Positions 1 to 64,000 of a stretch of 64,000 bases of DNA are shown piece after piece (within the stretch, counting starts at the first letter, position 1; each line of letters starts with the position of its first letter). Source of the DNA: Amphiscolops sp. MND2022. Taxonomy: Eukaryota. The stretch is from assembly GCA_964187785.1 (NCBI GenBank), contig OZ076409.1, positions 34,536,001 through 34,600,000 of the forward strand. The letters are read 5' to 3'. A program made the position numbers and the translations under genes. The notes beneath the pieces were generated by a model, which saw only the letters and a program-made list of their open reading frames with translations, did no database searches and was not told the DNA's origin.

Positions 1-1426
1 ACATTTCATTTACAAACCATGTTACACACGGTTCACCAAAGTATGAGCTGTAATTATTACCAAATGGTGAAATTATATAAAACCCTACTGCAATTGGAAT
101 TTGTTTAAATAATACTTTGGGCGCAGCTTCGCGGTCACCTGTTGGTTGATTAATACATTCAAAATCTGCATATACTCTTATTGGTACGGGAACTTTCATA
201 TGATAATCTTCGAACTTTAAGTGATCCTTCCAACTGAATGTGATATTAGTTGGTTGTTGTTTTATACATCTTTCTATATGATCAAGTAGAACTGGTTGTG
301 AACTAAATGTAGTTAGGCATCTTCTACACACCCATTTCATGTGCGAATCTTTATTTAATAAACAATGCAGTTTTGTTATTAAACAATAGTGATTTTGATA
401 CAGCATTAAATCTATTTGTGGTTGATCATAGTTTGTGTTAATATGAATTGGTGTTAAAACTGTTTTTGTGAGTTCAAATACATTTACGTTTAAATTATTT
501 AAGTTTTCAAACTTGGGAATATCTTTAATTTTCATGGGGAATTCTAAACCATTTGAAATGAGTTTGTTCAGATTCATTGAATAACTTGATGTTCTATTTT
601 TATGATCCTCAACGGGAAAAAGGTGTGCTAGGATACACCATAAAAAACAATATTGATCATCATTTTTTATATTTATAATTGATTTATTATTCTTATATTT
701 TTCTGGCAACTCAACCCATGAAGAAGCTTGAATATCATTGACTTTATATACCTCCATTATAACATTGACAATACCGTTTAACACAAAACCTGATCCTTCT
801 AATTGTTCATCATCTAATTTCTGCATTAATATGTTGTGAATATTTGGGTTTGTGCCGAAGGCAGTCTGTGTGTGATTGTAATTAAAATCTGATTTAACCC
901 ATTTGTGAAATACGTTTTCTTCTCCATTAACTATTTTTGAAAACTTAGCTAAATAACTCAATTGGAACTTGTATCGGGGAAAGAAGCTAGTTTTTAGTAA
1001 ATCATTAATCTGTTCTTCAAGATGATTTGTTGGATTTACTCTCAGTTTAATGTATGTTTTTTCATTCACAATTATTTCTACACCAGTTCCTACGTTAGTT
1101 CCTACGTTAGTTCCTACTCCATGTAGTGTATTGTTTATAGCATTATTCTGACTTCTTAACGTGTGAATTTCACTTTGAAAATGTCTTGAATTACTTATAT
1201 ATTTACCACAATCTTCACACCAAATTTGTGTAGCTTCGCGTTGTTGTTTGGTTTTGTTTTTATGTTCATCTGAATTCAGATGATTAGACTTGTCAGACAA
1301 TGGCATAAATGTATTACATTTTTTACAATAATATTGATTTAATTTTTGTAAATGTTTTATTGATTTTAGATGATCGGACTTGTAAGCTTTTTTATAATCA
1401 GAATTACAAATACTGCAGTTCTCCAT
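1..1426 (-). CDS. Polinton-type family B DNA polymerase, N-terminal part (zinc fingers + start of exonuclease domain); 3' end outside window
   Basis: Not in the ORF track because it has no stop inside the window. Manual translation from ATG 1426: MENCSICNSDYKKAYKSDHLKSIKH...CKKC..H..H...CEDC..H..H...LEGSGF...WVELPEKYKNNKSIINIKNDDQYCFLWCILAHL...HYCLI...CRRCL...H...C...VYADFEC (Exo I DxE-like). This motif order is characteristic of Polinton polB. Confidence 0.85.
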   Translation of the reverse strand, partial: MENCSICNSDYKKAYKSDHLKSIKHLQKLNQYYCKKCNTFMPLSDKSNHLNSDEHKNKTKQQREATQIWCEDCGKYISNSRHFQSEIHTLRSQNNAINNTLHGVGTNVGTNVGTGVEIIVNEKTYIKLRVNPTNHLEEQINDLLKTSFFPRYKFQLSYLAKFSKIVNGEENVFHKWVKSDFNYNHTQTAFGTNPNIHNILMQKLDDEQLEGSGFVLNGIVNVIMEVYKVNDIQASSWVELPEKYKNNKSIINIKNDDQYCFLWCILAHLFPVEDHKNRTSSYSMNLNKLISNGLEFPMKIKDIPKFENLNNLNVNVFELTKTVLTPIHINTNYDQPQIDLMLYQNHYCLITKLHCLLNKDSHMKWVCRRCLTTFSSQPVLLDHIERCIKQQPTNITFSWKDHLKFEDYHMKVPVPIRVYADFECINQPTGDREAAPKVLFKQIPIAVGFYIISPFGNNYSSYFGEPCVTWFVNEM

Positions 1427-1548
1427 TTATTTATAATAAATTTATGAATTTAATGGCAGCATATTTTGTGTAGCTTCGCAATAGTATATTTTTCAATTAT
1501 TAGTGTTAATTTTTATTTTATTTTTTATGTTAAAATTGAATAAATTAA

Positions 1549-2259
1549 TTATAAAAAATTGTGTGGTTTAAGTGGTATTGTTGGTGGTGTGTGTGAAGCT
1601 ACTTGTGATTTTGTATGCGAAGCTGTGATTTTGTGTGATTTTGTGTGAATTTCCTGTGAAGCTGTGTTAGCTGTCGCGTTAGCTGTCGCGTTAGCTGTTG
1701 CGTTAGCTGTTGCGTTAGCTGTCGCCTGATAATATTCAAATTGAGTCACAAATCGATGATATTCTTTTTCATCTATACAGTTGTCTTTTAGGCTAGTGAC
1801 ATAAAGTTGTCTAAAGTCGTCAAGAGTCTTCTGAATAATAGTGTACTTAAGTTTATAATTTTGCTCCTTTTTCTTCAAATAACTAGAACAAATCTTAACA
1901 AGGATACCAGTTGTACAACCAACTCCTGCAGCGATTGGAACAACTATAATACCCACACCAGTAATACTTAGTGAGATTGATGCTGAAGTTGTTCCAATCA
2001 CTATAATACCATCGAGGGAGTTAATTAAGTTATTTATTAGCTTGTATTTGTTGTATTTCTGTTTGTATTTCTTTTCTTCCATTTCATAATATTTCATCAT
2101 TAGACTAATGTTTTGAATAGAATTATTGAAACTATTTACTTTTTGTAATTCGCTTTGCAATCGCTTATTTATCATTGATTCTACATCATATGGTGTGGGG
2201 GGAGAGGCCGTTGCGTTAGCTGTCGCGGGGGTCAGAGAGGGATAGAGTTTTTGTTCCAT
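1549..2259 (-). CDS. Polinton accessory membrane protein (coiled coil + Gly/Ala/Ile hydrophobic hairpin)
   Basis: 236-aa ORF with a Lys/Tyr-rich helix, then the hydrophobic segment IIVIGTTSASISLSITGVGIIVVPIAAGVGCTTGILV, and ATAN repeats encoded by a 12-bp tandem repeat. Confidence 0.7.
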   Translation of the reverse strand: MEQKLYPSLTPATANATASPPTPYDVESMINKRLQSELQKVNSFNNSIQNISLMMKYYEMEEKKYKQKYNKYKLINNLINSLDGIIVIGTTSASISLSITGVGIIVVPIAAGVGCTTGILVKICSSYLKKKEQNYKLKYTIIQKTLDDFRQLYVTSLKDNCIDEKEYHRFVTQFEYYQATANATANATANATANATANTASQEIHTKSHKITASHTKSQVASHTPPTIPLKPHNFL

Positions 2260-2262
2260 TTA

Positions 2263-3075
2263 TTAATCATATAAAATGAAATTTATTTCCGTTGGTGTTA
2301 ATTTCATTCTGTGTTTCATATCAACAAGGTCTTTATAGGAATCTTTTTTCAATGACTCCAGAATTGATTGTCTGGTAGAATATTCTAAATCCGACAGATA
2401 ATATTCACCATCTGAAGTAGGTATTGTTTTTCCATACTTTTCCTTTAAATAGGATTCACTAAAAGTTAGATAATTTGCAAAAGCTTGATCTTTATTGGGA
2501 AAGGAATCGAACAAGCCTTTGTCATAAAGCAGTTGAATTATGTTGTTAGTTATAGTAATTTTATTTTGATCTAGGCTATTAAAAATTTTATTAATTTCAT
2601 CTTCATTTAAAATCATTCCAGCTTGACCCACCTGACTCATAAACTTTAAATTACGGACTGTTAACATTTCAAAACTATTGTTGTGTATTAAATTTAGTAC
2701 CTCATTTACTAAAGCAGTTCTTTGTTCGGCGAAAGATTTTTTCATATTTTGTTCTAATTTATTTATGGTTTTTGAAAGGTCTGAAAACTGGGAATAAATA
2801 TCATTCATTAACTTTGTGTTTAATAAAACATCTTGAATTTCCTGTGGGTCTAGTGTTTGATGCCCTTTCACGTCTAGTATTTTTTCTTCTATTAATTTCT
2901 CTTGATTTTCTATGTCATTTTCAAAATCGCGTTGCAAATCTTCTTTTAATTTGGAATGGGTTATTTGGGCTAATTTTTCTTGACTTTTTATCATATCTTT
3001 TAGCTCCTGATATTCCCTCAGTTTTAGCTGTTCACTAGAATAACCAAACTTATGAAGAGACGGAGTTTCATACAT
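2263..3075 (-). CDS. Polinton hypothetical coiled-coil protein
   Basis: 270-aa ORF whose stop lies 3 nt before the next ATG; same AATAAATG start context as its neighbours. Confidence 0.65.
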   Translation of the reverse strand: MYETPSLHKFGYSSEQLKLREYQELKDMIKSQEKLAQITHSKLKEDLQRDFENDIENQEKLIEEKILDVKGHQTLDPQEIQDVLLNTKLMNDIYSQFSDLSKTINKLEQNMKKSFAEQRTALVNEVLNLIHNNSFEMLTVRNLKFMSQVGQAGMILNEDEINKIFNSLDQNKITITNNIIQLLYDKGLFDSFPNKDQAFANYLTFSESYLKEKYGKTIPTSDGEYYLSDLEYSTRQSILESLKKDSYKDLVDMKHRMKLTPTEINFILYD

Positions 3076-3120
3076 TTATTAAGATGAAAAAGTTGAAAAA
3101 TACGCGAAGCTATGCAAAAC

Positions 3121-3361
3121 CCATAGGCATGCCATTGGTATTGACATGCCTATGGTAAACTCAAAGCCCATCGGGAGTCCGTTCCACTAAGAGTTTCCAC
3201 AGCAGGGATTATCCTTTTTAAGAACTGTGCCATTGGTGATTATTCTCCCATAGCATGTAAGTTGTAACAAAGACTGGGGGACGTTGGATAGAAGTGAACC
3301 CCAAACACTCCGGCCGAAGCCTTAACTTTAGTCAATGCTATAACCACTAAGCTATGGGAGA
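3121..3361 (-). ncRNA. Putative structured RNA / leader upstream of the Polinton gene cluster
   Basis: 11-bp inverted repeats at 3121-3131/3145-3155 and 3244-3254/3351-3361; GGC-UUCG-GCC tetraloop on the minus strand at 3312-3321. Confidence 0.35.
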
Positions 3362-3406
3362 CAAAAATGTGTTAGTTGTAGTTATATAAGAATAATGTAT
3401 GCGCCG

Positions 3407-3513
3407 GTACATTAACGTTGGTTGCACGTTAACGTTGGCTGTACATTAACGTTGGTTGTGCATTAATGCTGGTTGTACATTAACGTTGGTTGTGCATTAA
3501 TGCTGGCTGTACA
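3407..3513. repeat. Subterminal ~17-bp tandem repeat (TGTACATTAACGTTGGT-like, ~6 copies)
   Basis: Directly visible. Confidence 0.85.
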
Positions 3514-3707
3514 GCAACGTGTTATTATTACACATTGCGTAGCTTCGCGCGTAGCTTCGCGCATCATAGAGGTTAGTGAATTTTTGCTTCATGGTAAAAA
3601 CACTATTTTTGATGATTTGTTTTCTAAAAAGTGCTTAAAATCAATGGTTTTGAGGACTTTTAATTTTTGGGGTTTTTGTGGCCCGTATCGGGATTTCCCA
3701 TACTACT

Positions 3708-4888
3708 TGACAACGTGATGTACATCGATAAGTGTCTCTCACACATCTACTTTTTGGCAGGCAGCAGTGAAAACAACAGAAGAACATTTTCTCCACCCAA
3801 AAGAAGCACAAACACATTCCGCATGCTCGTTTGTTTTCATGCAGGCATGAGTTTGGATCGAAAGTGTCATCTAGAATTTTGAGGATGTTTTCTAGAAAAT
3901 TTGCATTATTATTGCCCAGGAGATCAACTTTGACTGATTCGTCTCTGTTTCCGAAGTTGAATTCACCACTGGACCCAGCAACAGGAGGAGTAGCTCTTTT
4001 CCTCATATTCGAGTAGAACGACGACCAAAACTGTTCCCTAGGTCAACCAAAAAAGTGCCTTTTTCAGCTATTTCTCTTCATAGAAAACATTACGACAATT
4101 TTGATCATTTGTTCGAGTTACAATGAAACGTAACTAGTTTATTGAAAACTATAAAGTCGAATGTTCAAGTTTTTCCAAGAAAAGCAAAGTTTCGTTTTTA
4201 ATCTTCGGCGACTCGAAAAAAACTAGTTTTTTTAAAAAAAAGGCTGTGATTTTTGTCCTGTGGCTTTCGAAGTGCTCATGGAGCAGACTGTAGTTCAAGC
4301 TGTTGATGCGCTTCAAAAATTAAAATTTTGCACAATTAGCTGGAGTATGCAGTTAAATTCGTTGCAAACATTGTTTCAAATTGCAGCTCAGTAGAATAAA
4401 TAAAAATAAAGTTTTCATAAGCACCTTTTTAAGGTTTACCTATTTCTATAATGGGAATGATGCTTCAAGAAGTTGTCTTCAATAGAGCTCAGAACTTGGC
4501 TCCAAAATTTGATCAGCAACGACGGAAGAATTTCTTTGAATTCGTCATCATCGACTTCGTCAGATATTTTGTTACAGAGTGTCTTCAAATCTTCTCCGGG
4601 AAAATGTCTCTTGAGAATTTGGATAAACTGGAAGTATTCATACTCAATTTCGCTCTCAGAGACGCTTTCGAAAGAAATGACATCTCTCCCGAACATCTTC
4701 CTGAGACTTTTCAAATCTTTCTTGTGAGCTACCTTGTCTCGAATCTTTTGTGTTACATCGGACAGTTGTTTGAAATCGTCTTCAGTTTGAATGTTAGAAC
4801 CGGTCAACGGCTCATTTGTCTGTGAACTGCTTGGTTTGTCCACTGCGTCATCAGAAGAATGCACAAGAATTTTAACCGAGCTCATCAT
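3708..4888 (-). pseudogene. Two exons (4888-4440, 4037-3708) of a spliced host gene interrupted by the Polinton
   Basis: A GT..AG intron at 4439-4038 joins ORF 4436-4888 to ORF 3641-4006 in frame (AG|G = Arg, then EQFWSSFYSNMRKR). The frame runs into the Polinton terminus. Confidence 0.6.
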
Positions 4889-5473
4889 TTCACCAGAAAA
4901 AAACTGTGAGTTGAGCCGGTCACGGAATCAGTGTAAACGTCACCTTCAGGAATGCCATCGAACGTAGTAGTAGATGGATGAGCGAATATGACTCTGGAAC
5001 TTTGAAGTTCTTCTCTTCCCGCACAAACAATGTTTGTTTCTGGAAATCTGAAATTCGCATCAAAGTTTCCATCATTTTTGAAAAATACTAAGAGAACTTA
5101 TTCACAAAGAAACAAGACAGGAACGGCCCAAGTCGACGCACCGCTTAAGGTTCAAAAAGAGCAAAGTCTTTAAAATATGCAACTTGGATGAAAAGTTGCA
5201 GCACAGTACCAAAAATACCCAAGGAGGCTTTTTAATGTCGAAAAACATTTTTTAAAAATAAAAGTCATAAATTATGTCAGTTCAAGTGGTCTTTAAAAAG
5301 GCACTTCTATAGTTTGCGTTTTATATAGTTTCTTAGCTAATTTTCATAAAAAGATATTAGTAGCTTAGGGTTAATAGATAGCATTTATGACATTTTAAGA
5401 AATTTTAGGATTTAAGTTCCATACGTTAGCACCTAAATAACCTAACACTAAGATATTAATACGACATAAGAAT

Positions 5474-5585
5474 ATGAATACGACATAAGATCTGATGCTC
5501 ATAATTATCATATATCCAAATTATGAGAATTCTCATAATTTGGATATATGATAATTATGAGCATCAGATCTTATGTCGTATTCAT
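5474..5585. repeat. Perfect 112-bp palindrome with no spacer
   Basis: Centre GAGAA|TTCTC at 5529/5530; arms match base for base. Confidence 0.95.
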
Positions 5586-5691
5586 TGAGGTATTTTGTTT
5601 CTTCAGATCAGAAGTCTTCAATATTGAGACCTGGTTCGTGGAATTTTAAGTTCTTAATCTGGATTTAAATTGGCACATATTTCGCCTTAAT

Positions 5692-6031
5692 TTAGTCGGC
5701 GCTTTTCTTGAAAAAGTCGACTATAGTCATGACTTTTCGTCAGTGTTTTTTTTCGATACGCCTGAAGTGACCAAAATAGTTCTATCAAAAGTTGTACAAA
5801 CTTTAAATTGCCGCTGTTGGCCTAGGGAAGTGAACCAAAACGTTTCCGGCGTAACATACGATACCGGACGAGACCAAAAGGGTCCCCCTATCAGTTTTTT
5901 TCGGCATTGTGAGACTTTTTTTCGGAAATTTTTTTTCATAAGAGGATCCCCAACTCACCAATACTTTGACATATTGAAGTCCTTTTGCTATTTTTGAGCC
6001 TTAGATATGGCGCCGACTTGGGCCGGTTGTT
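5692..6031 (+). mobile_element. Helentron-associated (DINE-1/HINE-like) non-autonomous element
   Basis: TTAGTCGGCGC ... GGCGCCGACTTGGGCCGG-TTGTT: short subterminal inverted repeats and T-rich ends; multi-copy family in this window. Confidence 0.6.
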
Positions 6032-6791
6032 AGATTTTACTATCACATTTTGGAGAAATGCGAACATTTTCAGACAGGTCAGAGTCAGGCAGGTTCAGGT
6101 TTCCAGATGTTGATTGCCAGTGATTTAGATCCGATTACTACGTTTCAAGACCTATGTCTAATTATGTGGAACCTAAGTCATTCTTTCTGAAACTGACGCT
6201 CCATGAAAAAGTTTTAAAAGCTTTTCGGAGTTTTTTTATTCGGTTGAAATGACCAAAGTATTCTAAAAAAGTTCTATAACCCAAGGTCTGAAGAATTCGA
6301 AGGGCCACGCCTTTCATTTTCCAACATTTTTTCGAATTACAAAGCTAAATGTGGCTTCATCTTTGGCACTGTGCGACAACTTTTTGAAAAATTTTCTGTC
6401 CAACAAAAGGGTTCTTGAGGTGACTTTAAAAATCCTTTTTTCAAGTCCAAAATATCCTTCCTTCAACTTTTTTTCGCGCCGAAGGTTTTGAGAATTTTTT
6501 CAAAGACAAATTCTCAACGATTTGAAGTACTGTGAAGTCTTAAGCGGGGCGTTCCTGTGTTTGTGACCCAATTTTGAAAAACTGGAGTTTCACATTGGTA
6601 CATCATTGCACAGACATGCGGTTCAGATCGTGTTCAGTATCTCTTCAGTGCCAATCAGAACTTTTCAGATTTTGATTTCTCAAAATCATCATGCTGTGTA
6701 GCATTTTTTTAAAATTCTGTCATATCGCCGCCTAATTCCAAATTCTGCCAAGTCTTTACTTTGTTGTTATTCCATTTAAAATCTGTAGTTA

Positions 6792-6965
6792 CTCCCATTT
6801 GTCCCAGCACGCTTTTTCCAAGCTTTTGACGTTATATTCTAAGCAAACTGCGCTTTAGTAAGGAGGAGGCAAAGGTTCAAAATTTTTACGTTATATCCAA
6901 GATTTTGACCTCATATCTAAAAAAATGTGTTTTACTGAGGAGAAAGAAGGTCCAAAATATTGCGC
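6792..6965. repeat. Dispersed repeat (CTCCCATTTGTCCCAGCACG family), copy 1
   Basis: Second copy at 7521; internal GACGTTATATC...AAGGAGGAGG subrepeats. Confidence 0.6.
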
Positions 6966-7520
6966 CCCTTTCGCAAAAGACCGCCTGACTGTCTCGACAT
7001 AGATCGTACATATTATTGGCTCTCTTGATAAGAATCTTGCCAAGTTTCTTTTCAAGGTTTTCACGAACCTCCACGGTTCTTGTCACGAATCCCAAGAACT
7101 TCGCCACTAAGTACTCTTAGTTTCTGTTGTGAGATTTGCAATATCTCAGTTCTACTGCAAACAGTTTCCAAATTTCTTACATTTCCAGTCTGATATTCCA
7201 AAAATGACTGAATATTGTCGAAGTTGAAAAGTATCCATGGCTCAGTGAAATCCATTCTCCAAAATGTTGTAAATGAAGCGGTCAGAAGTTAGAGAAACGC
7301 TGAGAACGCTTATGCAACTATAGTGTTTCCCAATTTTTATTACAGAACCTTCGGAAAGTTTCATCATTTTCCGCCCCCACAAAGTTATTTGTGAATGGGG
7401 GAGGCAAATCTTAATCTGTGTTGCGCTTTTTTCAAATTCTGCCAAATCTCCACTTTCTGCTCCATTGTATATTTATTATTGCGTTTTACTAAAGAGGATG
7501 CGGAGATTCGAAAACAGGCG

Positions 7521-7740
7521 CTCCCATTTGTCCCAGCACGGTATATCCGAACTTTTGACGTTATATCCGAAGTTAATTGTGTTTTACCACGGAGGAAGCG
7601 GAGGTTCGAAAATATTTCGCTATATCGAATTTTGATGTTATATCTGAAGTAAATTGGGTTTTACCAAGGAGGAGGTAAATTTTTGATTAAGTGTCTTTTG
7701 TGAGCCAATTGAAGGCGAAAAATATCCCGGCGTCTTGTAA
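7521..7740. repeat. Dispersed repeat (CTCCCATTTGTCCCAGCACG family), copy 2
   Basis: Similar to 6792-6965. Confidence 0.6.
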
Positions 7741-7959
7741 ATTAAATAGTTGTCAGAGACCTTTTCTAATCTATTGTTTTTGAAATGTTTGACTTGCAGT
7801 GAGGTTTTAAGTCTAAACAAGGTCTGGAAGATAACTTCTCAGACAGATTACTTGAGTTTTGAAACAAAATAGCTAACGTTTTTGATTATTTTGTAACGTG
7901 CACCAGTTTCGTTAAACCTGTTCGACATTTTTAAAAATTTCTAACTATAGCGCAAAAAT

Positions 7960-8565
7960 AACATGCCGGGAACGGCCCAAGTTGGCGCAATATCTAATGC
8001 TCAAAAATTTTCAAAGAACAACTAATGTGAAATTTTTCAATTTTCTTTCAGTGTCGAAACATACCCGAAAGGGTTTTCCCCGAGATTCAAAAACTGCTTT
8101 TTTTCTAAACTGGAAACATCAGAAAATAATTTACCTTCAGAAAAAATTTAGTTTTGAAAAAAGTATTTTGTGAACAAAGTCAGTCGCATAATGCCAAAGA
8201 ACCCAAAAAGATACCCTTTAGGCTCATTGAACGTTTTTTACAAACCCAAAACTTCCAAAGAATGCAAGGGGGTACCCTTTGATAGAACACAAAAAACATT
8301 ATGTAAAAAGTCACAGAGTGCCAAAAAAACGCAAAGAGGGGGGCCTCTTGGTCTCCCCTCTACTTTTGGAAGCATAAAAATTTTCTGGTTTAGTGCGAGA
8401 CTCGAACCCACTTATTCCTACTTCTCAGTCCCCAAAAAAACTGTCGGCCGAAAAGTTGAACAAATGATCAAAAAAGTGGACCATTCAGAGTGAGATTGTC
8501 AGCTGAAAAAAACTACCCACTGTAATAGTTGGGCATTTTTCCTTAAAGGAAAAGGCGCCGACTAA
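7960..8565 (-). mobile_element. HINE-like element, same family
   Basis: AACATGCCGGGAACGGCCCAAGTTGGCGC ... GGCGCCGACTAA, with a terminal GCCG-TTCC-CGGC hairpin. Confidence 0.65.
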
Positions 8566-11055
8566 AAATGGCCGACAGGGCAGGTACACAAAATCAGTCA
8601 TCAAAACGGTGCTCGAAAAAGAACACACACGGATAGTATACCCCGGAAACACCCGAAAAACTCTATAACACCCATATTGTACCATTTCACCCACGATTGT
8701 CCATTTAGAGAGTTTTGAAGACAAACCCAGGAAATGCCCTGGAACCCAGGAGAAAAATGCAACTTTGTCACGGACTGTTCCACAGACCCAAAACCCGCTA
8801 AGATTGTTTCAGATGTTTTCTTAGCGTGTATTGTAATTGCCTAGTAACAATTTGCAGGTGTATGACGATGTTTGATCTGTTAGATTCCTCATGTTTCCAT
8901 CATATTACCCCATTATAATGTATTTCAGCTAATTGCCTTTTTGGACTTCCGAAGTATGTAGGAAGTCTAGGAACAGTTTTACGTGCTTGTGGGACGTTTT
9001 CGGACTTTGAGAGTATCAGCACGTCGCCTCGGTGCTCTAAATGAGGAAAAATCCCCCTATTAGACCACTTTTGGGTGAAAAGATGATGTCTAGGCTTGTA
9101 GAAAGACAATCTAGCAAGCAACATAGGCATTGTCCCAGCCCTAGTATGTACGCCTCTTGCTGGACATTACATTTCAGTTTGTTTTTGAATTTTTAAACGA
9201 AATCTTTACGATTTCAAACTAATGGTTTCACCTTGCTTTTTTCTTTCCCATCCCTTGGACAAGATGATTAGCGGGTGAGGTTAGTATTTTAAGTACTTAG
9301 AGAATCACTTGAGATTCCATTTGTCTGCAAGTTTCAAAATACTTTCTTCATTACTCACAGCTGTGTTGCTTCGAATAAAAGAATCGTGGGTATAGGAACA
9401 TTTTTCGTAGACATCGCTGCTTATATTCAAGGGCGGTTTGTTCTCGGGCTGACTTAGAAGAATTACAGTATTCTATGCGTTAGGAAACACTGACCTTTCA
9501 ACGTCATCTTTTCCATTTGCTGAGCGACAGTGTGAAGACTGAAAACCCTTCTCTAGAAAATAGAAGTCGCGGTTCAGTTGAATTGGTGGATTTCTAGGAC
9601 TGCACATATCAGACAAACTTCTCTCCAATTGCTCCAAACTCTGCTGAGAGACACTTTTCTTCAATGAAAGCGTCTTTGCGCGTCGTTCTTCTGCTTGTTC
9701 CATCGTTTTTCTAAGTCAACCTCTGGAGAACGCCATTCATGTAAGTTGCAACTCTTGCTCACACTTTTTAAACAAAACAATAATGAGCGCAGTGATACTG
9801 CAAAAATTTTTGTTGCCTTGGTAAATTAGTGGCAAACACCATATTATTCACATATGTGACTTAATATACAATTGCTCCATGGTTGGCATCAAACGTTATT
9901 ACCCCCTTTTACACCTGTATTTTAAAATACAGCTTGTTTGAGCAAAAAATACAGAACTTTTGAGCGTACAAAGCGAACAATTTCAAATTTTGCTTATGAA
10001 GATACGAAGTAATCAATGTTGTTAAATTATTAAATTATAGAAAATAAAAGGCGTTATCAAGGATTTCCGTGTATCAAGGAAAATAAACACACAAGTTAAG
10101 GGACCCGGGGATGAATGTCGGATCTAAATGTGATTTTATTGAATAACGTAATATATCCAAAGGAGAAACAGGCGTGTATGCAACTTCTCACTCACGTACA
10201 GGGTACTTGCTAACAGTCGACTGGATTCAAACCGAACAAAGAATTTTATGCACTAGCGTGCACTTGTGGCGTTAAGTGTGGAAAAACGTCTTACGGATAA
10301 CGTTTTGGAATATTTGAGGAATGAAATGTAAAATGTAATGTATGCATACTCTCATAAGGATATGGAATATTAGTCTTTACACTCGAGAACGATTTCAACG
10401 TTATTCCGTAGACGTTATTGTTGCTTCCTGTGCCGCGTGTATACGAGAAGGTTCAGTAAAATATCGAAGAACATACGTCAGCGCTCGCACAGTAAAGTGT
10501 AAGCTGTATTTAAGAGTTACACTCAAAAACAAGAAAAACTTGCGCCTTTGAAAAACGGTCAATTGTGAGCTGATGTTTTCCATATGTGATTTTGAGGCCT
10601 AATTTTCATTGTGAAACATTTTTGCACGTATTCCGTAGTTTTTCAGCAAATATCTAGGATCGTTTTCAGGAACGTTCAGCAAATGTAATTCCTGTTTCTA
10701 ACAAAAAGGATTGAATTCGTACTGTATTGAGTTCTTGTGTATTTTTGCTGAAGACGTCGGTGGTTCGACTGAAGCGACCTCTGTTATTTTCAACGGCTGT
10801 TGAGTTTGGAAAGAAATTGTCGGAAGCACGGAAAATGAGGTTGCTTTCATAAAATAATTAGCTTCAATCCAAAAAATTTTTTCAATCTATTTGAGAATAT
10901 TACAGAAATTCATTTTATTCAACCACTAAACTAAATCATTGCATTTTATAGTTCCATAAAAATTTACAGCGTGCGTGTGGAGAAGAAAGTTCCAACAAAA
11001 AATATCACGATTGTCCCAGATTGCTATCTTCATTGCTATCTTCAATATCTGTTAA

Positions 11056-11376
11056 CCCAGATTGCTATCTTCATTGCAAAATAACTGTAGGCTCGACGTG
11101 ATATCTGAAGTCTTTTCCTATAGTTACAGGGGGGCAGTTTAGCTTAATGAATTTTATTTTATAATCTCTTTGAAAATTATTTTCCGAAATACGTTTTTAA
11201 TTCATACTGATTTAAATCATTATGAATTAAAAACGTATTTCGGAAAATAATTCTCAAAAAGGTTATAAAATAAAATTCATTAAGCTAAACTGCCCCCCCC
11301 CCCTGTAACTATTGAAAAAGACTTCAGATATCACGTCAAGCATACAGTTATTTTGCAATGAAGATAGCAATCTGGG
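11056..11376. repeat. Imperfect ~320-bp foldback (MITE-like) palindrome
   Basis: CCCAGATTGCTATCTTCATTGCAAAATAACTG ... CAGTTATTTTGCAATGAAGATAGCAATCTGGG, centre TGATTT|AAATCA. Confidence 0.85.
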
Positions 11377-13516
11377 ACAACAGATAGCCTGTGGAATTCT
11401 TGCAGAGGGGCAAGAACATGGTAAACTTTTGTTGGCAATCTCAGTAATATGAAGTCCTTGAGCAACCAGTGTGAACTTGAGCTTCAAGTTAAACAAGAAC
11501 TCTTTGCTTCAACTACGTTGGACCAGGAAGAGGAAGAATGAGACGGTATTTTATATCCGCAATTCTGTGGGATGGACGCCTAATAAGTAGTTCTGCTTTG
11601 TGTTCCTAGGTCCGCGTCTATAGTTTTTGTTTCAAAAACATCAGCACGTTGTAAGTGCAAAAAACTCAACAGTTCCAGTTGCAAGTTCCAGGTTTTCTGT
11701 GCGATACATTGACTTCCGCTTTTCTTGTTGAAGTGAAACGCGACTATTATAGTGACTTTTTTTTCAATCCACACGAACTGACCAAAATAGTTCTACAAAG
11801 TTCTACAAAATTTTATGGTGTCAAATTGAACCACTTGGCCTAGCGAACTGAACAAAAAGGTTTTTTCTTTTTTCCCGCGTAACAAGCTAGACTAAAGGGT
11901 CCCCCTTTCAGTTTTTTTGATGTTTTGTGACAGAATGAATGTTGAAAATCCCAAAAGGTCCCCCTTTCAGTTTTTTTTCGGCACTGTGAGACTTTTTTCC
12001 GAATTTTTTTCTCCAATCTCGAAATAATGTTTTTTAAACAATCTAATTTAGTTAGTTTTTAAAACTTTTTCCTCTGTGAGAATGCTAATGGGTCAAAAAC
12101 AATTACATCGGCAACTTGATAAAAAAATCTTTCCTGGTCCGCTCGTCCGACCCAATGGTTTTCTTGAAAGATCAATTGTTTCGTCGTTTGGGTAAGTCAT
12201 TTTCTTCCCCGCTGATGCTTCTCTGTGTTTTACCCTGTTCCTATCAACATGGGGTCGATGCGTTTTCCTGTAATGGACGGACAGTCGTGTTGATTGCTCC
12301 AGTTCCGGGTTTCAACAGTGATATTCTTCATAAAATTGACCAAGGCAGAACGTTTTGATAGTTTTAAGCGTTTTACCAATCTTTTATATTAAGTTTATAT
12401 CTTCTGGAATACGGAATTCTCGCGAAGAAAGAAAGAGTAGTGTAAAGTAAACATGATAATTTAACAAAGTACGAATGAAGTTTTCACAGTTTTGTTGTTA
12501 GGAAGAGAAAAATACAGGAGGAAAAACACTTAGACCTCAAATGTGTAAAAAGGAAAACGAAAAAACGCCGAAAAAGCCGAAATTTATAGTATTGTTTGAG
12601 AAAAGAAGTATTATCAATGAAGTGCACGTGAAGTCGTGCAACAGAGGTTTATCAAAGGAAAAAATGTGTGTTGTTGTTTCTGAAAAAATGAAATGTGGAT
12701 GTTGTAATCTCTTTAATAACAAGATCTCTTTACATAAAAGTGTATTGCTGAGTCAATCTCTAGCTTTTGAAAGGAATTCACATCACTAACATAATGAGAC
12801 AGTAGCAGGTACTTCAGACAGATGCTAATTATAGTAATATAAATAACAACTACGTAAAAGGTTTCAAGTCTAGAGTTTGTCCTTCAACTATGCTTCAGTG
12901 GAGAAGGATATTAGAAACTGGAGCTGAACAGGGTTGCTCTTGAAAATAAAAGAGTAGTAAGCAAAAGTTTTTCAAAATTTCGGACAAGCGATAGCATGAG
13001 TTGCAAATCACTATCTGCAACTCATCTTACTGGTTTACCCGGGAGAAGTTGTCACTGGACACCGGCTGCTTAAAATATCTAGAGAATCCTAAAGGTCGCC
13101 GACTTAGAAAAGCAGAATCGGATAATGTTATTAAAAAGTAATTTTTTACAAACAACTTTCTCTAAAAGAATTGCAACTGTCATGTTAACTTTTCAATCAT
13201 CCAAATTGGCAACCACTTTTCGAATTTCAGTCTTTCCACCCATCAAAACAGATAATGAACTGCAAAATAAATTTACCTGAAAATATTTTCCAGAAAACGT
13301 TTGAATTACCTTTTAAAGAGACATTGGTTACGTAATAACAGATTCATTTTGAATAATTCTCAGTGAAGTTAATGAAAAAAGGAAAGGGTTGTTGACAAAC
13401 GGTCGGTTTGTGATGCGCGTTGAATAGGCATCGCATTCGGACAGTGAGTGCAAGCAAAAATTAATGCATGTGAAATAATTGACAACAGTCTTACCGTTCA
13501 CGAACTATTACATTTA

Positions 13517-14010
13517 TTAGTCGGCGCTTTTCTAGTGAAAAGTGCCCGACTCTTACAGTGGCTAGTTTTTTTTCTTTTTTTCGTAAGACTACAATCTCAC
13601 TCTGATTGGGCCACTTTTCTTACAATCGAAACTACCAAAACTACTACCATAACTCCAAGTCCGGTCAGCGGAAATTACTGCAAAAGGGTCCCCATTTCAT
13701 TTTTTATTTTCTTAACGTAACCTCCAAAACCGGACGAGATTAAAGGGTCCCCCCTTTCGATTTTTTTCGGCATTGTGCAATTTTTTCGAAATTTTTTTAT
13801 GTCTCAAAAGAGTCCCCTTTTCGAGTTTTTTGATATTTTGCAACAGAATATATGTTAATAAAGTCCAAAGGGTCCCCCCTTTTACATTTTCGGCACTATG
13901 GGACATTGTCTGAAAGAAAAAAATCAAAAGTTTCAGATTTTTTTCGAAAAAGTCTTTTGCTTTTTTTGAGCTATAGATATAGTGCCGACTTTGGACGTTC
14001 CCATCTTGTT
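13517..14010 (+). mobile_element. HINE-like element, same family
   Basis: TTAGTCGGCGC ... GTGCCGACTTTGGACGTTCCCATCTTGTT; internal AAAGGGTCCCCC repeats. Confidence 0.65.
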
Positions 14011-14029
14011 TACTTTGTTATAACTACAA

Positions 14030-17000
14030 ACAATGGAGGCTGATACCGACTTACAACAGCAGATTCAACAGCTTGACGACGACATTATTAAGCAGTTATT
14101 TGGTCAGTTAGTCCAAATTTAGCTCAGAAGGACAAAAAATAGAAGAATTAGAAGAGCGTGTTTGCTCACTGGAACATCGCTTGCAGCTTCAAGAAATGTA
14201 CAGTTCGAAAGATTTTTTGATTTTTGAAAATGTTCTCTTTTTAATGACAAAAATTGTCGCATAGAAGATCAAAAGGGTTCTTTCTTGGCCTACTTCCTGG
14301 ACTTCAAAACAGAGCCAGCTAACTTCAAAGCTTGTCGTTTTATCGCCTTGGAAGTCAAACAAATATCCACCTGCAGTAAGCATTAAGTTCGTCTAATTCG
14401 TTGACAAAATGGAGCTATTCAAAAGAAAAGCATGGCTCTCGAGAAACCTTAACAAATTTAACAATAAACCTATTCTGATGAAAGGACGTCTATCAAGAAC
14501 TATGCCGATGTAAAAGGTTTAGTGACAACAACCTGGAAATCTCAGGTGAGAGTGTTACGATATGGACTAAATGTTATTGCCCAATCAGTGGGGGTAAATA
14601 GTTTCAAAAGTGTGGATGATATTCAAGATAAAGCGGTCAAAAAGCAACCAGTCAGGGAAATAGGTCTAACAACGTGAAACAGGTAAGTTCACAAATGGGA
14701 GGACCGAAGATGAACGCTAGCAAAATGGACAAGACAGATCGTTCAGAGTTTCTCAAGTGCCTCCGAGAATCTCTCGATGACAGAAGTAAACAATTTCTTA
14801 AAATCAAATACAGATTCGGCCAACTGTGGCCACTTATCCAACTTACTCAGCTACACAACAAAAGATGCTCAAACCTCTTCGAAAGGTTGATATCGCCTAT
14901 GCTGGCTTCCTGCTGTGTCTAAAGAAACTAAAACACCAACCTTTCAGTTTTCCCCCAACAAATTCATTTTAAAGATGAGACCCACGAAAACATATATGAG
15001 AGCAAGCGAGAAATCGTTCTTCTTGGGATTGAATACAAGGTCTTCAAGATAGCATCACGATGGACTTCTTTTTAAGTTTTCTGGTAGAACTTTTTGTTTT
15101 TGCTAGATCAAAACCTTAAAGGAATGGACTGTAACAAGAAAACGGATGAGCAATTGGTAATTTTTGCTGTGAATATTGAGTCGAGAGGTAACCAGTTGAC
15201 TCCACTCCAGTCAATTTCTGAACCAATAAATAGCATATATTGGATCACTAACAAATTTAAAAGTGCCGAGTCAGAACGTGGTAAAGTGTTTCAAAAATGG
15301 GTGACGAACAGAAGCTATCAAACGCGGGATAAACACTGAAAACTCAGAAATGAAGTGACATCGATGATCAGAGAAGCTAAACAGGAAGCGAAATTCAATA
15401 AACTTGGTGAAAATCCTTCGTCAAAAACAATCTATCGAACCCAGCATAGTCTATCAATCATAGTCTCAACTCAGCATTAGGACTAGCAGTCGACAACCTT
15501 AACTCTTGTTTCTCAACAACAGGCGAAAAGTGCAAGAGATATTCGAAGAGACTCATATCAAACTTCAGTTAGAAAAATTGAATAAACTATGGTCTTGAAA
15601 CAATCAGATGAAGTTTAAATTGGACAAATACTCAAATATCTGAACAAGACGGGAACGTCCCAAATGGGCGCCATATCTAAGGCTCAAAAATATTCAAGGA
15701 ACAACTATTGGAAACATTTGGAAAGAATTACCTTTTTTCGAAAAAGTGTTTTTTTTAAAGTCGCACAATGCCGAAAAACTCAAAAGAGGCCATTCAGGCT
15801 CATTCAACGTTTTTACAAACTGAAAACTTCAAAAAAATGCAGGGGGTACCCCTTATAGAATTAGAAAATTTTCGAAAAAAAGTCGCATAGTGCCGAAAAA
15901 AATCCAAAGTGGAGACCCTTTGGTCTCGCTTCTACTTTTGGAAGCAAACAAATTTGTGGCGTAGTGCAAGAATCCAACCCGCGATCTCCTGCTTCTCAGA
16001 AAATCAGTTGAGCAAATGAACAAAACGTTTTTAAAAAAAGTGGACCATTCAGAGTGAGATTGTCAGCTGAAAAAGACAGAAAAACTACCCACTGTAATAG
16101 TCGGGCTTTTTCTCTTAGGGGAAAAGTCTGCGACTAAAAATAGGAAATGCATAAGTCATTATGGTATCAGTGTTAAAATACTCAAGTGCTGTTCACCTAT
16201 GATATAAAAACATTTATGCGAAGCCTTCAATGTTTGTATACTTGAACGACAATTCCCTAACTCCCTGAAAATTGCAAAAGAATTTGCTTTCTACGGAAAG
16301 GCGATAACACAAATCCTTAAAATTACAGGCCTATAAATCTTCTGAGCCTAATATCGAAAACCTTTGAAACAATTTTGCTGAAACAATTGACTAAGTTTTT
16401 CTCTTCAAATAAATCATTTTCCGAACATCAAAATGGTTTCAGTAAAAAACAATCGTGCTGCGATGCAATTACAGATATCACCGAATACATAAGAAATCTT
16501 AGAGAATACAGAATTGATCAGAAGCAACATGGAAGGTCTTGTTTCATCGCCTTCCAAAAGGCCTTCGACTCAATAGATCATAGAATCCTATTCCAAAAGC
16601 TTCCCGATTATGGCTTTAGAGGACCAACTTTAAAAATTTTGGAACAGTATTGGAAGGATCGTTTCCATTATGCGTCAGTTCAAGTCAGAATTACTAATTC
16701 AAGCAAACTTTTGATCAAGTTTGGTGTTCCTCAAGGGTCTACCCTGGGTCCTTTTCTTTTTCTAGTGTATAATAATGACCTTCGGCAACAATAGGATACT
16801 AGCAAAGTTGAAATGTATGCAGATGATACTACACTTTAAATGCAAGTTACAAGTGCCAGCGTCAATTGGATGACGACATTGAATCCTTAACAGCGTGGTG
16901 TCAGAAGAACTCGTTATCAATTTATATAACTAAATGTGAATTCATGACTTTCGGACGAAGCTTCGGCTATGAGTTACGTCTAATGAGAGAAAAAAATTAA

Positions 17001-17810
17001 CGAAAACCCCAGTACAAGTATTTGGGCATCTATGTCGATAAAAATTTGACCTTTAAATATCACATCGGTTACGTTGCTAAAGATAGAGCAAAGTTAGCGG
17101 ATTTATTCATAGAGTGCGCGATTTAAAGACAAAAAAGCATCTCCTCATGTTTTGTAAAGCATTTGCAGAGTCAGTGATACGTAATGGACTGCTAATATAC
17201 GGATGTGCATTGAAGACCACCTTTAGCAGCATTCCGATGCTGCACAAAGACGAATTTTGAGAGCTATCTCTTTCAAAAAAAATTGACCCTTAGTCTCAAG
17301 TTTGTTGTACTAACTGCCTAAGGAACGTGTACGAAATATTCTATCATAAAGTCTTCATTGAAATCTTCTAACAAATACGTGGAGCATCGCCAAAAAAAAT
17401 TGAATTTTAACTTCAACCATGATGTTTACAACACCACTGAAAACAGAAAAGGGCTTTTACCAGCTCTTTCGGTGAGAACTGTTCTGAAAGAGAGATGCTC
17501 AAAAACTCTTAACAAAGGCTTTATTATGGCTGAAATTGATGAGTTTGATACCAGACGACATCAAGAGGTACATCAAACAAAATTTTAAAAGGCACCTGGA
17601 TAAAGTCAGAATCAACTATATCCTTGATGGCGAGGAACTATTTGATATGTTTTACTGAGGTCTCCCGAAAAAACTCGTTTTTCCCTTTTGTTAGTTGCTT
17701 TCAAATGCAAATTTTTTAAAAGAGCAGTAATGCCCATTTTTTGTCCTGGTTATATGTAAATTGAATTATACACTTGTTTGTATTTAATTTTACTATCTAA
17801 CGAAATAAAC
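14030..17810 (+). pseudogene. Decayed non-LTR retrotransposon (LINE, CR1/L2-like reverse transcriptase)
   Basis: NYRPINLLSLISKTFE, QNGF, FQKAFDSIDH, GVPQGSTLGPFLFLVY, YADD (16816-16827) and KYLGIYVD motifs, with many stops and frameshifts; AATAAA near 17805. The 5' boundary is approximate. Confidence 0.85.
15643..16137 (-). mobile_element. HINE-like element nested in the LINE
   Basis: AACAAGACGGGAACGTCCC ... CGACTAA; closely similar to 7960-8565; LINE coding sequence resumes on both sides. Confidence 0.7.
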
Positions 17811-18574
17811 GTTTTTACCAAGTTTGAAAACCTTAAAAACCTAAGTTTCTTGCTGCAAGTAAACGACTGAAAACAGGTTTTAAGACACTTACTAGGTAGC
17901 TCACAGAAACGGGTACACGCAAAAAATTCGCAATTATGAGACAGCGTAAAAAGTTGTCAACAATGTGTCAAGGTTTGTCTGTGTTTCCTTTTGTTGTTTG
18001 TCAATCATTCAGAAGATAATCAAATTCGAGAACAAAATCAGATAAATTAACAGGTTCTTAAAAATTAATTAATAATTCCTCATCCAAAACCCAAGTGTTT
18101 GAATCAGAGGCGGTTTGAACATTTCTTTGGCACTTTTTCAATAATAACTAAGTTCAGACTCGCTGGTTTTGAGAAACAACTTGATGTTTTGTTCACTCAA
18201 TTTTGTTTCTGCATTTGAGAAATTTAATACATGTACAGTTTTTACGGTCATAAAAAGTTTGAGCTGTCCAAGACTTTAATTATCAGCAAGTTTTTAGAAT
18301 AGTTTGAACTCGGAAATTCGACGTCTTTTTTGGAAACAAAACAACTTCACACATCAAAAACGAAAACGAAATTACTAGAACAGACGACCTTTTCTAAAAG
18401 TTTGATCAATCTGTGGTTGAAAGTTTACGTAACGGAGCTTTATTTTGTACTGTTGACATGAAAATCAGAAGGTTTTCAGTACCTTGTTTACTAATATCAC
18501 TAATTTCAAGTATCAAGTTTTTTCGCGTTCTGTTATTTTCTTGGTTCACTAAGTATACTTAGTTTACTTAGTAT

Positions 18575-18777
18575 ACTTCGTTTTGAGACGCTCTTTAATG
18601 TTTTGTTTACTCCCATTTGTTCTCGATTTAAGCAAAAAAAAACGTAAACCATTTTTCGTCGTGTCATTTATTACTATAGTAATAAATGACACGACGAAAA
18701 ATGGTTTACGTTTTTTTTGCTTAAATCGAGAACAAATGGGAGTAAACAAAACATTAAAGAGCGTCTCAAAACGAAGT
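18575..18777. repeat. Near-perfect ~203-bp palindrome with no spacer
   Basis: Centre ACTA|TAGT at 18676/18677; the only difference between arms is A9 vs T8. Confidence 0.95.
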
Positions 18778-21194
18778 GTGAGTCAGTACAGAGCTGTCAA
18801 TCGAAAAAGCGCGGTACGCGTCGTCAATGTTGCCAGTGTTGTCCAAGAAAGTAATGTTGTTTTGACATTTTGACAAGCGACAGAATGAATTGTGGAAAAC
18901 GTTTCGTTGTCAAGTTCGTGAAATTTTCACATTGTTTTCTCCTGAAACATTTAACTGAATCTTCGATTTGATGCAGTTTTTTGTCCACGTCCTTTCTAAA
19001 TTGGTATTGACGTGTACTTTTATTAGATGAATTTCCCGATTAAAGTCGTTATTGAGCTCTGAGAAAAATGGTCGAGCATCATTTTAATTCGAAGTCTCAT
19101 AAAGTTGTGTTGAGTGTCAGTGCGTAACGTGCCTCTTGAACAAAATGACAAATTAAACGACAATGTACAGTGACACTGACAGATCAATTCTAAATTTCCG
19201 ACAACCTGATCAACTAGGTTATCAAAAGTAGGCGAAATAGTTCCGAAGATAGTCAATACACAATACTCATGCTTTTCTGGATATCAGTGTAAATCTTAGA
19301 GTAGCCTTTAAACAGTATAAATGTGTACAAAAGAGTTTCATTTCACACTAGAAAACGTGTAAGCTTCAATTTTAGAATTTCCAGAAACAGCCGTCTTTAG
19401 ACTTGAACGGAGATGATTTGACAAAAAGCGCAGTGGCACTGTGATTTTTTAATCCACTGTTAGAAGTGAACTTCGAAAGGATTCAGACACTTACAAACCT
19501 CGACGAACGTTCGAAAAAATCAACGGAACAATTCCAACTAAAAAGTTTTGAGAATAGCGTCACAAGAATTTGACTAAAAAAATTTTAGCGCTAGAAAACT
19601 TTCATTGGAGAAGGCATCATCATTTATTTAAAACTCAATAACTGAAAGATTTCTACTCCGACCTACAACCTGGTAAGCGCCAAAGTATAATTGTTGCTGA
19701 CTGCCGCTTGAGATAGATATTTATCTGATATGACTGACCCCAGAAGATAACTGCGATATGCTAACCAAATGGAAAAACAGCTGTAAATGAACATTCAGCA
19801 TGCGAGATTACGGCAAAGCACACGCCATAGACATTATGAACAATTTCTCACTGTTTATTGTACAATTTTTACCTGCTATACGATTGATTTAATATTTTCT
19901 GCCCATATTCCATGTTCCAAATTTATATTCAAATTGAAGCGTGCCACCCATAGAATTGAAGTCACATAAACCTAGCTTTGTTCGATGTGTATATGTGGAG
20001 AGTTTTACTCTTTTTGGGTTTGACCAGAATGACCTCAGAATGACCCAAAGTGACCCCAAAAACAACAAAAATTCCAAAGCATTTCGTTTTTTTTTGTTTT
20101 TATGCAATTTTTGTTAACCTTTCAAATGACCTCGTGGATTAGATTAATGGGACCGTTCAACAACGATTGATCTTGTTCTTCAGTAGGTTTTTTGAAGTCA
20201 CATTTGCAGACTTCTGTTGGAAAATAGCTCAAAATTTACTGCAAAAAGTTGAATGTCTAAATTTTTGACAATTTTTTGACATTTTCACTGATTTATCTGC
20301 AATTAGAAAAGTCCTAAACAACAAAAACTTCTAAAAACTCGAGATTGATTAACTAGGTTCGCATGACCCTTTTAAGAGATATGTTTACAGTTTCAAAGCT
20401 AAAAAGTTTCCTCAGAAAAACGCAAAACAGGAGATAACTCAAAAATTTCAAGTTCTTGTGTCTTTTTTGCAGTTGTTTGTCTAATTTTGGAGCTAGTTCA
20501 TTGCTTGCAGTGGTTTACAAAACCCAACAACTTCGAATATCCAGTAGGCGCTTTTGGAGATATAGCAGCATTTTCTTGTTAGAATTACCCGAAAAACAAC
20601 CCAAAATACAAAAAATGACAAAAAAGAACGTTTTTCGACAAATTAATCCCAGTTTTTGTTCAATGCACAAAATGTTTTGAAGAATGAAACTTCCAATAAC
20701 CTGAACGTTGAAACGATGTGGTATTGATAACCCATTTTGGTAAAATTTTTTCATTTTTCGACAACATAGATCCAATTTTGGACCCTTTCCGAAATGCTTA
20801 CAAAATCCTTGGCTCTGGATTGGAACATATAGCTAAGTATTTCAAAAAAACCGTACAAATTTATTTGCGGAAATTCTAAAAACATTCACTCGGAAACGTA
20901 CTTTTTTTTTATCTTTATTGTCAAATGTTTGACATTCACTAAGCTCCAAGCCAAATTACTAGCTAGGCAGTACGCCTATCCAAGGAAAGTGTTTTTGTAG
21001 AATTGTTCAGATTTGTTACTGCAAGAAATTAATGAGACAAATAAACCAGTTTTGCCCTCACCTAAGTTTCTTATATTCCGCCCCCAACAATTCATTGCAT
21101 ACGGGAGGAAACTTGCCATTTGTGTAGCGTTTTTTTGCAAATTTTGCCAAGTCGCCACTTTGATACTGCATTTTGTATGTGGATATTTCAGTCA

Positions 21195-21250
21195 CCGTGG
21201 CGCAGTTGTAATGTGTTCGCATTCAAAGGTTATGAGTTCGATTCCTGGCT
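21195..21250 (+). repeat. Degenerate tRNA-derived SINE head
   Basis: A-box-like TGGCGCAGTTG and B-box-like AGTTCGATTCC at tRNA-like spacing; no intact cloverleaf. Confidence 0.3.
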
Positions 21251-21463
21251 GCAAATAAAACATGCACAACTAAACGGGCACCTTCCAGGAAGAAAAATTA
21301 ATGTAAAAAACGCCAGAAAACCCCCATCGTTTGAACTGTGTAGATTGGGTGCTTTTGATTGTGGATATTTTGTCTGATTACCGGTCATGAAGTCTTACTA
21401 ATGCTAATGTCTTCATGTAACTTCAGTCATTTATTTCATGTTGGATGGCAACATGGATTCAAA

Positions 21464-21582
21464 TTCATAAGGTTCCAAAGATTCAATATATAAATTCCAC
21501 ATAATGAACACAAAATCTTCCACTTCATAAGGTTCCAAAGATTCAATATATAAATTCCACATAATGAACACAAAATCTTCCA
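21464..21582. repeat. 60-bp tandem duplication (2 copies)
   Basis: TTCATAAGGTTCCAAAGATTCAATATATAAATTCCACATAATGAACACAAAATCTTCCA twice. Confidence 0.95.
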
Positions 21583-24500
21583 ATTTCATACACAGAACCA
21601 GAATCCATGCTTATCACGTGAAGCACTGCGCTTTTGCTGAAGCGACCAAAAAACCTATTCCTAATCCAAGTGACCGGTCATTTGGAAAAGGACTCCGATG
21701 TTTTTAGTTGCTCCTATAGCGTTTGCTATTTCTGACACATTCACCACTCAATGAGTGAAGCCCGTCTAGCCATCCCCATAAAGTCATAAATAATAAGACG
21801 AAAATGATGGAACTTCAACATGAAAAGTGCCTTATGCCTTACGGCTAAACGTCATTAAAAAGTTTCTGGTTATTCAAGTCATACTTTCTGAGAAAATCAA
21901 GGCATCGCCGAAAGCAAACTGTTTCATTTTTGTTATCTACGTAAAAAAATTGCCGGTTTAAATTGCACCCGAAACCACTGCCGTTTTCATTGCAATTATC
22001 CTTTGCGTGGTTCCATGATGTAATTCCACGCTAAGCATGAAACTACATGAAATTATTGTATGGAATCATAGCTCCATATTTGGAATTGCATAGAATAACA
22101 TTCATATTGCTTTAGTCTCGAGAATCCATGCTTCGGAACATTTACAAAGTCTTTTCATGCATAAAATTTTAAGACTATTAAAATATATGAAGCGTCATTT
22201 TCATACTCAAAATGGTAAATTTCTGTTTTTGCTAAATCATTGATTGAACGAACGTTTGATTCATTTTGTTATCTCCACGAATGTTTAAATAATGCAAAAA
22301 ACAATATCTCCATACTAAATTTGTTATTTGTCAAAAAAAGTAATGCTGTGGACAACAAAAGCACTTTTTCCATTGAATCTTAGGAGCAGAAATATATCTG
22401 ACCTATTTTTTTCTTTTTCTCGGTGTATATTTTTCGTAATTAGAGGAACTTCCAAAATTAATGCAAGTATTTTCACAAGTTAACAACCTTTCAAGTTACG
22501 TGCATTGAGGTTAATGTTTTGAGTAACAGTTTCGAGTCAGATTAATTGGATTATAAGTACATGGGTATTAAGTAACTTGATGGATACTTGTTGCTGATGG
22601 ATTCTTGCATGATAGGAAGATTAAGTATGGGAAAATATAAGGTCACTTTCCTTCTCCATTTTAATTAAATTATTGTTAAGTGGTTCAAAATGGTCACGTG
22701 TAACATTGCGCATAGTAACAAAATATGAAATGGTTAGCAGTTACATGACGACTAAAAAAAGTTCACAGAAATTGCATTTTCAGTAACAATGAATAAAAAA
22801 AACAATCAAATGAGCAATAAATGAACAAATTTGTTAACTCTTTTGAAGTCTTGCCACCTTGAAACCTTTCACTTCAACTATATTTCGAGATTGAAGTCTT
22901 AAGCACAAAGACTCTTGAGACACGTTTCAAAGAAAGTGGTCGTTTGCTGTTGAAATTCAGAAAGTGCATTGCAGAATTCAAATAACCGCGCAGGTTGATT
23001 CCTGTACATTTTTCAAATCAATGGCTGAGCGGGAAAAACAACAAAAACAGCGTTATTTTCCTCCCATGAAAGAATTTTTGTAACTAGTAAAAGGGGGATT
23101 TTGGGTGTACTTTGAATGGTTACGAGAAAAAGCGGAGACAAAAGATTTTGGGTGACTTCCATTTGCGTTGAATGGTTCTCTGTTTGTCTTCTTTCCATCA
23201 ATGCCCCGCCGTACCGTTTAGCGGTTATTAGCGCAAACATAGCGGTTCAATTGAGTTAGTTGGGGAGCGAAAAGAACGCACGGTGGTCTACTGTTTTAGA
23301 GAAGATATTGAAGGCTTCGTTGGTTGAGAGATAAAGAAAAAAGAGGGAATAAGAAAAAGAAAAAAGAAAAACAAAAAAAAGAAGATGGCTGCTCATTATT
23401 GGCTTCTGTGGGATGCGAGAACAAGGCTCCGACTAACTTATCTCTTGCCGAGTAAAGCAGCAACAATTGGCTGTTTTTCCCACGGCCCCTTTCCCTTTCA
23501 TAATCCCTGGTTGTGCTCAGCGTCGGTATAAGCACGGGAAATGCGCGGCTTTAGCTGTTTAATTGCGCGTTGAAAGGAAAAGCGAGAAAAACAAGCATTC
23601 AAATGTAATGGCAGCGTAAACAAAACACGAAAAAAAAACAGGAAACTCAAGACATTTTGTAAGGATACAAGTACGGAAATGTGTGCAAAGCCGTTGTTTT
23701 TGATTATTTATGCCATTTTCATCGCCATTTTTGTGTAAAGAGCTTTCAAATAGGCTGTTTTTAGTATTGACTCATTTATTGCATTTCCTTAATTTTTACC
23801 GAGGATGGAAAATAAGAATTATAATCGGTTTGTCTTGCAATGGCATCTTCGCTAGCTCAGCAGTGCCGATGAAGCCACTAAACAGAACACTCTTCCTTAG
23901 ACGGTGCAGGATAACAGGGAAAACTCAGTTGGTTGAGAAAAAAGGTGAAAGCAACACGTGTTGCTGTTGGGGGAAATGGTTTCCCGCCAATTTGCTACCA
24001 TTGCTTCATAACCATCCCTTCCTGGTAACCATACCCCTCCATGGACAACCGTTTTCCCACCAAATCGAAAAAGATGCCATGGGATAGTATAGAACAAAAA
24101 GAAAGACTCGCATTAATGCTGAAACTACACAAAAAAAGTAAGTTCTCATCCCTATATCCGTTCCCCATTTTGACATTTCAATTAATTGTTAACCTGTAAC
24201 TTTTTCCAGCAAAGTTGTAATCATAAATAAGAACAGATAAATTGCTATAAATGAGCAATTTCTAGTCGTCTCGTCTTAAAAATGCCTGAAATATCACTTT
24301 TACAATTTTCTCATTATCCCTAGATAAAGGTTTATTACGTTATACCTTCGTTGAAGCCTTTTGGTCTCATTTAAGGTTAGATAACAAATCATCAAGATTG
24401 AATATCACGGAACAAGCACTGAATAATCCATTCATAAATTGATCAAATTAAGCAAGTATTTGTTAGTAAACGTGATTTAATTGGGTTTTCATTTACTTAG

Positions 24501-26417
24501 TTCAATTAATTGCGCAATTTTTGTCTACGGACGCTATGCTAGAAGAGATATTTGTTTGAATGTTAAATTTCTTCCTTGGACAAAAATCACAGCGCTCAGT
24601 TTATTCATCCAGGTTTCAAAAAACTACGTATAATGAGAACACTTTTAGCGATAAAGCTTTAAAAATAGAACCTTAATTGTTGACGGCAACCTTTGGGAAA
24701 CTGTTTACCACTTTTCCATATTATCGCAAGTTGCATATCACAATACACATCATTGAACCAACTTTTTAAACATTTTCAAAGTTTCCATTTTAATCAAAAT
24801 AAAGTAGTTTGCACAAAAACTTTACATGAAATGTTCGTTTTTTTCTCTTTTTATTCTATTTCCAATGCAAATTTCACATGAGCATCTATTATGATTTCTC
24901 GCAGTTTCTCCAGTTAGCCATTTGGTCACAGCTATTGTTTCAATTTTATCCGGTGAGTAATTTTATTTTTGATGAAAGCAGCTGTTATTTTTCATTTATT
25001 AATATTTTACAATGCAAATTTGAATCATCTTAAATCGTGTAAGTCTGGTGAATTAAATCTCAACAATGACGTCGCGACTCCAAAAATTGTTTTGGTTTTA
25101 CTGGCAAGGAGCGATATTTAAAGTACGTAATAAATATTTGAATGAAAGAACATATTCAGTGCTGCAGATTCCAGCGTTTATCAAAAAATGAATGAATATG
25201 AGATAAAGCATGAAAACATCTGGTACGTCCGTGGCTGCGTGCGTGCCACGCGTTAAAAAATTCTCACAAGTTGCTTTCGTTGATTCAACACCATCTACAT
25301 GTATTTAAAATCGAGTCTCATCACCGCATACAGTAACGGCAGCAGTGGCGGCGGCGCTTTACAAACCAGTAAAAACCAGTACAGCACAATGCCGGAGCGA
25401 ACGATGCAGCCATTCATACACTTGTGTTGGTTCAACTAAACTGAACCACACTAGTTGTGCTAGCACCAAGCCGCCGGCATAGCTGGCTTGCTCTGGCGCA
25501 TCACTGGCACACTCTGGCTTGCCGAGTCACGCAAGTGCGCGCGCTGTCTTAGGAACGCACTTCGCAAACTAAAAAACACTGGAGCAGGTATTGATGCCTG
25601 GATACTGGTGACGCGGCACCGTTAGCCAGTTCCAAACCTGGAATATCTGGAAACCAAGACAGACTACAGCTGGGCCAGAGCTTTTTTGCTAGCCGCATGT
25701 CTGAGACCTGCATGCGGAATGGTAAGTTTTTCAAGATTTTTGTGACAATATTTTCGTTTCGTCTTGTGCCTTCACGAAAACGGAAGAAATAAGTATAGAC
25801 ATACTTGCATCAATGTAAGCATGCTTTGTACCTTGGAATAAAACTGAAAAGTATTGTCATAACAATCTGTGACGTCAAAATTGATTCGGTTTAGTAAAGG
25901 TTGATGTTCTTTTATCGGTCGCCACACATTCGAAATGTTTTGACTGTATTGCGTCACAGTATATACATGGGAATCTAACACCCAATCTTCTGAAGAGTGG
26001 TGTCATTTTTCCATAAGTCATCGTGCAATTCGAGAGTAAAATGAAACTACTTCTTTCTCAGACGCTTTCAGATCCATTTGTGAGAAAAGATTCTAGAAGA
26101 AGGTGGACTTGTCCAAGTGAGAACTAAGTAACGCCGAAATTTGAACACTTCACAAGCGTTGTCATCGTCAAAATCCAATAATTTACTTGCTATCAATTTC
26201 ACTAACTTTGTACCAGCAAAAATGAACTGGGAAGGCAAGAATGAAAAGGATTGCTGAAATAGTTTTTAAAAAATATTTGCAGATGAAGCGATAGATGCCA
26301 CGGAGCTGCTGAATAATTTGTAGGACAAAGCGCTAGGTCTGGACCGGTACAAAAACCGGGCAAAAGACCTCAGCAAAAAACCTGATAACTCAGACGGAAT
26401 AGGGCTTGAAAGAACAA

Positions 26418-27341
26418 CCCGGGTCCACCCTCCATGGATATCTTAGTAAGATCTTGGCAAGATCTTGCCAAGATCTTGGAAAAATCTTAGCTAAGATCGT
26501 GACAAGATATTGCCAAAAATTGCAAGATGCCATGGTAAGATCTTATCAAGAGAGCCATGTTTCCAAGAAAACTTTTATTGTAAAATCCTATTTGGAAAGA
26601 AAAATACTGAAAGGAAGTCAACAAAAATCAACATTTCTGCAGATTTATATTGTTAGACATTAAAACTTCTGTTAGCAATGTATAAAATTTGGTTAAAGAG
26701 ATATTTATTTAGGAAGGCTATTTAATTGCAAAACTGTCGCCAACAACGGCGTCAGAAAAACCTTGACCTGAATCATTACCCAAATTAGTGCAATGATCAC
26801 CGTTTCTAACAGTAATAAGGCTGCTGAAACAGGCTCTAAGAAAGCTGGAAATATGAGTTTTACAAAAGTTTCCGGATTTTAAGGTCTTTCCTTTGTAACT
26901 TTCCGATAGTGGCTCTCGACGTTTGAGAGCATAATTCTCCGTCTCTGGAATCGACAGGAGTGATAAATTACAAGTTTTGGAAAGCCCTTGAAATGACCTT
27001 TCATTTGGTACATTCGCATTTCTCAGTCTTAAACAGATGAGGACTTATTAGGATTCTCGTCAAAATTTGAAGCCAGAGTACGTTATCGGAATTTTTCACG
27101 CATTTTTGCATGCAAAATTTTTTCAGCAGGTTTAGGCATTTTGATTATGAAAACGAGTAGAAATAGTCGTTGTTGTGTGAAATTTTGTCCATCGTGATAA
27201 GATACGATCTTGGAATAAGTATTATCTTAGTAAGATCTTAATAAGAATCTTGCCATGGGATCCATGGCTGCCAAGATGTAGTAAGAATTTGGCAAGATCT
27301 TGCCAAGACAGCCAAGATGCTAGTAAGAGGGTCAACCCGGG
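26418..27341. mobile_element. Non-autonomous DNA transposon with CCC..GGG termini (CMC/EnSpm-like)
   Basis: TIRs CCCGGGTCCACCCTC / GAGGGTCAACCCGGG, subterminal AAGATCTT arrays at both ends, AA on both flanks. Confidence 0.7.
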
Positions 27342-27695
27342 AAGACCTAAAAGTTTAAAAGTATCGAAGAAATTATGAATTTCGAAACGAAAACTGGAAG
27401 TTTATCTGGGGTACTCTCTTGGGAATCTGGTTTCAAATGAATAACAAATCTGCCATTTGTGCGCTCGTCTTCGCCCCGAACTGCGTACGTTCTTCTGCTC
27501 GACTTCATTGAAAAGAGTGAAACTCAGTCGCACTGTGCCTCGGGAGTGCTGCAGCTCTGGTGGAGAATAAATGCTTACCTTGCAAGGATCTTGGAAGATC
27601 CTTGTAAAAAACACAATACTTACAAGATCTTGCAAGGAAGTTTTTTCTTGCAAGATCTTACGAGGAAATGTTTTATAAGGAATTTTATGTTTATT

Positions 27696-28059
27696 CCCTA
27701 GTCGAGATTGCTTGAACTTTTTACATGCTGCATGGAAACATGCAGGCTAATTTTTTATAAAACATGGAAAATTCCGGGACCGCGCATGGAAACATTTTCT
27801 AGGATTACAATGCAGCCTTCACTATTTGAATTAAAACTGAAAACAATTCCACTTCTTCGCCGCAGCGATCACTTTGTTTTCACGCGTAAGTTTCTCATGT
27901 AAGTACCTTATGTAATCACCGTTAGCCAAATAGCACGCTGAATATGACGCTACTTTGGAACTTATAATGTGACTGAAATTTGTTTGCATTGAAAGCGCGG
28001 TAAAATTGATTGCATACGTGCATGCAGCATGTAAAAAGTTCAAGCAATCTCGACTAGGG
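27696..28059. mobile_element. MITE with ~39-bp TIRs
   Basis: CCCTAGTCGAGATTGCTTGAACTTTTTACATGCTGCATG and its exact reverse complement; TTATT on both flanks. Confidence 0.9.
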
Positions 28060-28410
28060 TTATTTGCTTTCAGACTTATTTCAAAGTAATTACTCTCGAA
28101 CTCACGTCAGTTTTTTAAGAATTGAATAAGAACTGGGACGCTTATTTCGAAGGCTCTTTCTTTCACAAAACTATAGTTGCCCGTTTTTTTCTGAGAAATA
28201 CAATTAATTCTAAAAGTTTATTCGAAAATTTATTCTCAAGAAAAGTCAATTAAAATGATGGAATCTTTAGAACATTTCGCTCCCGTGTCTCTCAGAAAGT
28301 GCTACAGATGGTACGCTCTAGATTCGTCATTAACATTTTCGTGATATAATCAACCATGTGTATTCATTCGTGAAATTCGGCGGTGACAGAACAATGCATC
28401 ATGATATTGA

Positions 28411-28621
28411 TGAAAAAATTCAAACCATGCTGGCTACTAAAACTCACACTAAATCATTGGAGCGAATCGTATTTTGAGAGATCAAAATTCAGTTTAATTT
28501 GTTTCCAGATGTGATACATCTTAAAACAAATTGAACTGAATTTTGATCTCTCAAAATAATACGATGCACTTCATTAATTTAGTGCATGTTTCCGTGACAG
28601 GCATGGCTTGAAATTTTTTCA
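28411..28621. repeat. Imperfect ~210-bp foldback palindrome
   Basis: TTTTGAGAGATCAAAATTCAGTT ... AACTGAATTTTGATCTCTCAAAA around the centre AGATGTGATACATCT. Confidence 0.8.
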
Positions 28622-30381
28622 CGGATTAATTTTGCTGTTGAATGAAACATTTCTGATGCTTTTAAAAAGTGGCAACCATTTTCCACTTTATTGCTTGAGA
28701 GAAAGCATCGAGACTTGACCTGAATCAGAATACATGTAGTTTTCCTTTCATCTTTGAGTCGAGAAGCATTTAATCCATGACTAGCTGGCTATTATGATGT
28801 ACATAATTTGTATTATGTTGTAATTATGATGTAAACACTTTTTATGGAAGGAACTATGCCGAATAGTTTTAAATAAACCAAATTGTGGCACCAAACCTTG
28901 AAAGAATTATTTCCATTTACTCATGGCGAAAATTTGTAACATTTCATACATGACATGAAAAACAATTAAGAATTTTTTGAAGTCTTATTGCACTTTTCAT
29001 CTCAATTAACCAATATAATTGTAAAGTTCCGAGTTGTATTATGCTTGAAAGAAACTTCCGAACGTTAAGTCGTTACTAAATGTCATCGAATAGTTTTCTG
29101 AAACTCTAATAAAATCTACAGAAAAGTTCGAAGTTTCCGTTCAATAAAATGCAAGTTAACTCATCTACTTCCATGGTACGTCTCAAACAATGGCTTCAAG
29201 ACAACGGGTCAAAATTTTCAACCGTATATGGAGTCGTAATTGTTCTTTTACACAACAAATCAGCAATACTAATAAACTGAATGGTTTAAATTACAATATT
29301 TGCTGAATTGTTGAATTGCAAGTATACCAAAGGGTTCACGAATGGTATTGCTTTAAGTAGAACAAATAAAATGGCGGCCTTTCAGTGGGCTTTTGTTGTT
29401 TTGTTTCTTGACCTAAAATGAAGGTTTAAAAGGCAACAATGGAGAAATGTTTGCTGCTAAAGATCTGGTTTGTTGAATAAATTCTTGAAATAAACAATGG
29501 AGCCACCGAGTTTAAGTACTGTTTGGCCAATCCTGATTTTTCTGTCGTTGAGGTTAGTAGAGTATCATTGTTCCGAACTTGTTCCGAAAAGTTAGTTCAT
29601 CCTTTTGCTTATCGAAACCTAAAATGAACAAATTCGATTTGCCAAACTTTTACAGAATTCGATTTTAATAACAAATTCTGAATTAAGTAATAGGCGAAAT
29701 TAGAATTTAATGAGTTGGAAAATTTTTCATTAGCAATTTTAGATCAATGCCATCGATAATGTATGAATAATTAATTATGTACCTTGCAGTCATTCACAAC
29801 TCGGGGAAAATCAAATTCAAGTTTCCTCTTGTTGTTCGATAGGGAGTTAATTGATAATTAGGAATAAATAGTTGCAAAAAAATGGATTGATGTGTCTGCA
29901 TGCGTTCTCGATAATTGGCGGCTATTAAATTTTTAGGGTCTGTTCGTTAGAAATTCGTTACAGATTGTCACTCACTGTCTTGGAAAAAAATTATTTGAAA
30001 GAGCAAAATTAATTTGGGAGCGATTTTCAACTTGAAGTAAGTTTTCTAAGCTCAGTATTCAAAAATCATGGTAGCCTTGAAACCCATGAATGTGCATATC
30101 ACCCCATGGCCATGGCATTCTAATTAACAATTGTTAAGTACTTAAGTACCAAATTTACCATGATATCAAAAACGCACGGCAAAGCGTACATTGTTGGTAC
30201 CTCCAACCAGATTATAACGATTTTGGGATACCATAATTGACATGAGACATTTCCTGAAAGGAATTCCATATATGAAGCAGAAGCGGACATCTTGAGTCAC
30301 AGCGTCTGTTCTTGATGCCCTTGAATTCTGGATACGCGTTTTCAGGAAATCTAGTTTCGAGTGATTATTGAACGAAATAGG

Positions 30382-30994
30382 GGAATGTGGCAGATTTCGT
30401 CCCAGACAGATTTCGTCCCACGTCAAATTTTGACAGATTTCGTCCCAAACAGATTTCGTCCCATTTTTAACAGATTTCGTCCCATTTTTGACAGATTTTG
30501 TCCCACACAGATTTCGTCCCATTTTAGACAGATTTCGTCCCATTTTTGACTGATTTTGTCCCGGATTACTAATAGTATGGGAAATTATTCTATGCCTAAC
30601 ACAAAATTAAGCGCTAATCGGTATAATCTATTCGGTGATTCTTCATTCGGTGCTGTTACAGCCAATATGTATGGAACTTGATTTTTTTGAAGAGGTTAGC
30701 ATACTTGTTGTATGGCTCGAAGTATGTTAGCATACTTCGCTCCCTTCGCCAAGTAGCAACATTGAGGCATGGCCATATGGCACGTCGCTCCGCTTCGCTT
30801 CGCTCCTGCATTTAGGGCACTAGGGGTATGTGAACATAGCTGACTACGTTATAATAATTATTTGGGACGAAATCTGTCAAAAATGGGACGAAATCTATTT
30901 TAATGTTAAAAAATGGGACGAAATCTGTGTGGGACGAAATCTGTCAAAATTTCCATGTGGGACGAAATCTGTTTGGGACGAAATCTGTCACTCC
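30382..30994. mobile_element. Mutator-like MITE with subterminal tandem arrays
   Basis: 9-bp direct repeat CGAAATAGG at 30373-30381 and 30995-31003; GGA..TCC ends; inverted arrays of CAGATTTCGTCCCA. Confidence 0.85.
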
Positions 30995-31306
30995 CGAAAT
31001 AGGGGGATGCTAGGTTTTAGCACCACTGTTATAACAGCTGTTTTTGCACTGTTACAAGACCGTCTGAAATCGGAGCCTGCTTAAGGCTCAAAACGCGCAG
31101 TCTTTTGAGAATCTCATAAAATTGTTTCAATGAAGAGTTAGAAAAATCTCACATGTCCGAAAAAAATCAATGGGTGACTGGAAACAAAATAGTCTTTTCC
31201 TTGAATGAAAATAATGAAAAACTAAGAGCGGACCCTTGATTATGTCGTATTCTGATGTTTACTCAATGAAAGGAAAAGATTTTCAGAAGTAAGAGTCTCT
31301 CTTCCG

Positions 31307-33715
31307 TTCTATCAAAAGCTGAATCTCATCTAATCAAGTTTCCTAATGAGTTTTTCTCGGGTGAACCTAATCGTCATCAGATACCCGTTACGATCTTCAT
31401 TGTGGCGTCTGGATGTCTAGACTTCTAATGATATACCACAGTTAAAATTTTTAAAAAGTCTCACAGTACCAGAAAAGCCCAAAGGGGGACCCTTTGCTCC
31501 TATATAGCTTCTAAATTTTTAGTAAAAATGTAAAATCAAAGCGGAATCTTTGGTCTCTTTAGGTACCCTTTAGACCTTCAGATAGTGGGCCATTAAATTG
31601 AATACTGTCATATGACGAAAAAAACTGGACGATGTAATAGTCGGGGACATTTCTTACAAATAGCTTAGTCTAAAATGTAGGTTTCAAAGTAAATTAGATA
31701 GAAATATCTTTGATTATTGTGAAGTTAGAAGACTAATAGTTCGCATTTAATACGTACGAAGAGTTATATCATTTTGGCTGTTCTACGCCATACGTATATG
31801 CAATTCTTTACAGGTTGGCGATACTGCGCCAATCAAGACATTGACCTAATGGCATGGCCGATAACTTTTTCAATCAGGTTTTCAATTTTTCACTATTATT
31901 CGCAGTTTTAAATGTTCAACATTGGCGACGGGATAAGAAACATACTTTTTTCAAGATAACTTCGTTTTTTGATTTGAACAAATTCATATATATTCCAATT
32001 TTCACGGTATAGCTACTAGAGCTTTCAAACAAAGACCTTTTCAGCTACATGAGTGCTTCCAAATTTAAAGTTGTCCCTTTTGTTTCAGCTTTGTGTGGGG
32101 ACGTCCTGACTCAGGAATCGACCGGGGCCTTTAGGACAAACAGAGCACGACAGAGGTGGGCATCAGCCATCAGCACCCGACAACAGTCCTTTAAACTGCT
32201 CAGTTTTGGCTCCCGGCTGCTTTTTTAACTTTTTGCATAGAAACCCCACCCTCGAGACTTTTCACTGTTGGCACCTTAATGACGAAGCCACTAAGTTGCT
32301 GATCACACTGGCTTAACTGCTAACTCTCGGCAATTCACTGTTCACACTTGACCCGACTGACTCGATGTACTCGGCAACCAATAGAAACTAAGCAACTGTA
32401 GACTGTAGTATAGAGGTTGTGGCTGACAAAAATATTTGCTGCTACTCGTGGGCGAAAGCAAAGAAACAGCCAATTGAAATGAAGCAACATATCACGTGCT
32501 CTCATTGTGACTGGCACAAACGGAACCCTCGCACCCAATTAAATTTGAGACGCGAGCAAACTCGGTGAAAAAAGACTCATCGAAAAACATTGCAATTTCA
32601 TACACTTCATCTGTAAATACTCCTTTCAATTTTTTATTTTACGATTTTGGTGCTTAATGAAAACTTTAAAAACCGACTTTTAAAATGAATTTCAATTTAT
32701 TTCAATTTTTAAAATCTAGATCAAAGCTCTGAATCAATCAAAAGTTCATGATTTCAATCACAATCATAAAAATCTACAAAAAATTACAAAAGTTTCGGAG
32801 CTTTGAGCTTTATAATTTTACTGACAGACTTGATACTTCAAGAATTTTTGAATTTCCAAAATATTCATTATTGTTTTGATTCTATGATTGTAATGTACTT
32901 GTAGATTAGCCTACTTTATTTTGATTGGATGATTAATTTCACCCTTTTATTTCACCTCGAATGAAACGAGACCCCATTTTGAGCGACTAAATTTTCCTAA
33001 CTTTTTAAACAACACTCCTTTGGTGCCATTGACTCTCCTTTTAAACGATTGCCTACCTTTGGCCTCAAGCGTATGTGTAATTAACTTCTTCACTTTCCTT
33101 TTTTTCAATACTCCTCTTTCAAATTGCTGAAAACGAGAAAATTTTAGCATATAACGAATTTAGCATAGATGGAGAGTCGAAGTATCCAAACCTAAGTGAA
33201 GCTATAGGTACAGGAGCAGCAGCTAAAGTCCCAGGAGCAAACGTTTCTAAGGCTTGATCTGAATTAGAACATAATTTTCTGTTTGAAATCCAATAAAATT
33301 TTGAAAAAGTTATATATAAAAGCACTTTCAATAATTTTGGAAACTTTTGAACTTTAGTGTGCAATATCAAAAACTACTGGTCACAATCGCATTTTGTGAC
33401 CATTTTGGGATGTAAATTTTCAACGAGAGCGTTTTCAGAAAAAAAATGTTGAATTCAAAAATTAGTGATGTGAATTGGAAGAACAAAGTTTTTCTCGCGC
33501 ATTTTTGGTTACAAACAACGGTTTTCGAGATATTGCACGATAATTTTTGGCATAGCCAAAAGTCTAAACCAAACTTAGTGTTATATCTTTTGTAAACAAG
33601 CTGGAAAGGTCCCAAGTCGGCGCCCCGCTCATGGGTAAAGTGTGTTAAATATGCGAAGGGACATTAATGTGAGAACATTTATCAACTTTAGTGCCAAAAG
33701 TACCCAAAGGGATAC
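31307..33715 (+). repeat. Segmental duplication, copy 1 (matches 61593-64000)
   Basis: Near-identical 2.4-kb direct repeat starting TTCTATCAAAAGCTGAATC. Confidence 0.95.
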
Positions 33716-34056
33716 CCATAAGACTCGAAACCCTTTTTTGCTTTACTCGAAACACCAGAAAACCCATTTAAAAAATGTCTAGTTTTTCTCGAAAATTGTT
33801 TCATGAAGCCGAAAACCCCAAAAGGAGACCCACAGTACCTGAAAATAACCAAAGATGTCATCCTTAAGACTCGGAAAATGGTTTTCTTCAACAGAAACTC
33901 TCAAAAGATCAATAATAAGGTGAAAAAAAGTCTTAGAAAAGTCACATAAAGCCAAAAAAAAACTAAGCAGCTTTGTCTCTGCTGAAAACTGACGGGGCTT
34001 CGTAAAAAAATTCAGAGACTTTTTTTTAATTCGGAAAAGGTCTCATAGTGTCGAAG
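33595..34056 (-). mobile_element. HINE-like element, target of the Gypsy insertion (continues from 61159)
   Basis: AACAAGCTGGAAAGGTCCCAAGTCGGCGCC start; rejoining across the TSD restores the family motif CATAGTGTCGAAG...AAGACCCTTTAGG. Confidence 0.6.
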
Positions 34057-34648
34057 TGTCGTAAGCACGGTTGTCCGTTAATGTGAATCCGTCTTTCTGA
34101 CGGTCACCAAGTGTCTTACTCTTCAAATTGTTCCTAGAGTCTGAATTACGCAGAACTTCAGAATATCCTTCCGGTCTCTCAGACGGAACGTTCCATCTCT
34201 CTTTGGTCATATGCCCAGAATTGGCCATAAGGGCATTTTGAATCTGGGGGAGTACTTGATTGCTTATAGCCTCACTTATAGCTCTTTGGATCTGAATATT
34301 AACACTGTTCATCATCTCATCCATCTCCCGCGATAAGCGGGAATTTAATTCACTCGACAGTCTGTTGATCTCAGCGTTAGAACTACCTCTAACTGAGTTC
34401 TGTCCTAATTCGGCATTTGGACCAGGCTCGTCAGTCCTAGAGTTGGGCGATCTATTTTCATCCTCATTTTCAAATTCATCACCAAAAAGACTATTAGGTC
34501 TTCTGGCCTGATTACTATTTAAACTTTCACTTCTTTCATTCCTAATAAAATGGTCTCCTCCAAGCATTATGTCTAAGTTCTCAATGTCGGATAACATTTC
34601 TGCTTCTCTTGATTTTCTTGCTTTCTTTTGCTTCCTTGTGGTAGGCAT
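34057..34648 (-). pseudogene. gag: Gag N-terminal ~197 codons contained in the 3' LTR
   Basis: Same MPTTRKQKK... sequence as at 49002, here without the frameshift; reads a few codons into flanking DNA. Confidence 0.85.
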
Positions 34649-35849
34649 TTAGATAGAAAGTCCGAGGTAAATATTGAATTATTATTTTCGGAAAATAAGA
34701 GTCAACTGTTTGGTACAAACGTATTACACTTGTGTGTCCCTCAGGAGTGAAACTCGTATATATACTCTCTGGGGTATGACTTTTACAAAAGGAATTTCAC
34801 AAATGACATTCCAACATTCCTAATTAGGACATGGGACTAGTGTTTTGGCGGGATATTTACTGCAACTACTAGTAATTCCGGTCCAATCGGGAAATACTTT
34901 ACATTCTATGATCGCAATTATTTATTATCAAAGGCGGCATCAAAATATATACTAGCATATCAAATGGAACTTCTGTCCATCAAAAGAACAAGCACTCATC
35001 AGGAATGTAAACAACATTACACACATTCTTTTCAGGCACGTGTCACCACGCGACTTGAAATAAGCTTTGCAACGGTGTGAGGGACATCATGTTATTGGGC
35101 CTAATACGGCCAATCATCATGCTGATAATTACATGCATCGATCAACCGATTAGCACCAAATATATGCACTACTTCACTGTTCAAAGACATATAGCAGCTT
35201 CTATGGCCGGAAATAGTCGGCTAATTAATAGGCAAGTACTAATGGATTATGGTCTTAAGGACCTAGCGAAAGGTTGAGTGTTAGGGTGAAGCATGGATTA
35301 TGGAAGGAGATCTGGTTATTATAAGAGTACAAATACAACAAACATAACTTGTTTCATGTTAATTTAACACTTTATTTCAGCTTTGAACAAAAGGGACGGA
35401 ACCGGCCATTTGACCAGAATATTAAAAGAGAATATTAAAAGCGCGGCAACTGGCCTTACTCGGCCATTAATTAAATAGCATCAACAAACGAGATTACATA
35501 CTGCGATATGATTGGCTGAGGTAACGTGCTCAAGTGACGCTACCGGTACAGTGCCGTACGTCACTTGAACACGTTTCCTATACTGCCTTACAGTCGCTAT
35601 TGCTTTCAATTATCGCATCAATTCTAACCATACATTAATTTGATTTGGATTACTCCACTTGTACTATTTTTAACAGACTAATTAATGTAACTGAATTAAC
35701 AAAAATACAAAAGCGTGTTTTGTTACAAAACGTTAGCATAACAGTTTAAAAGTTTCAGTTTCAGAAAATTGGTAGAGTACCTGGTGCCGTTTCCTGATCT
35801 GCGGATGTCGTTGTGATCCTTGTGCCGTCACAGGCGGCAGCCTGCGACA
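34057..35849 (-). repeat. 3' LTR (1793 bp)
   Basis: TGTCGTAAG...CCTGCGACA. One edge is fixed by the left TSD, the other by identity with the right-hand insertion terminus. Confidence 0.9.
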
Positions 35850-36549
35850 CTGCAGGAGCGACGAAAAGCAGACTGCCCGCGTTCAGCCCGTTGATATAAG
35901 CTTCGCGCCTTAATCTCGTAATGTACTCCGGTTCGTCCCGCGGTGTTGACCTCTCCATATACCAGTTGACTTTCTCGTCCTTTATGTCATCTACGGACCT
36001 GCCACATACCAGACATCCTGTATAGCGCACTCTGCTGATGTCTTCGTAGGGTCGCGTATTTTGCACATGATAAGAGGCATGAAATCCGCTTGCAAAGGAT
36101 TGTACTAAGGGAGTGTTATTGCTTGGTCCTTTCTCGTGTTCCGGCGGCGACATAGGAGACTCCGGTACCGGCAGCAGCGTCTTGCATAGCTCAATTCGCG
36201 TCTTCTCCACTCTCTTGGGTGGGGCGTAGCATCTCTCATGGTCGAAGTATCTTTGGTCCATTTTGGGGGTAGTGTCCTTGTGCGGCTGTGATTTGCTTGG
36301 ACCGGCTACCATGTGTTCCTCTTCGAAGTCGTCCGTGGTCATGATTCTGCCTCCTATCAGCATAGGGCTTGAAGTCACTTCTTTCTCTATTCTCGCGATG
36401 AGCTGCTCCGTGTCCGTAGAACAGTCCGTCTCCCATCCTTCTGACAGTTCGTCGTCGCTACTTGATATGTAAATCACTGAAGCTTCAGACTCATCCGAGC
36501 TATCTCCGTCGAAGTCAAATAATTTTCTTGCCAAGTTGTATTTAGACAT
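35761..36549 (-). CDS. Accessory ORF (~262 aa from the first ATG): acidic N-terminus, SIM-like motif, CxxC; ends inside the LTR
   Basis: Intact in both units; VIYISSSDDE and CLVCGRS motifs; AATAAA downstream at 35376-35371. Confidence 0.7.
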   Translation of the reverse strand: MSKYNLARKLFDFDGDSSDESEASVIYISSSDDELSEGWETDCSTDTEQLIARIEKEVTSSPMLIGGRIMTTDDFEEEHMVAGPSKSQPHKDTTPKMDQRYFDHERCYAPPKRVEKTRIELCKTLLPVPESPMSPPEHEKGPSNNTPLVQSFASGFHASYHVQNTRPYEDISRVRYTGCLVCGRSVDDIKDEKVNWYMERSTPRDEPEYITRLRREAYINGLNAGSLLFVAPAVSQAAACDGTRITTTSADQETAPGTLPIF

Positions 36550-37492
36550 TATAATTTTCTTCGCAATTTTTGAAACTTGTGAGTCGACTGAACGGTGAGG
36601 AGATTCAAATTCAAATAAGTTTACCAACTCCCACCTCAAGACGAGTCGGGTAGTTTCCCGGGAGACTCGTTTCGGCGGTAGAATCTTAGGTTATTCGACC
36701 TTATCTGTCGTAAACTTTCATGAATGGAATTTCCAGCGGCGGTTAATCCTTTGAAACTTAGGTAGGAACCCCCCATCTTCGTCTTCTCAAGTAGGTAGTC
36801 GGAGAGGTGTTAAGTTGACAACAACAAATAATTCCGCTTTCAAGTGGGTAATTAACATCAAGCTTGATAGTAATTAACGGCATGCGTCAGGTGAAGTCTA
36901 CTAAAATGGCTTCAGCCAATCAAATTTGAGCTTCAGTAAATTTGAAAAATGAATAATAAAGATGGTGGAAAATAATAATTTTGAACAACTAAAATGGCGA
37001 AAATAATAAATCGAAATAATTCAAAATGGCGAAAATAACAATTTAAGTAACTATAATAACGGAAATCCCAATTAGGGTAACAAACGAAATGGAACAAGAT
37101 GACAAACCGAAATGGGGTAAACGGCCGTAATCGGCCAATAATTTCATAAGTTGTAAATAGTGAAGTAATTTTTGTACATTTCGCTGGCAGACTCCATGTA
37201 CAGAATAAATATGTAAATAATCCCGTAATATTAGTCTGGTAATAATCTTCAGCCACGAACTCCAACTTTCTAATTTCTTCAATTCTTCTACCCAATTCCA
37301 ATTCCATTTTAATTCAAATTATCTTCTATTTATCTCTTCTCGACTTATAGTTATTTCCCTCAAACGACACTTCTTAGCCGATTCTTCACCCCAAAGCAAC
37401 CCTCGATCCTTCTCCTCCAGCCGGTTTCGGCCATATCCATCAGCCTCTTCAGTCGTACAAGAACTCGTTCCCTCATTCGATTCAGTTCAAGG

Positions 37493-40400
37493 ATGTCTTC
37501 ATCTGAAGGTTGGTTTGTTTTTATTCCGAACTAAATTTAACTTGATCAGGGTTAAATTCGTTCACAACATGCTTCCTGTTCCCATTAGTAAACGCGTGAT
37601 AACACGTTATATTCAAATTTTCAAACACTTCCGGAAGTTTTCTAATGCGGTAAAATGGATTCTTTTCAAGGAAGCTCACCGCCAAATTTCATCTCTTTCT
37701 GTTTAGAGAATCAGAGTATAGATGAAGCTCAAACTCCAACCAACACCGTGGAGAACAACCTTACTCAGTCTGATCAAACGTTGGGTCAATTGCCTGAATC
37801 GACTGCTAATCTTGAGCTGGGACCTCTCCCACCTCTTCTTCCTCACAATAGAGCCGTATCTTTCCAGGGCCAGAACATGATTGAATCCCCTCTAAGTACT
37901 GATAGCAACGTGGATGTCACTACTTATGCAACTGAGATGGTTCAACGGATGGAGGCAACTCAAATTGCTGTGTCACCGCCAGTAATGAGAACAGATGTAG
38001 ACAAGCTTGTAGAGGCTTCCAATACGGAGGGTCTGTGCACACCCCCACCAGTTGACCCCAGGAAAATTAGTACTCCCAAGCAGATTAGCCAGGACCCAGG
38101 AGAATCGCCGAGTTTGTCTCAGCTCGAGTCGCTTCTACAAATTGCCCCTACCACTTCCTCTGGATTTCCAGAACTACAAGTTGGTATAGACACGTCAAGA
38201 GGGATTCCTGGAGTATCTTCTTTACAAGGTGAAGAAGATTCTTCTTCCATAATCAGTGGCCCCCCTCCATTACCAAAAGGGAAAACCCGAGAGATTGAAC
38301 TAACGAGTGATATGGATACCTCAGGAGCAGCATCCGGGATTGATGACCTTCCCCCTCTTTATGGTGCAATTCCAGGGTGTTCAGAGCTCGATTCCGAGAA
38401 GGACAGCGATACTGAACTTGATGAATACATCAACAACCCACTCAGGACACCGGCGGCCGGGACCTCGCAACAAGAAGAACCTTTAAGGGAGCTGTCTGGG
38501 CGTAGCAGAGCCATCTTAAAACAGTATTTCGAAACTGAAGATCCTTACACTTTCCCTGTAGGTCACCGGACAGTGGCTTTCACTGAGCCCCAGATTTACC
38601 ACCTGTTGAGAGTCCTGACCGACGAGGCAATCAGCATGACCTGTACAACAATGGAGCAAATGGTCATAGGTGCAGTAAGAGGGAGACCAGCCACGGCACC
38701 CTCTAGAACCAAGCAATTCCGAAGCCGCGCTCAGACTCCTAGACCCCAGCAAGTTGGAAGTACCAGTTCCGAAGGGTTCATTACCGATCCCGGACAGGAT
38801 TCTGAAGCCAGTGGGGATTTTAGTACGTCGCTCGAGACCGGAGGAATATCAATGCTGGACGATACTGATAGTTCTGGAGAAATGGCCCTGATAGCTGACA
38901 GTTTTAGGAAGACATCGAACAAGGACGTCAGACCTGAACAGCACACGTCTATACCACTTGGGTCAGTTGGCAGAGGAGACGAATCCACCGGACAAAGTAG
39001 CCTGGATGTCACACTGTCAGAAGTGCGGGAGCAGTCCTCGACTCAAAAACCTCGAAGTAGAAAACTTGTCAAAAGGACCTCCAAGGCCAAAACCACCCAG
39101 AGACGAGGAGTACCAATGCGGGAGGAGTTCTTCTCCAAGATTGGGTGGACTCGGTCCTTCATATCTGGTCCTGCAGACCCCCTTCACAATCCGCATATGG
39201 TGTGGTGCCATATGTGTAAGAAAAATTTCTCAATCAAGACGAAAGGGGTTGTCGAGATCCTAAGGCATCACAGGACAGAGAAACACCTTCGAAAAGATCA
39301 ACGTTGGCGCTATGAGCACCTCAAGACCGTCGACCCCATCACAGGAAAACTCCAACACAGGGTCAGAGGGAGGAATGGGAAGATCCTAAGCAAAGTTGAG
39401 TTGGCACAAGAACTCCCAAAGTTCATCCATACCGAACTTGTAGACGTGGGAGAAAGGTTTCCCTTTTATGAGGACTAACTCAAGGGAAGTACTACTGCCT
39501 TGGTAACTCCCCAGTCACGGGCCAAAACCCAAATCTGCCTCATCGGAGACTTCATTCAAAGACAGGGAGATTTAACCGTCCTTCGGAATCTATGGTCAAG
39601 AGTGGGGTCTTTCACTGATTACCAGGCAGCTTTCCACGATTTCGATTGGAGTGAGGAAAGGATCACAGTAAGTATAACTTGTGTGCCTTGTTCGTTATCT
39701 AGTCACATGATAGCATTTTGACAGGCATATATACACGCGCATATATATACATAAATAAACACACGTGAGCTAACATAAGTGAAATTGTGGCACCCAGTAA
39801 ATACAGTCCTTTCCATTTCAGGCTATATTCCAGCACATCTTCAATTGTGTGATGGAAGATATAGCTGAACAAGTGAACTCAGCACAGCATTTCTCCATTG
39901 AATTCGAGGACAGTGGGACAGATCGCCTGATGTTCCTGCGCTATTGGAGGGAGACTAAACTCTGTAGAGTTTTCATCTGCCGGAGTGCGCTTCCTGCTGC
40001 CGATCTCACTGGCGAATTGGGATCTTTGTCGCGGTTGTTATCAGTGGTGTCAACTGACCCCGATATAGTAGCCTGTTCAGGCTGCTCAGTTGACTACATA
40101 CGAGCAATTGACCAGCATCCTTCCTATTCACGAGGCATTCAGAGCTGTTTCCGTTTTGAAACACTTGATCTGCGGCTCTTGATGCACAAGTACACATACA
40201 GCGTGTTTGGCCGGATTGATATGTTCTCCGTCCTCCAGTGCCTCCTCGTTTCCCTGGGCGGTTCTGTCACAGAAGACTGGGTCCTAGAATCGCCTGAACT
40301 CACCCGAGTTAGTATACTTTGCTCAATTCAGATAGTAGCATCCTACGCAGTGGATAGGACGTGAACCATACTATATGTTTTGCAATTACATTGTATTTAG

Positions 40401-41847
40401 GCTGTTACCACCTGCAGACTGGAAGTGGACAAGCTCCCCGATTTGTGTCGGGATTTACTCAAGCGGTGGAAATCAGTTCTTCGTTATTTGACCGTCCATT
40501 CTCACCGACAGGAGAACCAGGGAGTGCACAACAAGGTCCAGAGCTTTGAGTGGTCCTTGATATCGGACGAGTTCTTCGCCGTCAGGCTGGAATTCTTTCA
40601 ACGTCTCGTAAATGACTGTAAGTAAACTATGCTTTGACATGTTTCAGTCACATGTCCGTATATGGACCCTTTTGATTTATGTTTTAGATGTGGCCAGCTT
40701 CTCAGTCAATCTCTCCCATAGACGGGATGCAACCTTCTATCTCTGTGGGGAGGTTTGCAAGTTCATCAGTCGACTCTGCTTTCGGGTGTACCAACCTGAC
40801 ACCATTCCCCTCGAGAGTGCTTGGTTTCTCCTGCTGGATTTTAGGACTAGCGACGGGAAGTTCATGCAGGACGACGAGTTCTTGGTCAGACTTAAGATGA
40901 CCAACAAGGTGGCTAGCGCTAGTAATCTGAAAGCTGCAGGATTACATTTTAACAAGAAGTCAAGTAAGGCTGCCATTGATAAAACGGCTGATGCAGCCAA
41001 GACCGACTTTGTGACCAGTGCCAAGAAATATATTGAATTTCTCCTGGGAGCTGTCTTACAACACACTGGCCTTAGCTCCGATCTTATCAAGGGGTTGGCT
41101 GCTTTCGACCCTTATATTATGATGAAACGCCCCACCGATGTGGCCCTCCGACATTTCAGTGTCTTGTATACCACATTCCAGTTGCGTTCCTGGGTCACTG
41201 AGTTAAATGAGGCTGCATGCAGGGATGAGTATCTGGCGTTGTTGGATTATCTCCGAACTTACCATTCTTCCGACCCGAGCTTCACTGATGAGCCAATTGA
41301 CCTCATTGAGTTCCTCATGGGTCTTGATTTCCTCCAGACGCATGAGCATATTCGTTACCTTTTCAAACTATGCTGTTTGTGTTTAACCTCTGTCAGTCCC
41401 CGGTATCCAGCTGTGACCATGGGGAAGGTGGACACACAAGGCCTCCAGACTCGGGTATCTGATGTAGTTCTGCCTTGTCAAAGCTACTTATCTGAGGTTT
41501 CCGGATCCTTGGCCCTTTGCTGTACTGATGTTAATCTCGAGAAGTTTTCCTTACTCTCCTCTTCGTTCGGGCAATCTGGACTCTGCTCTGATTATGATCC
41601 CTGGACGTATGTGGATAACTTCGGGCGCTCTTCGATTTACAAATCCTTCATGTCTTCTCATCGCTCGGTTGCTTCCGCAGAAGTGGGTGCTGCAGATGTT
41701 ACTGTGGCCAGCGTTCCTTCTGTACGAGATGCCCCAGCTGTTAAATTGCCCAGTGGCACTAAGCGAAAACGTATGGAAAGGAGCCAGTCTCGGTCCAGAT
41801 CATCTTCTGTTGTGATGGAGGCTTCTACCAGCACTTCTAAAGACTAA
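37493..41847 (+). pseudogene. Antisense 5-exon zinc-finger / hAT-transposase-like gene, copy with a nonsense mutation
   Basis: Exons 37493-37508, 37707-39667, 39822-40307, 40401-40617, 40688-41847, all GT-AG and phase-compatible. TAA at 39476-39478 where the other copy has TAC. Confidence 0.8.
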
Positions 41848-42078
41848 TTGTGCATATGTATATATGTACATCTCGAGACTGTAATTGTTGTTGATTTGTT
41901 CTTTTGTATATTTTAGTTGTGATTCTATTTCTATGGCTCCGTGTTTATTTATTTGAAAAGGGGTCTCTTGCACGTCCCATCATTTGTTCAAAAAATTTGC
42001 TTCTATGGGACAAAAAGAAAACGTTAAAGAAAAGAAAATAGGTTCGGGGCTCATTTCCTGACCTAAATTCAGTCTTTC

Positions 42079-45000
42079 TTAGTATCTGAAGTCTTCTGAG
42101 TAGTTCGGATTAGGGTTTGGCCTGAGATTATATTTCCCTCCTCTAGGGCTCAGACTTTCTTTTCTAGCATCGTTTTCGGATATTTCGGGCACGATAATAT
42201 CATCCCCCCTTTTTGGAGAGTTTTGTGCATCGTTTTCATTCATTGAATTTCTTTCTGAAAAAATTTCATCATTTTCCGGTCCATCTGCCGTATTCGGCAA
42301 AGAATTTTCTTGGTTTTTCGGGAAAACGGCCGGATTCGGCCAATCAGATTTGTTATTTTCTGTCGCTGCAGTAGCTTCATTTCTTTCAGTGACGTCATCA
42401 TTCAATCGTTCATCTCGGCTGTGCGACGTACGATCGGTAAGATTTGATTCGTCACTCGTGATTACATAATCCACTTCATTCTCGCTTGCGTCACTTGCAT
42501 TCGCTTCTGCCGTACTCGGCTGTTCGTCATTCGTCAAGCTGGCTGGAATAGGCTCGCTGCCTCGCGTATCTAGCTGTTCGCCAAAATTTGTTTCCCACGT
42601 TATTACATACAAGTCGTCTTGCGGAATGATTGTTTCGTCATCCGGCTGTAGACGCTGTTCTCGGAAATTGTCCTCAAGTGGCTGATTTGGAACAAACTTT
42701 TTGAGACGAATTCGATGCAAGATCTGCGTTCTATTTGTATTAAGCCTGCGGACAATGTAATTCTCATTAGGTAAGGTCTTCTGGACTATAAATGGTCCAA
42801 CCCAGCGATAATCCCTGAATGGAATTTTTGATCCTTGATGATCCGCTTTCGGCTGTAATACAAAACAATAATCGCCCTCTTTGAGTGGGGCGGCTTTTGC
42901 TTTTCGGTCGTAATACTCCTTATATTTGATATATGACTGCATGATGTTCTGCTTTGTTTTGTCAATAAGGAGTTTGGTCCGGTTCTGGATTTCTTCTGCG
43001 AATTCAGTAGTCGGATGGATTGGTTCATTTGGATTCATTCCAAGTTTGTGATCCAAGATGTTGTATGGGATTCTCCCATGGAACACTCTTGTGGGTTCGC
43101 ATCCGATACTGGCATGATAACTAGTGTTATGATTGAGAACTGCTAAAGGCAAATATTTATGCCATTGTCGGCGATATTCCCCACATGCCATTTTCAGGTT
43201 CGTTTTCAATGAGGCATGTGTTCGCTCTAATTTCCCGATAGTTTGCGGGTGTTTCGTCGTTGCACATTTTAGGGTAATGCCTAAAATCTGTGTAATTTCC
43301 GCAATGATCGTGGAAGTAAAGGCAGTTCCTTTGTCCGTAATGAGCGTCGTCGGTAGGTAAGAATGTTTGGTCATAATATCTATGATTGCTTTAGCTACAT
43401 TGATCGCTGATGCGTCCGTAAGGGGATAAGCGAACAAGTATCGAGAGAAGACATCAATTGCGGTTAAAATATTTTCGTATCCTCCACTTGGGGGACGATT
43501 CGGCAATAAGTCGATTTGCATGGCGTCTTCGGGTCCAAGGTCCCATTCCGGCAAGTTAAGTAGTTCAGGCGTGATTGTTGCGTTTGGGACTCGTTTGTCC
43601 TTTGCACATTGTTCACACCCTTCTACCCACTTTTTGACATATTTTGCCATGTTAGGGTAATAATACCTTTGTCTGATTTCCTGCAACATTTTTGAAATCC
43701 CGGGATGTTTATGCGCTGTCCCGTGAAGGGAGTGGAGCAATTCCCGGAGTAGGTGTTGCGGGAGCAAAATTTGATGGTATTTAACATTCCCCGTTTCATC
43801 AAAATATTGCCTTGTCAGGATTTCGTCCTTTAGTACAATTCGTTCCAGATTATTTGTATAATGTCTATATCGGGCATCCTGTTGAAGTATGTTTTCTGAA
43901 TAGTCTTCGTGAAGGAGCTTTGCCTTCAGTTGTTGCAATACTGCATCTTTGGACTGCTCGATGATTATCTGGTTTGTTTTCTTTAATCGGACTTGAATGT
44001 CTGGTTGTTGTTTGACCAGATTGGTTGACAGAGTTTCTATGGTAACAGTGGGCTCGTCAATTGCTGGATTTTTCCTGATTGCTTCTTTTCTTGCCCAAAA
44101 CTGTTCTTCTGTTTCGTTGTCGTCATTCGTATAGAATATTTGTTCTTCCTGTGATACCCCCGCAGATTGAACATTTATCTCAATGGGTAAAGTTTGTACG
44201 TCTTCGCGGATTTTCATGACTAATTTATCCTTCGGATCTGCCTCCAATCGGGACAAATAGTCAGCTGCTGTGTTCTGTGCCCCCGGGATATGTGCTATGA
44301 CAAAATTGAACTGAATTACATAATCACATGCATTCCACAGGGCTGGGGGTATTATTTTTGTTTGAAAAAATCTCGTCACAGCTTTGTTGTCTGTGAGGAT
44401 AATGACCGGTTTGGGTGCACCCCAGAATATATGTCCAAATTCTTTGAATGCAAAATAAATTGCAAGAAACTCTTTGGCATATATCGACATCTTTATCTGG
44501 GCTGGGGTGAAGGTTTTAGAGCCATAAGCCACCGGTGCATAGGATTTCCGAAGGGAAGTAAATTTCTGGTTCGGATCATCTTCTATCAGTACTGCGTATC
44601 CTGCTGCGCCAAAACTTGCATCTGTCATTAATGCAATTTGCTTGTTCGGGATGGGTTGTTGTAGGGCCAATTCGCAACATTTGTCTAGTGCTTTATTGAT
44701 TTCTTCGAATTGTTGGACTAATTCTTTCGATACTAGGACTTTTTCGTCACTTTTTAGCATCTTGTAGAATGGAGCAAGGCGTTCGGAGAGTCTTGGGATA
44801 TAATTCCTGTAGTAATTTAGGAATCCCAAATATCGTTGTAAAGCCTTTTTCGACTTCGGGAATTTGGTCTTTTCCAGAAAGTTTTGCACGTTCTGTTTCT
44901 GGGGTTTGACGCCTTGCGGGGTAATAGTTCTTCCGAGAAAATCAATTTCTTTGGCACCAAAGTGACATTTGTGCCTTGTCAATTTAAGGCCTGCTTCCTG

Positions 45001-47292
45001 AATGCATTTGAATGTAGCTCTCAGGTTAGCTATGAGGTGGTCAGCGTCGTTTGCTGCAATGCCTATATCGTCCACGTACTGGGCACACTGATCCGCTTTG
45101 ATGACTTTGTCGAGGTATTCTCTCATAAAACTCGAGAATGCGGATAGTGACCGGCTAAGGCCTTGTGCCAAACGTCTGTAGGCGAATGTGCGACTGGCAA
45201 AATTGAAAGCCAACATTTCTATTGAACGTTGGTCGGCCATTGGTAGGCAATGGTATGCCTGCGAACAGTCTAATTTACAGAATAGTTTTTTGCCTGCCAA
45301 GTGTTGGGCAGCATCAACCAAGGTGCTAACAGGGTGATTATTGTTTATATAATCATCCGAGATGAGGTTGTTGATTTTTCTCAAGTCAACTAAAAGTCGT
45401 AGCTTCCCGTTTGGTTTCTTTTGGGCGAATATTGGGCTTGCATACTTTGAGAACGGTAGAGTGGTGATGATGCCATATTTGTGTAACATGGCTAATTCGA
45501 CTAGGATGTCCTCCTTCAAGTTGATAGGAGCTGGAAGACTTTGACTATAGGCTGGGGAATCGTCTTTAGGTGTCAGTTTCACCTTGAAGTCCTCGTTCAT
45601 GCCTATATCGAATCGGTGTCGTGCAAAGATGTCGTGGAATTCCACTAACAATTCTTCTATTTTCTCCTTCTCTTCAGGAGTAAGGGTGGAATCTTTCCAA
45701 TCAAAGTTTTCTAAGAATTTCACACGTGATTCTTCGTCTTTGGTGGGGTCAAGTGTCTCTAGGTCCTGTAAGGCCTGTAATTCTTGAAGGATTCGCTTTT
45801 GTATGGGCGTATGTTCCTCAGGGTTTCCAGGGTTTTCTGGAGTTGGGAACCAGTAGTTTTCAGTGTTTTGTGGATTTCTGTTCGTCTTGATCAGGCTACT
45901 GATGTAATGGGCTGCTTGCTCTTGGTCGTTTTGCAACAAATGCCAGGTTGATGCCGGGTCTACCGGTTTGACGTATTTCATTTGTTCTGGCGTCATGACA
46001 GAGAAATTGGCAATATGTAATCCCTTTTTGAGTTTATAAGGATGGTCTGTGAAATTGTTCACTGGTATCAATATATTGCCATCATTCAGAGTGACCAAGG
46101 CTGGGCAGAATGTGATGTCGCCTTCTTCATGTAGAAGGTCGCTCGGTTGTAAAATTCCAGTGACAGCATTCTCAGGGTACAGTAGGGAATTGGTCCTGAT
46201 TAGGACTCTGTCATTCGGCGGAATGGTTATTTCAGTAGGGTTGAGAATTGGTTCTAGCACATTTGAGTATTTATGGTCAGCTGTTTTTAGCTGCATTGAA
46301 AAGAACGGGAAGTTCAGGATTCCTTGCCTCATGTCCAGAACTGTATGATTTCGCTGGAGGAACATTAGTCCTATGATTGGTCCTGTCAGATGTTCCATTA
46401 CTATGAAGATTTCATGGAACTCAATGTCACCAACTTCGAATTTAAGCTCTATGGTACTTTTAGGAGTTTCCAGTTGCCCATTAGCGACCATGATTTGGAA
46501 GTTTGGAGGCGGACCCTCTCGGATAACTGATTGTGGTGAAAGGAGTCTAATTTTCCGGAGGTCCATTTCGGGGATTGCACTGGACAGCGCTCCAGTGTCG
46601 ATGAGTCCATCAATGGTCAATTCCCCAAAGTCCATAGGGAAATATAGCATGCGTTTCTTGCATTTCAAGTTTATGTTGGTAGACAGGGGTATACAGTCTT
46701 TTTCACCTTCTCTGGTAATAAGGATGTTTTGGAACTGACTTTCGTCAAGTAGTGACTGTGGTATTGTTTCTTCTGGTTTGTCTGAGGTCTCGGTCCCTAA
46801 AGGGTTTGGGAACACCGGATGGCTTGTACCGTCGTTCATCTGCCATGTTTCAATCAATGCTCTGGTTTTCTTGTTATGGGTGATTGGTGGATTGTCATGG
46901 ACTGATCTGTTATAGAGTTCTATATCATCAATAACGTATTGGAATTGTAACAAATCCTGGTTGTAAAGTTCGGTATCCCAATAGGGATCTCGTCCATAGT
47001 CAGGATCTATGTAGGTAGGGTTGTAGTTGTCTACCAGGGGAATGGGCCTGAATCGGCTATTGAAAGCGGATGTGTAATCAGGGTCCCATACAGGAATTGG
47101 TTTTTGGAACAAATGGGTATTATTGTAAGTAATAATGGTAGCTTTTTCCATTTGTTGCTGCCAGACAACAGAAGGATAGCCCATCAATTGTTGATTGTAT
47201 TGGTGAAAAGTTTGCGTTGGAGGGTCCGATCTGATGTATTGTCGGACAGATATTAGTTGGTTATATTGGAGTCGTGGCGAAGTTAGTTTTTT
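42079..47292 (-). CDS. pol: Gypsy Pol polyprotein (protease, RT, RNase H, integrase), intact
   Basis: LIDTGA; YVDD; LMTDAS..E..TDN..ADYLSR; H-HPG..CEQC; IDLL..TDKG..E; WVGPF. The frame is open back to the gag slippery site. Confidence 0.97.
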   Translation of the reverse strand, partial: KKLTSPRLQYNQLISVRQYIRSDPPTQTFHQYNQQLMGYPSVVWQQQMEKATIITYNNTHLFQKPIPVWDPDYTSAFNSRFRPIPLVDNYNPTYIDPDYGRDPYWDTELYNQDLLQFQYVIDDIELYNRSVHDNPPITHNKKTRALIETWQMNDGTSHPVFPNPLGTETSDKPEETIPQSLLDESQFQNILITREGEKDCIPLSTNINLKCKKRMLYFPMDFGELTIDGLIDTGALSSAIPEMDLRKIRLLSPQSVIREGPPPNFQIMVANGQLETPKSTIELKFEVGDIEFHEIFIVMEHLTGPIIGLMFLQRNHTVLDMRQGILNFPFFSMQLKTADHKYSNVLEPILNPTEITIPPNDRVLIRTNSLLYPENAVTGILQPSDLLHEEGDITFCPALVTLNDGNILIPVNNFTDHPYKLKKGLHIANFSVMTPEQMKYVKPVDPASTWHLLQNDQEQAAHYISSLIKTNRNPQNTENYWFPTPENPGNPEEHTPIQKRILQELQALQDLETLDPTKDEESRVKFLENFDWKDSTLTPEEKEKIEELLVEFHDIFARHRFDIGMNEDFKVKLTPKDDSPAYSQSLPAPINLKEDILVELAMLHKYGIITTLPFSKYASPIFAQKKPNGKLRLLVDLRKINNLISDDYINNNHPVSTLVDAAQHLAGKKLFCKLDCSQAYHCLPMADQRSIEMLAFNFASRTFAYRRLAQGLSRSLSAFSSFMREYLDKVIKADQCAQYVDDIGIAANDADHLIANLRATFKCIQEAGLKLTRHKCHFGAKEIDFLGRTITPQGVKPQKQNVQNFLEKTKFPKSKKALQRYLGFLNYYRNYIPRLSERLAPFYKMLKSDEKVLVSKELVQQFEEINKALDKCCELALQQPIPNKQIALMTDASFGAAGYAVLIEDDPNQKFTSLRKSYAPVAYGSKTFTPAQIKMSIYAKEFLAIYFAFKEFGHIFWGAPKPVIILTDNKAVTRFFQTKIIPPALWNACDYVIQFNFVIAHIPGAQNTAADYLSRLEADPKDKLVMKIREDVQTLPIEINVQSAGVSQEEQIFYTNDDNETEEQFWARKEAIRKNPAIDEPTVTIETLSTNLVKQQPDIQVRLKKTNQIIIEQSKDAVLQQLKAKLLHEDYSENILQQDARYRHYTNNLERIVLKDEILTRQYFDETGNVKYHQILLPQHLLRELLHSLHGTAHKHPGISKMLQEIRQRYYYPNMAKYVKKWVEGCEQCAKDKRVPNATITPELLNLPEWDLGPEDAMQIDLLPNRPPSGGYENILTAIDVFSRYLFAYPLTDASAINVAKAIIDIMTKHSYLPTTLITDKGTAFTSTIIAEITQILGITLKCATTKHPQTIGKLERTHASLKTNLKMACGEYRRQWHKYLPLAVLNHNTSYHASIGCEPTRVFHGRIPYNILDHKLGMNPNEPIHPTTEFAEEIQNRTKLLIDKTKQNIMQSYIKYKEYYDRKAKAAPLKEGDYCFVLQPKADHQGSKIPFRDYRWVGPFIVQKTLPNENYIVRRLNTNRTQILHRIRLKKFVPNQPLEDNFREQRLQPDDETIIPQDDLYVITWETNFGEQLDTRGSEPIPASLTNDEQPSTAEANASDASENEVDYVITSDESNLTDRTSHSRDERLNDDVTERNEATAATENNKSDWPNPAVFPKNQENSLPNTADGPENDEIFSERNSMNENDAQNSPKRGDDIIVPEISENDARKESLSPRGGKYNLRPNPNPNYSEDFRY
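47286..47292 (-). promoter_or_regulatory. -1 ribosomal frameshift slippery site A AAA AAC
   Basis: Gag ends TCA AAA AAC TAA; the -1 frame reads LTSPRLQYNQ...QQLMGYP straight into pol. Confidence 0.8.
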
Positions 47293-48400
47293 GACTCATC
47301 ATTTGAAGATGAGGTTTGTGAGTTGGGAGATGTTGATTTGTTTTGTGGTTTCTGCGCCTTTGAATTGGGGTTACCGTCATTAGCGTCATCTGGTCTGGTG
47401 CGTTTGGGTTTGAGATGCGCACCAGCACCTTGCCAACATCTTTCTTCCGGGTGGTTCTTTTTACCACAAGTGCCACACTCCGGGTACGTCTTTTTCTGAG
47501 TCTGTTTGCCTTGTTCGGCATCTTTTTGTTTTTTCTTCTTCAATTTCTCGCAATCTTTGACCATATGGCCCTTTTCTTTGCAATAATTGCACGTTATATC
47601 ACTCATCTGTACATTGGAAGGAACAGTTTTTGTCTTGCCAATCGAAGATGTCATTGATGCTATAGGCAGGTCGTCAGACTCTTCGAGTGCATTCAGTTCC
47701 AGTTCTCGTTCTAGATGAGCGACAATTTCATCGTAAGAGCCATTCTCTAGTCTAGCCATGTTGACTGATCTTTTGAGCTTTGGTGGCAGTTTTGCATATA
47801 GGAGACTGTCGATCATTTTTTGGGCATTGTCTCCGAAGGCTTTTTCTGCTCCTTGGTTAAGCTCTTCAAGAAAGTCTGGCAATTTGGTCGTGTTAGGGTC
47901 AAAGACTAGGCGATGCCATTTATGTTTTGCAGTTGCCTGAGATTCGGGTTTGACGTACTTTCGTCTGAAAATGACAAGTACATCCTCAAGAGTTTGTCTG
48001 TTGGCGTTGCTGATGTTTCTGAATGTTTGGAGTGCATTCTTTCGCAGCAAGGAATGGAAGTGATTGATTTTCATTTTTTCGGTCATCTCAGGCTGCATCT
48101 TGATCATCGTATGGAATAAATCCTCAAACAGCTCAAACTTCTCACTTTTTCCGTCGAATGTCATTGTGTTGGAGTTGACTGGGCGGATAGTGAGTTGTTG
48201 GGCCGTTGTGCGGTTCTGCATACTAGTCAAAACATCTGCTAGCCTGTTGATGGGGTCCTGTTCTGATGCCAGAGCGGGTCGTTCTTGTGCTGGGATCGTC
48301 GTGTCGAGCAGCGGAAGGTCATCACAGGATCTGTTGAGATGACTAGTGGATGGCATTCGTCCTGTGAGAAACTCAGGAACTTCAATTGGAGATTCGTTTT

Positions 48401-48412
48401 CTCCTGTCACCA
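48401..48412 (-). promoter_or_regulatory. Primer-binding site, tRNA-Leu-like
   Basis: TGGTGACAGGAG immediately follows the LTR-terminal CA; one mismatch from the TGGTGTCAGGAG of animal tRNA-Leu PBSs. Confidence 0.7.
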
Positions 48413-50203
48413 TGTCGTAAGCACGGTTGTCCGTTAATGTGAATCCGTCTTTCTGACGGTCACCAAGTGTCTTACTCTTCAAATTGTTCCTAGAGTCTGA
48501 ATTACGCAGAACTTCAGAATATCCTTCCGGTCTCTCAGACGGAACGTTCCATCTCTCTTTGGTCATATGCCCAGAATTGGCCATAAGGGCATTTTGAATC
48601 TGGGGGAGTACTTGATTGCTTATAGCCTCACTTATAGCTTTGGATCTGAATATTAACACTGTCCATCATCTCATCCATCTCCCGCGATATGCGGGAATTT
48701 AATTCACTCGACAGTCTGTTGATCTCAGCGTTAGAACTACCTCTAACTGAGTTCTGTCCTAATTCGGCATTTGGACCAGGCTCGTCAGTTCTAGAGTTGG
48801 GCGATCTATTTTCATCCTCATTTTCAAATTCATCACCAAAAAGACTATTAGGTCTTCTGGCCTGATTACTATTTAAACTTTCACTTCTTTCATTCCTAAT
48901 AAAATGGTCTTCTCCAAGCATTATGTCTAAGTTCTCAATGTCGGATAACATTTCTGCTTCTCTTGATTTTCTTGCTTTCTTTTGCTTCCTTGTGGTAGGC
49001 ATTTAGATAGAAAGTCCGAGGTAAATATTGAATTATTATTTTCGGAAAATAAGAGTCAACTGTTTGGTACAAACGTATTACACTTGTGTGTCCCTCAGGA
49101 GTGAAACTCGTATATATACTCTCTGGGGTATGACTTTTACAAAAAGAATTTCACAAATGACATTCCAACATTCCTAATTAGGACATGGGACTAGTGTTTT
49201 GGCGGGATATTTACTGCAACTACTAGTAATTCCGGTCCAATCGGGAAATACTTTACATTCTATGATCGCAATTATTTATTATCAAAGGCGGCATCAAAAT
49301 ATATACTAGCATATCAAATGGAACTTCTGTCCATCAAAAGAACAAGCACTCATCAGGAATGTAAACAACATTACACACATTCTTTTCAGGCACGTGTCAC
49401 CACGCGACTTGAAATAAGCTTTGCAACGGTGTGAGGGACATCATGTTATTGGGCCTAATACGGCCAATCATCATGCTGATAATTACATGCATCGATCAAC
49501 CGATTAGCACCAAATATATGCACTACTTCACTGTTCAAAGACATATAGCAGCTTCTATGGCCGGAAATAGTCGGCTAATTAATAGGCAAGTACTAATGGA
49601 TTATGGTCTTAAGGACCTAGCGAAAGGTTGAGTGTTAGGGTGAAGCATGGATTATGGAAGGAGATCTGGTTATTATAAGAGTACAAATACAACAAACATA
49701 ACTTGTTTCATGTTAATTTAACACTTTATTTCAGCTTTGAACAAAAGGGACGGAACCGGCCATTTGACCAGAATATTAAAAGAGAATATTAAAAGCGCGG
49801 CAACTGGCCTTACTCGGCCATTAATTAAATAGCATCAACAAACGAGATTACATACTGCGATATGATTGGCTGAGGTAACGTGCTCAAGTGACGCTACCGG
49901 TACAGTGCCGTACGTCACTTGAACACGTTTCCTATACTGCCTTACAGTCGCTATTGCTTTCAATTATCGCATCAATTCTAACCATACATTAATTTGATTT
50001 GGATTACTCCACTTGTACTATTTTTAACAGACTAATTAATGTAACTGAATTAACAAAAATACAAAAGCGTGTTTTGTTACAAAACGTTAGCATAACAGTT
50101 TAAAAGTTTCAGTTTCAGAAAATTGGTAGAGTACCTGGTGCCGTTTCCTGATCTGCGGATGTCGTTGTGATCCTTGTGCCGTCACAGGCGGCAGCCTGCG
50201 ACA
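48413..50203 (-). repeat. Internal shared LTR (1791 bp)
   Basis: Copy of 34057-35849 with a 2-bp deletion and a handful of substitutions; abutted by the PBS. Confidence 0.9.
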
Positions 50204-50903
50204 CTGCAGGAGCGACGAAAAGCAGACTGCCCGCGTTCAGCCCGTTGATATAAGCTTCGCGCCTTAATCTCGTAATGTACTCCGGTTCGTCCCGCGGTGT
50301 TGACCTCTCCATATACCAGTTGACTTTCTCGTCCTTTATGTCATCTACGGACCTGCCACATACCAGACATCCTGTATAGCGCACTCTGCTGATGTCTTCG
50401 TAGGGTCGCGTATTTTGCACATGATAAGAGGCATGAAATCCGCTTGCAAAGGATTGTACTAAGGGAGTGTCATTGCTTGGTCCTTTCTCGTGTTCCGGCG
50501 GCGACATAGGAGACTCCGGTACCGGCAGCAGCGTCTTGCATAGCTCAATTCGCGTCTTCTCCACTCTCTTGGGTGGGGCGTAGCATCTCTCATGGTCGAA
50601 GTATCTTTGGTCCATTTTGGGGGTAGTGTCCTTGTGCGGCTGTGAGTTGCTTGGACCGGCTACCATGTGTTCCTCTTCGAAGTCGTCCGTGGTCATGATT
50701 CTGCCTCCTATCAGCATAGGGCTTGAAGTCACTTCTTTCTCTATTCTCGCGATGAGCTGCTCCGTGTCCGTAGAACAGTCCGTCTCCCATCCTTCTGACA
50801 GTTCGTCGTCGCTACTTGATATGTAAATCACTGAAGCTTCAGACTCATCCGAGCTATCTCCGTCGAAGTCAAATAATTTTCTTGCCAAGTTGTATTTAGA
50901 CAT
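50115..50903 (-). CDS. Accessory acidic SIM-like/CxxC ORF, second copy
   Basis: Two amino-acid differences from the 35761 copy. Confidence 0.7.
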   Translation of the reverse strand: MSKYNLARKLFDFDGDSSDESEASVIYISSSDDELSEGWETDCSTDTEQLIARIEKEVTSSPMLIGGRIMTTDDFEEEHMVAGPSNSQPHKDTTPKMDQRYFDHERCYAPPKRVEKTRIELCKTLLPVPESPMSPPEHEKGPSNDTPLVQSFASGFHASYHVQNTRPYEDISRVRYTGCLVCGRSVDDIKDEKVNWYMERSTPRDEPEYITRLRREAYINGLNAGSLLFVAPAVSQAAACDGTRITTTSADQETAPGTLPIF

Positions 50904-51846
50904 TATAATTTTCTTCGCAATTTTTGAAACTTGTGAGTCGACTGAACGGTGAGGAGATTCAAATTCAAATAAGTTTACCAACTCCCACCTCAAGACGAGT
51001 CGGGTAGTTTCCCGGGAGACTCGTTTCGGCGGTAGAATCTTAGGTTATTCGACCTTATCTGTCGTAAACTTTCATGAATAGAATTTCCAGCGGCGGTTAA
51101 TCCTTTGAAACTTAGGTAGGAACCCCCCATCTTCGTCTTCTCAAGTAGGTAGTCGGAGAGGTGTTAAGTTGACAACAACAAATAATTCCGCTTTCAAGTG
51201 GGTAATTAACATCAAGCTTGATAGTAATTAACGGCATGCGTCAGGTGAAGTCTACTAAAATGGCTTCAGCCAATCAAATTTGAGCTTCAGTAAATTTGAA
51301 AAATGAATAATAAAGATGGTGGAAAATAATAATTTTGAACAACTAAAATGGCGAAAATAATAAATCGAAATAATTCAAAATGGCGAAAATAACAATTTAA
51401 GTAACTATAATAACGGAAATCCCAATTAGGGTAACAAACGAAATGGAACAAGATGACAAACCGAAATGGGGTAAACGGCCGTAATCGGCCAATAATTTCA
51501 TAAGTTGTAAATAATGAAGTAATTTTTGTACATTTCGCTGGCAGACTCCATGTACAGAATAAATATGTAAATAATCCCGTAATATTAGTCTGGTAATAAT
51601 CTTCAGCCACGAACTCCAACTTTCTAATTTCTTCAATTCTTCTACCCAATTCCAATTCCATTTTAATTCAAATTATCTTCTATTTATCTCTTCTCGACTT
51701 ATAGTTATTTCCCTCAAACGACACTTCTTAGCCGATTCTTCACCCCAAAGCAACCCTCGATCCTTCTCCTCCAGCCGGTTTCGGCCATATCCATCAGCCT
51801 CTTCAGTCGTACAAGGACTCGTTCCCTCATTCGATTCAGTTCAAGG

Positions 51847-54800
51847 ATGTCTTCATCTGAAGGTTGGTTTGTTTTTATTCCGAACTAAATTTAACTTGAT
51901 CAGGGTTAAATTCGTTCACAACATGCTTCCTGTTCCCATTAGTAAACGCGTGATAACACGTTTTATTCAAATTTTCAAACACTTCCGGAAGTTTTCTAAT
52001 GCGGTAAAATGGATTCTTTTCAAGGAAGCTCACCGCCAAATTTCATCTCTTTCTGTTTAGAGAATCAGAGTATAGATGAAGCTCAAACTCCAACCAACAC
52101 CGTGGAGAACAACCTTACTCAGTCTGATCAAACGTTGGGTCAATTGCCTGAATCGACTGCTAATCTTGAGCTGGGACCTCTCCCACCTCTTCTTCCCCAC
52201 AATAGAGCCGTATCTTTCCAGGGCCAGAACATGATTGAATCCCCTCTAAGTACTGATAGCAACGTGGATGTCACTACTTATGCAACTGAGATGGTTCAAC
52301 GGATGGAGGCAACTCAAATTGCTGTGTCACCGCCAGTAATGAGAACAGATGTAGACAAGCTTGTAGAGGCTTCCAATACGGAGGGTCTGTGCACACCCCC
52401 ACCAGTTGACCCCAGGAAAATTAGTACTCCCAAGCAGATTAGCCAGGACCCAGGAGAATCGCCGAGTTTGTCTCAGCTCGAGTCGCTTCTACAAATTGCC
52501 CCTACCACTTCCTCTGGATTTCCAGAACTACAAGTTGGTATAGACACGTCAAGAGGGATTCCTGGAGTATCTTCTTTACAAGGTGAAGAAGATTCTTCTT
52601 CCATAATCAGTGGCCCCCCTCCATTACCAAAAGGGAAAACCCGAGAGATTGAACTAACGAGTGATATGGATACCTCAGGAGCAGCATCCGGGATTGATGA
52701 CCTTCCCCCTCTTTATGGTGCAATTCCAGGGTGTTCAGAGCTCGATTCCGAGAAGGACAGCGATACTGAACTTGATGAATACATCAACAACCCACTCAGG
52801 ACACCGGCGGCCGGGACCTCGCAACAAGAAGAACCTTTAAGGGAGCTGTCTGGGCGTAGCAGAGCCATCTTAAAACAGTATTTCGAAACTGAAGATCCTT
52901 ACACTTTCCCTGTAGGTCACCGGACAGTGGCTTTCACTGAGCCCCAGATTTACCACCTGTTGAGAGTCCTGACCGACGAGGCAATCAGCATGACCTGTAC
53001 AACAATGGAGCAAATGGTCATAGGTGCAGTAAGAGGGAGACCAGCCACGGCACCCTCTAGAACCAAGCAATTCCGAAGCCGCGCTCAGACTCCTAGACCC
53101 CAGCAAGTTGGAAGTACCAGTTCCGAAGGGTTCATTACCGATCCCGAACAGGATTCTGAAGCCAGTGGGGATTTTAGTACGTCGCTCGAGACCGGAGGAA
53201 TATCAATGCTGGACGATACTGATAGTTCTGGAGAAATGGCCCTGATAGCTGACAGTTTTAGGAAGACATCGAACAAGGACGTCAGACCTGAACAGCACAC
53301 GTCTATACCACTTGGGTCAGTTGGCAGAGGAGACGAATCCACCGGACAAAGTAGCCTGGATGTCACACTGTCAGAAGTGCGGGAGCAGTCCTCGACTCAA
53401 AAACCTCGAAGTAGAAAACTTGTCAAAAGGACCTCCAAGGCCAAAACCACCCAGAGACGAGGAGTACCAATGCGGGAGGAGTTCTTCTCCAAGATTGGGT
53501 GGACTCGGTCCTTCATATCTGGTCCTGCAGACCCCCTTCACAATCCGCATATGGTGTGGTGCCATATGTGTAAGAAAAATTTCTCAATCAAGACGAAAGG
53601 GGTTGTCGAGATCCTAAGGCATCACAGGACAGAGAAACACCTTCGAAAAGATCAACGTTGGCGCTATGAGCACCTCAAGACCGTCGACCCCATCACAGGA
53701 AAAGTCCAACACAGGGTCAGAGGGAGGAATGGGAAGATCCTAAGCAAAGTTGAGTTGGCACAAGAACTCCCAAAGTTCATCCATACCGAACTTGTAGACG
53801 TGGGAGAAAGGTTTCCCTTTTATGAGGACTACCTCAAGGGAAGTACTACTGCCTTGGTAACTCCCCAGTCACGGGCCAAAACCCAAATCTGCCTCATCGG
53901 AGACTTCATTCAAAGACAGGGAGATTTAACCGTCCTTCGGAATCTATGGTCAAGAGTGGGGTCTTTCACTGATTACCAGGCAGCTTTCCACGATTTCGAT
54001 TGGAGTGAGGAAAGGATCACAGTAAGTATAACTTGTGTGCCTTGTTCGTTATCTAGTCACATGATAGCATATTGACAGGCATATATACACGCGCATATAT
54101 ATACATAAATAAACACACGTGAGCTAACATAAGTGAAATTGTGGCACCCAGTAAATACAGTCCTTTCCATTTCAGGCTATATTCCAGCACATCTTCAATT
54201 GTGTGATGGAAGATATAGCTGAACAAGTGAACTCAGCACAGCATTTCTCCATTGAATTCGAGGACAGTGGGACAGATCGCCTGATGTTCCTGCGCTATTG
54301 GAGGGAGACTAAACTCTGTAGAGTTTTCATCTGCCGGAGTGCGCTTCCTGCTGCCGATCTCACTGGCGAATTGGGATCTTTGTCGCGGTTGTTATCAGTG
54401 GTGTCAACTGACCCCGATATAGTAGCCTGTTCAGGCTGCTCAGTTGACTACATACGAGCAATTGACCAGCATCCTTCCTATTCACGAGGCATTCAGAGCT
54501 GTTTCCGTTTTGAAACACTTGATCTGCGGCTCTTGATGCACAAGTACACATACAGCGTGTTTGGCCGGATTGATATGTTCTCCGTCCTCCAGTGCCTCCT
54601 CGTTTCCCTGGGCGGTTCTGTCACAGAAGACTGGGTCCTAGAATCGCCTGAACTCACCCGAGTTAGTATATTTTGCTCAATTCAGATAGTAGCATCCTAC
54701 GCAGTGGATAGGACGTGAACCATACTATATGTTTTGCAATTACATTGTATTTAGGCTGTTACCACCTGCAGACTGGAAGTGGACAAGCTCCCCGATTTGT

Positions 54801-56201
54801 GTCGGGATTTACTCAAGCGGTGGAAATCAGTTCTTCGTTATTTGACCGTCCATTCTCACCGACAGGAGAACCAGGGAGTGCACAACAAGGTCCAGAGCTT
54901 TGAGTGGTCCTTGATATCGGACGAGTTCTTCGCCGTCAGGCTGGAATTCTTTCAACGTCTCGTAAATGACTGTAAGTAAACTATGCTTTGACATGTTTCA
55001 GTCACATGTCCGTATATGGACCCTTTTGATTTATGTTTTAGATGTGGCCAGCTTCTCAGTCAATCTCTCCCATAGACGGGATGCAACCTTCTATCTCTGT
55101 GGGGAGGTTTGCAAGTTCATCAGTCGACTCTGCTTTCGGGTGTACCAACCTGACACCATTCCCCTCGAGAGTGCTTGGTTTCTCCTGCTGGATTTTAGGA
55201 CTAGCGACGGGAAGTTCATGCAGGACGACGAGTTCTTGGTCAGACTTAAGATGACCAACAAGGTGGCTAGCGCTAGTAATCTGAAAGCTGCAGGATTACA
55301 TTTTAACAAGAAGTCAAGTAAGGCTGCCATTGATAAAACGGCTGATGCAGCCAAGACCGACTTTGTGACCAGTGCCAAGAAATATATTGAATTTCTCCTG
55401 GGAGCTGTCTTACAACACACTGGCCTTAGCTCCGATCTTATCAAGGGGTTGGCTGCTTTCGACCCTTATATTATGATGAAACGCCCCACCGATGTGGCCC
55501 TCCGACATTTCAGTGTCTTGTATACCACATTCCAGTTGCGTTCCTGGGTCACTGAGTTAAATGAGGCTGCATGCAGGGATGAGTATCTGGCGTTGTTGGA
55601 TTATCTCCGAACTTACCATTCTTCCGACCCGAGCTTCACTGATGAGCCAATTGACCTCATTGAGTTCCTCATGGGTCTTGATTTCCTCCAGACGCATGAG
55701 CATATTCGTTACCTTTTCAAACTATGCTGTTTGTGTTTAACCTCTGTCAGTCCCCGGTATCCAGCTGTGACCATGGGGAAGGTGGACACACAAGGCCTCC
55801 AGACTCGGGTATCTGATGTAGTTCTGCCTTGTCAAAGCTACTTATCTGAGGTTTCCGGATCCTTGGCCCTTTGCTGTACTGATGTTAATCTCGAGAAGTT
55901 TTCCTTACTCTCCTCTTCGTTCGGGCAATCTGGACTCTGCTCTGATTATGATCCCTGGACGTATGTGGATAACTTCGGGCGCTCTTCGATTTACAAATCC
56001 TTCATGTCTTCTCATCGCTCGGTTGCTTCCGCAGAAGTGGGTGCTGCAGATGTTACTGTGGCCAGCGTTCCTTCTGTACGAGATGCCCCAGCTGTTAAAT
56101 TGCCCAGTGGCACTAAGCGAAAACGTATGGAAAGGAGCCAGTCTCGGTCCAGATCATCTTCTGTTGTGATGGAGGCTTCTACCAGCACTTCTAAAGACTA
56201 A
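51847..56201 (+). CDS. Antisense 5-exon gene, ~1279-aa zinc-finger / degenerate hAT-transposase-like protein, intact copy
   Basis: Exons 51847-51862, 52061-54021, 54176-54661, 54755-54971, 55042-56201 sum to 3840 nt and are open; contains WCHMCKKNFSI..G..EILRHHRTEKH finger. Confidence 0.8.
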
Positions 56202-56432
56202 TTGTGCATATGTATATATGTACATCTCGAGACTGTAATTGTTGTTGATTTGTTCTTTTGTATATTTTAGTTGTGATTCTATTTCTATGGCTCCGTGTTT
56301 ATTTATTTGAAAAGGGGTCTCTTGCACGTCCCATCATTTGTTCAAAAAATTTGCTTCTATGGGACAAAAAGAAAACGTTAAAGAAAAGAAAATAGGTTCG
56401 GGGCTCATTTCCTGACCTAAATTCAGTCTTTC

Positions 56433-59400
56433 TTAGTATCTGAAGTCTTCTGAGTAGTTCGGATTAGGGTTTGGCCTGAGATTATATTTCCCTCCTCTAG
56501 GGCTCAGACTTTCATTTCTAGCATCGTTTTCGGATATTTCGGGCACGATAATATCATCCCCCCTTTTTGGAGAGTTTTGTGCATCGTTTTCATTCATTGA
56601 ATTTCTTTCTGAAAAAATTTCATTATTTTCCGGTCCATCTGCCGTATTCGGCAAAGAATTTTCTTGGTTTTTCGGGAAAACGGCCGGATTCGGCCAATCA
56701 GATTTGTTATTTTCTGTCGCTGCAGTAGCTTCATTTCTTTCAGTGACGTCATCATTCAATCGTTCATCTCGGCTGTGCGACGTACGATCGGTAAGATTTG
56801 ATTCGTCACTCGTGATTACATAATCCACTTCATTCTCGCTTGCGTCACTTGCATTCGCTTCTGCCGTACTCGGCTGTTCGTCATTCGTCAAGCTGGCTGG
56901 AATAGGCTCGCTGCCTCGCGTATCTAGCTGTTCGCCAAAATTTGTTTCCCACGTTATTACATACAAGTCGTCTTGCGGAATGATTATTTCGTCATCCGGC
57001 TGTAGACGCTGTTCTCGGAAATTGTCCTCAAGTGGCTGATTTGGAACAAACTTTTTGAGACGAATTCGATGCAAGATCTGCGTTCTATTTGTATTAAGCC
57101 TGCGGACAATGTAATTCTCATTAGGTAAGGTCTTCTGGACTATAAATGGTCCAACCCAGCGATAATCCCTGAATGGAATTTTTGATCCTTGATGATCCGC
57201 TTTCGGCTGTAATACAAAACAATAATCGCCCTCTTTGAGTGGGGCGGCTTTTGCTTTTCGGTCGTAATACTCCTTATATTTGATATATGACTGCATGATG
57301 TTCTGCTTTGTTTTGTCAATAAGGAGTTTGGTCCGGTTCTGGATTTCTTCTGCGAATTCAGTAGTCGGATGGATTGGTTCATTTGGATTCATTCCAAGTT
57401 TGTGATCCAAGATGTTGTATGGGATTCTCCCATGGAACACTCTTGTGGGTTCGCATCCGATACTGGCATGATAACTAGTGTTATGATTGAGAACTGCTAA
57501 AGGCAAATATTTATGCCATTGTCGGCGATATTCCCCACATGCCATTTTCAGGTTCGTTTTCAATGAGGCATGTGTTCGCTCTAATTTCCCGATAGTTTGC
57601 GGGTGTTTCGTCGTTGCACATTTTAGGGTAATGCCTAAAATCTGTGTAATTTCCGCAATGATCGTGGAAGTAAAGGCAGTTCCTTTGTCCGTAATGAGCG
57701 TCGTCGGTAGGTAAGAATGTTTGGTCATAATATCTATGATTGCTTTAGCTACATTGATCGCTGATGCGTCCGTAAGGGGATAAGCGAACAAGTATCGAGA
57801 GAAGACATCAATTGCGGTTAAAATATTTTCGTATCCTCCACTTGGGGGAAGATTCGGCAATAAGTCGATTTGCATGGCGTCTTCGGGTCCAAGGTCCCAT
57901 TCCGGCAAGTTAAGTAGTTCAGGCGTGATTGTTGCGTTTGGGACTCGTTTGTCCTTTGCACATTGTTCACACCCTTCTACCCACTTTTTGACATATTTTG
58001 CCATGTTAGGGTAATAATACCTTTGTCTGATTTCCTGCAACATTTTTGAAATCCCGGGATGTTTATGCGCTGTCCCGTGAAGGGAGTGGAGCAATTCCCG
58101 GAGGTGTTGCGGGAGCAAAATTTGATGGTATTTAACATTCCCCGTTTCATCAAAATATTGCCTTGTCAGGATTTCGTCCTTTAGTACAATTCGTTCCAGA
58201 TTATTTGTATAATGTCTATATCGGGCATCCTGTTGCAGTATGTTTTCTGAATAGTCTTCGTGAAGGAGCTTTGCCTTCAGTTGTTGCAATACTGCATCTT
58301 TGGACTGCTCGATGATTATCTGGTTTGTTTTCTTTAATCGGACTTGAATGTCTGGTTGTTGTTTGACCAGATTGGTTGACAGAGTTTCTATGGTAACAGT
58401 GGGCTCGTCAATTGCTGGATTTTTCCTGATTGCTTCTTTTCTTGCCCAAAACTGTTCTTCTGTTTCGTTGTCGTCATTCGTATAGAATATTTGTTCTTCC
58501 TGTGATACCCCCGCAGATTGAACATTTATCTCAATGGGTAAAGTTTGTACGTCTTCGCGGATTTTCATGACTAATTTATCCTTCGGATCTGCCTCCAATC
58601 GGGACAAATAGTCAGCTGCTGTGTTCTGTGCCCCCGGGATATGTGCTATGACAAAATTGAACTGAATTACATAATCACATGCATTCCACAGGGCTGGGGG
58701 TATTATTTTTGTTTGAAAAAATCTCGTCACAGCTTTGTTGTCTGTGAGGATAATGACCGGTTTGGGTGCACCCCAGAATATATGTCCAAATTCTTTGAAT
58801 GCAAAATAAATTGCAAGAAACTCTTTGGCATATATCGACATCTTTATCTGGGCTGGGGTGAAGGTTTTAGAGCCATAAGCCACCGGTGCATAGGATTTCC
58901 GAAGGGAAGTAAATTTCTGGTTCGGATTATCTTCTATCAGTACTGCGTATCCTGCTGCGCCAAAACTTGCATCTGTCATTAATGCAATTTGCTTGTTCGG
59001 GATGGGTTGTTGTAGGGCCAAGTCGCAACATTTGTCTAGTGCTTTATTGATTTCTTCGAATTGTTGGACTAATTCTTTCGATACTAGGACTTTTTCGTCA
59101 CTTCTTAGCATCTTGTAGAATGGAGCAAGGCGTTCGGAGAGTCTTGTGATATAATTCCTGTAGTAATTTAGGAATCCCAAATATCGTTGTAAAGCCTTTT
59201 TCGACTTCGGGAATTTGGTCTTTTCCAGAAAGTTTTGCACGTTCTGTTTCTGGGGTTTGACGCCTTGCGGGGTAATAGTTCTTCCGAGAAAATCAATTTC
59301 TTTGGCACCAAAGTGACATTTGTGCATTGTCAATTTAAGGCCTGCTTCCTGAATGCATTTGATGTAGCTCTCAGGTTAGCTATGAGGTGGTCAGCGTCGT

Positions 59401-61072
59401 TTGCTGCAATGCCTATATCGTCCACGTACTGGGCACACTGATCCGCTTTGATGACTTTGTCGAGGTATTCTCTCATAAAACTCGAGAATGCGGATAGTGA
59501 CCGGCTAAGGCCTTGTGCCAAACGTCTGTAGGCGAATGTGCGACTGGCAAAATTGAAAGCCAACATTTCTATTGAACGTTGGTCGGCCATTGGTAGGCAA
59601 TGGTATGCCTGCGAACAGTCTAATTTACAGAATAGTTTTTTGCCTGCCAAGTGTTGGGCAGCATCAACCAAGGTGCTAACAGGGTGATTATTGTTTATAT
59701 AATCATCCGAGATGAGGTTGTTGATTTTTCTCAAGTCAACTAAAAGTCGTAGCTTCCCGTTTGGTTTCTTTTGGGCGAATATTGGGCTTGCATACTTTGA
59801 GAACGGTAGAGTGGTGATGATGCCATATTTGTGTAACATGGCTAATTCGACTAGGATGTCCTCCTTCAAGTTGATAGGAGCTGGAAGACTTTGACTATAG
59901 GCTGGGGAATCGTCTTTAGGTGTCAGTTTCACCTTGAAGTCCTCGTTCATGCCTATATCGAATCGGTGTCGTGCAAAGATGTCGTGGAATTCCACTAACA
60001 ATTCTTCTATTTTCTCCTTCTCTTCAGGAGTAAGGGTGGAATCTTTCCAATCAAAGTTTTCTAAGAATTTCACACGTGATTCTTCGTCTTTGGTGGGGTC
60101 AAGTGTCTCTAGGTCCTGTAAGGCCTGTAATTCTTGAAGGATTCGCTTTTGTATGGGCGTATGTTCCTCAGGGTTTCCAGGGTTTTCTGGAGTTGGGAAC
60201 CAGTAGTTTTCAGTGTTTTGTGGATTTCTGTTCGTCTTGATCAGGCTACTGATGTAATGGGCTGCTTGCTCTTGGTCGTTTTGCAACAAATGCCAGGTTG
60301 ATGCCGGGTCTACCGGTTTGACGTATTTCATTTGTTCTGGCGTCATGACAGAGAAATTGGCAATATGTAATCCCTTTTTGAGTTTATAAGGATGGTCTGT
60401 GAAATTGTTCACTGGTATCAATATATTGCCATCATTCAGAGTGACCAAGGCTGGGCAGAATGTGATGTCGCCTTCTTCATGTAGAAGGTCGCTCGGTTGT
60501 AAAATTCCAGTGACAGCATTCTCAGGGTACAGTTGGGAATTGGTCCTGATTAGGACTCTGTCATTCGGCGGAATGGTTATTTCAGTAGGGTTGAGAATTG
60601 GTTCTAGCACATTTGAGTATTTATGGTCAGCTGTTTTTAGCTGCATTGAAAAGAACGGGAAGTTCAGGATTCCTTGCCTCATGTCCAGAACTGTATGATT
60701 TCGCTGGAGGAACATTAGTCCTATGATTGGTCCTGTCAGATGTTCCATTACTATGAAGATTTCATGGAACTCAATGTCACCAACTTCGAATTTAAGCTCT
60801 ATGGTACTTTTAGGAGTTTCCAGTTGCCCATTAGCGACCATGATTTGGAAGTTTGGAGGCGGACCCTCTCGGATAACTGATTGTGGTGAAAGGAGTCTAA
60901 TTTTCCGGAGGTCCATTTCGGGGATTGCACTGGACAGCGCTCCAGTGTCGATGAGTCCATCAATGGTCAATTCCCCAAAGTCCATAGGGAAATATAGCAT
61001 GCGTTTCTTGCATTTCAAGTTTATGTTGGTAGACAGGGGTATACAGTCTGGTTCACCTTCTCTGGTAATAAG
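56433..61072 (-). pseudogene. pol: Gypsy Pol, second copy: 5'-truncated with a frameshift in RT
   Basis: Near-identical to 42079-46722; 1-bp deletion near 59362 and 3-bp deletion near 58103. Confidence 0.95.
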
Positions 61073-61083
61073 AGTGCCAGTTT

Positions 61084-61153
61084 CCTGGTGCCGTTTCCTG
61101 ATCTGCGGATGTCGTTGTGATCCTTGTGCCGTCACAGGCGGCAGCCTGCGACA
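61084..61153 (-). repeat. 5' LTR remnant (outer 70 bp)
   Basis: Identical to 35780-35849 and followed by the TSD CGAAG. Confidence 0.9.
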
Positions 61154-61592
61154 CGAAGTATTCAAAAGAAGACCCTTTAGGTTTGCATAAAACATTTTTC
61201 CAAGCCGAACTTTTTTTTCAAAAAGTGAAGGGGTACCTTTTGACCAAACGTTTTTTTTTAAAAAAGTCTCATCAGTCCCACATTACCAAAAAAGAACGTA
61301 ATAAAGCACATTTAGTCTCGGAAAGTTTTTCATTAACAGAACAAGCAAAAAGATATGTTTTAAAAACATTTCTAATTGTTTTCTTCAAAAATCATTTAGT
61401 AACTCGAGAGACTAGAGAGACTCTGTTTGATTCCATAGAAGGGCATTGCTGTTTTTAGTCGGCGCAATTTAACAAAATGAGCCCGACTATTACAAAGGCA
61501 AGTTTTTTTCTTTTTTTTTTGCGACAGATGAAAGAATGTATGTGTAGTGGAAACTTTTTACAGAACTACTAAACTAGTAGTAGTTAAACTAC

Positions 61593-64000
61593 TTCTATCA
61601 AAAGCTGAATCTCATCTAATCAAGTTTCCTAATGAGTTTTTCTCGGGTGAACCTAATCGTCATCAGATACCCGTTACGATCTTCATTGTGGCGTCTGGAT
61701 GTCTAGACTTCTAATGATATACCACAGTTAAAATTTTTAAAAAGTCTCACAGTACCAGAAAAGCCCAAAGGGGGACCCTTTGCTCCTATATAGCTTCTAA
61801 ATTTTTAGTAAAAATGTAAAATCAAAGCGGAATCTTTGGTCTCTTTAGGTACCCTTTAGACCTTCAGATAGTGGGCCATTAAATTGAATACTGTCATATG
61901 ACGAAAAAAACTGGACGATGTAATAGTCGGGGACATTTCTTACAAATAGCTTAGTCTAAAATGTAGGTTTCAAAGTAAATCAGATAGAAATATCTTTGAT
62001 TATTGTGAAGTTAGAAGACTAATAGTTCGCATTTAATACGTACGAAGAGTTATATCATTTTGGCTGTTCTACGCCATACGTATATGCAATTCTTTACAGG
62101 TTGGCGATACTGCGCCAATCAAGACATTGACCTAATGGCATGGCCGATAACTTTTTCAATCAGGTTTTCAATTTTTCACTATTATTCGCAGTTTTAAATG
62201 TTCAACATTGGCGACGGGATAAGAAACATACTTTTTTCAAGATAACTTCGTTTTTTGATTTGAACAAATTCATATATATTCCAATTTTCACGGTATAGCT
62301 ACTAGAGCTTTCAAACAAAGACCTTTTCAGCTACATGAGTGCTTCCAAATTTAAAGTTGTCCCTTTTGTTTCAGCTTTGTGTGGGGACGTCCTGACTCAG
62401 GAATCGACCGGGGCCTTTAGGACAAACAGAGCACGACAGAGGTGGGCATCAGCCATCAGCACCCGACAACAGTCCTTTAAACTGCTCAGTTTTGGCTCCC
62501 GGCTGCTTTTTTAACTTTTTGCATAGAAACCCCACCCTCGAGACTTTTCACTGTTGGCACCTTAATGACGAGGCCACCAAGTTGCTGATCACACTGGCTT
62601 AACTGCTAACTCTCGGCAATTCACTGTTCACACTTGACCCGACTGACTCGATGTACTCGGCAACCAATAGAAACTAAGCAACTGTAGACTGTAGTATAGA
62701 GGTTGTGGCTGACAAAAATATTTGCTGCTACTCGTGGGCGAAAGCAAAGAAACAGCCAATTGAAATGAAGCAACATATCACGTGCTCTCATTGTGACTGG
62801 CACAAACGGAACCCTCGCACCCAATTAAATTTGAGACGCGAGCAAACTCGGTGAAAAAAGACTCATCGAAAAACATTGCAATTTCATACACTTCATCTGT
62901 AAATACTCCTTTCAATTTTTTATTTTACGATTTTGGTGCTTAATGAAAACTTTAAAAACCGACTTTTAAAATGAATTTCAATTTATTTCAATTTTTAAAA
63001 TCTAGATCAAAGCTCTGAATCAATCAAAAGTTCATGATTTCAATCACAATCATAAAAATCTACAAAAAATTACAAAAGTTTCGGAGCTTTGAGCTTTATA
63101 ATTTTACTGACAGACTTGATACTTCAAGAATTTTTGAATTTCCAAAATATTCATTATTGTTTTGATTCTATGATTGTAATGTACTTGTAGATTAGCCTAC
63201 TTTATTTTGATTGGATGATTAATTTCACCCTTTTATTTCACCTCGAATGAAACGAGACCCCATTTTGAGCGACTAAATTTTCCTAACTTTTTAAACAACA
63301 CTCCTTTGGTGCCATTGACTCTCCTTTTAAACGATTGCCTACCTTTGGCCTCAAGCGTATGTGTAATTAACTTCTTCACTTTCCTTTTTTTCAATACTCC
63401 TCTTTCAAATTGCTGAAAACGAGAAAATTTTAGCATATAACGCATTTAGCATAGATGGAGAGTCGAAGTATCCAAACCTAAGTGAAGCTATAGGTACAGA
63501 AGCAGCAGCTAAAGTCCCAGGAGCAAACGCTTCTAAGGCTTGATCTGAATTAGAACATAATTTTCTGTTTGAAATCCAATAAAATTTTGAAAAAGTTATA
63601 TATAAAAGCACTTTCAATAATTTTGGAAACTTTTGAACTTTAGTGTGCAATATCAAAAACTACTGGTCACAATCGCATTTTGTGACCATTTTGGGATGTA
63701 AATTTTCAACGAGAGCGTTTTCAGAAAAAAATGTTGAATTCAAAAATTAGTGATGTGAATTGGAAGAACAAAGTTTTTCTCGCGCATTTTTGGTTACAAA
63801 CAACGGTTTTCGAGATATTGCACGATAATTTTTGGCATAGCCAAAAGTCTAAACCAAACTTAGTGTTATATCTTTTGTAAACAAGCTGGAAAGGTCCCAA
63901 GTCGGCGCCCCGCTCATGGGTAAAGTGTGTTAAATATGCGAAGGGACATTAATGTGAGAACATTTATCAACTTTAGTGCCAAAAGTACCCAAAGGGATAC
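61593..64000 (+). repeat. Segmental duplication, copy 2 (runs off the window)
   Basis: Matches 31307-33715 with a few SNPs and a 1-bp indel. Confidence 0.95.

Follow-up and report, generated by a model that had tools for sequence, protein, structure and literature searches.

A Ty3/gypsy-type retrotransposon lineage with the start of gag inside its long terminal repeat

The window, the whole 64,000-nucleotide stretch of DNA analysed here, holds a retrotransposon in which gag begins within the long terminal repeat (LTR). The gag ATG is base 1202 of the repeat, that is, 592 bases inside it, and 197 codons plus one base lie within the LTR. An LTR-coded gag start, of 114–197 codons, is confirmed as a lineage-wide feature. 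We think it highly probable that these copies represent a Ty3/gypsy-type lineage in which the LTR carries the first codons of gag, the RNA starts after a TATA box in the LTR, and translation proceeds from an AUG in the LTR through the integrase end and a tRNA-Leu primer-binding site (PBS).

Self-alignment shows that the insertion, spanning 34057–61153 on the minus strand, is a tandem element built LTR–internal–LTR–internal–LTR, with the following landmarks:

34052–34056, no strand: target-site duplication CGAAG, left copy, supported by the empty site in L249
34057–35849, minus strand: 3′ LTR, 1,793 bp, with ends TGTCGC...CGACA, the full-length LTR
48413–50203, minus strand: middle LTR, 1,791 bp, common to both tandem units, with 5 mismatches and one 2-base gap relative to the 3′ LTR
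61073–61153, minus strand: remnant of the outer 5′ LTR, its first 81 bases, joined directly to pol by an internal deletion
61154–61158, no strand: target-site duplication CGAAG, right copy

CGAAG directly flanks both ends of the insertion as a 5-bp target duplication, and just past the window end a duplicated copy of the flank (L249) carries a single CGAAG, the empty site. The flanks 31307–34056 and 61593–64000 and L249 form a tandem segmental duplication (99.7%), one copy holding the element and the next the empty site. The outer tandem unit is without most of its 5′ LTR and gag, the 81 remaining LTR bases abutting the protease region. An Rfam scan over 34000–61200 gave no matches.

Around the LTR edge, gag is arranged as follows:

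34043–34648, minus strand: gag N-terminal frame of the 3′ LTR, 197 codons plus 4 into the flank (201 aa)
48413–49002, minus strand: LTR-coded gag N-terminus of the middle LTR copy, frameshifted near 48639
48411–48413, minus strand: in-frame ATG (Met198), the final base of the LTR plus bases 1 and 2 of the PBS
48401–48412, minus strand: PBS TGGTGACAGGAG, complementary to the tRNA-Leu(CAG) 3′ end and also gag codons
47283–48412, minus strand: gag downstream of the LTR, comprising linker, capsid domain (residues 276–442 of the 573-aa form) and zinc knuckles

The CA|TGG junction is read in the gag frame as D-M-V-T-G. The original prediction had placed the start of gag about 590 nt inside the LTR and the terminus at 34057 near codon 197, had read the junction as A-Y-D-M-V-T-G-E with the attachment CA and the PBS as in-frame gag codons, and had listed the frame 34043–34648; all of this agrees with our analysis, the terminus being fixed by the target duplication and the empty site and gag being read through both signals. 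What it overlooked is that the frame taken as open at 48401–49002 is broken there by the 2-base gap near 48639, which leaves open reading frames (ORFs) 48628–49002 and 47283–48584, so the upstream copy in the window cannot make the long protein.

Of the best 30 junction matches in the 1.07-Gb assembly of the window, 27 have an uninterrupted frame between the LTR AUG and the junction, and in 24 it extends over all 573 codons; the three that are not open to the junction are the window's own copy and two with a stop. For the LTR-coded protein, the best 150 matches divide into 62 in frames of at least 570 codons (three of which contain a stop that the tool passed over), 9 in frames of 300–570 codons and 79 in frames of 198–283 codons. 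Further elements were mapped by searching the same genome with relatives of the 573-aa Gag protein, which are many and all without a name. Identical termini with a 5-bp duplication, as predicted for other insertions, recur in 18 of 20 close elements fetched with both ends, the other two having unlike flanks in one case and a truncated 3′ LTR in the other. A second set, made up of subfamilies at ~75–80% Gag identity, two at ~57% and one family at ~39%, yielded 16 of 20 elements closed by a target duplication, with LTRs of 1.5–1.8 kb that hold 187–195 gag codons; four were not closed. In a third family (~33% Gag identity, judged by its relative P0165), 9 of 10 elements have the duplication, and their LTRs of 1.9–2.1 kb contain 114 codons. 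The metagenome contig L219 has 129 codons before the same junction, its LTR being inferred from motifs and not from a duplication, and none of the scored candidates in the window's genome closely matches its N-terminus.

Altogether, 43 of 50 other copies (18/20, 16/20 and 9/10) carry 5-bp duplications at these LTR ends. That the repeat ends have been mis-drawn, and that the true LTR stops upstream of gag, has nothing in its favour except the unusual layout; with the shared ends of these 43 elements and a tRNA match that abuts the LTR end both against it, and with an LTR ending upstream of gag ruled out by the empty site, we leave it next to no chance.

The LTR-coded part evolves as protein. 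Its dN/dS is 0.09–0.18 in the 10 of 15 between-subfamily pairs with measurable dS (dS is saturated in the other 5), with values of 0.09 (interval 0.05–0.15) and 0.10 (interval 0.05–0.17) for the closest pairs. Substitutions at codon positions 1, 2 and 3 number 240, 214 and 609 over 9 pairs, each with p ≤ 0.003. A set of 39 close LTRs shows 14 distinct indels, every one of them in the non-coding part (p = 0.003; p = 0.03 when only bases outside the search query are counted, which allows for how the copies were picked). Judged by these substitution and indel patterns, the LTR-coded part of gag is under purifying selection; the coding conservation on which the original prediction depended is thus present. 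Were gag to start only at the junction AUG, the upstream frame would be a relic or would be kept for DNA or RNA signals, and it is true that the capsid fold and the knuckles lie wholly after Met198. The third-position excess and dN/dS near 0.1, together with frame-keeping length changes and the lack of a pre-junction stop in families down to 33–39% Gag identity, make this very improbable.

Upstream of the start codon lies one further conserved feature:

49111–49118, minus strand: conserved TATA-like box, 116 bases upstream of the gag ATG

Of 19 representatives, 17 have such a box at most 300 bases upstream of the AUG: all ten from A–I have it at −116 to −156, amid unconserved DNA, and all four of K have it 234–272 bases before the AUG; it is absent from two of the four of D. 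Transcription would begin inside the LTR about 30 bases after the box (~85–125 bases before the AUG in A–I), and ribosomes would initiate at the AUG in the LTR, or at an in-frame Met close by, and continue through the attachment CA and the PBS. No conserved poly(A) hexamer was found between TATA and AUG across the representatives, and for this reason R and U5 are unmapped. The statement that U5 encodes a third of Gag therefore stands as to the LTR-coded third, which is selected as protein, while the U5 label is not established, the poly(A) site being unmapped. In 9 of the 10 A–I representatives, the base at −3 of the first AUG is a pyrimidine. This is a weak start context by vertebrate rules, so initiation may occur at a later in-frame Met, for example Met18.

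The prediction had also proposed a shorter Gag from the junction ATG. A two-form arrangement, in which the LTR AUG gives a long Gag and the AUG at the LTR/PBS junction a short form made up of capsid and nucleocapsid, is in keeping with the invariance of Met198, with its purine or C-A-C at −3 and G at +4, and with the 6 of 269 homologous proteins that begin at MVTG, although these may be gene calls on broken copies. Ty1 p22 offers a precedent, being a truncated Gag from a subgenomic RNA (PMC4551931). However, CA followed by TGG forces an ATG, so its conservation needs no translational role, and 10–23 AUGs precede it in 14 of 19 representatives (A–I and D), which makes a short Gag by leaky scanning unlikely in those 14; it is possible in the other five (families K and L219), where only 0–4 AUGs lie between the two starts. 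On balance we regard two forms as unlikely but worth keeping in mind, and favour translation of the long form from the LTR.

The protein encoded by this long frame, and its continuation into pol, includes the following features:

34223–34390, minus strand: codons 87–142 in the 3′ LTR copy, the single ordered helix of the LTR-coded part, predicted to self-assemble (model of natural copy P0001)
47286–47292, minus strand: slippery heptamer AAAAAAC directly before the gag stop, a likely −1 frameshift site
42079–47295, minus strand: pol frame PR–RT–RH–IN, −1 relative to gag

In a model of a natural 573-aa copy, helix 87–142 is the only confident piece of the LTR-coded part, with disorder around it and across the junction. 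Three copies of residues 84–146 gave an oligomer score of 0.80, against 0.00 for the best control, with contact agreement of at least 93% and pLDDT of at least 86. Of the solved homo-pairs used for calibration, 21 of 30 attained the mark for this score, against 0 of 23 single chains (17 of 29 and 0 of 30 for eukaryotes); because this calibration used two copies, the three-copy score supports self-assembly but does not show it. The modelled helix thus likely self-assembles as a coiled coil, with the caveat that long amphipathic helices are easily modelled as coiled coils. Pfam gave nothing over its cut-off for the LTR-coded part, and a protein atlas search with residues 1–197 gave a best score of 0.75 and no lead. 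After the PBS, the model has a capsid domain at residues 276–442, weakly similar to the PNMA2, dArc and copia capsids. The sequence match to the PNMA2 capsid has an E-value of 1.2e-3, and the structure match has Z 10.0 and rmsd 10.2 Å over 157 residues, with single lobes at Z 8.5–9.0 and rmsd 2.1–2.9 Å; the best 29 structure matches are all capsids. Gag would thus consist of a basic tip, a long coiled-coil helix predicted to oligomerise, a disordered linker with the LTR edge and PBS, the capsid and the zinc knuckles, and the DNA signals may be tolerated in gag because they fall in the linker. In 7 of 8 copies examined, gag ends on the slippery heptamer with pol in the −1 frame. Gag-Pol would arise by −1 frameshifting at the gag stop, and Pol therefore likely also depends on the LTR gag start.

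The same N-terminal frame is present in every complete 3′ LTR checked (19 of 19), open over 199–235 codons. This, the 79 of the best 150 matches in frames of fragment length and the predicted self-assembly of the helix are what one would expect if fragments from 3′ or solo LTRs were made, acted in trans, co-assembled with full Gag through the helix and limited transposition; Ty1 has truncated-Gag restriction factors, but these derive from the capsid C-terminal domain (PMC10951436). Open 3′ LTR frames are expected in young copies anyway. Between the two LTRs of single insertions (18 pairs), we counted 17 non-synonymous, 1 stop and 8 synonymous differences. Selection on inserted 3′ LTR frames was thus not detected in these 18 pairs, whose post-insertion changes are not distinguishable from neutral (p = 0.14). 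Fragments acting in trans appear improbable to us; in the preferred reading, the 3′ LTR frame would be a passive copy of the 5′ one.

The 12-base PBS is invariant in 19 of 19 representatives, and the sequence is variable from base 13. A tRNA pattern with a 3′ end complementary to the PBS occurs at 956 places in the genome, against 0 for the reversed control. ARAGORN called one of six sampled pattern loci as tRNA-Leu(CAG), the 3′ end of which, with an assumed CCA, pairs with the 12 PBS bases, the host tRNA match that the prediction had anticipated. A large tandem array of tRNA-Leu-like 3′ ends, spaced mostly at 296 bases, lies near 35.59–35.64 Mb (G000:C8); ARAGORN called no tRNA gene in a 1.4-kb sample of it. 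The likeness of CTCCTGCAG before the LTR to a tRNA end was dropped, being absent from B–F. Decayed H-M-V-T-G repeats adjoin the junction in P0128, P0137, P0155 and L219:9716–9780, and suggest that the attachment/PBS unit may duplicate inside the Gag linker.

With 708 bases between TATA and the LTR end, a first cDNA piece of about 680 bases is expected, which would carry the whole N-terminal module; if strand transfer took it to a different packaged RNA, the module would be exchanged at the LTR edge. In a comparison of subfamilies E and F, 63 of the 200 bases preceding the LTR end are different and 2 of the 200 that follow it, with a crossover between −11 and +31. On this alignment, the E/F pair would fit a module swap by strand transfer at the LTR edge. 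It is the one clean edge swap among 16 aligned copies, other pairs changing identity elsewhere.

The element has the gag/PBS layout of Ty1 but is not a member of Ty1/copia. In Ty1, integrase comes before RT; here, the order is PR–RT–RH–IN (Pfam positions 184–278, 589–754, 823–944 and 1142–1313), with integrase not ahead of RT. The primer is tRNA-Leu, unlike the tRNAi-Met of Ty1. The domain order, TG...CA LTRs, 5-bp duplication, tRNA PBS and PNMA2/dArc-like capsid fold are those of Ty3/gypsy (Metaviridae-type) elements. RT–RH scores are about equal (E 1e-28 to 3e-27) against 8r0s, 4ol8, 7ksf and Ty3 7q5b, and single out no clade. Ty1 of Saccharomyces cerevisiae has a 5′ UTR of nt 1–53 and a PBS at nt 95–104 inside GAG, about 14 codons after the start, and PBS changes that keep the GAG protein have been used (PMC5454406). 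As here, the GAG start precedes the PBS and the PBS is coding, so the layout is known in kind, and the statement that gag normally starts downstream of the PBS, from which the prediction set out, is overstated, with Ty1 a known exception (PMC5454406). The 114–197 codons found here are some ten times as many as in Ty1 and include a predicted folded helix. In the usual Ty3/gypsy plan, the 5′ LTR is followed by an internal region that holds gag and pol, and additional ORFs close to the 3′ LTR have been described (PMC7264820). In the lineage described here, by contrast, both LTR edges lie in conserved sense ORFs, and A–F have no purine-rich tract before the 3′ LTR. What is new is the far longer LTR-coded gag, its presence in a Ty3/gypsy-type element and the inclusion of both LTR edges in protein frames. 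No described element with more than 100 gag codons inside the LTR was found in the openly searchable literature, a scope that leaves aside Repbase, GyDB and subscription journals. The available parts of PMC7969010, PMC6431247, PMC11381356, PMC13524379, PMC4202319 and PMC3095310 contain no comparable case, although tables, for example those of PMC13524379, might hold one.

The opposite LTR edge and the region between pol and the LTR hold the following:

35761–36549, minus strand: 262-aa accessory ORF of the first unit, its last 29 codons in the first bases of the 3′ LTR
50115–50903, minus strand: 262-aa accessory ORF of the second unit, crossing the upstream LTR edge
50204–50218, minus strand: polypurine-tract position, with 5 of 15 bases purine
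37655–41847, plus strand: antisense ORFs between pol and the 3′ LTR, first unit
52009–56201, plus strand: antisense ORFs between pol and the LTR, second unit

In all 16 of the 3′ pieces of A–H and D, the accessory ORF, which has a CxxC motif and no Pfam match, passes the polypurine-tract position and enters the LTR in the same phase, with 14–29 codons inside the LTR; it does so in 7 of 10 of K as well. With gag across one edge and this ORF across the other, coding sequence spans both ends of the LTR. Accessory ORFs of retroviruses, HIV nef among them, likewise run over the polypurine tract into U3, and in HIV-type retroviruses gag starts after the PBS; nef-type overlaps thus concern the other LTR edge only, whereas here gag also crosses an edge. 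The two LTR-edge frames are in the same phase, a match with one chance in three, and if two LTRs were joined end to end (CA|TG), an ATG would be created and the Gag N-terminus would continue in frame into the tail of the accessory ORF.

The last 13 bases before the 3′ LTR include 5–7 purines in A–F and 8–12 in G, H, D, K and L219; relatives of A–F carry GGGGGAG or GGGGAC tracts there. Although purine-poor at this edge (50204–50218 and 35850–35864 in the window), A–F still insert with exact ends and have LTRs up to 100% identical. A conserved hairpin over the edge as a substitute primer signal was rejected, z-scores in A–F being −0.2 to −2.05 or positive. No stem spanning the 3′ edge is common to A–F; the one recurrent structure is a hairpin within the first 30 bases of the LTR. 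The antisense ORFs have relatives in 12 of 13 related loci compared, L219 included. As to an env between pol and the 3′ LTR, five extra ORFs scanned gave no Pfam family over the cut-off.

These observations contradict the usual assumption that LTRs do not code for protein and merely flank gag: the repeat encodes as much as a third of Gag, including a predicted folded domain, and its opposite edge is within a second conserved ORF. Such Gags are truncated when annotation separates the LTR from the internal region, and dates or dN/dS values derived from LTRs need to take account of selection within the repeat. From this layout one would expect a first cDNA piece of unusual length, exchange of domains at the primer site and, in their thousands, Gag-fragment genes already in place and open to read-through into host DNA, a route by which restriction factors or new genes could arise and which can be tested. 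A more far-reaching account, which we consider a long shot, would make the LTR a mobile Gag cassette of promoter and oligomerisation domain, swapped between co-packaged subfamilies at the LTR edge with each first-strand transfer. Every 3′ or solo LTR would then express a trimerising fragment that poisons assembly, and the youngest subfamilies would prime the second strand without a purine tract because the second protein frame holds the site. If true, this would be a built-in, subfamily-specific copy-number control. Ty1 p22 and DRT2, truncated Gags that co-assemble with particles, limit mobility (PMC10951436) and serve as a model for the putative 3′-LTR fragments; they are capsid C-terminal fragments with shown function, whereas the fragment proposed here would be a predicted N-terminal helix.

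Elsewhere in the window, short inverted repeats at 11046–11386, 18575–18777 and 28411–28621 are probably miniature DNA transposons. The segment 1549–3075 (minus strand) has two ORFs in AT-rich DNA, one of 236 aa that includes a hydrophobic stretch and an AT/AN repeat and one of 270 aa, neither with a Pfam family over the cut-off; it is perhaps part of another mobile element.

Follow-up and report, generated by a model that had tools for sequence, protein, structure and literature searches.

The four plus-strand open reading frames (ORFs) at 51847-56201 of the window, the 64,000-nt stretch of Amphiscolops sp. MND2022 DNA analysed here, join via GT-AG introns into a single open frame that runs antisense to gag and pol of a Ty3/Gypsy retrotransposon. 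The best explanation of the locus as a whole is probably that it is an integral accessory gene of this Ty3/Gypsy family, encoding a putative nuclear nucleic-acid-binding factor.

On its sense strand the element, of about 16 kb, has the order 5′ LTR, gag, pol, antisense gene (reversed), small sense ORF and 3′ LTR. The limits of the LTRs were set from three independent copies and their termini. In all three of these full copies the LTRs are direct repeats of 1.74-1.80 kb with 98.7-99.9% identity, they end in TG..CA (termini TGTCG...GCGACA), and the copies are surrounded by 5-bp target site duplications (TSDs; GTTTC, CATCA and ACTGC). A stretch starting with TGG, TGGTGACAGGAGA, adjoins the 5′ LTR in 4 of 4 copies and is a candidate primer binding site (PBS); inspection by eye of the region upstream of the 3′ LTR revealed no purine-rich tract. 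Pfam matches in pol are gag-asp_proteas (227-315), RVT_1 (626-791, 3e-23), RT_RNaseH (883-981), Integrase_H2C2 (1179-1234) and rve (1255-1350), so that the domain order PR-RT-RH-INT is of the Gypsy type and the integrase is complete, and gag matches DUF1759 and zf-CCHC. The antisense orientation to gag-pol proposed in the initial annotation was confirmed. Its placement of the gene between pol and the 3′ LTR also holds, but the gene does not abut the LTR, because a conserved sense ORF (50115-50903) intervenes. This small ORF is conserved in 10 of 10 diverged loci, has a dN/dS of 0.15 in the single unsaturated clean pair, and showed no Pfam match.

Self-BLAST aligned 34057-46722 with 48413-61072 at 99.7% identity, and the window thus carries two copies of the element in tandem. 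The whole insertion is flanked by CGAAG on the left (34052-34056) and on the right, after the LTR remnant (61154-61158), and an empty-site paralogue just outside the window (L051) has CGAAG once. In the two copies as listed here, all features except the antisense genes lie on the minus strand. Copy A comprises the 3′ LTR (34057-35849, TG..CA ends), the sense accessory ORF ('ORF309', 35761-36549, counted from the first conserved Met), the antisense gene (37493-41847, plus strand), pol (42079-47295, with protease, RT, RNase H and integrase) and gag (47283-49002), whose start is within the LTR. The LTR at 48413-50203 is shared, being the 5′ LTR for copy A and the 3′ LTR for copy B, and the PBS-like stretch is next to it on the sense strand. 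Copy B continues with the sense accessory ORF (50115-50903, about 262 aa from Met, the last ~29 codons extending into the LTR), the antisense gene under study (51847-56201, plus strand), pol (56433-61072, its 5′ side removed by an internal deletion) and the last 81 nt of the 5′ LTR (61073-61153), which are all that the deletion left. Both elements are damaged: copy A has a premature TAA in the antisense gene (39476-39478) and a gag frameshift near 48640, where the ORFs 48628-49002 and 47283-48665 overlap and the same stretch is unbroken in the other LTR copy (34043-34648), and copy B is without gag and without a 5′ LTR beyond the remnant.

When the exons of the initial annotation were joined computationally, they gave 3840 nt and 1279 aa with no internal stop, ending at the stop codon 56199-56201. 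The four introns that it had proposed, with phases 1, 0, 0 and 1, are all present on the plus strand: intron 1 (51863-52060, GT..AG, phase 1), intron 2 (54022-54175, GTAAGT..CAG, phase 0), intron 3 (54662-54754, GTTAGT..TAG, phase 0) and intron 4 (54972-55041, GTAAGT..TAG, phase 1). The main 5′ coding exon (52009-54021, plus strand; acceptor placed by the initial annotation at 52060/52061) encodes about 470 aa rich in S/T/P/E and then a zinc-finger region, and is followed on the same strand by exon 3 (54176-54661, 162 aa), exon 4 (54755-54971, 72 aa and 1 nt) and exon 5 (55042-56201, 385 aa and stop), which encodes an all-alpha domain and then a basic Ser/Arg-rich tail. The four peptide strings quoted earlier were located in the window ORFs, and the N-terminus described as S/T/P/E-rich is indeed so biased, since S/T/P/E/D/Q/G account for 57-63% of its ~470 residues.

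We compared 11 copies, the window copy and ten further loci (L011-L020), in which exon-2 protein identity is as low as 50%. At introns 2, 3 and 4 both splice sites, donor and acceptor, had the same positions in all 11, and splice-site conservation at about 50% protein identity is, as judged by alignment, far beyond chance. The uncertain part is the 16-nt first exon (51847-51862, plus strand). The exon and its ATG are present in the window, but the ATG is kept in 9 and the donor GT in 10 of the 11 copies, whereas in all 11 the alternative ATG at 52009 is closely preceded by an in-frame stop and flanked by A (-3) and G (+4). A start at this ATG results in a 1291-aa frame, open like the 1279-aa version. 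Neither exon 1 nor intron 1 is secure, since the alignment supports them no better than ATG 52009, and the number of conserved spliceosomal introns is three or four depending on the start.

Upstream of and over the gene start lies a conserved, non-coding-like block (51843-52062, plus strand) that contains CACGTG and the palindrome ACTTCCGGAAGT. Among the aligned copies, column identity was 0.93-0.98 at 51890-51909 and 51982-52061, compared with 0.48-0.66 on the upstream side (51779-51852) and with 0.64 once the coding region at 52102-52121 is reached. The block is a putative antisense promoter or first-intron element. In the former case the antisense gene would be transcribed from its own internal promoter, a nearly invariant 220 nt in which an E-box and ETS-like palindromic motifs would closely precede the conserved ATG at 52009.

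At every one of 20 loci, namely ten close copies and ten diverged ones, the antisense gene adjoins pol in convergent orientation. Frames without a stop were found in 95 of at least 107 exon-5 copies scored and in 137 of 150 exon-3 copies scored. In public assemblies exon 5 has 438 homologues at E <= 0.001, down to 27% identity, and 142 homologues were obtained for exon 3. Between subfamilies dN/dS was 0.04-0.11 for exon 5 (13 pairs with finite dS, 0.85-3.0), 0.03-0.13 for exon 3 (13 pairs with finite dS) and 0.02-0.04 for the zinc-finger part, and that of pol was 0.07-0.09. Pairs within a subfamily (dS 0.03-0.10) showed dN/dS of 0.2-1.1, as expected of decaying insertions. These values, obtained by the comparison of genomic copies and related families that the initial annotation had proposed, show purifying selection on the structured parts that, at the level of codon substitution, is as strong as on pol. 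In the aligned copies, even subfamilies with saturated synonymous sites have retained the gene together with its arrangement of exons and introns and its splice signals. The whole unit, gene included, inserts in one piece with LTRs and 5-bp TSDs. In keeping with an integral gene, the element also shows strand asymmetry: AT skew is -0.22 over pol and +0.14 at 52001-54000, the gene's first half, and GC is 42-43% in pol and 47-49% across the gene. In addition, discordant divergence of pol and the antisense gene suggests that accessory modules may have been swapped between retroelement lineages.

Base composition might be taken to mark the gene as a recent passenger that only some copies carry, whether a nested DNA transposon or a host gene acquired by transduction: its GC content (47-49%) exceeds the 42-43% of pol and the roughly 35% of the genome around it, and in the window copy a 28-nt imperfect inverted repeat (79% complementary) brackets it. 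However, the repeat is missing from 9 of 10 other copies and recurs only in L020, a 99% relative, no 8-bp duplication was found, a search for a longer host-type protein retrieved none, and the gene is at the same place in all 20 loci, including subfamilies with saturated synonymous divergence. The invariable placement and the non-conserved repeat contradict a passenger, which we regard as highly improbable. They agree with the previous remark that neither terminal inverted repeats (TIRs) nor an 8-bp TSD are visible, because no inverted repeat is conserved among the 11 copies. We therefore consider it an integral accessory gene and not a nested transposon, on the basis of its position next to pol, the retained splice sites, the low dN/dS, the LTR- and TSD-flanked whole and the lack of inverted-repeat ends.

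It is also conceivable that the antisense RNA itself matters, as a source of dsRNA or small RNA regulating the element, with the long ORF there by accident. About 4 kb of the genomic RNA would be complementary to the transcript, and antisense transcripts of retroelements with RNA-level roles have been described (PMC7264820). Against this, dN/dS is 0.02-0.13 with saturated dS, most frames are open and splice phases are kept; low dN/dS, open frames and conserved splice phases together indicate that selection acts on the protein. Protein-level selection contradicts RNA as the sole explanation, which is very unlikely, and a second role could still hold.

The product of about 1290 aa would consist of a disordered S/T/P/E-rich N-terminus, a CCHH finger, an alpha/beta core and a large helical domain, and would end in a basic KRKR/SR-rich tail. 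The finger-like motif, C-x2-C-x14-HH-x4-H (53557-53640, plus strand), is kept in 6 of 7 aligned genomic copies, with C changed to R in L016; the zinc-finger part matched no zinc-finger Pfam family, its sole hit being Zn_ribbon_19 (E 0.05). Pfam searches of all exons matched no domain of known function. The AF2 model of exon 5 has pLDDT 71, with residues 1-230 mostly >85, whereas that of exon 3 has pLDDT 50 and predicts helix, three strands, helix, strand, helix, strand and helix, from which an RNase-H-like strand order of the alpha/beta core is inferred.

In exon 3 the acidic residues E29 and D133 are invariant and E27, D81 and E151 nearly so. Acidic positions of this kind in a putative core, the very strong purifying selection on this exon and the modelled RNase-H-like order would suit a nuclease or transposase-like enzyme still working on element DNA, for instance to choose integration sites, resolve circles or bring about excision. 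Yet no catalytic triad can be mapped, the fold itself is not established, and in a non-significant alignment Glu is found opposite the first catalytic Asp of Buster proteins. As invariant acidic residues are retained, however, the catalytic inactivity described in the initial annotation is no more than a possibility. The element moreover encodes a complete integrase and offers no terminal inverted repeats as substrate, and we consider a working enzyme unlikely.

The same model bears on the question whether the accessory protein derives from a hAT (Buster-like) DNA transposase taken over by the retroelement, with the finger, an interrupted RNase-H-like core and the C-terminal region kept and catalysis lost. 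Weak leads from three non-overlapping parts agree in this respect. ESM Atlas places the zinc-finger part next to ZBED5, GTF2IRD2, FAM200C, EPM2AIP1 and ZMYM6 clusters (0.77-0.83), and the neighbours of exon 5 include hAT-dimerisation clusters (0.88). In a Foldseek search of 350,542 chains with the pLDDT-50 model of exon 3, whose order of helices and strands is that given above, the top hit was Hermes (8edg_A, E 0.054), and further down were 8sjd, 2bw3, 4d1q, integrases, RNase HI and resolvases. A weak collinear match pairs residues 153-269 of Hermes with exon 3 and 368-609 with exon 5, and the best hhalign and hmmsearch alignments, which are not significant, put FSIEFE..LRYW on the Buster strand region FSVIADE..LRYV.

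On the other hand, all tests with a significance measure failed. Pfam PF05699, PF14291 and PF27073 matched none of 33 exon-5 and none of 28 exon-3 members at E <= 1, although four of four ordinary hAT ORFs of the same genome matched PF05699 at 1e-11 to 1e-17. Comparison by hhalign with 34 Buster-type hAT proteins gave a Prob of 0.27% (E 0.22) for exon 3 and 0.08% for exon 5, and with single hAT ORFs it was no better than for reversed controls. The best E of hmmsearch --max among 71 sequences was 0.077, compared with 0.95 for reversed ones, and PDB sequence profiles retrieved nothing relevant. A wider search with the exon-3 model (pLDDT 50) returned periplasmic-binding-like folds, with Hermes absent from the top 50. 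The Buster hallmarks GYDGA, HCxxHxLNL and SSxxAERSFS had no counterpart by eye in the exon-3 and exon-5 family alignments, and the TIRs and 8-bp TSD expected of hAT are missing around the gene in the 11 copies. The identification as a hAT transposase made in the initial annotation is not supported by the Pfam, hhalign and PDB profile results; for the fold, the top Foldseek hit, obtained with a low-confidence model, is a weak lead. A hAT derivation, and with it the capture and repurposing of a DNA-transposon enzyme inferred earlier, may be correct, at somewhat less than even chances. More tentative is the wider proposal that an abundant Gypsy lineage has long carried and depended on a spliced antisense gene whose product uses a diverged hAT/Buster-like fold as a DNA-binding regulator, and whose module was shuffled between subfamilies by recombination.

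For the accessory gene as we prefer to read it, conservation suggests that the antisense transcript is spliced by the host. The introns would outlast every round of retrotransposition, since in the genomic sense RNA they would be read as reverse complement and be unspliceable. The product may be a nuclear nucleic-acid-binding factor needed for propagation of the element, for example in transcription control or escape from silencing, and probably takes no enzymatic part in retrotransposition as such. As the searches matched no domain with a known function, this role is a guess, as is the nuclear localisation, which is predicted from the basic tail read by eye. An antisense mRNA that pairs with the genomic RNA over 4 kb would be expected to trigger RNA silencing, for which the model does not account.

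Little is understood of the extra genes that LTR retrotransposons carry, and this family is an unusually good case, as it offers a large, strongly constrained protein, many diverged subfamilies in one genome, hundreds of relatives elsewhere, natural introns that mark the strand of the gene and a sharply conserved putative promoter. If the protein is transposase-derived, a retroelement would have recruited the enzyme of a DNA transposon, opposite to the usual case, in which the host does the domesticating, and a true hAT-like reading would mean a stable alliance of the two. A limited search of the open-access literature found no description of a comparable gene in an animal element. Antisense extra genes are already known from plant and fungal Gypsy elements, to which this large, intron-containing gene for a zinc-finger protein adds.

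According to a review (PMC7264820), antisense ORFs lie between pol and the 3′ LTR in the plant Ty3/Gypsy elements Grande of maize (gene23), RIRE2 of rice, Retand of Silene and PvRetro13 of Phaseolus; they occur in the majority of a family's copies, show the same conservation as other element proteins and lack similarity to known proteins. The review also reports an own upstream promoter and nuclear localisation for Grande gene23 and an antisense promoter in the 3′ LTR for HTLV, and states that no function is known in any organism for antisense extra genes of LTR retrotransposons (PMC7264820). The present gene shares site and orientation with these plant ORFs (aORF-3R), and resembles them in its presence at all 20 loci and in its dN/dS of 0.02-0.13, compared with 0.07-0.09 for pol. 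It differs in its three or four conserved introns, as that review does not mention introns (PMC7264820). Another difference from the plant ORFs, which were compared by description only, is that a sense ORF follows the gene here, in a host that is apparently no plant. The plant ORFs are also much smaller than the product of about 1290 aa in this family. Boty-like Ty3/Gypsy elements of Botrytis cinerea reportedly have an additional antisense gene, brtn, which would likewise be an antisense addition to a Gypsy element from outside the plants.

Buster-type hAT proteins and their domesticated derivatives ZBED5, FAM200, GTF2IRD2, EPM2AIP1 and ZMYM1/6 are the nearest language-model neighbours and have the order of zinc finger, alpha/beta core and large helical region that is predicted here, the likeness of FSIEFE..LRYW to FSVIADE..LRYV being at motif level only. 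Unlike Buster-type hAT proteins (PF14291, PF27073, PF27046, PF05699), the accessory protein has no significant sequence or profile match and lacks a recognisable dimerisation domain, inspection by eye showed neither CxxH nor DGA motifs, and its carrier is a retroelement rather than a TIR element or host locus. HBZ of HTLV-1 is a spliced antisense retroviral gene that starts in the 3′ LTR and encodes a small bZIP nuclear regulator. The protein described here is unrelated to HBZ and the promoter presumed for its gene lies inside the element, about 1.8 kb away from the LTR, but in principle the two would be alike as antisense, spliced, protein-coding genes of retroelements whose products may act as nuclear regulators.

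The splicing proposed in the initial annotation for the gene at 51847-56201 was reproduced both by reading the sequence and by scripted joining, giving 3840 nt that encode 1279 amino acids with no internal stop, and every peptide quoted there was found in the ORFs. The five exons are located on the plus strand at 51847-51862, 52061-54021, 54176-54661, 54755-54971 and 55042-56201, and the introns (198, 154, 93 and 70 nt; phases 1, 0, 0 and 1) all have GT..AG borders. Ten further genomic loci of the gene (L011 to L020) were picked to span its subfamilies, with exon-5 identities to the window copy of 99, 84, 83, 82, 79, 75, 68, 67, 67 and 65% and exon-2 identities as low as 50%. Introns 2, 3 and 4 have their donors and acceptors at identical codon positions in all 11 copies; the donors are GTAAGT, GTTAGT, GTGAGT and one GTAAAA, and the acceptors consist of a pyrimidine run followed by YAG. 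Copies of the most diverged subfamily match exon 4 in two pieces approximately 80 nt apart (L015:4598-4914, L017:4597-4922 and L018:4596-4921), so that exon 4 has gained an additional intron there or, alternatively, an insertion.

The claim for exon 1 held in part: its ATG is retained in nine of the 11 copies and its donor in ten, but a rival ATG at 52009 is retained in all 11, always flanked by A at -3 and G at +4 and closely preceded by an in-frame stop, and a start at this position gives an equally open frame of 1291 amino acids. The 220 nt at 51843-52062, which cover the proposed exon 1 and intron 1, are more conserved in nucleotide sequence between subfamilies than the coding region that follows (column identity 0.93-0.98 at 51890-51909 and 51982-52061, down to 0.64 by 52102), and the 17 codons from ATG 52009 have few changes, most of them non-synonymous when inspected by eye. 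The same block contains CACGTG, GCTTCCTG and the palindrome ACTTCCGGAAGT, which we take to be E-box and ETS-type promoter motifs. It could be an antisense or bidirectional promoter, an element of a first intron or a signal in the sense RNA; because conservation acts at the nucleotide level, the codon changes are mostly non-synonymous and the motifs are of promoter type, we lean to a promoter, with the gene probably starting at ATG 52009. The reverse complement of the block carries a donor-like site, GGTGAG.

The gene lies within a Ty3/Gypsy element. Self-comparison of the window showed that 34057-46722 is repeated at 48413-61072 (12,666 bp, 99.7%), and a second self-match joins 31307-33715 and 61593-64000. 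On the minus strand, gag (47283-49002) matches DUF1759 and zf-CCHC, and a pol of 1738 codons (42079-47295) matches aspartic protease, RVT_1 (3e-23), RT_RNaseH, Integrase_H2C2 and rve, in the order that identifies the Ty3/Gypsy arrangement; a second, truncated pol is found at 56433-61072 (minus). The plus-strand ORFs of the antisense gene separate each pol from the gag that comes next, and the ORF listing of the window places their second copy at 37493-41847 (plus). In three independent genomic copies with flanks, the element is bounded by direct repeats of 1.74-1.80 kb, 99.9, 99.7 and 98.7% identical and approximately 14.35 kb apart, which have TG..CA termini and are surrounded by 5-bp duplications (CATCA, GTTTC and ACTGC). 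Within the window, the LTRs are located at 34057-35849 and 48413-50203, and only the final 81 nt of a third remain (61073-61153). The entire block 34057-61153 has CGAAG on both sides, and a paralogous empty target site with a single CGAAG is found directly past the window end (L051:1-761). From this boundary, the LTR layout and the empty-site paralogue, it follows that one insertion turned into a tandem LTR-internal-LTR-internal-LTR dimer within 34052-61158. The upstream copy, which holds 51847-56201, later lost approximately 3.9 kb, with which gag, the beginning of pol and the greater part of its 5′ LTR disappeared.

Read along the sense (minus) strand, the full element consists of 5′ LTR, gag, pol, the antisense gene, a small sense ORF and 3′ LTR. 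A stretch starting with TGG adjoins the 5′ LTR in all four copies, and inspection by eye revealed no purine-rich tract upstream of the 3′ LTR. The gag frame opens approximately 196 codons within the LTR (48413-49002, minus) and crosses the site resembling a primer-binding site (PBS) into the internal region; a similar arrangement is found in yeast Ty1. In the LTR shared by the two copies, this frame has a frameshift near 48640, which is absent from the other LTR copy (34043-34648). At its other end, pol continues for approximately 200 codons beyond the last integrase domain match (42079-42900, minus) as an acidic tail rich in Ser, Asn and Glu with no Pfam match, and 231 bp separate the end of pol from the stop codon of the antisense gene. 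The insertion target is a head-to-tail repeat with a unit of approximately 3.2 kb and 99.7% identical copies, spanning 31307-33715 and 61593-64000 together with 33716-34056 and 61154-61580. Elsewhere in the window, very AT-rich DNA at 2-3075 (minus) holds three consecutive ORFs of 475 (running past the window edge), 236 and 270 amino acids, none of which matched Pfam at E <= 0.01; the first of them has repeated C..C/H..H spacings.

The small sense ORF (approximately 262 amino acids; 50115-50903 and 35761-36549, both minus) lies between the antisense gene and the 3′ LTR, has its final 29 or so codons inside the LTR, and is kept in all ten diverged loci. No Pfam match was found for it (50115-50903). 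Its product has an acidic Ser-rich N-terminus, a CxxC pair and a hydrophobic-then-acidic sequence, VIYISSSDDE, which we presume to resemble SUMO-interaction motifs. The ORF may encode a second accessory protein, with either the same intergenic region or a spliced sense RNA as the source of its expression.

The antisense gene is found tail-to-tail with pol in all 20 loci compared, namely ten close copies (the two of the window included) and the ten diverged ones. Genome searches scored 107 matches to exon 5 among 7747 first-look candidates and 150 to exon 3 among 6646, of which 95 and 137 were free of stops; since the scored copies are the best-scoring ones, these intact fractions are biased upward. 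Selection was estimated by the Nei-Gojobori method for all 45 pairs of 10 copies, leaving out pairs with saturated dS (29 of 45 for exon 5 and likewise 29 of 45 for exon 3) and frameshifted rows with dN >0.4 (polC of L011 and L018; ex2N and orf309 of L012; ex2C and polC of L015). Between subfamilies, dN/dS was 0.04-0.11 for exon 5 (13 pairs with finite dS, 0.85-3.0), 0.03-0.13 for exon 3 (13 pairs) and 0.02-0.04 for the zinc-finger part of exon 2 (4 pairs, dS 1.27-2.92). Exon 4 gave 0.03-0.12, the disordered N-terminus about 0.32-0.35 (window copy against L011 and L019), and the C-terminal 870 codons of pol 0.07-0.09 (six clean full-length pairs). Within one subfamily (3 pairs), the values were 0.79-1.10 for exon 5 (dS 0.03-0.04) and 0.48-0.56 for exon 3. 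Such a pattern is usual for a functional transposon gene, which is under purifying selection as long as its lineage is active and decays neutrally once a copy has inserted.

A DNA transposon nested in the element would also place a foreign gene at this position. The terminal inverted repeats and 8-bp duplication reported missing around the gene were indeed not found: the sole sizeable inverted repeat is 28 nt long and 79% complementary, is shared with one of the ten other copies, namely the 99% relative, and lacks an 8-bp duplication, which makes this origin very unlikely. The antisense gene is real and belongs to the retroelement as an integral accessory gene.

The relationships of pol and of the gene disagree over the closest copies for L013, L016 and L019 when compared with the window copy. 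Against L013, pol has a dS of 0.29 and 95.7% protein identity, whereas exon 5 has a dS of 3.0, saturation is reached in exons 3 and 4, and identity falls to 66% in exon 2; against L019, the order is reversed, with dS higher in pol (1.49, 367 codons) than in exon 5 (0.87). The simplest reading of these 10 copies suggests that subfamilies recombine, swapping the accessory region against gag-pol.

The encoded protein begins with approximately 470 residues of a composition rich in S, T, P and E. A C-x2-C-x14-HH-x4-H finger, intact in six of seven aligned copies, is followed by approximately 125 more residues of exon 2. Residues invariant among relatives of exon 3 include E29, R54 and D133; exon 5 keeps the motifs GL..FDP and LF.LSCLCLT and ends in a tail with KRKR and a Ser/Arg-rich stretch. 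Exon 5 has 438 relatives at E <= 0.001, with identity down to 27%, and exon 3 has 142; nearly all are ORF fragments from ENA assemblies, and the gene family is widespread. No longer or fused relative of exon 5 was present among 6231 candidates, and none of 32 pattern matches in metagenome loci was confirmed. Modelling and searches were run exon by exon, on contiguous translations. No exon matched a Pfam family of known meaning at E <= 1, nor did the 33 exon-5 and 28 exon-3 aligned relatives. AlphaFold2 predicted exon 5 (33 sequences) as all helices, with a pLDDT of 71 and residues 1-230 mostly above 85. For exon 3 (28 sequences), the model of pLDDT 50 has helix, three strands, helix, strand, helix, strand, helix, a predicted order like that of RNase-H-like cores.

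The initial annotation had regarded the product as a derivative of a hAT transposase, here specified as Buster-like, and we consider this a plausible reading that falls somewhat short of probable. Foldseek comparison of the exon-3 model with 350,542 chains placed the Hermes transposase first (8edg_A, E 0.054), followed by three further Hermes entries, lentiviral integrases, RNase HI and poxvirus resolvases, but a wider structure comparison (VIA-wide) of the same model returned unrelated alpha/beta folds. The exon-5 model had no Foldseek match at E <= 0.001 in PDB or BFVD, and PDB sequence profiles gave only Taq polymerase at E 1.8 for exon 5 and nothing for exon 3. Language-model neighbours of the zinc-finger part fall in ZBED5, GTF2IRD2, FAM200C, EPM2AIP1 and ZMYM6 clusters (0.77-0.83), and exon 5 has two hAT-dimerisation clusters among its neighbours (0.88), scores below 0.9 being leads only on the search tool's own scale. 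The best alignments from hhalign and unfiltered hmmsearch put FSIEFE..LRYW onto the Buster strand motif FSVIADE..LRYV, and seven of the 11 best forward hmmsearch rows fall in this region (their best E is 0.077, whereas reversed sequences reach 0.95); this is, however, the same motif from which the annotation began. The loss of catalysis that the annotation proposed is no more than a possibility: in that non-significant alignment, an invariant Glu stands opposite the first catalytic Asp of the Buster proteins, and further acidic positions are conserved as well.

Against 34 Buster-type reference hAT proteins, which carry DUF4371, PF27073 and PF05699, exon 3 reached an hhalign Prob of 0.27% (E 0.22) and exon 5 one of 0.08%. 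Neither PF05699 nor PF14291 nor PF27073 was matched, whereas all four control hAT ORFs of the same genome match PF05699 (1e-11 to 1e-17). When the exon-5 and exon-3 alignments were compared with seven hAT ORFs of this genome, the scores (11.6-26.0) were no better than those for the reversed sequences (11.2-20.3), the top score spanning only 11 columns at the first residues of the ORF. A Buster-type hAT copy of the same genome at G000:C2:63664500-63667500, in which a single frameshift separates the DUF4371-like half from the dimerisation half, was used solely to supply reference hAT proteins. The hAT claim gains Hermes as the top structural hit and lacks a significant sequence, profile or structure match; none of its signals is significant and two depend on the poor exon-3 model. 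We keep it at this tentative level because three parts of the protein that do not overlap each contribute a signal and these signals are collinear along a single known structure, and a hAT origin, which we would not yet bet on, is an attractive lead rather than a result.

Sequence comparison establishes that the element carries an antisense gene with introns, that its protein is under strong constraint and that a block upstream of it is conserved. An internal antisense promoter would drive the gene and the host would splice its transcript; the introns would outlast retrotransposition because the genomic RNA holds them as reverse complements, which is the principle of antisense-intron retrotransposition reporters. 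The product would be a nuclear zinc-finger protein needed by the element, most likely as a regulator of the element's expression or silencing.

An antisense gene, brtn, was reportedly described in the fungal Boty element by Zhao et al. in 2011. In plant Gypsy elements, additional ORFs in antisense orientation follow pol ahead of the 3′ LTR (Grande gene23, RIRE2, Retand and PvRetro13), and their function is given as unknown in the article text of PMC7264820; the same text reports an own promoter and nuclear localisation for Grande gene23 and does not contain the word "intron". The layout of an antisense extra gene beside pol is therefore already known. In the open-access literature searched, no such gene was found in animal elements. 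Compared with the plant ORFs and brtn, the present gene differs in its size of approximately 1290 amino acids and its three or four conserved introns, in its CCHH finger, possibly transposase-like architecture and companion sense ORF, in its host, which the relatives of its other transposons and the style of the introns suggest may be an invertebrate animal, and in its abundance and diversity inside one genome.
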